A stretch of DNA of 64,000 nucleotides from a virus. The notes under the pieces are model-generated. The model made no database searches and was not told the origin of the DNA. It worked only from the letters and a program-made list of their open reading frames with translations. Where the stretch lies: positions 16,420 through 80,419 of IMG/VR virus record IMGVR_UViG_3300044766_000192. One strand, written 5' to 3'. Made by a program: the position numbers and the translations under genes. Positions 1 through 64,000 of this stretch are shown here, piece after piece; within the stretch, counting starts at the first letter, position 1; each line of letters opens with the position of its first letter.

Positions 1-537
1 CGCGCCGAGAGGTCTGGGTCAACAGCGTGGGCCGATCGCATCGACGAGCAGGCGAAGATGTTGCTCGCGACAGCAGGCTACACGGCGCCAAAGAAAATAA
101 AGCAGCTATTCCAAGAGATGCTCAAGGCTAGCGGCTCGGGCGTGTTGTTGTCGACGGTGCACAAGGTCAAGGGCCTCGAAGCCGATCGCGTTTTCTTGCT
201 CAAGCAGACGTTCGCGTGTGGTCGAGTAGTCGACGACGACGACGATCGCCCGCCACCGCAAGAAGAGATCAACATCGAATACGTCGCGATCACGCGCGCT
301 CGCGAGCACCTGACTTGGGTCGACATCGATCCGCAGGCTCGCGTCGTGGTCAATGCCGAGGACGAGCTTGACAGGCTGCCCGAATGCACCGACGGCCTAT
401 CGATAGGCGAGATCGGAGATCTCTTCGTCTACGCCGAGCGTCGAGCGCTGGAGCTGATGGAGAGCGATGAAGCGCTCGCCGATCGCTGGATGGCCCGCGC
501 CGAGATGTTGAACAAGGTGATGAAAGAGGCTCGATGA
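1..537 (+). CDS. SF1 (UvrD/Rep-like) helicase, C-terminal part (5' truncated by window)
   Basis: Frame open from base 1; motifs LSTVHKVKGLEADRV and EEINIEYVAITRAREHL (SF1 motifs V/VI). Confidence 0.9.
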   Translation, partial: RAERSGSTAWADRIDEQAKMLLATAGYTAPKKIKQLFQEMLKASGSGVLLSTVHKVKGLEADRVFLLKQTFACGRVVDDDDDRPPPQEEINIEYVAITRAREHLTWVDIDPQARVVVNAEDELDRLPECTDGLSIGEIGDLFVYAERRALELMESDEALADRWMARAEMLNKVMKEAR

Positions 538-794
538 TGCAGGTAGAGATGAAGAACGGCCACTTGAACGGCCACTCGAACGGCCACTCGACGAACGGAT
601 CAAACGGCCATGGCGGTCGTGACGATGGCCTGCACGAGCCTCAGATCGAGCTGTGCTGCAAGCGCTTGGGTCACGGCTCGTGGTGCAATCTGCCCGAGAA
701 ACATCCGGGCGTGTGCGGGGGCGCTGACCCGAGCTATGATGTGATCGAAGAACGCCCACCGCTCTGGCGAAAGCACAAAGGCCAGAAGCCCTAG
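534..794 (+). CDS. Hypothetical protein with NGH repeats and a Cys/His cluster
   Basis: ATGA overlap with helicase stop; NGHLNGHSNGHSTNGSNGH. Confidence 0.5.
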   Translation: MMQVEMKNGHLNGHSNGHSTNGSNGHGGRDDGLHEPQIELCCKRLGHGSWCNLPEKHPGVCGGADPSYDVIEERPPLWRKHKGQKP

Positions 795-795
795 C

Positions 796-824
796 TGTCA
801 GAGCGGCGTGCTAGACGAGCGTTC
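796..824 (+). promoter_or_regulatory. Class A promoter (TGTCAGA-N6-TGn-(-10)) of the methylase gene
   Basis: TGTCAGA gcggcg TG c TAGACG, then 7 nt to GTG; the same architecture recurs at about 10 other sites. Confidence 0.65.
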
Positions 825-1763
825 GTGGAAGCTGTTGCTACTGAAGTATCGCCGCCGCCGAACATCACACCCTGGCTTCGCTGGGCTGGTGGAAAGCGGC
901 GGCTAGCGGCAAAGCTCGCGACCGAGATCACGGCGATCAAGCCCAAGATGTACGTCGAGCCGTTCCTTGGTGGCGGCGCCGTCGCGCTCGCACTGCCCGT
1001 CGAGCTAAACAAATTCCTCGCCGACGTCAATCCGCACTTGATCGACTGCTGGCTCTGCGTGCAGAAGATCCCAGGCGCGCTGTTCGCTGAGATCCGCCGC
1101 GTCGAGGATCAGTACGGCAACGGCTCGCCTACTGCTCCGCACAGCGAAGAGGGCTACAAGGCCGCGCGCACCGAATTCAACACGATGATCAACAACCCGC
1201 GTCCGATGTGGGCTCGCCGGTCGGCGCTGTTCATCTTCTTGAACGCACGTTGCTTCAATGGTCTTTGGCGCACGAACGCGAGCGGGCGGTTCAACGTGCC
1301 GTGGGGCAAGCTCGCGATGCCGCGCTGGCTCGGCGCCGAGGAGATGGCGCACTACAGCTCTGCGTTGAATCGCTGCTCGCTGTACGCCGAAGGCTACGCG
1401 TCGCTCTTGGGACGGCTGGCAACCGCTGCATCGCGCAAGACGCGCGGAACGATCGACGAGCTTCGGCACATGCTCGATGGATTCGCCGTTTATTGCGACC
1501 CGCCGTACGACACCACGTTCGACGGCTACAGTAAAGACGGCTTCGATGACGCCGATCAGCGCGTGCTCGGCTCGATGCTGTCGTCGTGGGCGAGCTGCGG
1601 CGCTGCCATCTGGGCCACGAACGCCGACACGCCACTGATCCGCGAGATCTACGACTGGGCTCAGATCGAAGCGATCGACGAACAGCACTCGGTTGGAGCT
1701 ACCGGCGATCGTCGAGGCAAGCGAAGCTGTCTGTTGATTAGAGGAGGAGCTGCGATCCGATGA
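825..1763 (+). CDS. dam: DNA adenine methyltransferase (Dam/D12 class)
   Basis: LRWAGGKR, YVEPFLGGGAV, FNGLWRTNASGRFNVPWG, catalytic DPPY. Confidence 0.93.
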   Translation: MEAVATEVSPPPNITPWLRWAGGKRRLAAKLATEITAIKPKMYVEPFLGGGAVALALPVELNKFLADVNPHLIDCWLCVQKIPGALFAEIRRVEDQYGNGSPTAPHSEEGYKAARTEFNTMINNPRPMWARRSALFIFLNARCFNGLWRTNASGRFNVPWGKLAMPRWLGAEEMAHYSSALNRCSLYAEGYASLLGRLATAASRKTRGTIDELRHMLDGFAVYCDPPYDTTFDGYSKDGFDDADQRVLGSMLSSWASCGAAIWATNADTPLIREIYDWAQIEAIDEQHSVGATGDRRGKRSCLLIRGGAAIR

Positions 1764-2185
1764 AGTGTGAACTTTGCAACGAGCGTCTTCTCGCCCTGGC
1801 GGATCCATCCCGCATCGAGCTGTTCTACGTCGCGCATCCCGTCGGCATGGACCACGGAAAGCGGCTGCTCAACGTCGCGAACGCCAAGAAGTGGATCGCT
1901 AAGCTCGTCGAGGCCGTTCCTGATATCGGCTTCGTTGCGCCGTGGCTGCCTTACGTCGAAGTTCTCGATGAAGGCAAGTATCGAGCCCGTGGCATCCGCG
2001 ATGATCTCGAAGCACTACGACGTTGCGACGGCATTGTCGCGGTTGGCGGTCAGGGCATGTCCTCGGGCATGAAGGCCGAGTGGAGCAAAGCGAGCGAATG
2101 GGCTTTGCGCCGCGTCGACTATTCGGTGCGCGGACTCGAAGGCGTCGTCGATCCCAGAGACTTCGTATCAGGGTACGTGCTATGA
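1760..2185 (+). CDS. DUF4406/nucleoside deoxyribosyltransferase-like protein
   Basis: YVAHP, DLEALRRCDGIV, SSGMKAE motifs. Confidence 0.7.
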   Translation: MKCELCNERLLALADPSRIELFYVAHPVGMDHGKRLLNVANAKKWIAKLVEAVPDIGFVAPWLPYVEVLDEGKYRARGIRDDLEALRRCDGIVAVGGQGMSSGMKAEWSKASEWALRRVDYSVRGLEGVVDPRDFVSGYVL

Positions 2186-2436
2186 AAATCTCACCCGAGC
2201 TTGATCGAATCATCTCGGCCATCGCCGAGGCCAAGATGCACCTGATCATCGCCGTCGCTTGCAAGGCCGGAAGCTCCGAGCGCGCCAAAGAGATCGAAGG
2301 CATCAAATGCTCGACGGCAGCGACGCGCGAGCTGTTGCCGTTGATCGGCGGCTTCGAGCGGCTGCCGAAGAACCTTGCGATCGAGCTGCGGACCTGCGAG
2401 ATGGCCGTCGAGCGGCTCGAAAAGCAAACCGCGTAG
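2182..2436 (+). CDS. Hypothetical protein
   Basis: ATGA-coupled to the upstream gene; start reassigned to ATG 2182. Confidence 0.6.
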   Translation: MKISPELDRIISAIAEAKMHLIIAVACKAGSSERAKEIEGIKCSTAATRELLPLIGGFERLPKNLAIELRTCEMAVERLEKQTA

Positions 2437-2479
2437 CGACGAGTTGACGACGTGGCCTAGGCTGTGACAGCCTCCTCGC

Positions 2480-2608
2480 ATGGCAAAGCGACGCAGGAAG
2501 CACGGATCTGGCTGTTCCCCGAGTGGCAAGAAGAAGAACGGCAGGCTCAAGAAGGGCTACCGTTGGGCCAAGGGTCGCAAGGGCTGCGCGATTCCGGCGA
2601 AGAAGTAA
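2480..2608 (+). CDS. 42-aa Lys/Arg-rich microprotein (not in ORF track)
   Basis: MAKRRRKHGSGCSPSGKKKNGRLKKGYRWAKGRKGCAIPAKK*, followed by hairpin ACTTCGT-TCGC-ACGAAGT. Confidence 0.7.
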   Translation: MAKRRRKHGSGCSPSGKKKNGRLKKGYRWAKGRKGCAIPAKK

Positions 2609-2665
2609 ACTACTTCGTTCGCACGAAGTTTGACGCGCCTTCGTGAATGTGGGATCTTGCTCCAC

Positions 2666-2758
2666 ATGGCAAAGAAGAAAACGTGTCCCTTCGGCAAGGT
2701 CTCTCGCGGCAAGCGCAAGGGACATTGCCGGAAGCACAAGAAGTCCAAGAAGCACTAG
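2666..2758 (+). CDS. 30-aa Lys/Arg-rich microprotein (not in ORF track)
   Basis: MAKKKTCPFGKVSRGKRKGHCRKHKKSKKH*. Confidence 0.65.
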   Translation: MAKKKTCPFGKVSRGKRKGHCRKHKKSKKH

Positions 2759-2852
2759 TTCGTCGTCGCTTAGGACGTAGCGCAGCCTCGCTGTGCTCGG
2801 CCAGGCGTTGCTCGGCAAGGTCTGGCAACGCAATCCAAGGAAAGGCGCCGCG

Positions 2853-3167
2853 ATGCTATCGCTTGAAACCTGGGAGCAAACCGCGATCTTCGATCCGGCC
2901 GACCCCACGCAGAAGAAGATCGAGAAGTACGTCGGTATCCCTGGCGGGTACGGCACGTTCTACTTCAACAAGGTCCCGACCACGAGCCAGTTGCAAGGCC
3001 CGTTCACCGACGGAATCTCGACGGGTGCCGGTGTCGGTATCGGCCTCGTGATCGCGAGCGTCGTGCTCGGCGCTGGCGCGTGGGCCGCGCACAAGACCGG
3101 CTTGCTCAAGCGCGGCAGGAAAGCCATCGCCGGACTCGGCGGCTACCGGCGTCGTCGGAGGCGCTAG
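2853..3167 (+). CDS. Single-pass membrane protein with poly-Arg tail (putative virion)
   Basis: SD AAGGAAAGG; TM GVGIGLVIASVVLGAGAW; ends IAGLGGYRRRRRR. Confidence 0.75.
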   Translation: MLSLETWEQTAIFDPADPTQKKIEKYVGIPGGYGTFYFNKVPTTSQLQGPFTDGISTGAGVGIGLVIASVVLGAGAWAAHKTGLLKRGRKAIAGLGGYRRRRRR

Positions 3168-3170
3168 CTC

Positions 3171-3422
3171 GTGGCGAAGCACGGTCCGATTCACAAGATC
3201 GCTGGCTATCCGAAGGGCGACAAGATCACAGATTGGCACGGCAAGCCGATCGGAACGATCGTCCACAAGAGCTGCAAGCGCGTGCGCCCACATGAGCGCG
3301 GCGCGTGGATTTCCAACGAGCGCTGCTCGTACACGGTCAAGATCGACGGCCGGCTCTACACGGGGCGCGGTCGTGGCGAAGGTATTGTCGTCAATCTTCG
3401 TCAGATGAAGCGAGGTCTCTGA
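3171..3422 (+). CDS. Small basic protein
   Basis: MAKHGPIHK...; tightly packed operon. Confidence 0.7.
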   Translation: MAKHGPIHKIAGYPKGDKITDWHGKPIGTIVHKSCKRVRPHERGAWISNERCSYTVKIDGRLYTGRGRGEGIVVNLRQMKRGL

Positions 3423-3640
3423 TGTCGAAGTCGCGTCGTCGTATCTCGACGCAGTATTGCGTTGAAACCGGGCGTGCGAGCTGGCATCAACAGCGCGCCG
3501 GGCACATCTCGTCGGGCTCTACGTGCTTCTGGTCCAAAAAGCAGGCGAAAAAGTACATGCGCGGCTTCAAGAAGCATCATCCCGACGAGCCGGCGTTCAT
3601 CAGGTCGGAGCGCAAGCTGCGCCATTTCGGGGGGCGCTAG
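3422..3640 (+). CDS. Small basic protein
   Basis: TGATG coupling; MSKSRRR... Confidence 0.65.
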   Translation: MSKSRRRISTQYCVETGRASWHQQRAGHISSGSTCFWSKKQAKKYMRGFKKHHPDEPAFIRSERKLRHFGGR

Positions 3641-3642
3641 TC

Positions 3643-4080
3643 ATGCCAAGCATTCTTACGCTCGAAGGGCCGCGACTGCTCGGGTTCGGCACGCCGAAGC
3701 TCAAACTCCTACGCATGAACGGCGCGATCGGCGATGCGATCGGCTGCGCCGGTTGTCAGCCGCGAGGTTTCGGCGACGCCGCGAGTGACGATCTAGCACA
3801 CTTCAACAACGCGCTCACCGCGTACATGGCGCAGGTCGCCGCGGTTAATAAGTCGTCGACGTGGTTGGGCCTCATCGGCGGCGTTGCGGGCGTGGTCGCG
3901 GGTGTTCTGATCAGCCGCCGCGTAAGCAAGCGCAAATACGCCAAGCTTGGCGGCGCGGTCGCTGGCGGGCTCGGGCTCGGACTCGGGACGTTCTTCGCGA
4001 GCCGATCGATCATGATGCCGGACTTCGTTGCACCGCAGACGACGGCGCAACAGCTGCTCACAAAAGATCTGACGTTCTGA
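3643..4080 (+). CDS. Two-TM putative virion membrane protein
   Basis: MPSILTLEG leader; two Gly-rich TM helices separated by RRVSKRK. Confidence 0.7.
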   Translation: MPSILTLEGPRLLGFGTPKLKLLRMNGAIGDAIGCAGCQPRGFGDAASDDLAHFNNALTAYMAQVAAVNKSSTWLGLIGGVAGVVAGVLISRRVSKRKYAKLGGAVAGGLGLGLGTFFASRSIMMPDFVAPQTTAQQLLTKDLTF

Positions 4081-4577
4081 TGGCGAAGCGTCGACTACCG
4101 ATCGAGCCGTATGAAGGCCGTGACAAGCCCTATCACGGTCCATCAGAAGACTACCCGCGCGATCGAAGACCGAGTGGTGATGAGGGTCGTGACAAGCCCT
4201 ATCACGGCCCATCTGAGGACAATCCCCGCAAGGGCCTTCGCGGGCTCGGTATGGAGCGGCTAGTTTGCACGTCCGAACCGACGTCGCTCTCGCGTGTGCG
4301 CCTCAACCGAGGTGGCTACGTCGCTCCTATGGCCGGTATTCGACGTTGCACCGATCCATCGGGGAAGCCTGGCGGCTCATCTAGCTACTTCGGCCAGTTC
4401 TGCGCGAGCCCGGCGGCGGCCCAGACCTGCGCGTCGGCGAGCGATGGGCTTAGGTCGGGTGGCGTCGGCGGGATCGGCGTCGGTATGGGGGCCATTCCGC
4501 CCATCGCGTTGAAGTCGGCGACGAGCGTCGCCCAGTCGATGCCGTTCGGCGCTTTATCTGCACCTTTGGCGAGCTGA
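4080..4577 (+). CDS. Hypothetical protein with duplicated EGRDKPYHGPSED
   Basis: TGATG coupling; internal repeat; 3' end overlaps the opposite-strand peptidase gene. Confidence 0.55.
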   Translation: MAKRRLPIEPYEGRDKPYHGPSEDYPRDRRPSGDEGRDKPYHGPSEDNPRKGLRGLGMERLVCTSEPTSLSRVRLNRGGYVAPMAGIRRCTDPSGKPGGSSSYFGQFCASPAAAQTCASASDGLRSGGVGGIGVGMGAIPPIALKSATSVAQSMPFGALSAPLAS

Positions 4578-5296
4578 TCGGGCGTGAGGATCACGAACAG
4601 CTGGCCTCCGACTCCGCGCGCGGCATACTGCGCGACGGCAGGCCACGTGATCGTACCGAATAGGCCCCACGAATCGATCTGCACGCCGCTCGGATCGTAG
4701 CCGAGGCCGATGACGGCGTGCCCGTTGTTTGGATCTGGCTGCCCGGCAACGTCCCACACGAAGCCGTCGGTTGATGGAAATGGGTTGATCCACTCATCGG
4801 GCAGCTCGATGCCGAACATCAGATTCTCGAACAGGAACATCGCGGCCTGGACTTCAGATTGATCCGTCGCGTCGACGGCGAGCCAGCCGCAAATCTTCGT
4901 ACCATCCACGAAGCCTTGGTTCTGCCAGAAGTTCAGCGCGGTTTCTTCGTCGCAGCCCTGATCCGTGTTCGGATCGTTGGGATCGTAGCCGCCGATCGCG
5001 CTGTAGTCCCCGACGATCTGGTTGTCCGCTGCGGTGAACAGTACGCCGGCATTTCCGGTCTCGACGCCGACGATGTGGTAGCCGCCTGCGATCACGCAAT
5101 CGCCGAGGCGATCGTTGCCGTAGATGTTCCGCAGCACCGGCAATGCTTTCGCGCTGTAGTCGCATGAGGCTGGCATGGCCGGCAGCTTCAGATAGTGCTT
5201 CAGACGAAGGCGCATCCCGAGCGCGCGAGGACGCCGACGTCCCATCTTGACGGTGCGGCCGAGGTGCGGAGCGGCGATCTCTTTGAGGGCTGTCAT
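4385..5296 (-). CDS. Papain-like (C1-type) cysteine peptidase
   Basis: GNDRLGDCVIAG (Cys), GHAVIGLGYD (His), DSWG. Confidence 0.8.
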   Translation of the reverse strand: MTALKEIAAPHLGRTVKMGRRRPRALGMRLRLKHYLKLPAMPASCDYSAKALPVLRNIYGNDRLGDCVIAGGYHIVGVETGNAGVLFTAADNQIVGDYSAIGGYDPNDPNTDQGCDEETALNFWQNQGFVDGTKICGWLAVDATDQSEVQAAMFLFENLMFGIELPDEWINPFPSTDGFVWDVAGQPDPNNGHAVIGLGYDPSGVQIDSWGLFGTITWPAVAQYAARGVGGQLFVILTPDQLAKGADKAPNGIDWATLVADFNAMGGMAPIPTPIPPTPPDLSPSLADAQVWAAAGLAQNWPK

Positions 5297-5337
5297 GGGC
5301 GCAGCCTACAAGAATCTCCTCGTGATAGGCTAGCCCC
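5297..5337. promoter_or_regulatory. Back-to-back leaderless promoters
   Basis: Minus strand TAGGCT-N6-ATG(5296); plus strand TGA-TAGGCT-N6-ATG(5338). Confidence 0.7.
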
Positions 5338-5607
5338 ATGGCTAAGCGGTGCCCGATCTCGACCGTCGCACAGACCGTGATCTTTCCTCGGGCCTACGGC
5401 GTCGCGCGGGCCAAGAAATGGTTGCGCAAGCACAAGCTCAAGGCCAACAAGGTCGACTACGAGGCGAACACAATCCGGTTTCGGCAGATTTCGCCCAAGA
5501 GCTGTCGGCATGGCGACTTCGCGTCGATCCCGATGGGCAAGACGAGCATCCGCAAGATCATCTGTTGTCCCAAGACGAAACGTCGGCGCAAGAAAGCGAA
5601 GCGCTAG
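5338..5607 (+). CDS. Small basic Cys-containing protein
   Basis: MAKRCP...KTKRRRKKAKR. Confidence 0.75.
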   Translation: MAKRCPISTVAQTVIFPRAYGVARAKKWLRKHKLKANKVDYEANTIRFRQISPKSCRHGDFASIPMGKTSIRKIICCPKTKRRRKKAKR

Positions 5608-5868
5608 ATGGCGAAGCGTTCAAAGAAGCGTGCGAAGCCTCGCGTGAAGCGGGGCAAGAGCACCACGCGCGTCGTGCGTACGATGACACGGACCACGACG
5701 ACGCTGCGGGGCTCGCCGTCGGATCATGCGCACGAATACATGAACTACGTCGAGCGCGCCGAAGACGCGGTTCGACAAGGCGAAAAGGCGTCGGCCTGTG
5801 ACGCGATGTACACCGCCGCGCTTCAGTCGAGCGGAGCCGGGGCAGTTGCAGTCCGCGAGAGCACTTAG
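5608..5868 (+). CDS. Small protein with basic N-terminus
   Basis: MAKRSKKRAKPRVKRGK; abuts the previous stop. Confidence 0.65.
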   Translation: MAKRSKKRAKPRVKRGKSTTRVVRTMTRTTTTLRGSPSDHAHEYMNYVERAEDAVRQGEKASACDAMYTAALQSSGAGAVAVREST

Positions 5869-5975
5869 GCGTTCAGCCAAGGATCGTTCGAGCGCAAGCA
5901 AGCTGATGCCCGCCACGACAAGCTACTCAAGCGCTCGATCAGGCTCGACGACAAAATTCGCGCAAAGTGCCTCCG

Positions 5976-6317
5976 ATGACCACCGCGAAGCAAACATATC
6001 GGCTGCGCATCGGGAAGCATAAAGAGAAAGAGATCATCGCAACGCCTCACCAAGCCGCGCGGCAAGCTGCCCGGTTCGCAGCGCGCGGCACGCTCGTCCG
6101 TACCAAAGGAATGTGGGATCAGCCCGAGGACATGCAGCTACCCGAGAAAACCACGCTCGTCGACGATCACGGCGCCGTGCTCATGACTTGTGCGCCGTCA
6201 GTTGTATCGACAGGCGCAGCGCGTGCTGGGCGGCGGGTCAAGTACAGCTTTGCGCGTTGTACGATCAAGCCGGCGTTCAAGAAACTGATCCACAAGACCA
6301 AGCGCAAGAAGCGCTAG
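5976..6317 (+). CDS. Basic hypothetical protein
   Basis: Ends KTKRKKR. Confidence 0.6.
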   Translation: MTTAKQTYRLRIGKHKEKEIIATPHQAARQAARFAARGTLVRTKGMWDQPEDMQLPEKTTLVDDHGAVLMTCAPSVVSTGAARAGRRVKYSFARCTIKPAFKKLIHKTKRKKR

Positions 6318-6613
6318 CCGATCTTTTCGATCTTCCACTTGCGGCCGATGCCACCGTCGTACAACGCCTCTTCGCATGTAGAACGAATCACGTCGCCGAT
6401 CGGGCCGTCGTCGTCGAACGTCGTGAGCTGCATCTTGCCGCGCTCTTTGGTGCTCGGGTGTAGGATCGCGTACCAGTCTTTGCGCCAGCGAGCCCTGAAC
6501 TGCACGGTCATGCCGACTTTGCTCGGGCACTTCCACTTGCAGATCTTCATGTCGTCGCCGACGTCGAGCCACGGGCGCGTACAGACGAGCTTGATGGGAG
6601 ATTTCTTGGCCAT
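6314..6613 (-). CDS. Basic hypothetical protein
   Basis: MAKKSP...; co-oriented with the upstream SGNH gene. Confidence 0.65.
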   Translation of the reverse strand: MAKKSPIKLVCTRPWLDVGDDMKICKWKCPSKVGMTVQFRARWRKDWYAILHPSTKERGKMQLTTFDDDGPIGDVIRSTCEEALYDGGIGRKWKIEKIG

Positions 6614-6616
6614 TGG

Positions 6617-7675
6617 CTAGCTGGTTGGTTTGGTCAACAACGCATGTACGTCATCCCGGCGCGCGTCATCGATGAATCTACCCGGACGCACGGCCCCTTT
6701 CACCGGCACGTGCTTGCCGGTCATTGTTTCGATCCAAGTCGTCTCACTGCGCCCCCACTTCCGCCGCCACGCTTCTGCCTCGGCTATCGTGAGCGGTCGC
6801 GGGGCATCTACGATTGCGCGAACCGGGACAATTTTACCGTTACGCCGCGTGACGAGCATATACGCGACACGGTAACCCTCAGTGCTCGGCCGCGATTCGA
6901 GGTTGCGTCGTGCGTCGTACGCCATCAATGCCGGACCTGCGAACTTCGGCGAGATCAGCATCCCGATCGGCCCGAGTAGCTGGCGCTTCTTGAGCGCGCT
7001 CAGCGCGTAGCCGACGACCACGATCCCGACGACGCCGATCCCGGCGATGATCAGGCCCTTCTTGATCTTGCTGCTCGTGCTCGATGTCGAGGTCAGAGCT
7101 TGTGCAAGCGCTTGCGCAGTTGGCAACGCAGCGGCGTACGTGAAATGAACGCCGTCACCGGTTCGGCCTTCGAGCACGGACAGTGGCCGAGCATCGATCG
7201 TCTTGTCGGCGCCGAAGACGTTCTGCATGACGCTGAAGACGTCGGGCGCGAGCGCGTTCATGCTCTCGCTCCTGCCGACGTAGGTCATCGGGCCGATTGC
7301 CCAGACCTCGGCGCCCATGCCGGCGTACGCGTCGCGGATCTGCGTCATCGCTTGCTGGGTGTTACCGAGATCTCGGCCAAGATCGTTGGTCCCGAGCATG
7401 ACAATGACTTTGGTTGGCTGAAAAGCTGCGTCAGCAGCGACGAGATCATTGACAGGCTCGTTGTAGACGAACGAGATCGCCGAGCGGCCGATCTTAGCGT
7501 CGATCTGAGCCGCGCTGGCACCTTGTTCGAGCAACATGCTCGCGAGCAGGTCACCGGGTACGGAGCTAGCTCGATTCGATCCTTGTGTGACGATTTGGAT
7601 TGTCGGCGCAGAATCGGGATCGGGATGGCTGAGGCTATCTCCAATCACAAGTATTCGTTCGCCTTGGACGTCCAC
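6617..7675 (-). CDS. SGNH/GDSL hydrolase with TM anchor and C-terminal extension
   Basis: IGDSL, GRS, LGTND, DGVHF blocks; TM GLIIAGIGVVGIVVVGYAL followed by KKR. Confidence 0.85.
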   Translation of the reverse strand: MDVQGERILVIGDSLSHPDPDSAPTIQIVTQGSNRASSVPGDLLASMLLEQGASAAQIDAKIGRSAISFVYNEPVNDLVAADAAFQPTKVIVMLGTNDLGRDLGNTQQAMTQIRDAYAGMGAEVWAIGPMTYVGRSESMNALAPDVFSVMQNVFGADKTIDARPLSVLEGRTGDGVHFTYAAALPTAQALAQALTSTSSTSSKIKKGLIIAGIGVVGIVVVGYALSALKKRQLLGPIGMLISPKFAGPALMAYDARRNLESRPSTEGYRVAYMLVTRRNGKIVPVRAIVDAPRPLTIAEAEAWRRKWGRSETTWIETMTGKHVPVKGAVRPGRFIDDARRDDVHALLTKPTS

Positions 7676-7682
7676 AAGCTAC

Positions 7683-8015
7683 CTACGCGCGAGCCTTGCG
7701 CTTGCTGATTGCATAACCGATACCCCCGATCAAACCCAACGCGCCGACAAGAATCGCAAGCGGCTTCCAGCCGATGCTTTCGAGTGACGTCGCCATGCCG
7801 GCTTGAGCCGGCCCTACAGCCAGCGCTGGGTAGCAGGCGCCGTTTTGAAGGACATAGCCCGGTGCGCAAGTCCGCGTAACAGGATCTGGGTCAAATGCGA
7901 TTTCGCCACCTGTGGCGGTCAGTGCACAGATCGGATCGTTCGGGTCGTAGCTCGGGCTGCCTGGCGTACACGGATCATTCTCGTCGATGATGTCAGCCAG
8001 GCCGATCGTGATCAT
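7683..8015 (-). CDS. Cys-rich tail-anchored membrane protein
   Basis: MITIG leader, 4 Cys, TM ending LIGGIGYAISKRKARA; leaderless promoter. Confidence 0.75.
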   Translation of the reverse strand: MITIGLADIIDENDPCTPGSPSYDPNDPICALTATGGEIAFDPDPVTRTCAPGYVLQNGACYPALAVGPAQAGMATSLESIGWKPLAILVGALGLIGGIGYAISKRKARA

Positions 8016-8271
8016 GGGCCCCAGGCTATCACAGGCGGGCTGTCAAGAATGCCAACTCACGCGCGATGAGGGCTTGTCGACAAGCTCGCCGGGAATCGAC
8101 CCAGTGCGCGAAGGATCAGCGCAGCATGATCGGTGTCGTTGTCGCAGCAACCGCACGCGGTGCTGTTCACGATCATGTCGAGGAGCGTGTCCGTGATGCG
8201 ATCAAGATTCGCGCGTAGCTTGGCTAGTTCGCCATCAAGGCGTGCAATTTCGGCTTGGTCTGGATTGTTCA

Positions 8272-8925
8272 TCACTCGCTCCACATGCGTAGAAGGTTCA
8301 TCGCGGTCTTCGCGAGCATGTCTGTTTCGGGTGTCTTGCCGTGCCTATGAAACAGGGCGCCACGAGCGGCATCGAGATCGAGTAACAACTCGCGTTTGTC
8401 TGCATCTCGGACGTAGCTCTGAGCCCAGCCGACAGCCGCGAGCCGAGTGCCACGTGTGACCGCATTGACGCGATGGATCGCCGTCGCAGCGTAGACAAAC
8501 ATGCAACCAGCTTCGAGCTTGATGGTTGTCTCCATGCCAGGTCTCTCGATGACTAGCTCGCCGCCTTCGTAGCTTTCGGGCTCTGACAAGAACAGCGTGA
8601 ACGCAACGTCTCGGCGTTGGTCGCCGCCGTTCATCATCGCGTTGTCGACGTGGGGGCCGTAGTAATCCCCGGGTTCGTACTTCGAGAATAGAACCTGGAA
8701 TAGTTTTGGGCGAACCGCCGCCTCGAAGATTTTGTTAGCCCTGCAGCTAGAAACTATCGTGTTCCAGTAGTCGAGCACGTCGGATTGATGTGCTTGCTTG
8801 TTGTGTTTGATGGGCGCCGCCGTGACTCCAGCGGTTTGCTTGCCGTCGACGAATCGAGCTTTATCCAGGCCCCTGCGAACCCCGGCGATCTCGGACGCCG
8901 GCAAGATGTCTTTGATTTCGATCAT
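8272..8925 (-). CDS. PKHD-type Fe(II)/2-oxoglutarate dioxygenase (PiuC/YbiX family)
   Basis: FVDGKQTAG, YGPHVDN, FLSEPESYEGGEL, HRVNAVTRGTR, QSYVRD. Confidence 0.9.
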   Translation of the reverse strand: MIEIKDILPASEIAGVRRGLDKARFVDGKQTAGVTAAPIKHNKQAHQSDVLDYWNTIVSSCRANKIFEAAVRPKLFQVLFSKYEPGDYYGPHVDNAMMNGGDQRRDVAFTLFLSEPESYEGGELVIERPGMETTIKLEAGCMFVYAATAIHRVNAVTRGTRLAAVGWAQSYVRDADKRELLLDLDAARGALFHRHGKTPETDMLAKTAMNLLRMWSE

Positions 8926-10011
8926 TGGATCACGGTGGTCACTGGTAGCGGCACGGGAGTTTCCTGGACCTCTTTGGCCTCTGCAAGTTGGGGTGCTTCA
9001 CCCGGAGCCTGCAAGCGCAGTTGATCTTTCAGCTGTTCGATCTCTAGCTGAAGCCGATATTCAAGTGCGTCCGTACGCCGTCGCGTCCATTCGACCGCGA
9101 ACAACACAGCAAAAAACACCGTCAGAGTTTGAAACAAAGTTGTTACGAGCATGGTCACTCCACGAGATAGACTTCAAGCAAGATGACGTAGCCGAGCAGG
9201 ATGAGCGGAAACAGCACGGCTTCGCCGATGAGCGCAGCGCCGAACAGCCCGGCACGTGTGCCGTCGTTCAGACAGTTCAGCCACCAGCTCATCGGGTTCA
9301 TGGCGCCGCCCACCCACTCGGTAGTTCGCGATCATCGACGAGCGCGCAATGTCGTGCGAGCGCACGTTTGATCTCGATCGGTGCGTCGTCACCGAGCAGT
9401 CGCGCGGCATCGAGCACGACCCGAGCCGCATCAAGCTCCATCATCATGGACGCGATAGCGTTGAACGCTTCGTGCTGAACGTGCCAGGGCTCGCTGTGCC
9501 GCAAGATTTCGATCTGCATGCCACTGCTCTTGTTGAACGTGTACTTTCCGTTGTCGACGCGAACGCTCATGGCTTTCGACTCCTCTTTATTTCGGTGAGC
9601 AAGATCCACGCGCAGGCCGGACAGAGCCTGATGCGCTGTGCCTGTACGGGATCATTTCCTTGCCCGACCTCGATCGTATTTGTCGGCTCGGCGCTGCAAC
9701 CGTTGCAACCGCCTTGTTGCTTGCCTGTGGGGTACCAGCGGACGCTCATCGAATGATTCTCCTGTCTGGCGCCATGGTGATGTGTTCTGGCGGTCCGACA
9801 TCCATTCCATATTGCCGTGTAGGGACGAACGGGATGAATGCGAAGCGTCGCCCGTCCTTTTGCACTGAGCCGTACTCCGCAGATGTCGAATCGACGACGA
9901 CGCCTCGTGCCTGCGTTTCAACGATACGATGTGCGATTAGCTTGAGGCCCCACGTGACTACATCGCCAACCTTGAATTTCTTGGCGAGCTTTTTCTGAAC
10001 GGCTCGACAAC

Positions 10012-10902
10012 TCACGGTTTCTTCCCCTTCCTGAATTCGGCGAGCTGGCCGGCAACGGCCTTGCCGCGCGAGCCTCGGTCGTATCGACGGGTCGTCTTGG
10101 AGTCACTGTGATGGACCGATGCCTGGATCTCGTACTCTGGGAGCCCGGCGTCGTAGCAAGCCGTGATGAACGCAGCACGGAAGCAGTGCGGATGAACGTT
10201 CTTGGCTCCGACGGCTTTGGCGCGTTCGTTGACGAGCTTGTTGATGGTGAGGGGATTCAGCGGTCGAATACCATCGGCGCCCGGAAACATGAATTCGGAC
10301 GGTGGGGCAAGCCCTAGCCAGCGATCGATCGCTTCGATCGTGCTCTCGGGTAACTTGCTCTCGACTTCGTTGTCACCTTTGACGATGGCTCGCAGAATCC
10401 CATCGAAGTAGTCGGCTCGCTTGAGTGCCGCGATAGATGCACGGCGCAGCCCAGTGTCATAGAGCAGCCGTAGGATCGCCGCATCGCGCGCTCCGCGAGT
10501 CTTGTCGAGATCTGCGACGGCGTTTGCGATCATCGCCTCGGCGTCGTCAGCCGCCACGAGCCGCGTCTTGTTGACTGTGGACTCGGGGGGCCACGCCAGG
10601 ACGCTGGGATGGAACGGGTTCGAGGTGACGACGCGACCCGCTAGCAGCACGCGGTAGATTCCCGATAGCGATGCGAGCGCGCGGCGGGCGCTCCCACGCG
10701 ACAAGCCATCCCGAAACGCCGCTGCTGCGCTGAGCGGTGGCGAAATCGGCTTGCATCCGAATCGCTTGCAGAATTCAACCCAGTGATGCAAATCGGCTTG
10801 ATACGCCTTCCGAGTGTTATCGGATCGTTTCGCGGCGATCAACGAAAGCGCTGCGCTTTCGAATTCGTCGACGGAGATTCGGATGAGAGCTTGGTCGGAC
10901 AT
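10012..10902 (-). CDS. Tyrosine recombinase (Xer/Cre-like)
   Basis: SDNTRKAY SAM-like domain; RDAAILRLLYDTGLRR, KGD, HPHCFR, HH, TTRRYD catalytic residues. Confidence 0.92.
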   Translation of the reverse strand: MSDQALIRISVDEFESAALSLIAAKRSDNTRKAYQADLHHWVEFCKRFGCKPISPPLSAAAAFRDGLSRGSARRALASLSGIYRVLLAGRVVTSNPFHPSVLAWPPESTVNKTRLVAADDAEAMIANAVADLDKTRGARDAAILRLLYDTGLRRASIAALKRADYFDGILRAIVKGDNEVESKLPESTIEAIDRWLGLAPPSEFMFPGADGIRPLNPLTINKLVNERAKAVGAKNVHPHCFRAAFITACYDAGLPEYEIQASVHHSDSKTTRRYDRGSRGKAVAGQLAEFRKGKKP

Positions 10903-10906
10903 GGGG

Positions 10907-10947
10907 GATCGAAATAACTCCTAGTTATGTTAATGGCCCTGATCTAC
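10907..10947. promoter_or_regulatory. dif/res-like site upstream of the recombinase
   Basis: GATCGAAATAA-CTCCTAG-TTATGTTAATG; right arm resembles the XerD arm TTATGTTAAAT. Confidence 0.55.
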
Positions 10948-11397
10948 TAGTAAACCATGACGGTTTTTAGACTGCCCGGCCTTCACTGTCACACGGATAA
11001 TCTGAGCGGGATCTCGCTTCAGATATCGGATTGCAGCTTTCAGGCTTTTAACCGAGTCGTGAAAGAAGCCAATTCCTAGGTTGCAGCGCAAACAAAGCAA
11101 GCCTCGAATCCGATTGGTCGCGTGGCAATGATCCAAGCTCAGGCGGCGTGTTTCGGATCTCTTACAGATTGCGCATTGACCCTTCTGCTTTTTGAACAAG
11201 TAGGCGTACAGCCATTTGCTTTTCAGCCCCTTGTTGGTGTGCTTGCGCTGATACGCAGCGGCCCGCAACTTTGCGGCCCCGCGCGCTACACCTGCAGCGA
11301 TCTCACGTTCAATGATTGATTCGTCGCGTTGTTTCGCTAAAGCCCTGAGGCGTGCCTTGAAATCACGTCGAAATCTCTTCAGTTTTGCCTGTTCCAT
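10930..11397 (-). CDS. Endonuclease VII-type HNH endonuclease
   Basis: QKGQCAIC, LDHCH, IRGLLCLRCN, AIRYL; lower GC. Confidence 0.9.
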   Translation of the reverse strand: MEQAKLKRFRRDFKARLRALAKQRDESIIEREIAAGVARGAAKLRAAAYQRKHTNKGLKSKWLYAYLFKKQKGQCAICKRSETRRLSLDHCHATNRIRGLLCLRCNLGIGFFHDSVKSLKAAIRYLKRDPAQIIRVTVKAGQSKNRHGLLVDQGH

Positions 11398-12543
11398 AAA
11401 CAGTTCCTAGTTCCGAGCTTTAGCTACTACCGCATCGTGTGTGGCTACCCACTGCTCGCAGAGCTTGTCGATCAGCTTCTTATCGGTCACGAGCTTGCCG
11501 TGAATTGCATCCGGTGGCGGCACGCACAAGTCAACCGTGTTGGCCTGCACTTCGCCACCAGGGTTCACACCGAGTGCGTGCGAGAGCTGAACGGCTGTGA
11601 TCATCCCGCGAGCTTGAATGATCGTGACGCCGAGAAACCCGGTGTCATCAGCAAATGAAAGATGCCACCACAGCGCGGGTTCGCTTGTTTCTTTGGCCAG
11701 ATACTCCGCGATGCGCTTTTGGCGTTCCTTGTCTTTCATGATTTGGGCTCTCCTGGGTACTGGCCTTGCTTGATCCGAGCCTTGCGCATAGCTTCCGTGC
11801 CCTTCCGATAGGATCGGATGCGTTCCAAAAGCTCGTAATAGGGCCCAGGAAGCGATACGGCTACCCAAGATGAGATCGCGCCTTCGACTTGAGCGAGTAG
11901 TCCGTCGACTCTGATTCGTTCATCAGCGAGTCCAAGCGAGTAATCCTGTGGTTGAATGTGATTGCGTGATTCGATACACGCACAAAGTACTTTCAGTTCC
12001 TCGGCGAGAGCATCACGTTGTGTCCTAGCCTCATCGCGCTCTTTGCGGAATATTTGTTCGCAAGAATGAGCGGCTTGCATCGATGCGAATGCCCCATCGA
12101 ACTGCGCTCTGGCCTCATCGCGCTGTACCTTGACCGCTTCGCGTTCTTGACGCAGTTGTAGCGCCCGTTCCGAGTTGGCGCGAGAGTCCTTAGAAAGAGT
12201 GCTGACAGCGACGTCGAGCTGCTTCACGCGCACGCGGAGACGATTGATCTCCGCATCGCGCTCGGCAAGCAATTGAGCGTTGATCAACGGTTGATCGAGC
12301 CACGGCATCCGACGCCACTCTTCTTTCGTCTCGGGCTCTTCGCCTTCGGGCAAGAACACGAGCGTGTCGAATATGAGCCCATGGCTGTTGTGCTCGATGA
12401 CCCAAGCGAGCAGCCGAGTATGGGATGGAAAGCTCGATCGCTTCGTGATGCACTCGCCGCCGGGATGTCCGTAGGCACCGCCGAGATCGGTTCCCTGCCA
12501 CGGCATCTGATCGCCACAGCGAGAACAGGTGATCGTTCCCCTT

Positions 12544-13059
12544 TCAATGGACGAGGGCATGTTCACTCCAGAACTTGGTTGAAGCTTCGAGATCTTTGCA
12601 GCTCGGATCGCCGGGCTCTTGCGGTGTCAACGGGCCACCAAACGCTGTGAACAGGATGCAAGCGTGCTTGATCTTGCCGTTGTGGTCGCACATCGGGCAG
12701 CCTTCGTGCCCTGACTGGAGCCCGGGAATCGGGCCAGAGAAGATAGGGATCATCGGACAAGGTTCTTCGTGCGGCCCTGCGATCACGGTGACGAGCCGCG
12801 TCGTGCGAACGCCGAGTCGCTGTACGATGCGCGACTTCCACGCACGCGATCCACGCACGCCGTAGCTGACCTCAGACTCGGCGATCGGCTCGTCGCCCAT
12901 GATCGGCCCGTAGAGCCCGCACGGCACCGAGCCCAGCTCTGGGGGCAACTCGATTGTCTCGATGAAGAACGAGTCACGAGTCGCGAATCGCTCGAAGATG
13001 TAAGCGATCTGAGCCTCGGTGAGCCCGTGGTCTAGATGCGATTCGGGATGGCGCTTCAT
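12544..13059 (-). CDS. Conserved phage hypothetical protein with CxxC insertion
   Basis: SHLDHG...CGLYGP..GD...FTAFGGP..PQEPGDP...FW.EHAL; start reassigned to 13059. Confidence 0.65.
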   Translation of the reverse strand: MKRHPESHLDHGLTEAQIAYIFERFATRDSFFIETIELPPELGSVPCGLYGPIMGDEPIAESEVSYGVRGSRAWKSRIVQRLGVRTTRLVTVIAGPHEEPCPMIPIFSGPIPGLQSGHEGCPMCDHNGKIKHACILFTAFGGPLTPQEPGDPSCKDLEASTKFWSEHALVH

Positions 13060-13843
13060 TTCTTGGTGCTCCGCGATTTGTAGGTTGGGGCTCCGTAGAC
13101 TGGCGGCTCTTGGATGGACCAACGTCGAGGAGACGCTGAATGGCCGAAGACTTCAGGCTTGGCGTCCTTCGCTCGCGCTAGTCCAGCCACTGCGATCAGC
13201 GCGAGCCCGAGCTGTTCGGCTTCGTCTGGGGTAAATGTCCCTTCGAATGAGGGTGTAACGGCATTCATCGTGAACATCGTGACTACGCGCTCGTTATCAA
13301 GCGAAACGGTCTCTTCGACGCCGATCTCAGCGCCATTATCGAGCCTAACGATTCGTTGAGCGCTCATCGGCGCTCCTTGCGGTAGTCATTGACGAACTTG
13401 TAGCCCTGTGCTGACGCGACGTCTTGATCAGGGGGATGCGCGACGACCTTGCAGCGAATCTCGTGGCCGTATGCATGGGGTAACGCGTGGGTCATGATGC
13501 TGTGCGCGCGATCGTCAGTCAGATCAAAACCGTCTTCGACCCACGTCTCGCTGACTTCGATCTCGACGGTCCACTTGAAGAATTTCATTTGCACGCCTCC
13601 TCGCAGCGCTCGCACGGATGGTGCAAGCAATGGATGTGGTGATCGGGCTTCGCGCAGCACGCTGCGCCCGCAGCCATCGGCGGATACTTGAATCCGCACG
13701 TGTGGCAGACGAGCCGCCAGTGCTTGGGCAAGATTCCGCACGTGTGCTCGTTTCTTGTTCTCACGTGCGAATCTTGATCATGAGCTGGGTTGATGCCGCG
13801 AGCGGCGCGCTGATGTCGTTGCTCCCCGGCCGTTCGCAGAGCT

Positions 13844-14227
13844 TCACGGAGATACACTTGCGTCGATCTGCCTGCCACAGACGCTGATCTTCGTGAATCC
13901 GCCATCTGGGTTTGGGCAGATGAAGACGCCGCACGTATTGTCGGGGAAGCTTGGTAGCGCGCACGCGCGCAGGGCATCTTCATCGGGCAAGAGCGCGCAG
14001 CACGGATCAATTGCAGTCGCGTCGAGCTTGCTGTCGATCGCAGCGTCGGGCTCTGAGCCAGATAGTACGCACTGCGATCCGTTGCATTCGCAGACGTGTC
14101 GCGACGTGCAAGGCAAAAAACCTGTGCAGCCAAGCTCGGCGCAGGTTTCAAGCTTGTTGTCGCCACATGCTTGCAGCGTGAGCACGATGAAGAACCACAT
14201 CCATCGAATAAGCTTTTTGATGATCAC
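13844..14227 (-). CDS. Cys-rich lipoprotein
   Basis: SD AGGAG; lipobox LQAC-GDN; PDAAID linker; many Cys. Confidence 0.75.
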   Translation of the reverse strand: MIIKKLIRWMWFFIVLTLQACGDNKLETCAELGCTGFLPCTSRHVCECNGSQCVLSGSEPDAAIDSKLDATAIDPCCALLPDEDALRACALPSFPDNTCGVFICPNPDGGFTKISVCGRQIDASVSP

Positions 14228-14246
14228 GGTTGTCTCCTTTTGGGAT

Positions 14247-14564
14247 CTAAACGCACTCGATGCAGCAGAGACCGCTGACGACGACCCCGAGCGCGCAATG
14301 GTCCATCGATACGCAGCATTCGTTTGGGTTGATCGCGGCGCACTCCGCGTTCGTCGTGCAAGAAATCGGGCTGTCGATCGGCGGCGCGTCTGGTACATGA
14401 CTATCTGTTCGTCCATCCGAGCAGGCATCACATGGCAGCGCGTCGTAGTGGATCTCCTGTAGGTTGAACAGCTGATCGCACGCCGCGAGCGCAAACAGCA
14501 ACCCAGCGTACGCCCAGAATGCGTACAGCCCAGTAACGCGCTTGAATCCGGCACGTGGCTTCAT
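14247..14564 (-). CDS. Cys-rich lipoprotein
   Basis: Lipobox LAAC-DQLFNL; PDAPPID linker; many Cys. Confidence 0.75.
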   Translation of the reverse strand: MKPRAGFKRVTGLYAFWAYAGLLFALAACDQLFNLQEIHYDALPCDACSDGRTDSHVPDAPPIDSPISCTTNAECAAINPNECCVSMDHCALGVVVSGLCCIECV

Positions 14565-14930
14565 CGGTATTGACCCTTCGAGATCGTCAGGGCCATGTCG
14601 GCGATGTCTTCATAGATTTTGGCGGCGGGATACGCGACATCCTGTTGATGCTGTTGCTCCTCGGCTGTGCCGTGCAGTGGCACGCTGTTGATCAGCTTGG
14701 TTGCTTTGCCGCGCAGCATCCCAGCGAACGCGCGCCAGTCTTCTGATGGATGCCGGCTCATCTGAGTCTCCATGAAACATCGACGTTGTTGCGCTTGCCG
14801 AATCGCCGTGCGGCTTGCTCGGCACCTTTTGGTGTCTTACGAATCGCAACCCGCACGCCACTAGCGTTGCAGGGAAAGTACGCAAACACGTGATAGCGGA
14901 ATCCCGCAGCGGCCTGTAGACGTTCGCCTC

Positions 14931-15203
14931 TCACGCGATCTCCCTTCGGCAAGCCTGACAGTAAGTCACGCCGTGCTCGATACACGGTCGCGGTGACTTG
15001 TCGGGAGGCAGGTACCGCGTGTCGCGCTCGAACTTGATTCGCGCTACGTGTGACGCACCGATGACTTTGCGCGTGTTGGCGTGCCGGCACTTCTCACCGG
15101 GGCCAACTTGGCAAGTCGGGCACTCGAGCGCCGCTTCGTGCTCGTTGCCCGCGTTCGCGGCGAGCTTGAGCAGCTTTTGGATCCTGTCGATGATCTTGCT
15201 CAT
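14931..15203 (-). CDS. DUF2786-like N-terminal fragment fused to zinc fingers
   Basis: MSKIIDRIQKLLKLA..NEHEAA then CPTC..GPGEKC..H and C..H...C..C. Confidence 0.6.
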   Translation of the reverse strand: MSKIIDRIQKLLKLAANAGNEHEAALECPTCQVGPGEKCRHANTRKVIGASHVARIKFERDTRYLPPDKSPRPCIEHGVTYCQACRREIA

Positions 15204-15889
15204 GACTGCGCCTCGCTTTCGTTCGGCCGGTCCGCCATCTGCTCGGCGACCCACGCGAGCGACTCGACGTCGGCGAGCGCATAGCTCGCCGTGGTGATCT
15301 GGGTGCCGTTGCTGCGATCAGTGCCGCCGTAGTCGACCGTGCGGTAGGTGCCGCAATGCGAGCAGACGCTCGTGCAGCGGACCGAGCCGTGATCGCTGCC
15401 CCACACACCGGGGTTTTCCTTGACGCCGCCGACGACCGAATACGGCGAGCGCCAGTCGTGCTCGCGCTCGTCTGCGCAGTCTGGCTCCGTGGGGTCGATC
15501 GTGATCGTGTCCGTGTCCGTCTCGTCGATCAGGTCGTTGGTGACGCGGATCGTGATCCGAAAGGTCTCCTCGACGTCGCCGTAACAGCTAGCATCGTAGT
15601 CGGCGGTGGCGATTTCAAGTGCCTCAGCGGACGAGGAGGCCCACACGGTACGGTAATCGTTGCCCTCCTCGGACACGTCCCACTCGATTTCCTCATCAGA
15701 GTGCATCAGTATGTTGCGCGCCGCGACAACGGCCTTGTCGGCCGCAAGCGAGGCCAGGTAGGTCGGCGCAGTCTCGTCGTCGGCGTCTGCTGAGTCGTCC
15801 TCCTGCCACGCCTGCTCGGCGAGCTTGGCAGCCGCAACGGCGCACAGTAGAGCCGTCGCGAGCGGGCCGTTCGTGTGGATGGTGCTCAC
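15200..15889 (-). CDS. Highly acidic early protein with zinc ribbon
   Basis: Asp/Glu-rich (EDDSADADDE, DETDTDT); C..HDW and CSHC. Confidence 0.65.
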   Translation of the reverse strand: MSTIHTNGPLATALLCAVAAAKLAEQAWQEDDSADADDETAPTYLASLAADKAVVAARNILMHSDEEIEWDVSEEGNDYRTVWASSSAEALEIATADYDASCYGDVEETFRITIRVTNDLIDETDTDTITIDPTEPDCADEREHDWRSPYSVVGGVKENPGVWGSDHGSVRCTSVCSHCGTYRTVDYGGTDRSNGTQITTASYALADVESLAWVAEQMADRPNESEAQS

Positions 15890-16765
15890 GACTGCCCCCT
15901 ATGGTTGTCGACGAACGAGGTAACGACCTGTCCGCAGTTGTTTGCGATCTCGTCGGCGAGATTCGCGCATTCGATCGGTCCGACGGCGCCGGGGAGTTTG
16001 CGTTCGAGCACGGCGAGCGCTGAGGCTCGCATCGCCTCGGTGATTCGTTTGAGTAGATCGGAATTCATGGGGTGTTCCTTCGTTGGGTTTGACTTCGTCA
16101 GTGCGCCGGGGACCATCCGAACGCAGACCCGGCACGTTGCCGGGTTTCGTCGCTAGTTCGTGCCCTCCGCAGAACACCCCTGCACCACGGAGGGTGAAAT
16201 AGCTGACGAAGTAGTAGCGCGAGCCATCGCGTCGATCACTTGCCACGCCTCGGCGAGCGCGAACACGTGACGAGCGACGAGCAGGGCTCGATCAAACGAA
16301 GTCTCGCCGGGCTCGAATGGGGCCGTAGCCAGCTCCGTGATTTCTTGCGCGGCGCGATTAGCTTGATCGACGGCTGCTGAGATCAGCCCGCTCGGCGATA
16401 GGTCTGTGACGATGACGGTAGGCATGGGGTGTGGTTCCTTGGTTGCTTGACGCTTGTAGCTCGCAGATCTGACAACTAGCCGAACGTGGCCGTGGTCGAG
16501 TTAGCGTGTGCTCGCCGTGCGCTCGCGCTCATCGGTGTTGCGCGATACGCACCACACGCGTATCCCGTGCGGTTAGTGGTCTGGTACCAATGACCTCCGG
16601 ATCCTGCACGATGTCCGTACGCATCTAGAAACCGGACGTGCTTGATCGCTTCGCGCCATGCTTCACGGGCGCTACGCCGCGTAAAGCTGGCGACAAGTCG
16701 AGACACTCGATACACGTAGATTGTGATCATCGTAGAGATCCTTTCATCGAGGTACGGCGTTCTCA

Positions 16766-18903
16766 TCAGTCAAGATCCAGCTCCACAAAGTCACAGAGCG
16801 AGTTGAGCAGTGCACGCAGCTCGTCAACGGCAACCTTGAGCGGCGCGTGCGCCTTTGGGCCGATCAGCTCGCGAAAGCCTTCGACGCGTGCCGCGACCTT
16901 GCTCAAATCCTTCACGCGGTTTGCAGCGGCTTCCGGCGACGCATCGGCGCGACGAGCGGCTAGCTCTTGCTCGGCCGTGCCAAGACAACTTTCGAGCGCT
17001 TTGCGCGCCGCTGCTTTGCCAGCGTCGGCTTTGTTGTTCTCGTACGCCTTGCGCACGGCGGCGATCTCGGCTGACAGCGTGCGAGCGATGCCATCGGCCA
17101 TCCCCGCTTTGCTGGCCAGCTCTCCCACGCCGATACCGCGCCCGAGGAACGGCAATGCCGCGTTGACGAAGTTTCGAATCTTGGTGCAATGCTCATCTGA
17201 CCCGGGGCAGTAGATGAAGCCATCAGACTTGACCGCGTAGAATTCATTGTGCAGCTTGCGCTTGAGCCACCCGAGCAAGTCACTCGCGGTGTAGCGCTCG
17301 CCGTCGATGCGCTCGTCAAACGCGGCAACCACGCGCTCACGTAGCTCCGTGGTCCCACCAACGAAGCGGATCTCGTCGTCGGCCGTCAGCTCGGCGATCA
17401 ACTCCTTATCACCGGCTGAACCCAGCACAGCGGCATCATTCGGGCGATCCACGATCCATCGGCTCGCGACATCCGCCGGCCACGCCGTAGCGTGCTTCTT
17501 TTTGGCGGCACGTGTCCGCAACCCGCCGCCGTTGAGCGTTTGCATCACGGCGCCAAACTGCGCTTTGTTGCTCTTGACGCCTGGCGCTAGGTCGCGGAAA
17601 CCGGCTTCAGTGAGCGCAGCGACGAGCGGCGCGCGTTCTTGCGATACGCCACGATGCGCATCGCCTGGGGCAATCACGATCCCCATGCCATCAGCAACGA
17701 GCCCAGCGATCAACATGCTACGCATCTCGTCGGAGCGCGTCTCGGCCGCACGCGTCTCGGCTCGGGCGATCTCCGTCGCATTTTGAGCCGTAGGCGTAGC
17801 CGTTGTTTTCCACAGCGCACGGCGTTGCGCGGCGGTCATGTCCATCGCGTTGACGCTCGGCGTGTGCGTGATGCCAACCCCGACAGGGAGTGTTGACTCG
17901 GGGATGATCGTCACGGTGAGCGCGTCGATCTGAGCCTGTGTGTAGTGGTAGGCCCTGCGAAGAATGCTCTTGTAGCTCTCGGCAGTCGCTTGCTTGACTC
18001 CATGCGCAAGCGCCGTCACGTAGCCTTGTGCCGTCGAGAAACCAACACCGCGAAGCTGGCCACCGGCCATCGATCCGAGCGTCGTACCCGCCGCGTTGCT
18101 CGCGCCTTCCGTCGCGATGCCGGTCAAGTCGCCGATGAGCGTCGAGCCCGAGCTAGTTGGCTCTTGCGCCGACTCGGCGGCAATCTCGACGGGCGCGGCA
18201 ACATAGCCCGCTGATTGCGCTAGCGCCGCTAGGTAGCCCGACTCGGAGGGCAAGCTCACAGCCGGGGTAGGTGAAACCGGGCTAGCGCTGCCCACGTATT
18301 CCGACTCGGGGACTACAACGCACGCACGCTCACCATTGGCGCGCGTCGTGACGACTGCCGTCACGATCTGGTAGCTCACGCGCCCGCCCTTCGTAGTCAC
18401 GCGTAGCCGTGAGCCTACGGTGGCCGGGCCCGTCGTGAGGGCATGGAATGCACCGCCACCGGCCGGGATCCAACGGGCCGCGAGCGGCGCGGGCTGTGCT
18501 ACGGGCGCGAGTGCAGCGGCGACGGGAGCCGGGGTAGGAGCCGCGACGGCGACGGGCGCAGGGGCCGCGACGGGGCGCCCGAAGAACGCGAGCGCGCCAG
18601 GTTGCCCGAGCGCAGCCCCGAACGAGCCCCACAGGCGAGCCCACACGAGCGCGAGCACGGTGAGCGGCGTGGGCGCTACGGGTGCCGTGCAGCGCGCTTG
18701 CGCGGCGGCAAGTGCAGCGCGTACGGCGGCTTTGCCTGCACCCTCGGACTGTGCACGGATAGGCTCGATGATCTTGGCGATCTCGCTACGCGAGGTAGCG
18801 CCGTCGAGCATATCCACTGCGTTGCGAGCCCACGGGGGAAGCGGTAGGGCGTCCATTTCGAGATCGAGCACGTCGTCGGGAACGGGGGTGTTTGCGGTCG
18901 CCA
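16766..18903 (-). CDS. Large Ala/Pro-rich early protein, first gene of the leftward operon
   Basis: Long ORF; start reassigned to ATG 18903 after AAGGAAAACACCCC. Confidence 0.75.
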
Positions 18904-18993
18904 TGGGGTGTTTTCCTTCGTTCGGGGTGTTGTCGTCGGTCATGGGGGGCTGTGCTTTTTCCGTCTCACCAACCAACCCACCAACCGAAGTCA

Positions 18994-19022
18994 ACTGTAG
19001 ATCAGGGGTTATGTTAATGCAA
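18994..19022 (-). promoter_or_regulatory. sigma70-type early promoter
   Basis: TTGCAT-N17-TACAGT with an A-rich upstream tract. Confidence 0.7.
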
Positions 19023-19042
19023 TCTTTTTCGACGGTCGGTGT

Positions 19043-19330
19043 GTAAGTATCGGATATCTATCCGAAAATAGTTACTTGCCCAAACCGATCCGATCCCCTA
19101 CCATGGTTTACAGAATCATCCGAAATATCTGTAATAGTTTCCGAAAGTTATGAAATAGTTTCCGAATTCATCCGAGTTGTTTCGGATACTTACGAATCGA
19201 CATCCGAAAGCCATCCGAAATGTCCAAAAACGCCCCGATCCAGGCTCGGATCTGACTCGGATCTGGCTCGGATCCAGCCCCCTATCTACTGATCCAAAAA
19301 CCCCCAAAATCCCCCATCCGACTCGGATTT
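19043..19330. repeat. Non-coding array of TCCGA/TCGGA repeats
   Basis: AATAGTTTCCGAA x2 (21-bp period), CTCGGATC x3 (11-bp period), CATCCGAAA repeats, IR TCGGATA-TC-TATCCGA. Confidence 0.75.
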
Positions 19331-19389
19331 CGTAGCTCTCCAGCGAGCCGAATCCTCTCCAGCTAGCAACATCGTTTGAGGTCAAACTA

Positions 19390-19722
19390 ATGCCGCGTTT
19401 CAGAAAAGGCGGGCTCTACTCCAGTCGCGATCCATCCGCCAGAACGATCGCCGTTCGACTCTCCGGGGACCTGTGTTCTGCCGTCGAAGAGGCGTGCTCC
19501 GCGCAGGGGATCACGGTCAGCGAATTCTTGCGCGAGATGATCCACGCGTGGTGCTACGGGCAATCGCAACTCCAGAGCCCGAGCGACGGCTACCGCCAAG
19601 CACGATCGATGGCGACACAACTCGCGAACGCCGCGATCAGCCGCGCGCTCGCGGATCTGCCGGATACGCCCGAGGGCGCGACGCAGATGCTCGGCGAATT
19701 CTACGGGCGGCGCAGTGGTTAG
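19390..19722 (+). CDS. Ribbon-helix-helix (CopG-like) DNA-binding protein
   Basis: RTIAVRLSGDLCSAVEEACSAQGITVSEFLREMI. Confidence 0.75.
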   Translation: MPRFRKGGLYSSRDPSARTIAVRLSGDLCSAVEEACSAQGITVSEFLREMIHAWCYGQSQLQSPSDGYRQARSMATQLANAAISRALADLPDTPEGATQMLGEFYGRRSG

Positions 19723-20311
19723 CGCCTGGCCCCAAGTCTTCGGGCTCATGCCGACGATACCGAGCCGCGCAGACTTCGTCACGCGTGCAACGCGGTTCTG
19801 GGCGGCACAAGACTACGAGGGCAAGATGCAGCTCGTGATCGAGGCGTCGAGCGAAACCATCCCAGCCAAACTCGACAGGATGATTGCCGAGCGCGCCGAC
19901 GTCGAAGGCGCGATCTTCTTTCGATGGGACGACGATGACTATCACGGACCATCGCGCGTGCGCCGCCAAATCGCGGCGCTACTCGCCGATCCAATTGCAG
20001 AGGTTTGCGGCTTGCGGCCGGCGCTCTACTACCATCGAGCGCAAGCCAAGGTCCTGAGCTTCGTCACGCGATCATTCGACGCAACGATCGCATTTCGTCG
20101 CGCGTACTGGGCTCGCGGGCCGCGAGATGCCGAGCCCTGGCAAAGACTCGCGCGCCAACCAAAGGACACGATCGTAACGATTGACGGCGCGCTCGACTAC
20201 GTCTGGGTTCGACACGGAATGAACTACTCACCCGATCCAGAGACGAACGATGCACGCTGGCGACCAACGACGGTCACCGCAGATGAGATCGAGCGCTTGC
20301 TAGCTAGCTAG
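19715..20311 (+). CDS. Glycosyltransferase family 2-like
   Basis: GLMPT..R, AQDY, RWDDDDYHGPSRVRRQI, VRHGMN. Confidence 0.75.
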   Translation: MVSAWPQVFGLMPTIPSRADFVTRATRFWAAQDYEGKMQLVIEASSETIPAKLDRMIAERADVEGAIFFRWDDDDYHGPSRVRRQIAALLADPIAEVCGLRPALYYHRAQAKVLSFVTRSFDATIAFRRAYWARGPRDAEPWQRLARQPKDTIVTIDGALDYVWVRHGMNYSPDPETNDARWRPTTVTADEIERLLAS

Positions 20312-20600
20312 CCAGCCTTGCGTGTGTATTTGATCGCAAGCCGCTCGCACTTCGGGCACTGCCTTGGCTTCAAGACGTAGACGTCAGCAACCGTTCCTGA
20401 TGGGAGCTTGATCGCCCCAACAACAATCTCGATCGTCTCCCATGTGTGCCCGGCCGCGCATGTTGCAACACGCGGCATCAAGCACGCTCCGCGGGTTCGA
20501 TCTCGTCGTGCGCCATCGTCAATACGGGAACGCCCAAGTAGATCCAAACGAGAAACAGCGCCAACATGATCGAAGCCTACAGCATCGATCCGACAATGCG

Positions 20601-21029
20601 CTATGTCGTGCCGATTGCGCCGAGATCGATGATGTCGAGGTACGCCACGCTAGAGCTGGCGTTGATCGTCGCCTCGACCGTTGGCTTGCCGTTGACGTCG
20701 ACGTTCGCATCGACCCAGACATCATCGGATCCCGAGCGTGGCGTCGTGATCATCTTCGCGCGCGGTGCGTTCTTGTTGCCGACGCTGGCGCCCGAGTTGT
20801 CTGCGCACAGGATGTCGCGAGCTTGATCCTGCGTGAGCGGCGTGCCGGCCGGTATGGTTCCGATACCGTCATCCTTTGCACGAGCAATCTCTCGAAGCTC
20901 TCCGGCGAGGGCATCGGTCTGGAGCTGGGCGTTCGAGATCGTTACCGTGCCGCCTCCCTCCCCGTCCGATGTGATGAGGTAGCGGAGATGATCGTGGCCC
21001 TGGAAAACGAGTTGCGCGCTGATGCCCAT
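20601..21029 (-). CDS. Putative structural protein, paralog 3 of triplet
   Basis: QGHDHLRYLI...AGELREIARA..DGIG..LTQ..AR.IL..D..GASVGNK.APRA. Confidence 0.8.
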   Translation of the reverse strand: MGISAQLVFQGHDHLRYLITSDGEGGGTVTISNAQLQTDALAGELREIARAKDDGIGTIPAGTPLTQDQARDILCADNSGASVGNKNAPRAKMITTPRSGSDDVWVDANVDVNGKPTVEATINASSSVAYLDIIDLGAIGTT

Positions 21030-21066
21030 AGTGATCTCCTTGTCTCCTTGAACGCTTGCGAGGTGC

Positions 21067-21501
21067 TTACGCGCCGATCCCGCCGATGAATTCTACGTCG
21101 ACGTAGCCGATCTCGCCGCCGGTTGCCGCGCCTTTGTTGACGACGATCGTCGGATTGCCACCACCGTCGACGTTTGCATCGACGTCCCAATCGCCGGCAC
21201 CGCGGCCCGTGACGATCAACGCAGCTCTTGGAGCCTTGTTGTTGCCGGCATTGGCGCCGAAATCATCGGCGCAGAGAATCGCGCGCGAATCGGCTTGCGT
21301 GAGCGGCGTGGCCGGCGGGAACAGCCCGAGCCCGTCGATCGCCGCGCGAACGATGGCGCGAAGCGGTCCGGCTTGCACGGCAGCGAGGAGCTGCGCGTTG
21401 CTGATGATCGTTTGCGCACCCCCCAAACCGGACCCGCATACGATCTTGAAACGGAGGTTGTTGTGCCCGGCGAACGCGAGTGAGGCGACTCCTGCGGTCA
21501 T
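21067..21501 (-). CDS. Putative structural protein, paralog 2 of triplet
   Basis: AGHNNLRFKI...AGPLRAIVRA..DGLG..LTQ...APRA...DANVD. Confidence 0.8.
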   Translation of the reverse strand: MTAGVASLAFAGHNNLRFKIVCGSGLGGAQTIISNAQLLAAVQAGPLRAIVRAAIDGLGLFPPATPLTQADSRAILCADDFGANAGNNKAPRAALIVTGRGAGDWDVDANVDGGGNPTIVVNKGAATGGEIGYVDVEFIGGIGA

Positions 21502-21503
21502 GA

Positions 21504-21944
21504 CTACGCTCCAATCCCGTCGATGAAGTCGACGTCGAGGTAAGTGACACCATCTTCGGTGCCGGTGATGATGATCTCCGGGTTGGCGCTGCCGTCGACA
21601 TTGACGTCAACCGAGAACCCGGCCGCGCTGCGCGGCGCGAGCTGAAGTCGCGCACGTGGAGCCTGACGACTACCGACGCTGGCGCCGGTATCGTCGGCGA
21701 CGAGGATGTCGCGGCACTCGGCCTGCGTTAGCGCAAGCGGTGCGACCGTTCCGATGCCGTCGACACCTGCACGAGCGATCTCGTGGATCGGTCCGGCGAG
21801 CGCATCGGTCTGAAGATCCGGCGTCGCGCCGCCCGTACTCGGGATGGTCACGGTACCACCGGGGGCTGTTCGACCGCCCTCCGTCGTGATCTTGTAGCGC
21901 AAGTTGTTGTGGCCCTGATAGACGAGCACGGCGGTAGTGGGCAT
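21504..21944 (-). CDS. Putative structural protein, paralog 1 of triplet
   Basis: QGHNNLRYKI...AGPIHEIARA..DGIG..LTQ...APRA; SD AAGGAG. Confidence 0.8.
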   Translation of the reverse strand: MPTTAVLVYQGHNNLRYKITTEGGRTAPGGTVTIPSTGGATPDLQTDALAGPIHEIARAGVDGIGTVAPLALTQAECRDILVADDTGASVGSRQAPRARLQLAPRSAAGFSVDVNVDGSANPEIIITGTEDGVTYLDVDFIDGIGA

Positions 21945-22024
21945 AGATTCAGGTTCTCCTTACGCGTTCTTCGCTTGGAGAATACGTTGAAAACCCAAGC
22001 CACGTCAAATGCTTCGACTGGCGT

Positions 22025-22774
22025 TCACTTGTGGATGTTGTTGCGCGTCCAATCGATCGCGGCTTTGCCGCCACCCGCAACGATGACCGCTGTGATGTCA
22101 GCGGGCCCGGGCCCCATCGGGCTCGACGTCGGGTAGCCCTTGAGCAAACCGCCGTCGGGATCTCCGCAGTACTGCCATCCCCACGGCGTCGGCATCGCCG
22201 CCGGATTCTGAAGCCTCCAGCCGATACGCTGATAAATCGTCGACGGGAGATCAGCTGCATAGTGAGCGACTTCGAGCAAGCCGCAGCCCATCGTCGCCTT
22301 CACGCCGCGCTCAGCAAGGTAGATGTTGCCGTAGAGCATTATCGATCGGCCAGTGACCGCACGGATCCTCGCGGCGAACGTCGAGACCGAGTCGATGATC
22401 TGTTGTGCGCTCGCGTTGGGCGGATTCTCCGCGCTCTCGACGTCGATCATCAATTGCAGATCCCCGGGGCCTTCACCGCCAGCCTCGGCGAGTAGCTGAA
22501 GCAGCTTGTTCGCCTGTAACAGCGGATCTTGATCGACGCGATGATAGTGATACGCCTGGCGGAAGAAATCGATGCCGTAGCGGGCTCCGGCAAGAATTCG
22601 TGCCGGCAGCCAGTGCTTGAGGAACCATTCTTTCTCGGACTGCCGCGGGTAGTACGTCCCCTCGGTGGCCTTCATCGAGATGCCGTGCCAGGGCGGGCCA
22701 GCGGCGACGAGCTTCGCGATGTCCACGACGGGCGACTTGGCATACACGTCGACGATCAGGGGATCTACGACCAT
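22025..22774 (-). CDS. GH25 muramidase (endolysin)
   Basis: MKATEG, AYHYH, MIDVE, AHY, WQY. Confidence 0.8.
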   Translation of the reverse strand: MVVDPLIVDVYAKSPVVDIAKLVAAGPPWHGISMKATEGTYYPRQSEKEWFLKHWLPARILAGARYGIDFFRQAYHYHRVDQDPLLQANKLLQLLAEAGGEGPGDLQLMIDVESAENPPNASAQQIIDSVSTFAARIRAVTGRSIMLYGNIYLAERGVKATMGCGLLEVAHYAADLPSTIYQRIGWRLQNPAAMPTPWGWQYCGDPDGGLLKGYPTSSPMGPGPADITAVIVAGGGKAAIDWTRNNIHK

Positions 22775-22812
22775 GCTTCCATCCTAACACCGGCTCGCGC
22801 TATAACGCCGCC

Positions 22813-23265
22813 ATGAAAATCGCAGCTCCGATCACCTTGTTCACCCTCATACTTCTGCTCTGCTTCGCCGCCGTTGCGGTCCCATCCTGCGGGAGCATCG
22901 ACTGCAAAGATCCGAAGAACGGCAGCAACGCCAAGTGCGCCATCGAGAACGCAGTCATCGACTGCACGACGAAGACCGCGCAAGACTTCGTCGCGCAGCA
23001 CGTCGGCGACGTCTCCAAGTTCTTTGGGCCCAACGGAATCGACTGGGCTGCAATCGAGCAAGCGCTCGTTAATCTCGTTCTACCCGAAGCGATCTGCGTG
23101 CTCGAAACGGCGTGGGATAGCTACTTTGCGACGATCGCCCCAACACCGACGCTCGCAGATGATCGTGCAGCTTCATGGGCACGCCGGCATGCCTCGGCTG
23201 ACAAGGCAAAGAAGGACGCGCTCAGCGGCAAGCTCTGGCCTGGCAAGAAAGCTAGGCTCCGCTAA
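22813..23265 (+). CDS. Secreted/lipoprotein, possible lysis accessory
   Basis: Signal peptide ending VPSC; TATAAC-N6-ATG. Confidence 0.65.
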   Translation: MKIAAPITLFTLILLLCFAAVAVPSCGSIDCKDPKNGSNAKCAIENAVIDCTTKTAQDFVAQHVGDVSKFFGPNGIDWAAIEQALVNLVLPEAICVLETAWDSYFATIAPTPTLADDRAASWARRHASADKAKKDALSGKLWPGKKARLR

Positions 23266-23721
23266 CGAATCAACGAATTCGGCAGCTCTTGCCGTAGCGC
23301 GCTCGTTCATCGTCGAAGAATCGTTGCTCTGGCTTGAGCAAGCGAACGCCGCGCATCGCGTGCTCGGTGAGCTGCAACATGACCTCGGCATCGCGACAAG
23401 CCCCACGATCGAGCGCGCGGCGCAGCCCTTTGATACCGTCTCGAATCGACTGGTAGCACCGCGTCTGCGGCCCGATGTCACGCAGCCCGTGAGACATCGA
23501 CGTCCACATGCGCTCGCGATTCTCTGAGCGTTGCTCGTGAGCCTGACGGATTAGCTTTACGATCTGGTTCGGGCTGACCCGCCTGTGGATGCGCGTGTAG
23601 ATCTGCGCTAGCTTCTTGGCCGGCAGTGGTCGCGCCTCGCCCGCGTTCCACGCTTCAGCCCGGCGCGCGAATTCGACAGGCGACCGCGCCTCGCGCGCGA
23701 TCATCATAGGGATCGAAGCAG

Positions 23722-23985
23722 TCACGCTGGCGGAATGGTAACAGTTAGCGGAACCTTGATCACAGCCGACGGGAGCACCGAAGTGATCGGCACAGCGCGC
23801 TTATGAGCCGTCATGAGGTCCGTGACGCTCGTTGCGGTCTTACCGATGACGTAGGACCCAAAAATGATCTGCGCGAAGCTCATCCACTGATCGGTGGCCA
23901 TCTTGCCGAGAGCCGCCAAGATCGTCGCCGCGATGATGAGCGAGATCGCGAAGATCTCGCGAAATAGATCGGTCGCTACACTCAT
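23722..23985 (-). CDS. Holin-like two-TM protein
   Basis: Two TM helices in 87 aa, near the endolysin. Confidence 0.55.
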   Translation of the reverse strand: MSVATDLFREIFAISLIIAATILAALGKMATDQWMSFAQIIFGSYVIGKTATSVTDLMTAHKRAVPITSVLPSAVIKVPLTVTIPPA

Positions 23986-23997
23986 GTCGCGAGCGTA

Positions 23998-24648
23998 TCA
24001 CAGCTCGGGCGGCGGCAGTACGAGGCGCTCGGGCTCGGCTAGAACATCAATGACGTCGTCGTCGGCATCATCGTCCATCTCGTCGGTGCCGTCTGACTCG
24101 GGCAGGAAGCCCGAGCGATCGACGCGCCCGAGCACACGGCTATCTGATGCGCCGGCCACGACTGCGAGCCCGGCAAGGCCCGCGATCGTCACGCCACTCG
24201 CGATTAGCCGTTTCTTGGTGAACACGCGCTTGGCAAATGCGATCGGATCTTCGGGCTGAGGTTGAGTCAGCGGCGGCGGCGAGCGCACGGCGTTCGAATC
24301 GCGCGCGAGAATCTGATCGATGTAGCCCGTGAGCATGTCCGCGTGCTGAGCGATCCCGATGATCGTCTGCTCGGCTGGCGCGTAGATTAACGCGCCCAGA
24401 TCGCGCAGCACGCCCGGATAGCCCTGTGCGATACGCGCGACGATCATCTGCAAGCCGAGCGCGACCGACGGTCCGATGATGCCGTCGATGACGATCGCCG
24501 TTTTGGGCGGCCCGGGAATCTGCGGGAGCAGCCGACTGAGCTGGAGCTGCAAAACTTTGTACGTGCTCACGACTTCAGGCGTGAGCGCCGTGCAGAGCAC
24601 GATCCCAGATCGCAACTCGCAGGCAAAATCTTGATCGCGCGTGAACAT
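23998..24648 (-). CDS. Membrane protein with peptidoglycan-binding-like motif
   Basis: LQLQL...IDGIIGP; TM; acidic tail. Confidence 0.6.
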   Translation of the reverse strand: MFTRDQDFACELRSGIVLCTALTPEVVSTYKVLQLQLSRLLPQIPGPPKTAIVIDGIIGPSVALGLQMIVARIAQGYPGVLRDLGALIYAPAEQTIIGIAQHADMLTGYIDQILARDSNAVRSPPPLTQPQPEDPIAFAKRVFTKKRLIASGVTIAGLAGLAVVAGASDSRVLGRVDRSGFLPESDGTDEMDDDADDDVIDVLAEPERLVLPPPEL

Positions 24649-24653
24649 CAATT

Positions 24654-25196
24654 TTAGCGCCAACTGGCGACAGCTGTACGCTGGTGCTTCTTTACGTGCG
24701 ATGCAATGGCTGCGATTACGCCGACGACGAGAACCACGCCGCCCGCGTAGGGCGCCCACGATGGGAGCCCGAGCCCGAGAAAGCTCGTGGCCTTGTCAAT
24801 CTTTGCCTTCGTAGCAGCCAAGATGATCCCGCGGGTTGCCGGGGGTTTCTTCGCAACTATGATCGTCGTCGGTGGTGGCGGCTGAACGGCCCCGAATCCG
24901 AGGGTATCAGCCGCCTGGCTGAGATTCGCCAGAAGCGCGGCGGCGTTCGCCGTCACATCTGCTGGGGTGTTGATCGCGCCCCAAAGCGTGGTGGCGTCTG
25001 CGCTGAGCTGCAACATCGCCGGATTCGGGCAGTTGTCGAATGAGGGGCATCCGGCCTGCACGATGTCGAGCGCCATGATCGCGCCGGCATAGGTATCAGG
25101 GCCGATGACGTCGTCGACGCCGATTCGGTCGAAGCCGATCATGGAGTCACCAGAGAAACGGTTGATCGCGTTCTGTAGATCAGCGGCTACGCCCAT
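24654..25196 (-). CDS. Tail-anchored protein with peptidoglycan-binding-like motif
   Basis: LQNAIN...VDDVIGPDT; PSW-TM-KKH. Confidence 0.65.
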   Translation of the reverse strand: MGVAADLQNAINRFSGDSMIGFDRIGVDDVIGPDTYAGAIMALDIVQAGCPSFDNCPNPAMLQLSADATTLWGAINTPADVTANAAALLANLSQAADTLGFGAVQPPPPTTIIVAKKPPATRGIILAATKAKIDKATSFLGLGLPSWAPYAGGVVLVVGVIAAIASHVKKHQRTAVASWR

Positions 25197-25243
25197 GCCC
25201 TGAAACTATCACAGAGACTCAGGCTTGCGGTAACCTACGGGAG

Positions 25244-25918
25244 ATGACCTTCTCTCAGCGAGTCGAGGACTGGCGCCTGATCGCAGAGGCGTTTGCTGCT
25301 GACGCCCCAACTGATTTCTTGCTCGACTGGATAGCCAAGGAATCAGGTGGCAATCGCTGCAACCTGACGACGAGTGCAGGGTTCCCGGAGGTCGGCCTGC
25401 TCCAGCTCGATCCCGGGAACATGGCTCGTGCCGGCACCGACCAAGCTACACTACGCTCTGGCTGCTACGGTCAAACCGACAACGGCACGGCAGACGATCA
25501 GATTACTGCAATGTCAACCGGCGTCGACTACGTGAACGCGTTGAAGGCACTCGCGCATCAGAAGCTCAGCAGTGTCGGCGTCGACTGGGACGAGAGCACC
25601 GCCGACTTCTGGTCACTCGTTCGTTTGCTGCACGCAGCTGGTGAGAGCGCCGCCGACTCGTGGCTTGGGATCGCCGTCGCCAATCTTGGACGAGGCCCTC
25701 AGAGCTGGGACGAATTCATCGCGAATGGTTGCTGCGATGGACGCGGCCAAAACTACTTCAGCCACTGGACCGGCGTTGCCGCCGAGAACGGTACGTGGGG
25801 CGCGGGCTATATGAAGCCGTCTTCAGCGGCCGAAGCGATTTTCATGACGATTTTGGGGCTCGGGCTCGGGGCGCTCGCGGGGCGCTGGGCCGCGAAGCGC
25901 TATCTGCACTCGGTGTGA
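25244..25918 (+). CDS. Lytic transglycosylase (SLT) with C-terminal TM, probable virion entry enzyme
   Basis: IAKESGG, GLLQL; TM followed by RWAAKR. Confidence 0.8.
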   Translation: MTFSQRVEDWRLIAEAFAADAPTDFLLDWIAKESGGNRCNLTTSAGFPEVGLLQLDPGNMARAGTDQATLRSGCYGQTDNGTADDQITAMSTGVDYVNALKALAHQKLSSVGVDWDESTADFWSLVRLLHAAGESAADSWLGIAVANLGRGPQSWDEFIANGCCDGRGQNYFSHWTGVAAENGTWGAGYMKPSSAAEAIFMTILGLGLGALAGRWAAKRYLHSV

Positions 25919-25930
25919 TAGGCTTGGGCC

Positions 25931-26035
25931 ATGAGCACCTCGCCCCTACCCAAACCACCACCGCCCGTCAAGCAACCGCTCCAGCCGATTCGATCAGGCA
26001 AGCAGGGCTGTTGCACGCGGCCGATCAAACGTTGA
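25931..26035 (+). CDS. 34-aa Pro-rich basic microprotein (not in ORF track)
   Basis: TGA-TAGGCT-N6-ATG; MSTSPLPKPPPPVKQPLQPIRSGKQGCCTRPIKR*. Confidence 0.55.
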   Translation: MSTSPLPKPPPPVKQPLQPIRSGKQGCCTRPIKR

Positions 26036-26045
26036 TACTCAGCGC

Positions 26046-26231
26046 ATGGCAAAGCGAAAGAAGCGTCGGAAGGGTACGAAGCGGGCTCGCCGTGGTGGTG
26101 GAGGCTCGCAGCGCGCGAAGTTCAAGAGTGCAGCAGCCACATGCCGCCGAAAAGTCGGAGAGAGCGGTGCTGTCGCCTTCTCGCCGAAGTCGTGGAGCAT
26201 GTTCGGCAAGTGCATGAAGTCCGAGCTGTAG
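26046..26231 (+). CDS. Basic microprotein
   Basis: MAKRKKRRKGTKRARR... Confidence 0.7.
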   Translation: MAKRKKRRKGTKRARRGGGGSQRAKFKSAAATCRRKVGESGAVAFSPKSWSMFGKCMKSEL

Positions 26232-26514
26232 CAGTTCGCTAGAAATCTTCGACGTCGACATTCGGATCGGTGGGCTCATCCTCGGGCTCACCGAACGATT
26301 CGACGCTCGCGCGTTCTAGTGCCTCAGCTTCGATCTTGAGCAGCTCGCCAGTATCGCGCTCGTTGGGGGTAAAGCAGATCGGGCATAGGTGCTCGTCGAG
26401 CTGATGATCGCGGCTCGCAAACGCGCCCGAGATCGGCTTGCCGCACGCAGTCTTCGTGCCCTGGCGGCGATGCCAGAGCCCGTCAGGGCCGATCTTGATC
26501 TGATAGTTCACGAA

Positions 26515-27126
26515 TCAGCATCGAGCTGCGAGGAGCGTGATCAACGTCGAAATGATCGCGACGATCGAGCTGACAATCGCTGCGAACTTGAGTTTGAGCT
26601 TGCGCTGCGCCTTACGCTCGTCGCTCGTATCGCGGATCTCGCTGATCGCCTTTTCCTTGCCGACGTCAATCTCGCTGATCGCGCGCTCCTTACCGACGTC
26701 GACTTGAGCCGCGAACGTCACGCGCTGGTGGTGTTCGAGTGTCTTGACGAGCGTCGGGAGGATGTCGAGCTTGCCGTTCACCTCAGCGACGGCTTCACGC
26801 ATGTCGCCGACGTGGCCGCTCAACGCTTTTACGTCACCTTTGACGTCGGCGACGTTACCTTTGACCTCCGCAATATCGGTCTTCAATTCCGTGCGAACAG
26901 CGGCGATCTGCCCGCTAGTTTCCCTGCGCAGATCTTCGATGATGACCAACGTCGTGCTCGCGGTCTGCTTGATACCTCGTGCGCGAGCATCGAGATCTTC
27001 GTTGGACACCGTTCCGGGCGGCGCCGGCTTTGGGGTCAGGTCGTCATCCCACGAATCCGCGGCTGACTGCGCGCGTACGCTGGCCGGTGGGGTCTTCTCG
27101 GTACGTACATCTCGCTTGTCGGCCAT
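26515..27126 (-). CDS. Coiled-coil protein with C-terminal TM
   Basis: Heptads (VKGNVADVKGDV), repeat DVGKE(R/K)AISEI, TM; TAGAAT-N6-ATG. Confidence 0.7.
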   Translation of the reverse strand: MADKRDVRTEKTPPASVRAQSAADSWDDDLTPKPAPPGTVSNEDLDARARGIKQTASTTLVIIEDLRRETSGQIAAVRTELKTDIAEVKGNVADVKGDVKALSGHVGDMREAVAEVNGKLDILPTLVKTLEHHQRVTFAAQVDVGKERAISEIDVGKEKAISEIRDTSDERKAQRKLKLKFAAIVSSIVAIISTLITLLAARC

Positions 27127-27366
27127 TCGCCGATTCTAGCGCAAGTCAGCTGAGGGCTGTGATGCGGCATTGCGGGCACGGCATTCGCTTGACCCCATGA
27201 TGAACATCAGCTCGATTTTGTACGAAGACGGCGTCGGGCACCTGAAGTACAGGCGCGCTCGTCGCGTCGTAGTTTTTGCCGCAGTAGGTACCGATCTCAA
27301 TATGGAGCCGCACGCGGCCCGTTGATCGAATCACGTGGAGTGCACCGTCTCGATCGATTGCAGCAA

Positions 27367-27732
27367 TCATGTTTGGGCTCCGTGGGCCATCATCAAAATC
27401 CACTGAATCTGATTGTTCGCGAGCGAGCCTTCAGCTTTGAACGAGCCGATGCCGCGCGATAGCACGAGCGTCGTCGGCGTCGCCGTGACGCCATACTTGT
27501 CGGCGAATGCCTGCACGTCGACGTTCGGGCTTGCTGCGTCATAAACCAAAACCGGGATCGCTCCTTGCGGGATCGGTTGGCCTTCCACGTAGACGACAAA
27601 CGGGAAGCCCTGTTGCCGGAGCGCTTCGACCTCGACGAGAAACCGCGGCAGATAGCTTTCACACGCCGGACACTCGCCCATCGCGAAGATCGCGATCACC
27701 ACGTGCTGACCGTTCAGCTCGATTTGACTCAC
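27367..27732 (-). CDS. Thioredoxin-fold protein
   Basis: CPAC active site, YGVTATPT cis-Pro loop. Confidence 0.8.
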   Translation of the reverse strand: MSQIELNGQHVVIAIFAMGECPACESYLPRFLVEVEALRQQGFPFVVYVEGQPIPQGAIPVLVYDAASPNVDVQAFADKYGVTATPTTLVLSRGIGSFKAEGSLANNQIQWILMMAHGAQT

Positions 27733-27809
27733 GCTCCATGATCTAGCAGATTGCTCTGACAGCTAGCAGCACGGGGTGTCGGAGAGTTGTGATAGGAGCA
27801 TTCAAGCCG

Positions 27810-30722
27810 ATGAAGCTGACTCTCGTCACAGCCCTCTATGATCTCAGCAAGCGCGGTGCCGACAAGCATCGAACCATCGATTGGATGCTCGCGAATGGTA
27901 GCTTCGTCCTCGGGCAGCCCCATCACCTCGTGATCTTCACCGAGCCCGAGCTAGCCGATGAATTGAAGGCTCGGCGCGGCAATCGGCCGACGACGATCCT
28001 GACGCCGCCGATCGAGGTACTCGTTGATCCAGAGCGAACGGCAGCGATTTTTCGCGGACAAATCCAGCACAACGCAACACGCGACAAGGTCACGCCACAC
28101 TACATCCACTTGATGTGGGCCAAGTACGGGATGCTTGAGCACGCATTCGAGCGCGTAGACGTACCGATGACTCATCTCGGCTGGATCGACTTCGCGATCA
28201 CGCATGTCGCCAAGCTGCCGCCGGCCGACATCGACATTTTCGTGAATCCGCCAGAGCCGCCTCGTGTCCACATGCTTCGCTACTTCGACGCGAGTGATAC
28301 AGCAAAGCCCGAATATCTGCACAACGTTCAAGGGCATCTTGCTGGCGGCCTCGTCGTCGGTCATGCCGGTCAGATGCATCAACTCGTGCGCGAATTCTGG
28401 CAAGCAGCGGACGCTGCAATTCTACATGGGCTCGCGCCGCTCGATGAGGGCTTGCTCTCTGCGATCGTTGCGCAAAGCCCGAAGCGCTACTCGTACAGCT
28501 GCGGCGACTACTGTGACATCTTGCAGAACCACGACACGATCCGAGGGGGGCGCGATCACATCCGGTGGATGTACGACGATGCCGTTCAGCGTGGGGGGCA
28601 AGCCCGAAAATGGGCGGTAGAGCTTGCGCGATCGACGGTCACGAAATCGCCGCCAACGGCAGCCGTAGCAAAGAATTCGCTGCTCGGGCTCGTAATGATC
28701 GTCAAAGACGAAGCTCACGGAATCCGTGAAACGCTTGCCTCGTTCGCGCACTTCATCGATCGGTGGACGATCCTGGACACAGGGAGCACTGACGGCACGC
28801 AAGCCATCATCCGTGAAGCGCTCGTTGGTATCCCCGGCGAGCTTCACGAAGAACCGTTCATCGACTTCGCGACGTCGCGGAACCGCGCGCTTGAGTTGCA
28901 CAACAAGAAAACCACCTACACGATCATGCCGGACAGCGACGATCGCCTCGTCAACGGCTTGGCGCTGCGCGAGTTTCTTATCACCGACGATACATACCAA
29001 GCCCGCACCGACGCAGCGTACATGGTCAACCTGCGCCGCGGTGACCTATCGTATTTCTTGCCGCTCGTGTTGCGAGCTTCGGCCGGTTGGCGCTATCGCG
29101 GCGCCGTTCACGAGTATGTTGGCCCAGTCACGGGTGAGGGCTTTGCGTCGACGAAGATTCCCGAAGTTCAAATCGTCCAGGATCACGTACCACAGAGCCT
29201 CGAAGCTTCGCGCAAGCGCTGGGAGCGTGATCGGGTTCTGCTCATAGCCGAGCTGGCTATCAAGCCTGACGCCCCTCGCGCGTTGTTCTATGCAGGGCAG
29301 ACTCACGAATGCCTCGGCTATCCAAAGACCGCGCTCGGCTTCTACAAGCGGCGCGTCGTCGTCGGTGGCTGGGCTGAAGAGACCTTCGAGAGCTACCTAC
29401 GCATCGCGAAGATCTTGCAGGCACTTGACCAGCCGTGGCCGGAAATCCAGCAAGCATACCTTGATGCGCACGGCTTCGATCCCAAGCGTGCCGAGCCGCT
29501 GTTCAAGATCGCCGAGCACTGGTACGCCAAGCAAGTCCACGCGCTGTCATACCTGTTCGCTTCGCGCGCCGCCGAGCTACCGCGCCCGGCATCGGTGCTG
29601 TTCGTCGACGAGGAGGTCTACGCGTGGAAGGCCGCTGATACCGCGGCGATCAGCGGCTACTACCTCAACGATGCTAACGCGAAGGCTAAAGGCCGCGTGT
29701 TCGCCGAGCAGTGCGTGCGCGCCAAGCCAGGTGACGAGCGGCTTCGCGCTAACCGAGCATTTTATGCGCCGCCGGCTCGCGAGATGTTCGATGGTTACGA
29801 ATCAAGGGTGATCGGCTTCGTCCCAGAGGAGTCATGGAGTGCCACCAACCCATCAATCTTCTACGATGGCGCTAGCTGGCGCTGCATCGTCCGCACGACG
29901 AACTACAAGATCGTCAACGGCCAATACTTGACTCCCAGCGACAATGTCATCTACACGCGCAACTTCATGTTGGAACTTGATGACAACCTCAACACGACGC
30001 GTGCCGTCGAGATGATCGACGCTACCGGCTTTCCGCGATCGAGCTATCCGGTTCACGGCTTCGAGGATTGCCGACTGTTCAAGCACGAGGGCAAGCTCTG
30101 CTTCACGGCGACGGTTTGCGATTTCGATCTCGAACGAGCCACCGAAGGCCCACGTGAGATCGTGCTCGGTGATCTAGATCGCGACTACAAGATCGTCGGC
30201 GCGACACCACTGCGCGGCCCGTGGAGCGATCGAGCACAAAAGAACTGGATGCCTCGAAGCGGCGACGGCGTTGATTGTCGGGCCGATCTCATCTACGCGC
30301 TGTCGCCTAATGGTGGGGTACAGCCGACCGTGTTCAATCTCAGCTTCGATCTCGATGGGGCCGATCTCGATGGGGCCACGATCACGGCAGACGCGACGAA
30401 CTTTGATCACGGGCGGCTACGCGGCGGCTCGCAGCTCGTGCGCGTGCCCGAGGGCTGGCTCTGTATCGTTCATGATGTCTCGTGGCCAGGTACCGGGCGG
30501 ATCTACCTGCATCGCTTCGTATTGCTCTCCGGTCACCACAAGATCCTTGCAATGACCGATCCGTTCTACTTCGATCGCAAGGGCGTCGAATTCTGCGCTG
30601 GGCTCGCCTACGACAGTAAGCGGCTCGTCGCGAGCTTTGGCGTTGAGGATCGTGAGGCACACTTCGGGATCTTCACGCTCGAAGCCGTGCGCGCCGCGCT
30701 TCGCGTTGACTATCAGATCTAA
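27810..30722 (+). CDS. Multidomain glycosyltransferase: HtrL/WlaTC-like + GT2 + TPR + beta-propeller
   Basis: LVTALYD/WAK/GWIDF; MIVKDE, DTGSTDGT, DFATSRN, DSDD, HEY; TPR-like helices; NPSI, GFEDCRL, KNW, RGGS, EFCAG. Confidence 0.8.
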   Translation: MKLTLVTALYDLSKRGADKHRTIDWMLANGSFVLGQPHHLVIFTEPELADELKARRGNRPTTILTPPIEVLVDPERTAAIFRGQIQHNATRDKVTPHYIHLMWAKYGMLEHAFERVDVPMTHLGWIDFAITHVAKLPPADIDIFVNPPEPPRVHMLRYFDASDTAKPEYLHNVQGHLAGGLVVGHAGQMHQLVREFWQAADAAILHGLAPLDEGLLSAIVAQSPKRYSYSCGDYCDILQNHDTIRGGRDHIRWMYDDAVQRGGQARKWAVELARSTVTKSPPTAAVAKNSLLGLVMIVKDEAHGIRETLASFAHFIDRWTILDTGSTDGTQAIIREALVGIPGELHEEPFIDFATSRNRALELHNKKTTYTIMPDSDDRLVNGLALREFLITDDTYQARTDAAYMVNLRRGDLSYFLPLVLRASAGWRYRGAVHEYVGPVTGEGFASTKIPEVQIVQDHVPQSLEASRKRWERDRVLLIAELAIKPDAPRALFYAGQTHECLGYPKTALGFYKRRVVVGGWAEETFESYLRIAKILQALDQPWPEIQQAYLDAHGFDPKRAEPLFKIAEHWYAKQVHALSYLFASRAAELPRPASVLFVDEEVYAWKAADTAAISGYYLNDANAKAKGRVFAEQCVRAKPGDERLRANRAFYAPPAREMFDGYESRVIGFVPEESWSATNPSIFYDGASWRCIVRTTNYKIVNGQYLTPSDNVIYTRNFMLELDDNLNTTRAVEMIDATGFPRSSYPVHGFEDCRLFKHEGKLCFTATVCDFDLERATEGPREIVLGDLDRDYKIVGATPLRGPWSDRAQKNWMPRSGDGVDCRADLIYALSPNGGVQPTVFNLSFDLDGADLDGATITADATNFDHGRLRGGSQLVRVPEGWLCIVHDVSWPGTGRIYLHRFVLLSGHHKILAMTDPFYFDRKGVEFCAGLAYDSKRLVASFGVEDREAHFGIFTLEAVRAALRVDYQI

Positions 30723-31312
30723 CGCCCGCTTAAGAACTGCCAGCGGTTGAGGCCAACAGCAGGGTCACCGTTGTAGCGCAACCACAACGTCGTCTGCGGC
30801 GGCAGCGTGTAATCGACTATGCTGTCCGTAAGAATCCGATTCGCAGCGTTCGACAGCTCATCGTTACCGAAGCGTGTCGCTAGGCTACCCGGGATCTGGT
30901 TGATCGCGATCGTCTTCCCGTCATCGGCGGGCGTCATGTCGGCGCCGTTGTTCGTGATACCCGTGATGACGCTGCTTCCTGCGACGTCGACCATGTTGAT
31001 CGTGACGAACGTGTTTTGCCCGAGCACACCAAAGTTGACGTTGTTGTAGATCGTGCCAATGCCCGTGTTGAATGTCTTTGTTGGGAGAATCGTGTCGAAC
31101 AGCGGCCCAGCACCACCGCCAGCCGGACCCGTCGGGCCTGTCGAACCAGCACCCGTTGCGCCCGTCGCGCCCGTTGGTCCTGTCGGTCCTGTTGGACCTG
31201 TCGAGCCCGCTCCTGTTGGACCTGTCGGCCCAACAGAACCTGCACCGCCGGGCCCGGTTGGACCCGTGGCACCTGCACTGCAACAGCCTCCAGCTTCTAT
31301 CGGTGATTGCAT
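30719..31312 (-). CDS. Collagen-like fibre protein
   Basis: AGGCC then GPT/GAT triplets; C-terminal beta domain. Confidence 0.8.
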   Translation of the reverse strand: MQSPIEAGGCCSAGATGPTGPGGAGSVGPTGPTGAGSTGPTGPTGPTGATGATGAGSTGPTGPAGGGAGPLFDTILPTKTFNTGIGTIYNNVNFGVLGQNTFVTINMVDVAGSSVITGITNNGADMTPADDGKTIAINQIPGSLATRFGNDELSNAANRILTDSIVDYTLPPQTTLWLRYNGDPAVGLNRWQFLSGR

Positions 31313-31370
31313 TACGCGCTCGGCGGTGTGGTGTCTGCTTGGCTTGGCATGTTCTTAGGAAAGTTATGAA

Positions 31371-33421
<2,051 letters not shown>

Positions 33422-34408
33422 TCAGTCGTAAGCGGTGAGCTGAAAGAGAACGGTTCCCGGAGCCGACATCGTCACGTAGAGGTTCGTGTAGTCGACATCT
33501 TCTAGCTCGGCGCACGGCCCGACGATCACAGGCGTGTTCGGCGAAATTGCTTGCGCCCGATCAACGGGCTGCTCCTGTAGATCGGTGGTCTGACTGATCG
33601 CTCGAATCGCGCCGACACGATAGTCAGCAACCTGCGACGCCATCATCATGATGTGGATGCGCTTGCGGCCGAACGTCGGGATCGCCGCGATGAGTCGCTC
33701 GGCGCCGACTGCTACGGGCGTGTGCGAACCGACTGTGCCTTGAACTTGAAGTGGAAAGCGCTTCTGTGGAGCATAGACGATCGGCGCCTTGAGGTAGAGG
33801 TAGAGGTGCAACCTCGGAAATAGGTTGTTGCCGTCAACATTGGTGCCGAAATTAACCCCAGCGCCGCCGGAAGCCGGGCGATACGTCTGCGGCAAAACTG
33901 TCGTCTCTTGGAGCTTTGGAAACTCGAACTGACTTTGATTCCCGGACCCGAAGTCATCAGCAAATGGGAACACGTACAACGAGCCGTCCACGACCTGTGA
34001 GAAAAGCGGATTGTCGGGTGCTCCCGGAAGATCTTTCTTACCTGGATTCGCGTTCTGCGTGAACATCAGCGGCGTATCGACCGATAGTCGATGCAGACGA
34101 TTGGTGCGCAGCGAAGCCTGTGTCGCGAACGTCGGACTCTTCCCGAGGTTGAAGCTCACCCAGCAGCGATCGACCGTGCTCTGCGGGCCGATCGCGATTC
34201 CGGCGAGTGCTGTTGGAACAGAAACCTCCGTTGGACCATTTGGGGTTGCCGTGTCGACGCTCGTCGGGGGCCACTGCAAATTCTTGTAGTCGCCGGTTGG
34301 ATCTCCGGGATCTCGAAAACCCCACTCGTTGAAGATCACTTCGTATAGATCGTGCCCGCGCGCGATAGCGTCTTTGATGCCAAATTCTGGATTGTTACTC
34401 CACGGCAT
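33422..34408 (-). CDS. Putative structural (vertex/spike) protein
   Basis: Beta-rich 328-aa ORF within the capsid operon. Confidence 0.55.
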   Translation of the reverse strand: MPWSNNPEFGIKDAIARGHDLYEVIFNEWGFRDPGDPTGDYKNLQWPPTSVDTATPNGPTEVSVPTALAGIAIGPQSTVDRCWVSFNLGKSPTFATQASLRTNRLHRLSVDTPLMFTQNANPGKKDLPGAPDNPLFSQVVDGSLYVFPFADDFGSGNQSQFEFPKLQETTVLPQTYRPASGGAGVNFGTNVDGNNLFPRLHLYLYLKAPIVYAPQKRFPLQVQGTVGSHTPVAVGAERLIAAIPTFGRKRIHIMMMASQVADYRVGAIRAISQTTDLQEQPVDRAQAISPNTPVIVGPCAELEDVDYTNLYVTMSAPGTVLFQLTAYD

Positions 34409-34729
34409 CTACGCCCTCACCAATGCTTCGGGGAATGCCTCGGAGACAGAGATCGAAACTACTCCATCACCTCCGAGGCTAACAGCATAGATGCCCTGCT
34501 TGGGCGCAAGCACGAAGACTTCCGATCGATCTGACGGCAGCTGAAACTGTCCCGCTAGTCCGGCAGAAGCCTCGACGAGATCCGACGGCGAGAATGCTAG
34601 AAACACGAGTGCGGGCCCCACATTTCGCACGACGATCCGCAGCGGGTTTACCGTCGCGACGTAGAGCGTCGCCGGGTCTTTGAACCCGGAGATCGGTACG
34701 GCAACGGTGTTCATTAGAGACTCGCGCAC
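34409..34729 (-). CDS. Small beta-sandwich structural protein (penton-like candidate)
   Basis: SD GGAGGT; IVVRNVG..VFL...LAPKQGIYA pattern. Confidence 0.55.
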   Translation of the reverse strand: MRESLMNTVAVPISGFKDPATLYVATVNPLRIVVRNVGPALVFLAFSPSDLVEASAGLAGQFQLPSDRSEVFVLAPKQGIYAVSLGGDGVVSISVSEAFPEALVRA

Positions 34730-34765
34730 TGTCAGACCTCCATGCTAGGGCTAGCGAGCATGCCT

Positions 34766-35263
34766 TTAGCGCGATTCAGAAGGCGGCGCGACGACGATCA
34801 GGAATCCCTGGAACATCCACGCGAGGCGCAGCGTGACGAGGTCGGAGAAGTTCGTGAACGCAAGCGCGTCCACGACGATCTGAAAGCTCTCCGCTCGCAC
34901 GATCGTGTAGGGCTCGGCCCATTCCCACGTCTGCTCGGCCGTGCCTTTGGTCAGCAGCGGAAGCGCGGTCGGAGCCTTGGTCATCAGCTCGTTCTTGCCG
35001 AGGTCGGAGATCCGAACCCGCAAGAGCGATTGAAGGACCACCTGATCCGGCTGGTTGTCCAGCACGTCGCCGTTGGTGTCGAGCGCGATGCAGAATGGCT
35101 TGCAGCGATGGATCTCGAACGGCTTGTCGACGTTGTGCAGGAACGTCGCATCCGGGAACTGTTGGCCCACCTGGGCTGTCGTCATCGGAACTTCCCCGGC
35201 CATCTCGTAGGGAATCCGCATCGTGATCTTGCGACCAGCCCAGGAATCAGGAAGGCGACCCAT
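34766..35263 (-). CDS. Putative small single-jelly-roll major capsid protein
   Basis: 165 aa of alternating beta strands, PFEIHR, LRVRISD, WAEPY, final strand MFQGFL; SD AGGAG. Confidence 0.6.
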   Translation of the reverse strand: MGRLPDSWAGRKITMRIPYEMAGEVPMTTAQVGQQFPDATFLHNVDKPFEIHRCKPFCIALDTNGDVLDNQPDQVVLQSLLRVRISDLGKNELMTKAPTALPLLTKGTAEQTWEWAEPYTIVRAESFQIVVDALAFTNFSDLVTLRLAWMFQGFLIVVAPPSESR

Positions 35264-35343
35264 TTTCTTTCTCCTAAACGCCGACGTTTACATTTGATGA
35301 AGGCGCGTTGATCCCGACACTATCACAATAGGAAGGACTCCTC

Positions 35344-35688
35344 ATGGATCAGGACGATTACGTCAGTAGCTTCACGCGCCCCACCGTTGGACTCAAGGTC
35401 TACCTATCGCGCGGTCCATCGGGCTTGCCCGAGACCTTCGAGCGCAAGAGTGCCGATCGCGAGCTAGAGGTGTACCTCGGGCGCGTCAAGGTCAAGATCG
35501 CCATCGACAGCTTCATCAGGCGCATGTTGCTCGAACGCCGCCGCGAAGAATGGGGTGACGTGATCGAGCATCTCGCCGGGCTGACCAAGCTCGACGCCGA
35601 GATCGTGCCGCTCGATGCCGCCGTGGCGTTCTGGGCTCAGGTCAACCAGTCACGTGAAGCCGCGAGCCGAGCCAAAGCTCAGGCATAA
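35344..35688 (+). CDS. Hypothetical protein
   Basis: SD AGGAAGGA; fills the intergenic gap. Confidence 0.55.
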   Translation: MDQDDYVSSFTRPTVGLKVYLSRGPSGLPETFERKSADRELEVYLGRVKVKIAIDSFIRRMLLERRREEWGDVIEHLAGLTKLDAEIVPLDAAVAFWAQVNQSREAASRAKAQA

Positions 35689-35931
35689 GGAAATTACGGC
35701 TGCACGTGCGCGAACGGCTGCGCCCAAGTCTTGAGCGCCGCGAACGCCGCTTGCACAGCGATCTCGATGTCTTCTTGGGGCACAGCATAGGCCGCTTTGA
35801 AGAGGGCGATGCCTTCCTGCAAATTCGCGGTGGCCCAACGAGCTGCGACGGCATCAGGCAATCCGCTCTCGATCTTGTACGCCGTGAGCGCACGAAGAAC
35901 GCCAGCTTCGAGATTCAACAGCTCCACGATC

Positions 35932-37659
35932 TTACTGGTAGAGCCGCGAACCAGTCCCGGTTGCGCCCGTCGCCGCTGCTGCGGTGATGTCGTACTCGTT
36001 GTCGACGGGCCGACCATCGGCTCCCGACAAGAAGTTGGCCCAGGTTCGAGCGGCACCGTCGCCAACCTTCATCTGGCCGGCTGTCCCGTTCGGTGGCGGC
36101 GTTCCCGCTGCCGACGTCACGGCGTCGACCTTGACGAACATACCGTCATCGACGTGAACACCAATACCCGTGTTGGCCGCGCCGGTCGTGCCGCAACTCA
36201 GAAGCTCCAGGACGCCGCTTCCGAGCGTGGCCGCGATCCCGTCGCGACCGCAGCCATAGACGTCGAGCTTGTTGAAGCGACCACGCGAGCCGTGGAAGCG
36301 AATGCCGTCGCCCGTTGCGCCCGGCGTGTTGCGGACGATGCAGTTGAGGAAGCCCATGAACGGCGTCGCCGTTGGGATGCCCGCACCGTAGCCTGGCAAC
36401 GATGACAGGACCTCGATCGGATCACAGGCATCGAAGCATTGCACGCGAAAGCTCGGCAGGCTCGGCGCGATCGAGAAGATGCCTCCAGTGCAGGCGTCCA
36501 TGAGCCCGGCTTGCACGGTGCAGTAGCCGCCGAGAAACGGCGTGCCGATGATCCAATCGCGCACGAGGCGGCTGATCGCTCGCGTCGCCATGTCGACGTT
36601 CGGGCTTTGCAGCTTGCACATCTGCACGGCGATCTCTCCGACGCCAACGCAGGCGAGCCCGGGATTCGCGAGGCCGCCCGTGTTCGTAACTTCGAGCCCA
36701 CTGAACGAGAGCGAGTCGGTGTTGAAGGCTCGAAGCGATCCGGCGCCGCCACCACTCGGTACGATGCCCGGCGTGTTCGATCCCGAGATGTGAGCGCTCG
36801 GTTCCATGACCAGGATCGGCGTGGTGAGCGCCGTGTTCGTCGCGAGCAAGATTGAATTGTTGGTGCTCTCGATGATCACCGCGTTCTCACCACCACCGGT
36901 CGCACCGACGACGAATTTGCCCTTGAGCGCATTCGCGGCCCACGATGCGCGTGCAACGTTGAGCGTAAGTCTGATGAGCCCGGAGACTGCGACTGGAACG
37001 GCGGATAGGATATCGGCGCCGGCAATCGTTGCATCGGCGGGCGAGATCGCCGCCATGAGCTGAGGGATCGCTTGGATCCCGACCGCGGTGGCGAACAGGA
37101 ACCACTGGCTGCCAACGTCGACGGCGATCGTCCGTGGCGTTTTCCAAGCCGGTAGCGTGTAGTCGGCCGGCAGGACTTCCGTGATGCCGGTGACGTCGAC
37201 GATGTAGCGCACGCCCGGCGGCAGAATCTCCGGGACGTCGCGAACAGCACGTTGAAGTGTCAAATACGGCGTCGCGAGCGAGCCGTTGCCGGTCGCGTCC
37301 GAGCCGGTAATGCGCGCGTAGATGATGATGGTTCCCACCGAGAACGGCGGGGTCGGGACGCCACCGGCACCACCGCCGCCATCGGCGATAAACGGGTGCG
37401 GTGTGAGCGCGAGCGTAGCTACGTCGCCGAAGACGCGCTCGATCGAGTGCCAATACTCGACAAGCACGTCGACGTCGCCATCGCCGCTGACCGTGACGTT
37501 CGTAGCATCCGCAGTGATCACGAACCCGGACTTGGAGGCTTCGATGTGGTCGGGGATGACCGCGCGGCCATTCTGCACGATCAAGCCGTGTGGCAGAGAG
37601 ACAGAGCCGCCACCGGGGGTGACGACGAAGTGCAGGATGTTTTTGAGTCTCGTTGCCAT
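35932..37659 (-). CDS. Spike/receptor-binding protein, probable beta-helix
   Basis: TGSDATGNGSLATPYLTLQRAV motif typical of pectin-lyase-fold spikes. Confidence 0.7.
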   Translation of the reverse strand: MATRLKNILHFVVTPGGGSVSLPHGLIVQNGRAVIPDHIEASKSGFVITADATNVTVSGDGDVDVLVEYWHSIERVFGDVATLALTPHPFIADGGGGAGGVPTPPFSVGTIIIYARITGSDATGNGSLATPYLTLQRAVRDVPEILPPGVRYIVDVTGITEVLPADYTLPAWKTPRTIAVDVGSQWFLFATAVGIQAIPQLMAAISPADATIAGADILSAVPVAVSGLIRLTLNVARASWAANALKGKFVVGATGGGENAVIIESTNNSILLATNTALTTPILVMEPSAHISGSNTPGIVPSGGGAGSLRAFNTDSLSFSGLEVTNTGGLANPGLACVGVGEIAVQMCKLQSPNVDMATRAISRLVRDWIIGTPFLGGYCTVQAGLMDACTGGIFSIAPSLPSFRVQCFDACDPIEVLSSLPGYGAGIPTATPFMGFLNCIVRNTPGATGDGIRFHGSRGRFNKLDVYGCGRDGIAATLGSGVLELLSCGTTGAANTGIGVHVDDGMFVKVDAVTSAAGTPPPNGTAGQMKVGDGAARTWANFLSGADGRPVDNEYDITAAAATGATGTGSRLYQ

Positions 37660-37702
37660 GGCCCTAGTAAATACTTGATCGCGCTTGCGATCAAGGAACT
37701 AG

Positions 37703-37734
37703 AAACGACAAAGGCGCCCCCGAAGGAGCGCCTC
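37703..37734 (-). terminator. Intrinsic terminator after the large capsid gene
   Basis: GAGGCGCTCC-TTCG-GGGGCGCCTT followed by a T-rich tail. Confidence 0.75.
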
Positions 37735-37769
37735 TTATGATTGCCGAGAGGTCGAATCGCGCGTTGCGA

Positions 37770-38480
37770 TTAGACGACCGAGCGTCGGATCAGGCCGTAG
37801 AAGTAGACCTTCTCGTCGGCGAAGTTCAGGTCGTCACCAGCATCCGATGCGTCCTGGGCGATCTGCAACGCCGCTTCCGGTTGGAAGCTGAACGTGTAGC
37901 CGAGGTTCTCACGCATCCACACCGGCAGCACGAGCGCGTTGCGATCACGCGGGCTCGGGATGCCGTTCTGGGCGATCTCGAAGAACGCGTTGGTCGAGAA
38001 CACCGCGAAGCCGTGACCCTGCGGATAGTCCTGGATCACACCCGACGTGTAGACCTTGCCGTTGTAGTTGTACTCCAGGAACGTCACGCGATCGACCTGG
38101 AACAACGTCACGAGCTGCGGAGGATCCGACAGCGCGCCATTGGTGTCCGGCAGCTGCGGATCGCTCTTGCCTTCGGCGGGCCGCATGACTCGCGTCATCT
38201 TGCAGCCGACGCCGTAGACGTACATCTCCCAGTCCTTCGGGAGACCCGCCGATCCCGCGCGCGGGATGTTCGTGTCGACACGCGTGCTCGTACGCGTGCC
38301 ACCAGGGATCTGCTGCGATCGTCCGGCCGAGAACGCCTCGACGGGGCCGTTCTGCTGGTTGTTGAACTGGACCGTCGAGTAGAGCTTGTCGTCGATCCAA
38401 TCCGAGATCTGGATCGTCTGCCCGTTGTCCATCGTGATCGTGGTTGTGCCTGGTGCTACGCCAACAGTTCCGCCTGCCAT
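37770..38480 (-). CDS. Putative large single-jelly-roll major capsid protein
   Basis: 236 aa; LYSTV...DTNIPRAG..GLP..WEMYVYG..LPV..REN..F..VYFYG, recalled as a vertical SJR capsid pattern; strong SD and its own terminator. Confidence 0.7.
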   Translation of the reverse strand: MAGGTVGVAPGTTTITMDNGQTIQISDWIDDKLYSTVQFNNQQNGPVEAFSAGRSQQIPGGTRTSTRVDTNIPRAGSAGLPKDWEMYVYGVGCKMTRVMRPAEGKSDPQLPDTNGALSDPPQLVTLFQVDRVTFLEYNYNGKVYTSGVIQDYPQGHGFAVFSTNAFFEIAQNGIPSPRDRNALVLPVWMRENLGYTFSFQPEAALQIAQDASDAGDDLNFADEKVYFYGLIRRSVV

Positions 38481-38583
38481 GACTCTCTCCTTGTGAAGAC
38501 TTGGTTTTTGGCTCGCGTGGGAGTCGTCCCCCGCACGAGCAGTGAGCTTTGTCGATCTCGTTCAGTGAACGAGAGTGATCGGC

Positions 38584-39207
38584 CTAGTGATGCTGGCCGT
38601 AGAGCGTCGCGCCGTAGCGCGCCGAGAGCCCCGAGATGTTCGGGCCGCCCGCCGCGAGCTGCTGACCGAGCAGATTCACCGGAGGCCGAGCACCGCCACC
38701 GCGCGCTGCGCCGAAGCCCGAGACTTGCGGACCGGCAACGCCAGGGATCGTGCCTTGCGGATGGCTGGTTGCCGAAACCGACGGCAGTCCGAACTGGCCA
38801 CCGTTGAGAGCACTGATCTGTGGCAGGCCCATCTGACCGTTGAGGGCGTTGATCATCGGCATGCCCATGCCCTTGACCGGCTGAGCTGGCGCCGATGGCG
38901 CGAACAGCACGCCTTCGAGCCACTTCAGGCCGCTCGCGAGGAACGCACCCGCGAACGCGCCCCACGATGCGTGACGTGTGGACTTCATCGCCCACAGCGC
39001 ACCGCCACTCGCGAGCCCGACGAGGAAGCCGATCAGATCGGCATTCTGTTGCGCAGCGCTGCCCGGTGTGCCGCGTGACAGAGCCATCGAGGTGACGCTT
39101 GAGACGCCGCCGCCGATGAGCATGCCGTAGAGCGGGTTCATGCCGGGGTTCTCACCGAATTCGTTGAGGCCGAGCAGGTCGACGTTTCCGAGCAGCTTGG
39201 TGGTCAT
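38584..39207 (-). CDS. Gly-rich multi-TM virion membrane protein next to the capsid gene
   Basis: SD AAGGAG; three hydrophobic helices; repeats (M/F)G(M/L)P.I.ALNG. Confidence 0.7.
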   Translation of the reverse strand: MTTKLLGNVDLLGLNEFGENPGMNPLYGMLIGGGVSSVTSMALSRGTPGSAAQQNADLIGFLVGLASGGALWAMKSTRHASWGAFAGAFLASGLKWLEGVLFAPSAPAQPVKGMGMPMINALNGQMGLPQISALNGGQFGLPSVSATSHPQGTIPGVAGPQVSGFGAARGGGARPPVNLLGQQLAAGGPNISGLSARYGATLYGQHH

Positions 39208-39223
39208 GAGATCTATCGCTCCT

Positions 39224-39412
39224 TCAGGGTTTTTTCGGGGCTGGGCAGCTGCCCTTGAACAGCCAGCCACTTCTTGTCTTCGCGCTCTTGCCGACGAAAC
39301 AAAGGCGGGCCCCTCGTTTCGTCCTCGTATTGAAAACGCACTTGCACTCGCCGATGCCGAGCTGCTTTCGGCCGGATTCGCCCGAGCCCGAGAGCGTCAT
39401 GATGCTCGGCAT
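39224..39412 (-). CDS. Basic Cys-containing microprotein
   Basis: SD GAGGAG; MPSIMTLSG leader. Confidence 0.65.
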   Translation of the reverse strand: MPSIMTLSGSGESGRKQLGIGECKCVFNTRTKRGARLCFVGKSAKTRSGWLFKGSCPAPKKP

Positions 39413-39422
39413 CGTGATCTCC

Positions 39423-39956
39423 TCAGTGCCAAGGCCAGCGCAGGCCCCGCCACATCATCATCGTGGTCTTGTCGATTCCCTCCTGCATGTTCGGCGGAAG
39501 GTTCGATGATCGGCCGTACGCCTGCGCGACCATCTGATGGATCTGCCGTTGCGGCCCGCCCCACGGACCGATGCCGGCAGCCGGGCCGTACGCACTTTGC
39601 TGTACAGCGACACCACCGCCCGGAACCGAAGAGTCGGCGAACCCCACCGGAGCGCTCGCTTGCATCTTGCGCATCCACGCGCGAGCCCGAACACCCGCCC
39701 ACCAATTCCGCAGCCGCGGAAATAGTGGAGCACCGAGCCCGCGCAGCACCGGGCGATAGACGCCGGGGCCTGACAACGTCATGCCGCTCTGCGGGCCGGT
39801 CGTGAACGCATTCGCGACCATCTGAACGTCTTGTCCGGGGTTGTAGCCAACCATCGGCGAGAGAACGCTCGTGCGCATCACGCGATCGGGCCGCATGAAG
39901 TGCGAGCCGCCGCCGTGCCGAGGAACTGCGTCACCGAGAAGTGAAATCTGGTGCAT
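39423..39956 (-). CDS. Putative virion protein
   Basis: MHQISLLG leader; internal LRGLG. Confidence 0.6.
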   Translation of the reverse strand: MHQISLLGDAVPRHGGGSHFMRPDRVMRTSVLSPMVGYNPGQDVQMVANAFTTGPQSGMTLSGPGVYRPVLRGLGAPLFPRLRNWWAGVRARAWMRKMQASAPVGFADSSVPGGGVAVQQSAYGPAAGIGPWGGPQRQIHQMVAQAYGRSSNLPPNMQEGIDKTTMMMWRGLRWPWH

Positions 39957-40114
39957 GAACGCGAGCATGCAGATCTGGATCTCGCCGGGCAACTAAGTTG
40001 TTTAGTGATTCTCGCCAGTTAAATAGACGCTGTGCTAACAACTGCGATGACGATTAAAACTAAATCAGTGAAGTTACGTGCTGAGTGTCAGAGCAATCTG
40101 ATAACGAATCCCCC

Positions 40115-41113
40115 GTGGGAAGACCGAAGATTCACGGTCGAAGTAAGCTACCAGAATATGTAGTTTGGTCGGGAATGCTTCAACGCTGTACAAACCCTAA
40201 CAACTCCGGTTGGAAAAACTATGGTGGGCGAGGCATCAATGTTTGCGAGCGTTGGCGGTCGTTTGAAAACTTCTTTGCCGACATGGGAGTACGACCGAGC
40301 CCCGAATTTACAATTGATCGTTTCCCAAACAACAACGGTGACTACGAGCCCACAAACTGCCGTTGGGCGACGCGATTAGAGCAAGGTCGAAGCACCCGTC
40401 GAGTAAAACTCTCAGTTGAGCGTGTTCAAGAGATCTTTCTGTTATCAAAACAAGGCGCAAGTCTTCGATCAATTGCTCAACGCTTTGGAGTATCAGACTC
40501 TACTGTTAGCTCGGTTCTAAACGGGACAACTTGGTGTCCACCAGGACAACCAAGAAAACAACCAGGCTACAAAAAACTGATGCTAGTAATCGGTTCCAAC
40601 ACCGCACAGGCACTCGCGCCGCATACTATAGAGCATTCATGGGTGATGTTCGTTCAAGTGGCATCACCGGGCGGCGTCATCGGCCCAATCAAGATTGAAG
40701 GTGTGCGCGGGTCTCAAGTAAGCAAACGCTTGTTCGCAATCTCCGAGGACAATCCCTATCCAGCGTACTTGATCGGGCTCGTCGAAACGCCGACGCCCGC
40801 TGAGCATGCGCAAGCAATCTGCGAGCAGTACAGCACAAGTCATTTACATGACGGTTGGTTCGAACCGACGCCGGTCTTGCTGCAATTCATTCAGCATGTC
40901 GGGCAAAGCGCGCTCGCGAGCTTGATCGCAGCGACGCGGCCTGGCGGCGTGCCTGATGCTGTTGTCGGCATCGAAGAAATTGCTACTGTGCTTGATGTTT
41001 CAGTGCCGACGATTCGCAGACTTGTCACAGCCGGTGCGATCCCCCACTTTCGTGTCGGTCGTCAGCTGCGATTCGTCGTCGAAGATGTGCTTGCATCTAT
41101 GAACCGCGGCTAG
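40115..41113 (+). CDS. HNH endonuclease fused to a degenerate GIY-YIG (T5orf172-like) domain and an excisionase-type HTH
   Basis: WSGMLQRC..YGGRGI..IDR..YEPTNCRWAT; VMFVQ..GPIKIEG..GWF; EEIATVLDVSVPTIRRL..IPHFRVGRQLRF; start GTG 40115 from the promoter. Confidence 0.75.
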   Translation: MGRPKIHGRSKLPEYVVWSGMLQRCTNPNNSGWKNYGGRGINVCERWRSFENFFADMGVRPSPEFTIDRFPNNNGDYEPTNCRWATRLEQGRSTRRVKLSVERVQEIFLLSKQGASLRSIAQRFGVSDSTVSSVLNGTTWCPPGQPRKQPGYKKLMLVIGSNTAQALAPHTIEHSWVMFVQVASPGGVIGPIKIEGVRGSQVSKRLFAISEDNPYPAYLIGLVETPTPAEHAQAICEQYSTSHLHDGWFEPTPVLLQFIQHVGQSALASLIAATRPGGVPDAVVGIEEIATVLDVSVPTIRRLVTAGAIPHFRVGRQLRFVVEDVLASMNRG

Positions 41114-41142
41114 CTGTCAGAGCTGCGTGGTAGCCCTTAGAT

Positions 41143-41436
41143 GTGGGGCCAACCCTCGTCGTCAATTGCCGTCGCGAGCCCTTTGACGTCTACATCGGAC
41201 GAGGATCGATTTGGGGTAATAGGTTCGTGCACCTTGTAACAGGACGCCACCAAGGTGTGATCGGCGTTGCGACACGCGATGAAGCGATCGATCGCTACGC
41301 TGAGTGGATCCAAACACAGCCGCAGCTTCTCGCGTTGATTCACACGCTCCGTGGAAAGCGTCTCGGTTGCTACTGTCTGTACAACCAACGCTGTCACGGC
41401 GAAATCCTCGCGGATCTCGCTGACGGCCTTCGCTAG
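41143..41436 (+). CDS. DUF4326 family protein
   Basis: FDVYIGRGSIWGN, LRGKRLGCYC, CHGEIL. Confidence 0.85.
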   Translation: MGPTLVVNCRREPFDVYIGRGSIWGNRFVHLVTGRHQGVIGVATRDEAIDRYAEWIQTQPQLLALIHTLRGKRLGCYCLYNQRCHGEILADLADGLR

Positions 41437-41465
41437 CTGCCAGACCTCGATGCTACGCCTCGAAA

Positions 41466-41597
41466 ATGCGAATCAACGTCTACAGCCAAGAACTGACTAG
41501 CGAGGTCATCCGGATGCCGCATTCGCAGAGTCGTCGTGAGGAAATGGCAAAGGCGTTCGAGCAGATCGCTAAGCTGTTCCGCACTGAAGGGAGGTAG
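41466..41597 (+). CDS. 43-aa protein, possibly internally deleted
   Basis: Class A promoter; MRINVYSQELTSEV...RREEMAKAFEQIA. Confidence 0.5.
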   Translation: MRINVYSQELTSEVIRMPHSQSRREEMAKAFEQIAKLFRTEGR

Positions 41598-41599
41598 GG

Positions 41600-42289
41600 A
41601 TGGGCCACATCGTCATCAATGGTAACGAGATCCCCTGCCTCGACCACGGATACGTGGCTCTCGTCGACGTGATGGGCGACGACCGCACGCCGGCTCAGAC
41701 CGCGCGCACGAGCTTCCGCAATCGCAAGGAGCGAACGGCCGAAGAGGACGCCAAGCTCACAGACTACTTGATCCGCAATCGCCACAACACGCCGCTCGAA
41801 TTTGTGAACCTGCGTTTCTATATGAAGATGCCGATCTTCGTCGCGCGTCAGCTCGTGCGCCACCGGATGGCGAGCATCAACGAGATCAGTTATCGCTACG
41901 TGCAAGCTGCGCGCGAATTCTACGTACCAACGTCCGATCGCATGCAGCGAAAGGCCGAGACGAACAAGCAGGGCTCATCAGAGGAGATCGTCGACGATCC
42001 GCTCATGTGTAACCGGTTGATGGTCGCCGTCGGGCACCAAGCGTTCGACGCGTACGAGAAGCTCCTCGCACACGGGCTTGCCCCAGAGATCGCGCGTAGC
42101 GTATTGCCGCTCGGCACGTACACCGAGTGGTACTGGGCCGCTGATCTCCACAACACGCTCCACATGCTGAGCTTGCGGCTCGACCCACACGCGCAGTACG
42201 AGATCCGCGTCTACGCCGAGGCGATGTTGAATCTCCTCAAGCCGATCTTTCCGACGATCATCAGCTCTTGGGGGAAAATCCGTGGCTAA
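41600..42289 (+). CDS. thyX: Flavin-dependent thymidylate synthase
   Basis: H.TPLE, RHRMASINEISYRY motif, HAQYEIR. Confidence 0.95.
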   Translation: MGHIVINGNEIPCLDHGYVALVDVMGDDRTPAQTARTSFRNRKERTAEEDAKLTDYLIRNRHNTPLEFVNLRFYMKMPIFVARQLVRHRMASINEISYRYVQAAREFYVPTSDRMQRKAETNKQGSSEEIVDDPLMCNRLMVAVGHQAFDAYEKLLAHGLAPEIARSVLPLGTYTEWYWAADLHNTLHMLSLRLDPHAQYEIRVYAEAMLNLLKPIFPTIISSWGKIRG

Positions 42290-42394
42290 GGATCGTTCGG
42301 CGATCGTTGAGCTTCAACCGGCAGACAAGCAGGTTGAGCGCACGCGAACTTGGTACCGCCGCCGAAAGAAGTTGGCGATTCCTGAAAACCTACG

Positions 42395-42691
42395 ATGGCT
42401 AGAAGAATGATCATTCACAAGAATCGACCAAAATCAGAGCCCGACACGTTTCGCATCAGTGGCAAGCCTCCAACAGAAGAGGCGGTTGATCATCCCGCGC
42501 ACTACGGCGGCGAGAACAATCCGTACGAAGCGATCAAGGTGATCGAGGCGCTCGGTCTCGGATTCAATCTCGGAAACGCTTTCAAGTACATCGCGCGAGC
42601 GGGCAAGAAAGATCCCGCGAAAGCCCTCGAAGACTTGAAAAAGGGGGCGTGGTATTTGAATCGAGAAATAGAGAACAGATCGAAAAAATGA
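42395..42691 (+). CDS. DUF3310 family protein
   Basis: VDHPAHY, GNAFKYIARAGKK, EDLKKGAWYL. Confidence 0.85.
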   Translation: MARRMIIHKNRPKSEPDTFRISGKPPTEEAVDHPAHYGGENNPYEAIKVIEALGLGFNLGNAFKYIARAGKKDPAKALEDLKKGAWYLNREIENRSKK

Positions 42692-42890
42692 GCGAGCGCT
42701 ACAAGCCGAAGGATCTCCTCCGAGCACGCGGCACGAGCCCCGTGAAGACTCAACCCAAGCCAACGGCGATCGACTATCACCAACAGCTACTACGAAAACG
42801 AACAGCTGAGCGGATCGGTGGAAGCCCCGTCGAGTGCAGTCACGGCGTGCCGTGGGTCGACTGCACGATCTGCTCGAAACCGATCAAGCG

Positions 42891-43319
42891 CTAGCGACGG
42901 CGCTTTTTCTTGCCGCCGAGATGCTTCGCGAGGAACCAAGCACCCGTGCCGAGCGCCGCGACGATGCCGAGCTTGGGAACCCAGCCCCATGTATCTGGGA
43001 ACACGCCCGCGAGAGCTGGATATGGACGGAGACCTGGAGGATGCTTCCAACCGATCTTCCTATCAGACCCCCAGACGGTTCCCCCGCCGAGCGAGCTGAC
43101 GAAGCGCTTGAGCGGCGGATCGACCATCGTGATCCCGAGACCTGCAAGCCCGCGACGGTCGCTCGTTCCGGGGCCGAACGTCCCGAACACCGTCGGGTTG
43201 AGGGGCTGAACAGTCGTCTGCATCACGCCCTCGGGCATCACGAGATTCCGGTTGAGGTTGTAGTTGACGGTGGGATCTGGCGAGAACTGCCAGTCAGGAA
43301 TGATGCCGAGCGAGATCAT
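42891..43319 (-). CDS. Tail-anchored virion membrane protein
   Basis: MISLG leader; LAGLG; WGWVP-TM-KKKRRR. Confidence 0.75.
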   Translation of the reverse strand: MISLGIIPDWQFSPDPTVNYNLNRNLVMPEGVMQTTVQPLNPTVFGTFGPGTSDRRGLAGLGITMVDPPLKRFVSSLGGGTVWGSDRKIGWKHPPGLRPYPALAGVFPDTWGWVPKLGIVAALGTGAWFLAKHLGGKKKRRR

Positions 43320-43321
43320 GG

Positions 43322-43636
43322 TTAGCCCTTCCTTTTCTTGCGGCGCGGTGGGCGTACGATCACGCCAGTCATTCGACGATTGTACTCAGCGTATTCGCTG
43401 ATATCGGGTCGTGCAAAAGAGATAGCCGCCGACGCCGCATCCCGCATTGCACGAGGATCATCAACGGCGATTCGCCGATCGTGAGCACTGCGTGCACCTC
43501 CGCTGGGATTTCGAACGTAGACAATCTCGCAACGCTCGCCCTTCACAGTCGGGCAGATCTTCACCCTGTACTGATCCGTTCGATCGTTCCACGCGACGTC
43601 CATCTTAAGCCGCCCGCTGATAAAACGTTTCGCCAT
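43322..43636 (-). CDS. Basic protein
   Basis: MAKR...PPRRKKRKG. Confidence 0.7.
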   Translation of the reverse strand: MAKRFISGRLKMDVAWNDRTDQYRVKICPTVKGERCEIVYVRNPSGGARSAHDRRIAVDDPRAMRDAASAAISFARPDISEYAEYNRRMTGVIVRPPRRKKRKG

Positions 43637-43639
43637 AGC

Positions 43640-43897
43640 TCAAGCCCTCTTCGGTTTGCCGTAGCCTTCAGCCAGGGCGATGGTTGGAACGATCACCGGG
43701 AACAACCCACCGAGGATGAACCACAAAATCCCCCACCCGATCGACTTGTTGCGACGGTAGCCGTGGAAGCCGCTGACCGCCGCTGACGCCGTTGCGAGGT
43801 AGGCGAGCCACGGAATCTTTGGCGGCATCGGAACAGGCGGCATCGCAGCCGGATCGATCAACGAAGGATCGTCGCTGAGCCCGATGAGAGTGATCAC
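43640..43897 (-). CDS. Two-TM membrane protein
   Basis: MITLIG leader; HGYRRNKSIGWG. Confidence 0.7.
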   Translation of the reverse strand: MITLIGLSDDPSLIDPAAMPPVPMPPKIPWLAYLATASAAVSGFHGYRRNKSIGWGILWFILGGLFPVIVPTIALAEGYGKPKRA

Positions 43898-43919
43898 AGC
43901 GTCATCCTACACCAAAACG

Positions 43920-44636
43920 CTATGCGTCAAAATCTGTGATCCGGCCGACCGGCATCTCGACGCCGAAGTTGTTCTTACCGGGCAAGGTCGAATCGAGCGC
44001 GAGCCATTTCGTCGGCGCGACCTTGGGCAAGCCCGCCACCGCGTAGATGTGCGAATCTTCCCCGCGCCGTGTCTCGGCGACCACGCGCAAGCGCGGCGTG
44101 ATGCCGTTGAGTGCGAGCAGCGTCGCCGAAAGCGCAGAGTGATCGTCGCAGTCGCCACCACGAAATTCGTTGGTGCGCTTGGGGCTCTGGAACAGATCGA
44201 TACCTTCGACGGGACCGTTGCGGCCAAACTTCACCGGAGCGATGTCGCCCGTGTAGCGCACACGACCCTTGACGTAGTCATAGACGGCCTTGGCTTCGCA
44301 CGTCCCATCACGCTCGGGACAGTGCTGCGTGATCCCGAGCGCGAGCTTACGCATCTGCGGATCCTGCACGCCTTTGTAGACGAGATCTTGGATCGACGCG
44401 ACGCGCTCCTCGATCGGCATCAGGGCCGAGCGCCGATGCTCCGTCCGCATGCCGCCTGATTCAGTAGACCCAACGAGCGGCGCGGGCGAGTAGCGCTTGG
44501 TGACGAGCCGATACTTCGGCTTGAACAGCCCCAAGCCCGCGAGCTGCCGCTGGCGCCGGCCAAAATAGACCAAACCGCCGATGATCGCGATGGCGCCGAC
44601 CGCGATGCCGAGGCGCTTCTTGTTCCGAGACGTCAT
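43920..44636 (-). CDS. Membrane-anchored transglutaminase-like cysteine enzyme
   Basis: N-terminal TM; VRYTGD, GDCDD (Cys), SHIY (His), ALD (Asp). Confidence 0.85.
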   Translation of the reverse strand: MTSRNKKRLGIAVGAIAIIGGLVYFGRRQRQLAGLGLFKPKYRLVTKRYSPAPLVGSTESGGMRTEHRRSALMPIEERVASIQDLVYKGVQDPQMRKLALGITQHCPERDGTCEAKAVYDYVKGRVRYTGDIAPVKFGRNGPVEGIDLFQSPKRTNEFRGGDCDDHSALSATLLALNGITPRLRVVAETRRGEDSHIYAVAGLPKVAPTKWLALDSTLPGKNNFGVEMPVGRITDFDA

Positions 44637-44651
44637 CGTGGCTCTAGCCTA

Positions 44652-45470
44652 TCACGCGCGCTTGTGGTGGCTGAAGATGAGAGCGAGCGTACCGAGTAAC
44701 GCGAGGCCAGTCGGGACGTACCAATAACGAGCCGCTACTTCTGGAAGGGAAACACCCATACCGGATTTGCACTCGTTCGACCAGCACCACCACGGTCGCG
44801 GCGCCATGCAGCCGTCGCCTGTGGGCGTAGGGATCATTCCAGAAGGACACGTCATCGTCGACGGCGGTGTCATCGTCGACTGAGCGCCAGCGGTCGGTGG
44901 CGGGCACAGGCTGATGTCCTGCGCTGAGCTTCCATCTGGACACAAAACGAAAGACGCCGGTTGTTGATCCTGTGGCAACGGCGGTGGTGGTGGCTGATAG
45001 ATCGGCACTACGAGCGGCGGCGGCGTGGCAATCAGTGTCGAGGGATCAACGCCGAGATACGACGCGTAGCTCTGTACGAGCGCCTCTACGTTCGCTGCGA
45101 TCCAATCAGCATTGACGCTGACGTCGAACAGCGCGAACTGCGGGATCCCGGTGTTCGCCATAAACAGGATCGCGTTGATGGTCGTCTGTCCGATGTTGCC
45201 GTCGACACTGATCGACGGAAAGCTCTGACCTGCTGGAAGATTTGCAGCAACTGCCAGGTTGAGCAGCACTTGAAGCTGCTGGACGCAGTAGCCTGGCGTG
45301 CACGCGTAGCTCGGTGGCGGGGCGTAGCTCGTCGACGGTACGAGCGCGCTCGTACTTTGTGAAGCAGCCGCACGCGTTGGAAATGATCTCGTCGGCAATA
45401 GCGCTGTAGCCGGATCTGATGGATCTGCTGTGCCGCCTGGTGCCATCCCGAGGCTCGTAATCGAGAGCAT
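44652..45470 (-). CDS. Tail-anchored protein with peptidoglycan-binding-like and Cys/Pro-rich regions
   Basis: MLSITSLG; VQQLQVLLN..VDGNIGQTT; TM-HHKR. Confidence 0.75.
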   Translation of the reverse strand: MLSITSLGMAPGGTADPSDPATALLPTRSFPTRAAASQSTSALVPSTSYAPPPSYACTPGYCVQQLQVLLNLAVAANLPAGQSFPSISVDGNIGQTTINAILFMANTGIPQFALFDVSVNADWIAANVEALVQSYASYLGVDPSTLIATPPPLVVPIYQPPPPPLPQDQQPASFVLCPDGSSAQDISLCPPPTAGAQSTMTPPSTMTCPSGMIPTPTGDGCMAPRPWWCWSNECKSGMGVSLPEVAARYWYVPTGLALLGTLALIFSHHKRA

Positions 45471-45535
45471 GTTGCGAGCCTATCACGAGCACCGTGAAGC
45501 TCGCAGGCGTCTCGTACTTGGGATAGGGTAGGCTC

Positions 45536-46645
45536 ATGCTCTCGTTCTCGCTCTTGGGGGCGCTACCTACCGATGCGATCTCGCTCATCGCCCATCAGGC
45601 GACGTTTCTTCCGGCACGGCAGCCACTGACACCCGGCATGTGCTCGGCAGACGGGCAATTCATTTGGAACGGTCCTGACCCCGGCGGCTACTGGTCGCGG
45701 CTCGTAGCAGGTCAGCAATGCACGAGCCTCTCGACAGTTGGCCCAACGGTTCAGACGGAGCCCCAAGGCGGTATCGGTCCGACGTTGTGTTATGCGCGCG
45801 GGACCCACGACATCGTCGAGTGCCCACCTACGGATCCCAACGCCCCCGCGAACGTGCCAAAGCCCGTCGATTCAAAACCGATGAAGATGATCCAGGTCGG
45901 GCCGTTCACGATTCCCTATCAGGCGCAGCAATTCACGATCCACTGGAGCACTGCTCTGCCGTCGGACTGGCAGACCTTCATCAACAAAGAGCTAGCGCAC
46001 GACTGCGACAACTGCGTCGTCAGCTCGATGAAGGACGCGAGCGACATCCCCTACCTGAAAGATTTTCTCGGCGGGGGCATGCCGGCACAGTTCAACCAAG
46101 ATTTCGTCGTCGGTGCGAAGGGCACGATCCACGGACAGTTCACCGGTCAGATCACTGTCACCCCGGACACGGATCTGTCGAGCTACAACCCGATCGTCCT
46201 GACTCAGCACCCGGATACTGGCGAAGACTTCGGCATCTACATGGCGCTCGGTGTTCAAGATCTATCGCGCCCCTACGACGCAAAGACCAACCCTGCGGTC
46301 CTACAACTCCTGTGGCGAAAAGTTGAGCGGACCTGGTACGCCGCAGCGTGGAATTGGATCAAGCACATTGTCGCCAAGATCATTGAGATCGGCGGCGAGC
46401 TGATCTGCGGCTACGTCTGTACGCCAGATGCCGTCGACAAAGCCGTCAAAGCGGCGATGGCCAGCAAGAATCCGTACGCCGTGGCTGGAGCTGTGATCGG
46501 TTCTGCCATCGCCGTCGGAAACTGCACGTGTCCGCTTCCGCCGTTGGTGCCCGTCGTGCCGCCGCCGGCAAGCTACACGGGGTGGATCATCGCCGGGCTC
46601 GTTGCAGTAGGCGTCATCGGCGCAGTCGTATACCGGCAGTCATGA
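45536..46645 (+). CDS. Cys-rich tail-anchored protein
   Basis: MLSFSLLG; paired Cys; C-terminal TM. Confidence 0.75.
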   Translation: MLSFSLLGALPTDAISLIAHQATFLPARQPLTPGMCSADGQFIWNGPDPGGYWSRLVAGQQCTSLSTVGPTVQTEPQGGIGPTLCYARGTHDIVECPPTDPNAPANVPKPVDSKPMKMIQVGPFTIPYQAQQFTIHWSTALPSDWQTFINKELAHDCDNCVVSSMKDASDIPYLKDFLGGGMPAQFNQDFVVGAKGTIHGQFTGQITVTPDTDLSSYNPIVLTQHPDTGEDFGIYMALGVQDLSRPYDAKTNPAVLQLLWRKVERTWYAAAWNWIKHIVAKIIEIGGELICGYVCTPDAVDKAVKAAMASKNPYAVAGAVIGSAIAVGNCTCPLPPLVPVVPPPASYTGWIIAGLVAVGVIGAVVYRQS

Positions 46646-46657
46646 TAGGGTAGCCCC

Positions 46658-47152
46658 ATGCTCGCTTTCTCGTTGCTCAGCGGCCCGCTCACTGTTCGCC
46701 TGCTTGGGAACGCGTCCATCGGGTTTCGTGGTGTTCTCGGTAGCCTCGGCGCCGATGTCGATCAGAATGCCGGAGATGGGAGTAGCTGTCCCACAGAAGA
46801 ACCCGTGTGGAGCGACTTCTATGGATCATGCGTCGTCGCCTGCCCCGCGGGGCAGACATACGACAACAGCGGCAACTGTGTCGGCGGCGGCGGTGGTGGA
46901 GCACAGCCATCACAACCATCCAGCGGCGGATCATGGTGGTCACAGGCGATCACGGCGTTCACGAAGGGCGCGGCGCAGGGCGCACTCGCACCCAAGACGC
47001 CCACGCCGACGTACCCGAAGCCGATCGCCGTCGCGCCCTGGTACACGCAGTGGTGGGGCATCGGTGCGATTGCCGTCGGTGTACTCGGCGCCGGAGCGCT
47101 AATCTTGAGCCCAAAGAAGTCGACTGCTGTTGCGGGGCATCGTCGCAGGTAG
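46658..47152 (+). CDS. Cys-rich tail-anchored protein
   Basis: MLAFSLLSG; CP..C..CP..C; PWY-TM-KK..RRR. Confidence 0.75.
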   Translation: MLAFSLLSGPLTVRLLGNASIGFRGVLGSLGADVDQNAGDGSSCPTEEPVWSDFYGSCVVACPAGQTYDNSGNCVGGGGGGAQPSQPSSGGSWWSQAITAFTKGAAQGALAPKTPTPTYPKPIAVAPWYTQWWGIGAIAVGVLGAGALILSPKKSTAVAGHRRR

Positions 47153-47158
47153 GAAGCC

Positions 47159-47578
47159 ATGGGACTTTCACATCCCTACAACTATGAGCCGCTCTGGCAG
47201 GCACGCCGTGCAGAGCTTCGCGAAGCGCGCGAGCTTCACAACCGGACGCTCGGCGACGCCGCCAGCACCATCAGTCAGGCGATCAACGTCATCAACGATT
47301 CGGGTGAGTATCTGGGAACGATCCAGCACATCCTTGAAGATCCAGATCTGCCGGGGTTGATCCAACGTGTCGAGACGCTTCGCTCGTTCGAGCCTCCCGC
47401 GGATCCGTACGCGCCTGATTCGGGGCCGGGACCGGGCATCGGGCTGCACCAATTTCTCGGGCCGTTCGATCTCTATCTCAAGATGAAGCAGTATCCGATT
47501 CTCCCGTGGCTCGCTGTCGCTGGGATCCTGACGCTGATCGGCGGTGTCGGTTATGCCATCGGAAAGCGTCGAGGATAG
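47159..47578 (+). CDS. Tail-anchored protein
   Basis: PWL-TM-LIGGVGYAIGKRRG. Confidence 0.75.
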   Translation: MGLSHPYNYEPLWQARRAELREARELHNRTLGDAASTISQAINVINDSGEYLGTIQHILEDPDLPGLIQRVETLRSFEPPADPYAPDSGPGPGIGLHQFLGPFDLYLKMKQYPILPWLAVAGILTLIGGVGYAIGKRRG

Positions 47579-47803
47579 ATGCTAGCAATTTCTCTAACAC
47601 CCTACGTCGGCGTGGCCCCGAGCACGACGACGATGGCACTCGGTGCCGCAGAACGCCGCAAAATGTGGTGGAACCCGTACGTAGATCTTCCGACCCTTCG
47701 CGGGCTAGGTCAGACGAAGACTCGTTGGGATCTGTTCGCGCTCGCGTTCGGTGCCTCGCTTGCGAGCGCCGTCGGTTACGCGTACTGGCGCGGTCGCAAG
47801 TAG
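47579..47803 (+). CDS. Small tail-anchored protein
   Basis: MLAISLTPY; LRGLG; AVGYAYWRGRK. Confidence 0.7.
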   Translation: MLAISLTPYVGVAPSTTTMALGAAERRKMWWNPYVDLPTLRGLGQTKTRWDLFALAFGASLASAVGYAYWRGRK

Positions 47804-47904
47804 TTCGCGATGCGGATCGTTCAAGCTGATCTCGATCACAAGCAGCTCCAGCGTCTCAAAGCTCGAACCTGACATGAAGCCGGACAATCTAGTAGTCTGG
47901 ACAC

Positions 47905-48405
47905 GTGATCGCAACCCCGAGCCTCGTTTTCACGACTGGGGTTGATCCGTTCCAGCTGCTGATCAACGTCGGTACGTGCTCGGTAGCCGGGCATGCTGCG
48001 CTCGGACTCGGCGATCAGCTGCTCCATGCTTACGAAGACGGCGTCAAGCTCGAACCGCGCAGCACGTGGTTGGGCCGAGACCGCCAGCGGCTCATCGCCG
48101 AATTCTTGATCCTGCCCGACGTCGGCGACGGAATCGACTTCGCGTTGTCACAAGTCGGCAAAGGCTACGACGCGAGCGGTGTGGTTCGAGCAGCGATCTC
48201 GCGCCTCTTGCGATTGACGCTGTCACCGATCCAATATCTCGGGCCCGCATCGATGAAGAAGCACACGTGCGCGGCGTTTGTCATGCTGATCGACCCCTAT
48301 GGCCGGCGAATTCCCGAGTGGAGCGGCTTCGATCGCGCGACAATCGTACCAGGCGACCTGTTAGCCGCAGCGGCTATCGGGCCGAGCTTTCAGCGAGTCG
48401 CTTAG
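47905..48405 (+). CDS. Permuted papain-like NlpC/P60 (YiiX/YebB-like) enzyme
   Basis: GHAALG (His), GKGYD, TCAAFV (Cys), PGDL; TAGTCT-N6-GTG. Confidence 0.75.
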   Translation: MIATPSLVFTTGVDPFQLLINVGTCSVAGHAALGLGDQLLHAYEDGVKLEPRSTWLGRDRQRLIAEFLILPDVGDGIDFALSQVGKGYDASGVVRAAISRLLRLTLSPIQYLGPASMKKHTCAAFVMLIDPYGRRIPEWSGFDRATIVPGDLLAAAAIGPSFQRVA

Positions 48406-48427
48406 CTCTTGTGATAGGCTCAGCTCG

Positions 48428-49213
48428 ATGCTTGGAGTGATCCTCACGCCCTACCCCGAGATCGCCCAGGCGCGCGGCGGCCAAGGCAACTATCTCGAAC
48501 CCTACGATCCGTACTACAACCAGCGCGGCGAGCGCGGTTGGTACCACGATACGCAGCTCGGGGACATCCCGACCGATGCTGAGCTAGCTACGGCCTACGG
48601 CTATACGCCGGTCAACTCGGGCTGGATCAACGCACGCGAAGGCTACATTACCGGCCCGTGGCGCGGCGGTTGGGATCCGGCTGGCGCGTACGGCCCGCCG
48701 ACGAGCCTCTCTGGTCTCGGTCAGGCACCACTTGATCCTGCAAATGCCGCTGCTGCTGCCGTCGTCGCGCTCCAAGATCAGCAGAGCCGGGCGTTCAAGT
48801 TGATGATCATCTCGACGTCGGCCATCGCGATCTCCGCGTTGCTCGCAGCGTGGCGAACGGCGCGCGAGATCCGCAAAGACGCTAAAAGGATTCATCGAGA
48901 TGCGGCGAAGATCGAACACGAAGTCGAGAAGCCGCTTCGCCAGGCGCCAATCCCTACCTATCGAACGAGCGCCGACGTGCTCTCGCGCAAGAACGGATCG
49001 GGATGGCGGCTCGTGGGCTGGACCGTCGCGCGCACGCTGCTCATCGCGCCGCCGATGCTCGTTGTCGGTGTGCCGGGCAAGCAGGCGTGGCTCGGTGCGG
49101 GTCTGGCTTCGGGACTGATCTCGACGCTCGCGCTGCTCAGAATCTTCGATGCCGGAAAGAGTGGGCTCGGCGGGCGATCGACGCGAAGCCTGAAGCGTCG
49201 CTACGCACGTTGA
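48428..49213 (+). CDS. Multi-TM virion membrane protein
   Basis: MLGVILTPY; LSGLG; three hydrophobic segments; basic tail. Confidence 0.7.
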   Translation: MLGVILTPYPEIAQARGGQGNYLEPYDPYYNQRGERGWYHDTQLGDIPTDAELATAYGYTPVNSGWINAREGYITGPWRGGWDPAGAYGPPTSLSGLGQAPLDPANAAAAAVVALQDQQSRAFKLMIISTSAIAISALLAAWRTAREIRKDAKRIHRDAAKIEHEVEKPLRQAPIPTYRTSADVLSRKNGSGWRLVGWTVARTLLIAPPMLVVGVPGKQAWLGAGLASGLISTLALLRIFDAGKSGLGGRSTRSLKRRYAR

Positions 49214-49535
49214 TCGCGCGAGCCGTGTTTCAGCAGGTGAACGCCAAACGCGAGCATCAGAATCGGCCAAACGAGTGCAAGCGCGGCTGCCGCAACGAGA
49301 TCGCGCGATAGCCACCAACCCCAGTAAACGTGCCACAAGGTCGCGAGTACGCCGATGAAGGCGAACCCGGAGACGATAAGGTAGGCCGTGAGTCCCAGGG
49401 CGATTTCGCCAACCCAGTAACAGATCGCACACGCGATAGCTAACTGAACAACGTATCGAGCAATCTGCATGCTCGTCTTTTAGCAGGCTGCTCTGTCAGT
49501 TCGTAGAGATCTCGCTTCGTCGCCAATCCGGTAGA

Positions 49536-51614
49536 TCACGCGGGCTCGGCGGTCGTGATTTGCGGTTTGGCCTCGTCCTCGTCTTCGTCTTCGTCGTCTT
49601 CGTCGTCTTCACCATCCTCTTCGGTACCTATGCTCATCAGCAGCTTGGTGACGTCATCACGATACGCCTGCGGCGCGTCAGGCAACAGCACGTCGATGAA
49701 GTCCGGGACCATGCCCTGAATCAGAAGATCGATCATCGCTGGAATCGGGATCTGGTTCTCCATGATGTAGAGCGCGGCCTGATGGACTGCCATCGCTGTT
49801 TGCTCGGGCACGACGCCATCGGGCATTTTTGAATTCTTTGGATCCATTCGTGGCGGATCCATCGACAGCGATTCGATCAATCGATCGACGCCACTACGCA
49901 GCTCGATGACCTTGGGCAAGAGCACACCGAACCATTCGACATCGGTACGGCCTTTGATTTTGCGCTGCGGATCATAGCCCGTTGCGACTACAGCAACCGG
50001 TATTGGTGCGACCGCTGCGATCGGTGCTCCATTGAGGCCGCCGCTCGGCGCGACCGGCGCAGAAGTTCGTGGCTGCTTCGGCGTGGCCCACGGTGGACGC
50101 GATGAAGCTGCGTGCCCCGCACCGTTGCCGTTGACCGGAACTGGCGCAGCTTGAATCGACGGCTGCGCGCCCGGCGGCGTTGCGCCGACGAACGTTCCGT
50201 CTTGGCGCTGCGCGACAGCGCCGCTCTGTTTGATCGTCGCTTCAACGCGTGCCATCTCAGCGAGGCGATCGTTCTGCGACTTGATCACGTCGGCTTGTGC
50301 GCGAGCCATCTCGGCTTGCGTGTGGAACCCAGCAACGGCTTCCTTGGTCTTGCCGCCCGTGTACTTCTCGACCATCTCCTTGACGCCGCCGCCGATGTCA
50401 CGCACGAGACCGATCACTTCGTTGCCGCCGCCCTGGTTGAGCTGCGCCGCGGTCTCGATCAGCGTGCGCTGGATCTGAAACATGTCCTGCCACGCGCGAT
50501 TCATCTGGCTCTGAACTTGATCGGCGCCATTCGAGCTGTCCTTCACGATCTGAAGCAGATCCTGTGGGCGCATGATGTTGGCCTGCACGCGCTCCATCTG
50601 CGCTTGGTTGCTGCGACCCATCTCCTTCATCGCCTCGACCTGTGCGCGCATTTGTTCTTGGAACATCATCACGACAGGATCGGGGCCGGCTTTGGCCGTC
50701 TCGCGCATGAGCAGCTCGTAGCGCGCGTTCGCGGCTTCGATTTGTCGACGCGTTTCTTCTTGGTTCGTGCGGATCAACTCGCGAAGCTCTTGCTCGCGCC
50801 GCTGGCGCTCGGAGTCAGCAAGCGCGTTTCGCATCTGCTCTTGGAGCATGCGATTCTGTTCACGGAGCTGTTCGATCGCGGGATCGTGCGTCGGCTGAGC
50901 CTTCACCAAATTCTGGCCCATCTGCTGGATGAGCTGTTGCAGCTCGGCGAACCGGCGATCGGACTCGGCCTTCATCTCGGCCGCGCGGCGCTCGAATTCG
51001 CGCTGTGCCGTTTGCTCGCGAGCTTGCGCGAGCTGCGCTTGCGTCTGTTCGAGCATGGCTTCGAGCCGTCGACGATCAGCATCAACCGCTGGGTTGTAGG
51101 ACTGGAAAGAGGGCTGTGCTTGAGGCATGTAACCCGGCTGCGGCTGCGGCATCGGTGGGAAGTAGCCGCCTTGTGGTTGCTGCTGCTGGTAGTACGACGC
51201 TGGAGGCAAAATCGCACCCCCGTTGAACTGTGCCATGGGCCTTGCCTGTTGCTGAGTTGTGATCGGAGCAGGGATAGCCGAGCTTGACGCGAGCAGCGGC
51301 GGGATGCGCTCGGGGAAGTCATGCGGGTTGTAGAATGCCGGCCACTCCATCATCTGGGAAGGTACCGACGAATCGACGATCGTGATCGCGTACTGGCCGC
51401 CACCCGACCACTCGTTGACGAGCCACTTCTCGGCGTCGCGGACCTGCTCTTTTGACCACCCCGTGCCCGGTGGATCGCCGTTCTCGGAGGGCGGGAGCGG
51501 GATCTCGTGGCGCATGTTGCCGCGAATCTTCTCGATTCGGATGGTGAACGGCTCGGCCATGGCTTCGAGCTTCGAGAGATCGAACTTCGGGGGCGGCTTG
51601 ATCATCTTGGACAC
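49536..51614 (-). CDS. Gln/Met-rich coiled-coil protein with acidic tail
   Basis: Globular N-terminus, Q/P-rich linker, long coiled coil; start GTG 51614 inferred from TACGTT-N7. Confidence 0.75.
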   Translation of the reverse strand: MSKMIKPPPKFDLSKLEAMAEPFTIRIEKIRGNMRHEIPLPPSENGDPPGTGWSKEQVRDAEKWLVNEWSGGGQYAITIVDSSVPSQMMEWPAFYNPHDFPERIPPLLASSSAIPAPITTQQQARPMAQFNGGAILPPASYYQQQQPQGGYFPPMPQPQPGYMPQAQPSFQSYNPAVDADRRRLEAMLEQTQAQLAQAREQTAQREFERRAAEMKAESDRRFAELQQLIQQMGQNLVKAQPTHDPAIEQLREQNRMLQEQMRNALADSERQRREQELRELIRTNQEETRRQIEAANARYELLMRETAKAGPDPVVMMFQEQMRAQVEAMKEMGRSNQAQMERVQANIMRPQDLLQIVKDSSNGADQVQSQMNRAWQDMFQIQRTLIETAAQLNQGGGNEVIGLVRDIGGGVKEMVEKYTGGKTKEAVAGFHTQAEMARAQADVIKSQNDRLAEMARVEATIKQSGAVAQRQDGTFVGATPPGAQPSIQAAPVPVNGNGAGHAASSRPPWATPKQPRTSAPVAPSGGLNGAPIAAVAPIPVAVVATGYDPQRKIKGRTDVEWFGVLLPKVIELRSGVDRLIESLSMDPPRMDPKNSKMPDGVVPEQTAMAVHQAALYIMENQIPIPAMIDLLIQGMVPDFIDVLLPDAPQAYRDDVTKLLMSIGTEEDGEDDEDDEDEDEDEAKPQITTAEPA

Positions 51615-51704
51615 GTGCGCCAACGTAGACGACTCAGATTTGATGGGCAAGAATCCCGGTTTTTTATTTGCCCAAGGTAACTGACCGCCTTACAAGCGTT
51701 ATCG

Positions 51705-52142
51705 ATGCCAAAGAAGATCCTTCCAACCGTCGGGCCAGTCCTCACCGACTTCCCGGATCGTACTTTCGAACGTAAGCAGGGGTGCTGGAACTGCAAGGGG
51801 TGGTCTCACGAGCTTGGCAAAAAGCACTGGTCCGACCGACGCCAGAAAGATCTGGAAGTCGGCTTATCCCTTGCGCTTTCCAGTCCTCTCGGCGAAGACG
51901 ACCCGAAGGTGAAGGGCATTCGGAGAATGATAAACCATGTCGATCACGGAGTCGCCTCCAAGAGCCTCGGGATGTGCCTCGGGCACGGTGTCGACCGAAA
52001 CGGAGATCCAGTAGGCGATCTTGTAATGTCCACGTATCTTTGCGAAAAGTGGAACGGCGCCCAAGGCGCGTCGGTCGCGCGTGGCGGCGAAGCGCCGGAT
52101 CTGCTCCCAGCCGAGCTTGAAGACAAGCTCGAACAAAGCTGA
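51705..52142 (+). CDS. Cys-containing hypothetical protein
   Basis: CWNC...C...C; TGATG coupling to the next gene. Confidence 0.6.
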   Translation: MPKKILPTVGPVLTDFPDRTFERKQGCWNCKGWSHELGKKHWSDRRQKDLEVGLSLALSSPLGEDDPKVKGIRRMINHVDHGVASKSLGMCLGHGVDRNGDPVGDLVMSTYLCEKWNGAQGASVARGGEAPDLLPAELEDKLEQS

Positions 52143-52618
52143 TGTCGATCTTCATCTACATGCTTGTAACTCCAGCCCTTTACTACCTGGGCTCGCGAGC
52201 GATGATCACGAGCTGGCTCTGGCTGAGGTATCCAGCCCGGCTCTCGCTGTTCATGGATTGCTCTGCGTGTTCAGGTACTTGGTATGGCGCGATCGTCGGC
52301 GTGATCGGAGGCTACGTCTTGGGGCTACCGTTCCTCGGGCTCGACGGCAACTCGTGGCCGACCATCATCATCATTGCGCTGTGCTCGATGACCTGGACGC
52401 CGATCATCGCGGCCCTCATGCAATGGGCCTTCGAGACGCTCGGTTCAGCGGTACCTATCGATGACGCAGCGCAGGGAATCCCAATCGCCGAGCGCGAGGT
52501 TAAGATCCTGCCGACCGTCTTCGCCGAGAACCCTGAGGCCGCCAAAGAATTCGAGAAGGTCATCCGCGAGCAGCTCATCAAGGAACGGGCTCACCTGAGC
52601 GTCGTCCCTGAGAAGTAG
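52142..52618 (+). CDS. DUF1360-like membrane protein with CxxC
   Basis: Three TM helices; DCSACSGTW. Confidence 0.6.
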   Translation: MSIFIYMLVTPALYYLGSRAMITSWLWLRYPARLSLFMDCSACSGTWYGAIVGVIGGYVLGLPFLGLDGNSWPTIIIIALCSMTWTPIIAALMQWAFETLGSAVPIDDAAQGIPIAEREVKILPTVFAENPEAAKEFEKVIREQLIKERAHLSVVPEK

Positions 52619-52619
52619 C

Positions 52620-52949
52620 GTGGGTCGCGGCGCGAGCAATTCCAGCGCGCCCTACTTCATCGCGATGCGTGAGTACGAGCGCCGGATGCTGATCGCCGCG
52701 ATCGATTCGTGCGGTTCGATCTCTATCGCAGCGAGCGCGCTCGGCGTGACCAAAGAGTACGTTCGGCTCCGAGCCCTGCACCTTGGCGGCGTACTCGCCG
52801 GCCAGGACAAACGAGAACCGCCAGGACCGATCGCGGGAACGCGGCCCAAAGTCAGAGCAGAAGGCTATGGTCTCAAGCGAAATCCGAAGCGCAAGCCACG
52901 CTTGACGCTTGTACCCGATCCACTCGAACAGAAAGATCCCGAACGATGA
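52620..52949 (+). CDS. Fis-type HTH protein
   Basis: YERRMLIAAIDSCGSISIAASALGVTKEYVRLR. Confidence 0.75.
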   Translation: MGRGASNSSAPYFIAMREYERRMLIAAIDSCGSISIAASALGVTKEYVRLRALHLGGVLAGQDKREPPGPIAGTRPKVRAEGYGLKRNPKRKPRLTLVPDPLEQKDPER

Positions 52950-53452
52950 GCGGTTCAGCTAGCGTGACGATCCCCTACACCGACTTCGAGGCAATCCAAA
53001 CCGCGAGGAAAGCGGCCGAGCGTGAAGTCGCCGAGCTGCGCGAGCGAATCCGAGAGAACAAGATCGAGGCGAGTGACCCGACAGTACTCCTCGTCGCGCG
53101 CGAAGCACTCGAAGTCGCGCGCTACGCTGTTGCAAGCCTGCCTCCCGAATCGAACAAGGGCTGGCCTGCTCGCGCATTACGCGTGATTGCCGAGCACCTC
53201 CCATCACTGCCTGATGCGACGCAGGACGATCACGAGCTAGCCTCGACGTTCATCTACTTCGCGAACGAGATCGATCTCTACGAGAAACGTCGTCGAGGAT
53301 TCGATGATAGAATCAAAGAATTCGAAAAGACCGTCAAGAGCATGGTCAAGTGGCCAATAGACAAGCCGCTGCGCTACTACGGCAGTAGCGAGCCGTGTGA
53401 CATGTGGACGGGGCCTTGTTCTTGCGGCGCAACTCATACAGAAGGCGTCTAA
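52946..53452 (+). CDS. Hypothetical protein
   Basis: ATGA coupling; C-terminal CDM..GPCSCG.TH. Confidence 0.6.
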   Translation: MSGSASVTIPYTDFEAIQTARKAAEREVAELRERIRENKIEASDPTVLLVAREALEVARYAVASLPPESNKGWPARALRVIAEHLPSLPDATQDDHELASTFIYFANEIDLYEKRRRGFDDRIKEFEKTVKSMVKWPIDKPLRYYGSSEPCDMWTGPCSCGATHTEGV

Positions 53453-53460
53453 CGAAATAG

Positions 53461-53610
53461 TTGCCCAACGCGATCAAGATCAGTAGAGTCTTCTCCAAGG
53501 TTGCACCTCGTTCCCACCTTTCCGAGTCAGCCCCAGGCGCCCATCGTCGAGACAAGCCTGCACCGTTTGTCAGAGCCCGCCCCCGGGTTCACGATGGGCG
53601 CCCCCATCAT
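53461..53610 (+). ncRNA. Candidate small RNA with its own sigma70 promoter
   Basis: TTGCCC-N17-TAGAGT; 12-bp perfect stem 53536-53547/53591-53602. Confidence 0.4.
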
Positions 53611-53615
53611 CTTGT

Positions 53616-54338
53616 TTAGGATGTGCCGTCGTCGTCATCGCCGAATAGCTCGGCCGATTTGCGAAGCGCCTCGGCAGCACGAGCTTTAGCCTCCGGGTCC
53701 TCATCAGGTTCCTCGTTGGAACCCTCGGCGAGCCCGCGTGCCTTCCGAAATGCGGTGAGTGTGTTAGCGGCCTGATCGAAAGTGAACGGCCACTTCATGT
53801 CCTTTAGGAGCGTGTCGCGCGCAAACGAAGCAGCACGATCCAAGCACTGTTCGATCGATAGATCTGGGTGCCGTTTCCTGAGATCGTCGATGTGCTGCGC
53901 GAGGTGACCGTAAGGCAGGCCGTGTTCCTTGTACCAGTGATAGCGATCGATCGCAGCGTCGAGTGCCTGCGGCCGGCTTCCTAGGAAGCACGTTCCACCC
54001 TTTGGGTTCGGCACGATCGCGCGAAACTTGCTGCCGTTCACGAGGTAGACGCCCGCGTAGCCGCCTTTGCATTTCGCGCTCGTTTCGAGCAGCGCGACAT
54101 CAAAGTCGATCGTCTCCTGCATGCTATACGCAGCGGCGCCCGGCGCCGACGTGCGCCCGCTGAGCTTGAGCATCGCTTCGGTCCACTCGAAGCCGAGGTC
54201 TAATTTTCCGTTGCGAGCATACAGCTCGACCTGAACGAGCAGCCGTTCGAGCGCTGCCTTCGGAGTCGTGTATATCAGCTTCGCGACCTCGCCGAGCAGG
54301 TTTTGCAGGTACTCCGAGAGCTGGACTTTAACTAGCAC
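53616..54338 (-). CDS. AP2-like DNA-binding domain protein
   Basis: GYAGVY...KFRAIV....FLGS...ALDAAIDR; TGA-TAGGGT-N6-GTG. Confidence 0.55.
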   Translation of the reverse strand: MLVKVQLSEYLQNLLGEVAKLIYTTPKAALERLLVQVELYARNGKLDLGFEWTEAMLKLSGRTSAPGAAAYSMQETIDFDVALLETSAKCKGGYAGVYLVNGSKFRAIVPNPKGGTCFLGSRPQALDAAIDRYHWYKEHGLPYGHLAQHIDDLRKRHPDLSIEQCLDRAASFARDTLLKDMKWPFTFDQAANTLTAFRKARGLAEGSNEEPDEDPEAKARAAEALRKSAELFGDDDDGTS

Positions 54339-54516
54339 GGGATCACCCTATCAGTTTGAACGGGAGCGAACCAGAAACGGTATTGAGTAAAATCAATGCT
54401 TGACGATCTAACCTGCAAGACCACCCTGATTTCTGTGCTACTAGTCACGGGGATCTCGTCCCGAGCCTTTCTTGGCCTAGGGCGCTTCAAGCAAAATCGG
54501 CTAGTTTTAAGGGCGA

Positions 54517-54623
54517 TAACACTTAATACAAGTACCTAAATCTCTATGGAAAGGTAATTTATATCAGTAGAGATGATAAAAAACATGATTTCTATAGCTT
54601 TCTGGTACTTGTATTAAGTGTTA
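54517..54623. repeat. 20-bp perfect inverted repeat around an AT-rich spacer (candidate origin)
   Basis: TAACACTTAATACAAGTACC ... GGTACTTGTATTAAGTGTTA. Confidence 0.85.
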
Positions 54624-54646
54624 CCCCTTATCTAAGATGTTGAAAC

Positions 54647-55243
54647 ATGGTTCAGAGCATCATTCGGGCTAGGGCAGCCAAGGCTCTCCGAGCTGAAGCC
54701 TCCAAGCACGGGATCACGCTTAACGTTTTGATCTGCTTACTTGAACGACAGAGCTACAGCTGCGCGATCTGCACCCGAGAGCTGATCAGTGCTGTGTTCG
54801 GTGCCGATCAAGCGAATGCGATCGAGCTGAAACCCGTTGCGGTAAAGCGCCCGGCGCGACCGCGCGTCGACTACTGCCCGGAGACGGGCATCGTGCGCGG
54901 GATACTTTGTAGTTGGTGCCTCAGGCTCCTAGCCGATGAAATCAATCCGCTGGATCTGCTGAAAAAACAGATCCGCGTTGTTCCACGAACGCCGTGGGTG
55001 AATCCGAAACCGAACCGTCGACATCGCAAACGGAAGCACCGGAATTTCGTCATCCAGAAGACCCTAGCTCACGGGCGCTTCACTCCGCGAGACAATAGGA
55101 AGCGCCTTATAGATTACCTAGGGCAAGATCTCGACGAGAAGCTGATCTCAGCCCGGTGGCAAGAGCGACGGGAATCGCCGCGTGCGTTTGTTCCAACGAT
55201 AGAATCCGTAGCCGACTCCACCGACGACGATGCTTCCGAATAG
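54647..55243 (+). CDS. Degenerate EndoVII-like zinc-binding protein
   Basis: QSYSCAIC, VDYCPETGIVRGILCSWC (usual DH and N residues altered). Confidence 0.65.
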   Translation: MVQSIIRARAAKALRAEASKHGITLNVLICLLERQSYSCAICTRELISAVFGADQANAIELKPVAVKRPARPRVDYCPETGIVRGILCSWCLRLLADEINPLDLLKKQIRVVPRTPWVNPKPNRRHRKRKHRNFVIQKTLAHGRFTPRDNRKRLIDYLGQDLDEKLISARWQERRESPRAFVPTIESVADSTDDDASE

Positions 55244-56029
55244 CAGTGGCGCCCACTTCGCGAGCCACGCCGCGAAGCCGAAGGCTTGCTCGATGACGAT
55301 CAACGCGTCTTTGGCAAGCTCGATCGCGACGCCGCCGATCGCTTTGGCAACGCCCCACACGTCGGCGATGGCCGAGTCGTAGGCTCCGAGTGCGTCGAGC
55401 CAGAACGGTTTGCCGCACGCGGCGACGCCGAGCGCCTTCATCCCGTCGACGATCGTTTCCATCGCGGTGATGACCCAGACCCGAAGGCCCGGTGCCTTTA
55501 CCGCTACGCCGCGGGCTCGCGCGTCGCGCGTCGCGGCGAGATAGTCGATCGCTTGCTTGCCGAAGTCGATGAGCTGATCTCTGACGCTGTCAAGGTAACT
55601 CGTGTCGTACGTCGTCTGAAATTGCAGCGCTGTATTTTGCTGCACGTTGATCATGCCCATGACCTTGCCGACGATCGAGTCCAGGTCATCGGGCGTGTAG
55701 ATCCCCGTCGGGCGCCAGTTCTGTTTGAGGTCGTCGATCTTGGCTTGGTACGACGACGTATTCGGCACGCAGTTGGTCCCGGCGGCGGCTCCTGCTTCGT
55801 CCCAGCCGCCTGGAAACAAAGCCTGACAGTCGGACGAGCCGCCCCAGTATTGAGGGTCGGCGCACTTCTGAGCCAACGCCTGCGTGAAGAAATCGCTCTG
55901 GCCGAGCCCGCGCTTGATGAACTGAAAGCGCTTTGATTGCTTAAGGTAGATGCAACCTTGTGAGGTCGAGATGAAGTCTGGGGGGCATAGCGGGTTTACG
56001 CTACGCGCCGGTTTGGTTGAACGGGCCAT
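55148..56029 (-). CDS. Tail-anchored protein with helical ectodomain
   Basis: KRGLG; WAP-TM-VGGVGYGFYRWNKR; TGA-TACGCT-N6-ATG. Confidence 0.7.
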   Translation of the reverse strand: MARSTKPARSVNPLCPPDFISTSQGCIYLKQSKRFQFIKRGLGQSDFFTQALAQKCADPQYWGGSSDCQALFPGGWDEAGAAAGTNCVPNTSSYQAKIDDLKQNWRPTGIYTPDDLDSIVGKVMGMINVQQNTALQFQTTYDTSYLDSVRDQLIDFGKQAIDYLAATRDARARGVAVKAPGLRVWVITAMETIVDGMKALGVAACGKPFWLDALGAYDSAIADVWGVAKAIGGVAIELAKDALIVIEQAFGFAAWLAKWAPLLFGSIVVGGVGYGFYRWNKRTRRFPSLLPPG

Positions 56030-56091
56030 GCCGCGAGCGTATCACCTAGCTCAGCGGAATTGAACGCCGGCACAATTCTCGTCAATGGCGG

Positions 56092-56661
56092 CTAGCTCGA
56101 TCGGCCGGCAATTCTCCGCGACCACGCGAGCACGCGGTCCGGGTACGGGATGTCACCCGGCTTGTGAACACCGCAGCTGTCGGGATCAGCGGCGCCGAGC
56201 GAGCCACATCCGTAGCCGCCGAGCGCTGATCGGAGATCACCGTGCGTGACGCGAAGCCACGCGCGCAGCTCGACGGCGCCAAGCCAGTAGCCGATCACCG
56301 GCACGCGCATCACGAGGCAGGCGAGCCACGAATTGCCGGCCATTGTCTGCAACGGGCCGCAGAAGCGCGGGCCATCCCCAGCGGGTTCGAGGCTCGGCCA
56401 GCTACCCGTCACGCGCTTGCCATCGACCACGCGGCTTGTGGCCATGGGATCAAATCGGCTCTCGACGTAGGCCCATCCGATCATCAGCTCCGGGGCGAGG
56501 CCGTGCGCGTGAGCCGCGTTCGTTGCGGCCATCACGTGCGTACGGACCCTGTCCAGGTCGAGGCTTGGTGCGAATATTCGCACTTTCTCAACGAGGCGTT
56601 GATCTATCGCAGATGGTGAGTCACCGTTTAGCATAAGGGAAACCCAGACAGCAAGAATCAC
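56092..56661 (-). CDS. Lytic transglycosylase (SLT) with N-terminal signal
   Basis: YVESRFDP, GPLQT, ALGGY. Confidence 0.8.
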   Translation of the reverse strand: MILAVWVSLMLNGDSPSAIDQRLVEKVRIFAPSLDLDRVRTHVMAATNAAHAHGLAPELMIGWAYVESRFDPMATSRVVDGKRVTGSWPSLEPAGDGPRFCGPLQTMAGNSWLACLVMRVPVIGYWLGAVELRAWLRVTHGDLRSALGGYGCGSLGAADPDSCGVHKPGDIPYPDRVLAWSRRIAGRSS

Positions 56662-57218
56662 GGCCGGTTTCCAGCCGCCACAAGGCGCTCTAGATCAGCG
56701 AGCACTAGACGCATCTCGGCTAGAGAGGCGTTGCTCTTTAGGGAATTGGCTCGATGAGAAACTACGCGGATGTTTTCGACGACGTAGCCGCGCTCGGGGA
56801 TGATGCGATCAAGAGATGGACTGTTCTTAACAGGGCCCGCGATTCCACGACGCTCGTACAACAGCTCAACGCCGAGGATCGGGCAATGGCTAGGAAGCTC
56901 GATTTTTAACGACGTGGTATCAACATCGAACCGAATTCCTTTGCGCTTCGCTCGACTCTTGGTGCTCCTAAGTGATTCGACGAGCCAAGCTTCGCGAGGA
57001 CTCATCGCATAGATTTTTGCCTTGTGCCGTAGTCGCCCGTAGCCCAAACGCTCCTTGTTGTTCTTCCAGTAACGAGTGGAGTATCTGCGAACTTTGTCCC
57101 GATTTGCGAGCTTCCACGCAACTACAGCAGCCTTGGCTTTGGCTTTATTACGCTGATAGGATTTTCGATTTCGCGCACGTCTTCGTTCTATCTGTGCTGT
57201 TTCAATATTAGGCTGCAT
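56658..57218 (-). CDS. HNH homing endonuclease
   Basis: CPILG, SPSLDRIIPERGYV..NIRVVS.RAN..K. Confidence 0.88.
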   Translation of the reverse strand: MQPNIETAQIERRRARNRKSYQRNKAKAKAAVVAWKLANRDKVRRYSTRYWKNNKERLGYGRLRHKAKIYAMSPREAWLVESLRSTKSRAKRKGIRFDVDTTSLKIELPSHCPILGVELLYERRGIAGPVKNSPSLDRIIPERGYVVENIRVVSHRANSLKSNASLAEMRLVLADLERLVAAGNRP

Positions 57219-57451
57219 TGGCTAGCTTGTCGCCGAGTCGGAATTGATCGCAAGCCTCACGAGATCGTAGATCCGGCGCATCTCTTCTAGTGAGGCCGGG
57301 CGCCCGAGATCTCGCACAACCCAACCTGCGATGAAGTCTACGATCCCGGGCCAACTACTGTGGACCTGGCGCACGCGATCGATTCCGCCTTGAGCTTCGA
57401 TCGCCGCTGCGAGGCGTGGCTTGATGTCTTTCTTGAAGGCTTCGGTATCCA

Positions 57452-59128
57452 TCACCTCTCCTCAAACAACGTGTCGTTTGCTTTTACGGTCGCGCTTCCG
57501 GCATCGACGACAAGCTCCTTCGCCGCGAGCCGCGCCAGGTACGCATTGCGCGTCGAGACCTTGAATCCGGTGTTGTCATCGATATCGGGCTTCTCGATGC
57601 TGTTCGGGTAAGCGTTGATGAGCAGCTCGAACACGGCGCGCTCACCGGATGGAAGGCGTTCTATCCAGTAGTCGCGCAGCGCTTCACCGACGGGCAACGG
57701 CTCAGCATCCGGCATCGCGGCGATGCCTTCAGCGGTGGCTCGAATTCTGGCGCCCTCGTCAATCAGGTAGCCGCGATCTCGAAGCCGAGCGATGTAGGCA
57801 TTGCGCGTTGAGAGCTTGTAGCCCGCGAGCGTCGTTAGCTGCTTCTTGAACAGGCCATCAGCAAACTGAATTGCTGCGCGAAGCACGATGGCTTCACCGG
57901 GTGGTAATGGCTTGCTGTTGTCGATGATCTTCGGCTCGCGCTCGCGAAGGGCCTTGGCCGTTCCGGCAATCAACAGATCGATCGGCCGAACACCGTTCGT
58001 CGGCTTGTCCTCGTAGATCGGGCCCCGTGCAGCAATTCTGTGGAAATTCGTCACGCGATTGGTGATCTCTTTGATCGTCGTAACCTCGACACCGAGCATC
58101 GACGCGCGAGTCTCTAGTCGATTGGCAATCGATTCGAGCCGCTTGAGATCGGCGGGCTTGATCAGCTGCTTCTCGACGATCTGGATCTTCTCGGCCTTGT
58201 CGATGACGACAGGCTTCTTGCGAAGCTCCGTTTCGAGCTGCCTGACCTTGAGCTTCAGCTCGCCGACCGTTCGTAGCTCCTCTTCGGCTTCGCGGGGCAG
58301 GTTGTCAAGCTGGCCCAAGATCTTGCGGATGCGATCACTCGGTGGCGTCGGTGCAAGCGCGCGGGCGCCCGACTTCGGATGCGTCGTCTTCACCGGGCCG
58401 ATCTTGATCTTGTTGACGCCATTGGTGAGCGCGGGCCCGAACGCCCAGAATTCACCCGGTTCGAGGTTTCGCAGGTTCTGCGCGTCGGCGCGCGACGTAA
58501 AACCCAGCTCCTTGGCCGCGCGAACGATGTCGATGTCCTGCACGCAGCGCCCGACGAGCTTGTTGTTGCACTCGGCGGCAAGATCTTTGTGGACCTTCGA
58601 GATCCGTTGGGTCGCGCCGATCCCGCAGAACCCGCGCTTGCGGCCGAGCGTGAATAGATCGATCACGGCACTCGTGCTCTCACACTTCTCGCCTTCGGGC
58701 GCGAATTTGTGAACTTCGTCGACCACTACGATCAGCGACCGCCAGAGATCGCGCGGCGAGTTGACGAGCGCTTCGAGCGCTCGCTTGATGAACAGCCCGC
58801 GCTGCGTGCCCAGCTCGTAGATGTCGATGATCACCGACACGCCAAGCTCCAGGACCTTGCGCATGAGCAGAGCCGCGCTCTTGATGTCGGCGACGCAATC
58901 GCCGCCTTTGGGCGCCGCGAGGATGTAGTCGTACTTCTCGCGCAGCGTGTGAAACTCGCCCTCGACATCGAAGATGATCTGCGGTGCGAAGCTGTACGTT
59001 TGCTCGCAGATTCGGCGCACGCAGTAGCTCTTGCCGCCGCCAGAGTTGGCTTGGATGAGCATCCGCGATTCGATCAACTTCTCGACGTCGAGCGGGGCTC
59101 CGGTTCCTAAAGTCGGCTGTTTGGTCAT
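57452..59128 (-). CDS. HerA/FtsK-superfamily ATPase with C-terminal wHTH repeats
   Basis: ANSGGGKS, DVEGEF, VVVDEVH, GRKRG, ATQR; duplicated GY/FK.STRNAY. Confidence 0.85.
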   Translation of the reverse strand: MTKQPTLGTGAPLDVEKLIESRMLIQANSGGGKSYCVRRICEQTYSFAPQIIFDVEGEFHTLREKYDYILAAPKGGDCVADIKSAALLMRKVLELGVSVIIDIYELGTQRGLFIKRALEALVNSPRDLWRSLIVVVDEVHKFAPEGEKCESTSAVIDLFTLGRKRGFCGIGATQRISKVHKDLAAECNNKLVGRCVQDIDIVRAAKELGFTSRADAQNLRNLEPGEFWAFGPALTNGVNKIKIGPVKTTHPKSGARALAPTPPSDRIRKILGQLDNLPREAEEELRTVGELKLKVRQLETELRKKPVVIDKAEKIQIVEKQLIKPADLKRLESIANRLETRASMLGVEVTTIKEITNRVTNFHRIAARGPIYEDKPTNGVRPIDLLIAGTAKALREREPKIIDNSKPLPPGEAIVLRAAIQFADGLFKKQLTTLAGYKLSTRNAYIARLRDRGYLIDEGARIRATAEGIAAMPDAEPLPVGEALRDYWIERLPSGERAVFELLINAYPNSIEKPDIDDNTGFKVSTRNAYLARLAAKELVVDAGSATVKANDTLFEER

Positions 59129-59704
59129 GTCGCTTTACCTAGCTCAATTGGGGCGCGCACTCGCACCGAGTGAAGATCGGCGCTACCACAAGTACGGCAT
59201 GGTCGACGAGCGTAGTGCTCGCTTGAATGTGACAGAAACATGTGGGGGCAGACTGCACACGACCCGGATGGCTGAGCACTGTTGCAGGCGTTGCAAACAT
59301 CCTCAAAGAAGTGATCGCCTTCGCAACGTGGTGAATGAATCAAGGCAGTCGGCGCGGCTGTCTTCATCACTAGCCCCGCCGCGTGTAAAAACGATCGAAT
59401 GCCGCACTCGTCGTGATGCCCTTCAACGCCTCGAATTCGGCGTCGGTGACGTCGCTGGCGATGTACGGGCTCTTTTCCAGCCACGATGCTCGAATCGAGC
59501 TCTGTTGGCGAATCTCCGTCGCGGTGACCTCGGTCAGCTCGATGTCACCCGAGGCGATGGCCGAGATCAATGACTCGCGCGCGATGTTGCCGTCTCGCGA
59601 CACCATGTAGACATCGAAAATTGCAATCACGTTGTAGAGCTTGAGGTCGACGCGATCTTTCTTGGGCTTGGTCTTGTCTTTGTCGGGGATCAGACTTGGT
59701 GCGC

Positions 59705-60334
59705 TCATTTGATCTCACTTCCTGGCGGTCGAATCGAGTACGCGGCGAAGTAGAGGCCACGCTTCCACGCGATCGAGAACGCGCTGCGTTCGCGATCGTG
59801 CTTGTCGCCCTGGAGATGGCTCGTGGTTCCGATCGCGTCGCGACAGCGGTATTCGAGCACGAGCCTTTCGACGAGAGCCGGTTCGATCGGCAAGAACGCT
59901 GCGATCAGGATCTCGTTGTAGGCGATGCCGCCACCGTGCGAGTTGGCGATCTTGAGTTGGAAACAGCGCAGCGCAGTGGCGAGAAAGCGGATCGGATCGG
60001 TGTTGATCTTGGGTTGGATCAGCCCGTTGTAGAGCCTGCCAGCTTGCTCGTATGCGAGTGAGCTGTTCATGTGTGTGGTCGAGCTGGTCAGCGAGAGAAC
60101 CTCACGCGCATTTGCCATGTCGGGGTACGCGCTCGCTGATGACAGCGTCATCGCAGCGGAGCACGCGAGATCAACCGCGTGAGCACCATCGCGCCACGGT
60201 GGCCGGAACCAACCGTACGCTGTGTTGTCGAGCGCGTACTCGGAGAGCACACCGGCAAGCTCGGCAAGGTCATCGTCGATCGGCGTGGGCCGTCGCGCGC
60301 GTCGCGGAGCTTTTCGACTCAGATCCTTCGCCAT
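59705..60334 (-). CDS. Hypothetical protein
   Basis: Class A promoter at 60342-60363. Confidence 0.6.
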   Translation of the reverse strand: MAKDLSRKAPRRARRPTPIDDDLAELAGVLSEYALDNTAYGWFRPPWRDGAHAVDLACSAAMTLSSASAYPDMANAREVLSLTSSTTHMNSSLAYEQAGRLYNGLIQPKINTDPIRFLATALRCFQLKIANSHGGGIAYNEILIAAFLPIEPALVERLVLEYRCRDAIGTTSHLQGDKHDRERSAFSIAWKRGLYFAAYSIRPPGSEIK

Positions 60335-60369
60335 GGATCAAGCTGTAGCAGCTCGCTCTGACAGCTGGC

Positions 60370-60780
60370 CTAGTTCGGTAGCTGCGCTTCGTCGATGACG
60401 CGGGTGATCTTCTCGGCCTCGCCCTCGCCGTAGGTGTGCGCGTAGATGTCGCGAGCGATCGTCGGCACGTCCTGATTGGCCCTCAGCACCGCGACGAATC
60501 GATACATGTCGGGCAGGTCGAGGTAGTCGACGACGTTTCCGTTGCTGAGCATGATCGACGGGCGCAAGCGCCACTCGTCGAAGTCGGCATCCTCGCGCGG
60601 AATGTTGACTTGCGCCCAGCCGATGATCGGGACGATGAACAGCTGCCGGTGATTCTCCTCGCACTCGGGATCTTCACACGCTGCCGCGTAGACCGAGACC
60701 CACGACAGATTGGGATCTGGTGTGAATCCTTGGACATCAGCGCCGGGTGGCAGAGGCTCGGGGTGGGCGTTACACGACAC
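60370..60780 (-). CDS. Hypothetical protein
   Basis: TGACAGA-N6-TGG-TAGATT-N6-GTG. Confidence 0.6.
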   Translation of the reverse strand: MSCNAHPEPLPPGADVQGFTPDPNLSWVSVYAAACEDPECEENHRQLFIVPIIGWAQVNIPREDADFDEWRLRPSIMLSNGNVVDYLDLPDMYRFVAVLRANQDVPTIARDIYAHTYGEGEAEKITRVIDEAQLPN

Positions 60781-60988
60781 GCCGAGAATCTACCATGCTG
60801 CTCTGTCAACGCGCTTCGTCGATCTTGTTCAGGTGCATGATGCCGTCAGTCAGGCCGACCGACTCGATCGCGTCGTCGAAGGTGAATTCCTCCGAGTTGC
60901 TCGACAGCTCGGCGCATTGTCGACGCCGTTGGTGATCTCGGAGATCACGAAGCTCTCAGGTCTGTCAAATCGTTCTTGGGTTTCATGA

Positions 60989-62644
60989 TCATTCGTCGTC
61001 ACTGCCGGTTGGATCTTCTGGATCACTAAAAGCGATCGTGTCGGCCGGATCCACCGGTTCCCACGCTGGGATGCTTGTGAGCCGAGCGTCGGTCTTGCGC
61101 CAGATTCGATAGCTCTTGTGGCCATCGGGAGCGAGCAGTTGGACGATGAAGTCGCGTTCGACGTGCTGTGAGCGCAGCTTCTGCGAGAGTAAACGTGCGT
61201 TCTTGTAGAACTGGATTCCGCTGGCATTGGCTAGCATCTCCATTTCCTGAAACAGCTGGAATAGGCCGATCTCGCGGCCTACGCTCGATCGGCCGCCTGG
61301 GCGGTATTCGATCCACTTGTGGAGCAGCTCGACGAGAGGATCTTCCTCATTGATGAAGGCGATCTGCTCGCCTTGGATTGCGCTGAGCAAGTCGACGACG
61401 GCTTCAGGCTCCCAGCCGACGACGCGCCCGACGACACGAGCGAGTGCGGCGAAGTCAGCCATGCGATGGACTTCGGTGGTCTGCTCGTCGAGGGCACCGT
61501 GTCGAATCTCGGCGACGATCTGATTCACGTACCAGAAGTATTCGCCGACGATCTGCGAGCGGTCAGCGCGAATCTGCGCTTCGAGTGATTCAAGCCGTGC
61601 AAAGCCGTCTCGACGATCGAGCCTCAAGATGATGCAACGATCGGCCGTGTCCTCACGTCGGAAGCTTGCCGGGTTCTTGCTAGCCACGGCGATGAACGCG
61701 TGGGGCTTGATCGTCGCCTCTTCGCTGTCGGTGAACAACTTGCGCTTGGTCCACGTACCCTTGGTCGTGTACGAGCAGATCGCATCGGGCAACCAATCGA
61801 TGTACGCGTCGAGGTTGTCGAACACCGCGATCGGGCTCCTCAACAGGAGCACGCCGAAATCGCTCTCTGCATTCTTCGAGAGGATCATCGGCTTGGAGTC
61901 ACCGAGTAGCGCGAGCTGAAGTAGCTGGCATGCCGCAGACTTTCCGCTACCCGGCGCTCCTTCGAGGATCATGAGCGGCTTGGTCGGCATCAGATCGGGG
62001 AATGCGAGCGCGAAGATCCAAACGATGAGGGCCATCCGCATCTGCTCGGCAGTGATCCCGCCCATACCAGTAGGCGAGTAAGACAGGCCGTCGACGAGTC
62101 GGCTGAACAAGATTCCGTGCTCACCGACCTCGGGCTCGACGGTCTTTCCACCATCATCATCGAGGAAGAACACATCGTCTTCGCCGTTGGGGACCTGCAT
62201 GATGTTCTCACCGTCGAGGCGCCACATCTTGCCGTCGTAGCTCGAAAAATAGGCCGTCTGGTTGCGGTAGGCGGCGTATCGACGGATCGCGACGCGAGCG
62301 CCGTTCTGATTCGCGTAGCTCCTGAATCGATCGAGGATGTCCTTTGCGGCGATTTCGCGCTCGGTGATCCCGTAGCGGCTCTCCATATACGTCCAGAACC
62401 TGTCACCACCCCTGCCGGGTCGCGGCATCGCAATGATCTCTTGCGTGATCCCGACGCAGAGATACGGCACGTTCTCGGGCACGGCGACGAGGAATGTCGA
62501 GCCCGTCGTGATCTCGATGTTCAGGATCTCGTTCCAAATGTTGACGCGTTTGGCTCGGGCGTTGGTGTAGGTCGTGTCGAGCTTGATGGCCATTCTTGTC
62601 CTATCGCGCGCCATGCGTGCTGAAAGCTCGGCTGGGGTAGGCAT
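60989..62644 (-). CDS. Replication P-loop ATPase (primase-associated SF3-like helicase)
   Basis: PTKPLMILEGAPGSGKS, AVFDNL, RKLFTD, DTADR, RMADF. Confidence 0.75.
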   Translation of the reverse strand: MPTPAELSARMARDRTRMAIKLDTTYTNARAKRVNIWNEILNIEITTGSTFLVAVPENVPYLCVGITQEIIAMPRPGRGGDRFWTYMESRYGITEREIAAKDILDRFRSYANQNGARVAIRRYAAYRNQTAYFSSYDGKMWRLDGENIMQVPNGEDDVFFLDDDGGKTVEPEVGEHGILFSRLVDGLSYSPTGMGGITAEQMRMALIVWIFALAFPDLMPTKPLMILEGAPGSGKSAACQLLQLALLGDSKPMILSKNAESDFGVLLLRSPIAVFDNLDAYIDWLPDAICSYTTKGTWTKRKLFTDSEEATIKPHAFIAVASKNPASFRREDTADRCIILRLDRRDGFARLESLEAQIRADRSQIVGEYFWYVNQIVAEIRHGALDEQTTEVHRMADFAALARVVGRVVGWEPEAVVDLLSAIQGEQIAFINEEDPLVELLHKWIEYRPGGRSSVGREIGLFQLFQEMEMLANASGIQFYKNARLLSQKLRSQHVERDFIVQLLAPDGHKSYRIWRKTDARLTSIPAWEPVDPADTIAFSDPEDPTGSDDE

Positions 62645-62659
62645 GGAGCGAGGCGAATG

Positions 62660-62713
62660 GTGCTAGCACGTTGATCTGACAGCCCGCGCATTGTCAGGCT
62701 CACGTGGTAGTCC
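62660..62713. promoter_or_regulatory. Divergent pair of class A promoters
   Basis: Minus strand TGTCAGA-N6-TGC-TAGCAC; plus strand TGTCAGG-N6-TGG-TAGTCC. Confidence 0.65.
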
Positions 62714-62725
62714 AATCGACACGGG

Positions 62726-64000
62726 ATGCTCAAACCGGCAGCAAAACTCGATTGGTTCATCGTGGACCAAGAAACTATCCGGCCGATCGCTGCAGCTCCC
62801 GGCATTCGTGTGATCGCCGATCACATAGAGATCCACCGATCGCACCTACCGCTGCTTGACAATGACGACGCGGCGAGGGCCTTGAGCCGTTGGCATGGAG
62901 GCACGAACAAAGAAAAAGATCGCTCGTTGATCTGGGCTGGCCGAGATCGCTTGACCGAGCCGCTCGGCTTCACGTTGCGCCGTGTGCAGCACACTGCCGT
63001 CGATTTTATTCGTCGTCGACGTGGAACGTTACTCGGTGACGATCCCCGCGTCGGCAAAGGGCACCCGCATGGGACGAAGATACTTGGACCCGCAGGGTGG
63101 CGCAGCATCGAGGATGTATGCGTAGGTGATCAAGTATTTGGCTCGAATGGGCAACCGAGCAAAATCACTGGCGTGTTTCCACGTGGAGTGCTCCCAGTGT
63201 TTCGTGTCAGCTTTTCAGATGGATCTTCAGTTCGAGTTGATGGAGATCACCTATGGGCGGTGTGGCATCACAATGCCTGGCATCGAGGTGGCGCACCACG
63301 CGTGCTGGCGACAACCGCACTATCGCCTGACCTTCACGAGTCAGACGGCAAGCTCCATTGGCGGATTCCGTTAGTTGCGCCGCTTGTGTTTCCCGAGCGT
63401 GAGTTGCCGATCGATCCATATTTGCTTGGTGTGCTGCTTGGTGATGGATCGCTTTCTCAGAGTTCGATTAGCTTCTGTTGTGGCGACGAGGAAGTGCCGC
63501 GTGAAGTTGAGCGCGTGCTTCCACCTGACGTCAAGCTGACTTGTACGCGCTCAGAAAATCGTGCTCCAACTTGGCGAATCGTCGAGCGCGAGCATCCCCA
63601 TAACTCGGTGTTCTCTGCACTACGTGAGCTGAAGCTATGGGGCACGTTATCGAACACCAAATTTGTGCCACTGGCATTTCTTCATAGTTCACCGAAACAA
63701 CGCTTGGCGTTACTCCAAGGGCTGCTCGATACCGATGGTGAGTGGAGTGGGGGGCGACTCTTGCAGTTCTCTTCAGCATCTGAGGAGCTGCGCGATGCTG
63801 TTCGTTTCCTTGTCGAGAGTTTGGGTGGGATCGCGCGAATCGGTTTGAAGCTAGCCCCGAAGTACACACACAATGGGGAAGAGTGCATCGGTCAACCTTC
63901 GTATCGGCTCACGATCGCGCTACCGCCCGGTATCGAGCCGTTTCGAGCACGTGCGGGCTACTTATCGCGCAAGAAGTATCAACCGACACGACACATCAAG
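62726..64000 (+). CDS. SNF2/SF2 helicase, intein-containing (runs off window; absent from ORF track)
   Basis: LRRVQHTAVDFI...TLLGDDPRVGK Walker A; frame open to the end of the window. Confidence 0.85.
   Translation, partial: MLKPAAKLDWFIVDQETIRPIAAAPGIRVIADHIEIHRSHLPLLDNDDAARALSRWHGGTNKEKDRSLIWAGRDRLTEPLGFTLRRVQHTAVDFIRRRRGTLLGDDPRVGKGHPHGTKILGPAGWRSIEDVCVGDQVFGSNGQPSKITGVFPRGVLPVFRVSFSDGSSVRVDGDHLWAVWHHNAWHRGGAPRVLATTALSPDLHESDGKLHWRIPLVAPLVFPERELPIDPYLLGVLLGDGSLSQSSISFCCGDEEVPREVERVLPPDVKLTCTRSENRAPTWRIVEREHPHNSVFSALRELKLWGTLSNTKFVPLAFLHSSPKQRLALLQGLLDTDGEWSGGRLLQFSSASEELRDAVRFLVESLGGIARIGLKLAPKYTHNGEECIGQPSYRLTIALPPGIEPFRARAGYLSRKKYQPTRHIK
63059..64000 (+). mobile_element. Intein with LAGLIDADG homing endonuclease
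   Basis: Inserted after GK; GHPHGTKILGPAGW, block B DGDHLW, DPYLLGVLLGDG, LLQGLLDTDG. Confidence 0.88.

Follow-up and report, generated by a model that had tools for sequence, protein, structure and literature searches.

Short N-terminal peptides on unrelated, mostly tail-anchored proteins of an uncultured bacterial virus: a possible tag for docking to a jelly-roll shell

Introduction

Little is understood of how membrane-containing bacterial viruses select proteins for the virion membrane or couple that membrane to the shell. Two described systems, the T4 capsid targeting sequence (CTS) and the vaccinia A17/D13 pair, appear to be the closest known analogues of the peptides reported here. The CTS, a ~10-residue N-terminal peptide on the internal proteins IPII and IPIII, suffices to bring foreign proteins into the T4 particle; the prohead protease gp21 then removes it (PMC9958956). 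In vaccinia virus the N-terminal tail of A17 binds the D13 jelly-roll lattice and couples the membrane to the shell; later proteolysis of the tail frees the lattice (PMC8971458).

A portable N-terminal tag would supply a testable rule for virion-membrane loading, would let virion proteomes be predicted by sequence alone in a widespread group of uncultured viruses and, if it acts as the T4 CTS does, would offer a route to load foreign proteins into particles.

The virus and its candidate shell protein

The source virus is uncultured and apparently tailless, with an 80-kb genome and a bacterial host. The window is a 64,000-nucleotide stretch of it (positions 16,420 to 80,419 of IMG/VR record IMGVR_UViG_3300044766_000192). 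Domain scans (Pfam, PHROGs or NCBIfam) covered 38 different window proteins, and cross-genome tests covered 613 proteins in 311 families from 18 genomes. Transmembrane (TM) helices were assigned by hydropathy. A protein was called tail-anchored if it had a single TM helix <=~45 residues from the C-terminus and lacked a signal sequence at the N-terminus; a signal-like stretch was defined as 15 residues with a mean hydropathy of >=1.8. A HerA/FtsK-type ATPase, the abundance of tail-anchored proteins and fold matches, albeit weak, to jelly rolls suggest that the virion has a membrane, in which the tagged proteins would reside. The putative shell gene is the following.

37770..38480, minus strand: candidate jelly-roll major capsid protein, 236 aa, N-terminal arm MAGGTVGVAPGTTT; 453 homologues

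Its model (pLDDT 56) matches viral jelly rolls best, at Z scores of at most 7.8; a single jelly-roll capsid fold is a weak, candidate assignment, and this weakness counts against a docking tag.

The leaders

An earlier note had quoted eleven short N-terminal leaders on otherwise dissimilar proteins and had taken them, together with C-terminal anchors, as a modular address code for the virion membrane. All eleven N-termini are found, at the following coordinates and strands, and all of the quoted C-terminal tails are present.

45536..46645, plus strand: 369-aa Cys-containing protein, leader MLSFSLLG, C-terminal TM helix; leaderless start
44652..45470, minus strand: 272-aa protein, leader MLSITSLG, P/S/T linker, weak PG_binding_3-like domain, Cys-rich segments, TM helix and HHKRA
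46658..47152, plus strand: 164-aa protein, leader MLAFSLLSG, small Cys-rich beta module, PWY-TM-basic tail; 22 representatives
42891..43319, minus strand: 142-aa protein, N-terminus MISLGIIPDWQF (quoted as MISLG), TM helix and KKKRRR; SD-led start
43640..43897, minus strand: 85-aa two-TM protein, MITLIG; GTG start
47579..47803, plus strand: 74-aa anchored protein, MLAISLTPY-VGVAPSTTTM, anchor AVGYAYWRGRK
48428..49213, plus strand: 261-aa multi-TM protein, MLGVILTPY, basic tail KRRYAR
7683..8015, minus strand: 110-aa protein, MITIG, anchor ...GGIGYAISKRKARA
3643..4080, plus strand: 145-aa protein, MPSILTLEG, glycine-zipper TM segment not at the extreme C-terminus
39224..39412, minus strand: 62-aa basic Cys protein, MPSIMTLSG, no TM segment; adjoins the capsid gene
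39423..39956, minus strand: 177-aa protein, MHQISLLG, no TM segment; adjoins the capsid gene

The start codons are supported: orthologues start at the same position in the syntenic contig L001 and in 15 further contigs (16-17 related loci), and seven starts have an extended -10 box 6-7 nt ahead of them. The public gene call P0007 for ORF 44652-45470 is 67 codons too short; the MLSIT at its true N-terminus is invariant in four homologues at 50-70% identity, and the next ~50 residues are hypervariable.

The leader is kept throughout the virus clade. Its conserved residues are held while their codons differ among orthologues, which argues for selection on the peptide. In the 62-aa protein, 15 genomes share T6, L7 and G9 and encode them by different codons. 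Ten genomes have M-x-LG-[IV]-[IV]-L-x-P-Y-G at the start of the 261-aa protein, and 11 have LG-Phi-[IV]-P-x-W-Q-F in the 142-aa protein, the extreme N-terminus of which is variable. Orthologues of the 177-aa protein begin M-x-x-I-Phi-RHGG. In the 369-aa protein M1 and L2 are invariant across six homologues, and the leader erodes in more distant ones; MLSYSLTG begins the L001 orthologue, and distant homologues retain ML only. Distant members of the 164-aa family begin MM/MI/MF-Phi-Phi-G...GLGD. The 74-aa protein carries a near-copy of the N-terminal arm of the capsid candidate, with VGVAPGTTT held in seven genomes, which points to the reuse of N-terminal peptides as connectors.

The leader is a conserved island at the extreme N-terminus, followed by hypervariable linkers. 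In an AF2 model of the 164-aa protein, residues 1-39 have pLDDT <50 and are predicted to be disordered, and the TM helix spans residues 132-150. Both observations count in favour of a docking tag.

A loose class linked to the C-terminal anchor

No paralogy is detectable among the leader-bearing proteins. Rather than sharing a single sequence, the leaders form a loose class with three or four sub-motifs: Phi-[ST]-L-x-G; x-LG-Phi-Phi-P; MPSI.TL.G; and LTPY/VGVAPGTTT. A regular expression fitted post hoc to the quoted list matched 9 of 112 N-termini of this genome, against 0.41 expected. An algorithmic count over the 18 genomes found an M[LM] start in 37% of C-anchored proteins (C-terminal TM helix plus basic tail) and in 9% of the rest (p=1e-13); counted by family, over 311 families, the values were 34% and 8% (p=9e-6). 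The N-termini of anchored proteins are also more hydrophobic and less charged (p about 1e-5). Leaders of unrelated anchored proteins are slightly more alike within than between genomes (P=0.02), a 2-SD effect that composition could explain.

Each family holds its own version of the tag, and independent family-specific roles could yield the same picture, which tells against a docking tag. So do the facts that only about one third of anchored proteins have M[LM] and that Gly-ended motifs are enriched 2-3-fold, no more.

The leaders might have no common function, being family-specific N-terminal structural strands whose likeness comes from a hydrophobic and Gly bias in small membrane-associated proteins and from post-hoc grouping. 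The unsupervised all-against-all comparison of N-termini, which rises weakly above background and counts against a docking tag, agrees with this, as do the distinct sub-motifs, the reduction to ML alone in distant 369-aa homologues, and family C, in which the extreme N-terminus is variable and the downstream LGxxPxWQF is the conserved part. The top pair in that same comparison, however, is 3643 and 39412, with MPSI.TL.G identical on two unrelated proteins; MMYYRH starts two unrelated proteins in L009, which counts for a docking tag; the M[LM]-anchor association stands when counted by family; and the tag falls in modelled disorder, outside any fold. We consider the absence of a common function unlikely.

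A membrane-tethered cysteine enzyme

43920..44636, minus strand: transglutaminase-core cysteine enzyme, N-terminal TM anchor; Pfam PF01841, 26.1 bits

This PF01841 protein is the only cysteine enzyme recognised among the 38 window proteins scanned. It occurs in 17 of 17 related genomes with C163, H196 and D215 invariant, which counts for a docking tag, and has a near-invariant LG just after its own TM helix. A sequence search against solved structures returned no homologue. From its sequence it is a candidate trimming protease or wall hydrolase.

If it is a protease, the leader could be a propeptide only, cut at or just after the Gly so as to activate or release the proteins, with no part in targeting. 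The leaders usually end in Gly, conservation falls sharply beyond the Gly in several families, and every relative has the Cys-His-Asp enzyme, with a near-invariant LG of its own. Adenovirus-type maturation sites in precursor proteins follow the consensus (M/I/L)-X-G-X-G or (M/I/L)-X-G-G-X; here [LIMF]xGxG lies within residues 1-25 in 10% of anchored and 4% of other proteins (p=0.006), and most of this genome's leaders lack it. No single cleavage consensus suits all leaders, conservation continues beyond the Gly in families C and I, and a wall hydrolase acting at entry would be an equally good reading of the enzyme. A pro-sequence of 5-9 residues with no other role is also hard to account for. 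A pure propeptide seems quite unlikely.

Cleavage sites of the prohead type (L/I-x-E) were not found in the leaders, which usually end in Gly; L-E occurs in one of them (TLEG at 3643). Nor did any of the 38 scanned proteins match a prohead-protease family or look like gp21.

The anchors

Three further proteins bear on the anchor half.

47159..47578, plus strand: 139-aa protein without a leader (MGLSHPYNY), anchor ...GGVGYAIGKRRG
55148..56029, minus strand: 293-aa protein without a leader, anchor VGGVGYGFYRWNKR
6617..7675, minus strand: 352-aa SGNH/GDSL-like esterase, internal TM segment ending VVGYALSALKKR; Pfam match under the gathering score

By sequence, the anchors appear to be of ordinary tail-anchor architecture, in which a TM helix lies between an aromatic/Pro boundary and a basic tail. 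Hydropathy identifies 14 tail-anchored proteins in this genome and 134 across the 18 genomes, of which 131 are without an N-terminal signal-like stretch; this counts for a docking tag. The residues next to the C-terminal helix are generally rich in W, Y and P, and no common motif precedes the helix across families. The GYA noted as recurrent at the anchors is so in part: GY[AG] occurs 14 times in the proteome, but six of the 14 lie at the TM/basic boundary and these are conserved within two or three families only. [VI]GY.[IL]G[KRH]R is kept in six orthologues of the 139-aa protein, and the 23-aa C-terminus of the 110-aa protein is 56% identical to that of the 139-aa protein (E 2e-4). The cargo is diverse, as had been said, to the extent that the proteins are unrelated and some have Cys-rich segments; the SGNH and PG-binding matches are weak, and SLT was not found.

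The leaders do not fit Sec, Tat or lipoprotein signal peptides, which call for a basic n-region, a hydrophobic core of at least 7-15 residues, and an AxA site or lipobox Cys. They are, as the earlier note held, too short for Sec signals (5-9 residues, uncharged, without Cys), and 3 of the 134 anchored proteins have a signal-like stretch.

The uncharged hydrophobic N-terminus might instead be a membrane-biogenesis signal that steers insertion or topology, either by pre-targeting the growing chain to the membrane or to an insertase of the virus or its host, or by marking the N-terminal domain for unconventional export. The strong association with the C-terminal anchor and the more hydrophobic, less charged N-termini of anchored proteins are in line with this, and the Cys-rich, wall-binding or wall-cutting modules of the cargo are of kinds that usually work outside the cytoplasm. 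The leader is nonetheless far below Sec, Tat or SRP signal length and, to our knowledge, no known system uses a signal of such a kind, which also counts against it. The tag is found, moreover, on two proteins without TM segments that adjoin the capsid gene (39224-39412; 39423-39956). A membrane-biogenesis role is improbable, and the leader is not purely a membrane code; the same two proteins count for a docking tag. What stands of the proposed address code is the link of an N-terminal tag to a C-terminal anchor on unrelated proteins, upheld by the statistics and by clade-wide conservation; its specificity for the membrane does not.

Promoters

45471..45535, divergent intergenic region: two extended -10 boxes (TAGGCT / TAGGGT), each 6 nt ahead of its ATG, which implies that both mRNAs are leaderless

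Seven of the 11 leader genes start 6-7 nt downstream of an extended -10 box, TGnTAGGnT, and ATGCTCKCG occurs in 11 copies in the window against 3.9 expected, but the notion that the start reflects limits on the first bases of leaderless mRNAs (promoter escape, 70S initiation) rather than the peptide is largely refuted and highly improbable, for codons are free to vary at the conserved residues, SD-led genes carry the tag too (43319, 47579, 3643, 39412), and M[LM] is found in 45% of anchored against 7% of unanchored proteins among leaderless genes and in 34% against 9% among genes without a leaderless promoter, so that the tag-anchor association is independent of that promoter.

A possible docking tag

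The reading we prefer, held as a serious possibility rather than an expectation, is that the leader serves as a disordered N-terminal tag for docking or incorporation, through which tail-anchored and core proteins are tethered to the jelly-roll shell. Such a tag would consist of Met-Leu/Met/Ile, a few hydrophobic or Ser/Thr residues and then usually Gly, and would cap a disordered N-terminal tail. Its carriers are mostly tail-anchored; as they lack a signal peptide and have a single C-terminal helix with a basic tail, their N-terminal domain would stay on the cytoplasmic face, towards the assembling shell. The tag would dock at one shared site, on either the shell or an assembly factor, and a tagged anchored protein would become a two-point tether from the shell to the inner membrane. 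Tagged non-membrane core proteins would be recruited by the same route, and the membrane-tethered transglutaminase-like Cys-His-Asp enzyme may trim the tag later.

Further points for this reading are the positional enrichment of leaders in this genome, the M[LM]-anchor association and its independence of the leaderless promoter, the varied codons at conserved residues, the copied capsid arm on the 74-aa protein, the slightly greater likeness of leaders within a genome, and the T4 and vaccinia precedents. Two observations on topology tell against a docking tag. Cys-rich and wall-binding cargo suits an extracytoplasmic location and fits poorly with a cytoplasm-facing N-terminal domain, and a basic C-terminal tail that crosses the membrane contravenes the positive-inside rule.

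A broader proposal, which we regard as doubtful, is that large tailless jelly-roll bacterial viruses have their own tail-anchored sorting, in which the tag docks at least a dozen unrelated membrane and core proteins on the capsid lattice and a membrane-tethered transglutaminase-like protease trims it. This would be a counterpart of poxvirus A17-D13-I7, in which tag and docking site would co-evolve from clade to clade.

Comparison with known systems

The analogy with CTERM sorting signals drawn in the earlier note is not supported, since the anchors are without a common signature motif and look like ordinary tail anchors. In PEP-CTERM/exosortase, LPXTG/sortase and GlyGly-CTERM/rhombosortase systems diverse cargo likewise ends in a TM helix and a basic cluster, but a signature motif immediately precedes the helix and each system has its own processing enzyme. 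In the present virus GY[AG] lies at the helix end in a few families only, and no exosortase-, sortase- or rhombosortase-type enzyme was found among the 38 window proteins scanned.

The capsid proteins of the membrane-containing single-jelly-roll viruses P23-77, HHIV-2, HCIV-1, SH1 and SPV1 are among the best fold matches of the capsid candidate (Z <8). Further points in common are a HerA/FtsK-type ATPase and numerous small membrane proteins. The genomes of these five are several-fold smaller, and we know of no common N-terminal tag described on their membrane proteins.

As with the T4 CTS, a short N-terminal peptide is common to otherwise unrelated proteins (virion proteins in T4; here, from genes alone, apparently 9-11 unrelated proteins of this genome). 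T4 differs in being a tailed HK97-fold phage that takes soluble cargo into a scaffolding core, with a peptide of unrelated sequence cut at L/I-x-E, whereas here a tailless jelly-roll virus has cargo made up for the most part of membrane proteins with tail anchors.

Vaccinia infects eukaryotes and has a single main adaptor protein; its scaffold is a double jelly roll, and its cysteine protease, of the adenain/Ulp-like clan CE, cuts at AG-X. The virus described here would have at least a dozen unrelated tagged proteins, a candidate single jelly-roll shell protein and an enzyme of the transglutaminase-core fold. By analogy with vaccinia, the N-terminal tails of its membrane proteins would bind a jelly-roll lattice, of which the capsid arm copied on the 74-aa anchored protein is an indirect hint, and the cysteine-enzyme gene lies among the membrane-protein genes. 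A working A17/D13 parallel, if true, would bear on the origin of coupling between jelly-roll shells and membranes.

Starts and N-termini of the tagged genes

Otherwise unrelated proteins begin with a short hydrophobic leader, for example MLSFSLLG on a 369-aa protein (45536..46645). The earlier note had combined this leader with a W/P-TM-GYA-basic anchor into a modular address system loading diverse cargo onto the virion membrane. All N-termini and tails quoted in its favor are found in place, and the start codons are supported by promoter spacing and by orthologue starts in relatives. Seven leader-bearing genes have a TGnTAGGnT extended -10 box just 6-7 nt upstream of the start, leaving no space for an mRNA leader. 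In the syntenic relative L001, whose proteins are 40-95% identical to those of the window, the orthologues begin with MHQISLLG, MIQLG, MISLTG, MLSITSLG, MLSYSLTG, MLAFSLLSG, MLALLEVPTFTPY, MLGVILSPY, and MPSILTLSG. The leader of the 44652-45470 (-) gene is absent from its database annotation because public record P0007 (205 aa) begins 67 codons downstream of the conserved start; in this ORF, MLSIT is invariant in four homologues and the next 50 residues are hypervariable. Immediately before the MHQISLLG start, the window has an in-frame ATGCTCGCGTTC (MLAF) at 39957-39968 (-); in L001 these bases are out of frame, the nucleotides being kept and the reading frame not.

Neither the 369-aa protein nor the alignment of its homologues gave a match among viral contigs, alignment A2 gave none among genome contigs, and protein P0009 none among phage records; the 3643 protein (MPSILTLEG) was not found in five related virus records. 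Paralogy of the leader-bearing proteins is ruled out, as all-against-all BLASTP matches are confined to C-terminal anchor/TM segments. The sole significant anchor match is a 23-aa tail common to 7683-8015 and 47159-47578 (E 2e-4); that between 45536 and 46658 has an E of 0.066.

Enrichment and association with anchors

A regular expression fitted post hoc to the leader list matches 9 of 112 N-termini vs 0.41 expected from internal positions (14/23,012). When all N-termini are compared without supervision, their similarity exceeds that of controls only slightly, the best pairs being MPSILTLEG/MPSIMTLSG, MLAISLTPY/MLGVILTPY, MLSFSLLG/MLAFSLLSG, and MITIG/MITLIG. The leader is therefore loosely defined and comprises three or four sub-motifs. 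One uniform leader is ruled out by the unsupervised comparison and the family alignments.

The association was examined in 18 genomes (613 proteins, 311 families), the set having been extended by 15 related contigs found via the capsid candidate, with genes and starts called by rule. Of the proteins that combine a C-terminal TM helix with a net basic tail, 37% start with M-L or M-M, vs 9% of the remaining proteins (p=1e-13); at the family level this becomes 34% vs 8% (p=9e-6). The N-termini of the anchored proteins are also more hydrophobic and less charged (p about 1e-5). For Gly-ended motifs close to the N-terminus, enrichment reaches just 2-3-fold. Sec, Tat, or lipoprotein signals are ruled out: an N-terminal signal-like stretch is present in just 3 of 134 anchored proteins. 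Of the shared leader as first proposed, the N-terminal enrichment and the link to anchors thus stand; a single common sequence does not.

Selection acts on the peptide itself, because codons vary at conserved leader residues (in the 62-aa family, GGC, GGT, and GGA all encode the invariant Gly, and CTC, CTA, TTG, and CTT the Leu), SD-led genes also bear the tag, and the link to anchors is independent of promoter. An M[LM] start (Met-Leu or Met-Met) is found in 45% of anchored vs 7% of other proteins with a leaderless promoter, and in 34% vs 9% without one. Codon variation and this stratified test rule out a nucleotide-level origin.

Conservation by family

The N-terminal element is kept in related contigs, family by family, across 35-95% identity, often as an island ahead of a variable linker. 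In the 142-aa family the conserved element is LG-Phi-[IV]-P-x-W-Q-F, and in the 261-aa family it is M-x-LG-[IV][IV]L-x-PYG. The 164-aa family has distant members that open with MMLMGF, MIFMGL or MMIMGL ahead of GLGD. AlphaFold models residues 1-39 of the 164-aa protein itself as a low-confidence coil, which is how a linear docking motif would be expected to look.

The leader is also present on two proteins that have no TM segment and are encoded beside the capsid gene, one at 39423-39956 and the other as follows:

39224-39412 (-): 62-aa basic Cys protein between capsid-module genes; CKCV...RTKR...LCFVGK...RSGW conserved, also in 15 relatives

This protein is a candidate DNA-binding core protein, and across 15 genomes its family retains M-x-x-[IV]-[MF]-T-[LI]-x-G. 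Because these two proteins bear it, the tag is not purely a membrane code; of the membrane-sorting proposal, the association of tag and anchor survives.

Anchor and cargo

Any bitopic or tail-anchored protein can be expected to show an aromatic/Pro boundary, a single helix, and a basic tail (positive-inside rule, interfacial aromatics). The proteome contains 14 copies of GY[AG], and 6 of these lie at a TM/basic boundary; among relatives, the 47159 family keeps it, the 47579 family does so in part, and orthologues elsewhere lack it. The recurring GYA, supposed to be part of the anchor code, is therefore family-specific and is ruled out as a general code. As for the proposed cargo, SGNH and PG-binding matches are present but weak, and Pfam finds no SLT domain. 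The sole clear wall hydrolase has neither tag nor anchor and is probably a soluble endolysin:

22025-22774 (-): GH25 muramidase, PF01183 (E 4e-9), leaderless start

Virus type

The 64-kb window, from one 80,419-bp virus record, has 60% G+C, 112 genes by a codon-usage gene call, and no tRNA genes. Among 38 different window proteins scanned with Pfam, PHROGs or NCBIfam, none matches HK97 capsid, portal or tail-tube families; a single weak 38-residue match is to phrog_4577, annotated just "tail protein" (E 3.5e-5). Other features are:

57452-59128 (-): HerA/FtsK-type ATPase, 558 aa, PF01935 (E 2e-10)
37770-38480 (-): capsid candidate, 236 aa
20601-21929 (-): three tandem paralogues, 141-144 aa, 47-49% identical, beta-rich, ending ...G[AG]IG[AT]
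49536-51650 (-): 704-aa protein with a Gln/Pro-rich region, long coiled coil, and acidic tail

The ATPase, a candidate packaging motor, also matches phrog_2666, annotated terminase large subunit (E 1.5e-14). The capsid candidate has 453 close metagenome homologues, on contigs up to about 180 kb. Its AlphaFold model is of modest quality (pLDDT 56, pTM 0.58), and the closest structures are nearly all viral jelly-roll capsid proteins (SPMV, a nanovirus, SPV1, HHIV-2, P23-77 VP17, HCIV-1), with Z of 7.8 or less, under the level at which one structural match is trustworthy alone. Given the ATPase, the 236-aa protein, and these structural matches, the virus could plausibly be tailless, with a jelly-roll capsid and a membrane; a literature search for a described group of this kind gave nothing relevant. 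The tandem paralogues match no family. The 704-aa protein adjoins the membrane-protein cluster and is kept in L001 and another relative, L002; it could serve as a scaffold or as a tape-measure-like factor.

A proposed docking tag

The best fit is a docking or incorporation tag: the free N-terminal end of tail-anchored proteins would dock or incorporate them into the particle. Several observations argue for this. The 74-aa anchored protein at 47579-47803 (+) carries VGVAPSTTT, a near-copy of VGVAPGTTT in the N-terminal arm of the capsid candidate; this or a near-copy is also on the 74-aa protein in L001, L002, L003, L004, L008, and L013, both copies being conserved across genomes. Among unrelated anchored proteins, leaders from one genome resemble each other slightly more than leaders from different genomes do (P=0.02). 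In the relative L009, two unrelated genes (L009:6301 (+) and L009:8516 (+)) share an MMYYRH start, with partly different codons and unrelated upstream DNA; orthologues elsewhere start otherwise. A fourth argument is an enzyme encoded mid-cluster and present in all 17 relatives:

43920-44636 (-): transglutaminase-core enzyme, PF01841, N-terminal TM anchor; Cys163, His196, and Asp215 invariant

Trimming of the tags is one possible role for this enzyme, and hydrolysis during entry is just as possible. In most genomes its length is about 230-250 aa; in L001 (7476-9173) and L013 it lies within a protein of about 550-565 aa. A near-invariant Leu-Gly follows its TM helix. It has no PDB match by sequence and no NCBIfam family. 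Against a docking tag, the motif is only loosely defined, its version differs from family to family, and the Cys-rich and wall-binding cargo would be better suited outside the cytoplasm.

Comparison with known systems

No description of such a tag in bacterial tailless viruses was found in the searchable literature, in agreement with the earlier note, which knew of none. The tag would belong with virion-targeting or docking peptides, which are a known class. The proposed docking has two precedents. One is the capsid targeting sequence of T4 (PMC9958956); the other is the tail of vaccinia A17, which attaches to the jelly-roll scaffold D13 and later undergoes cleavage (PMC8971458).
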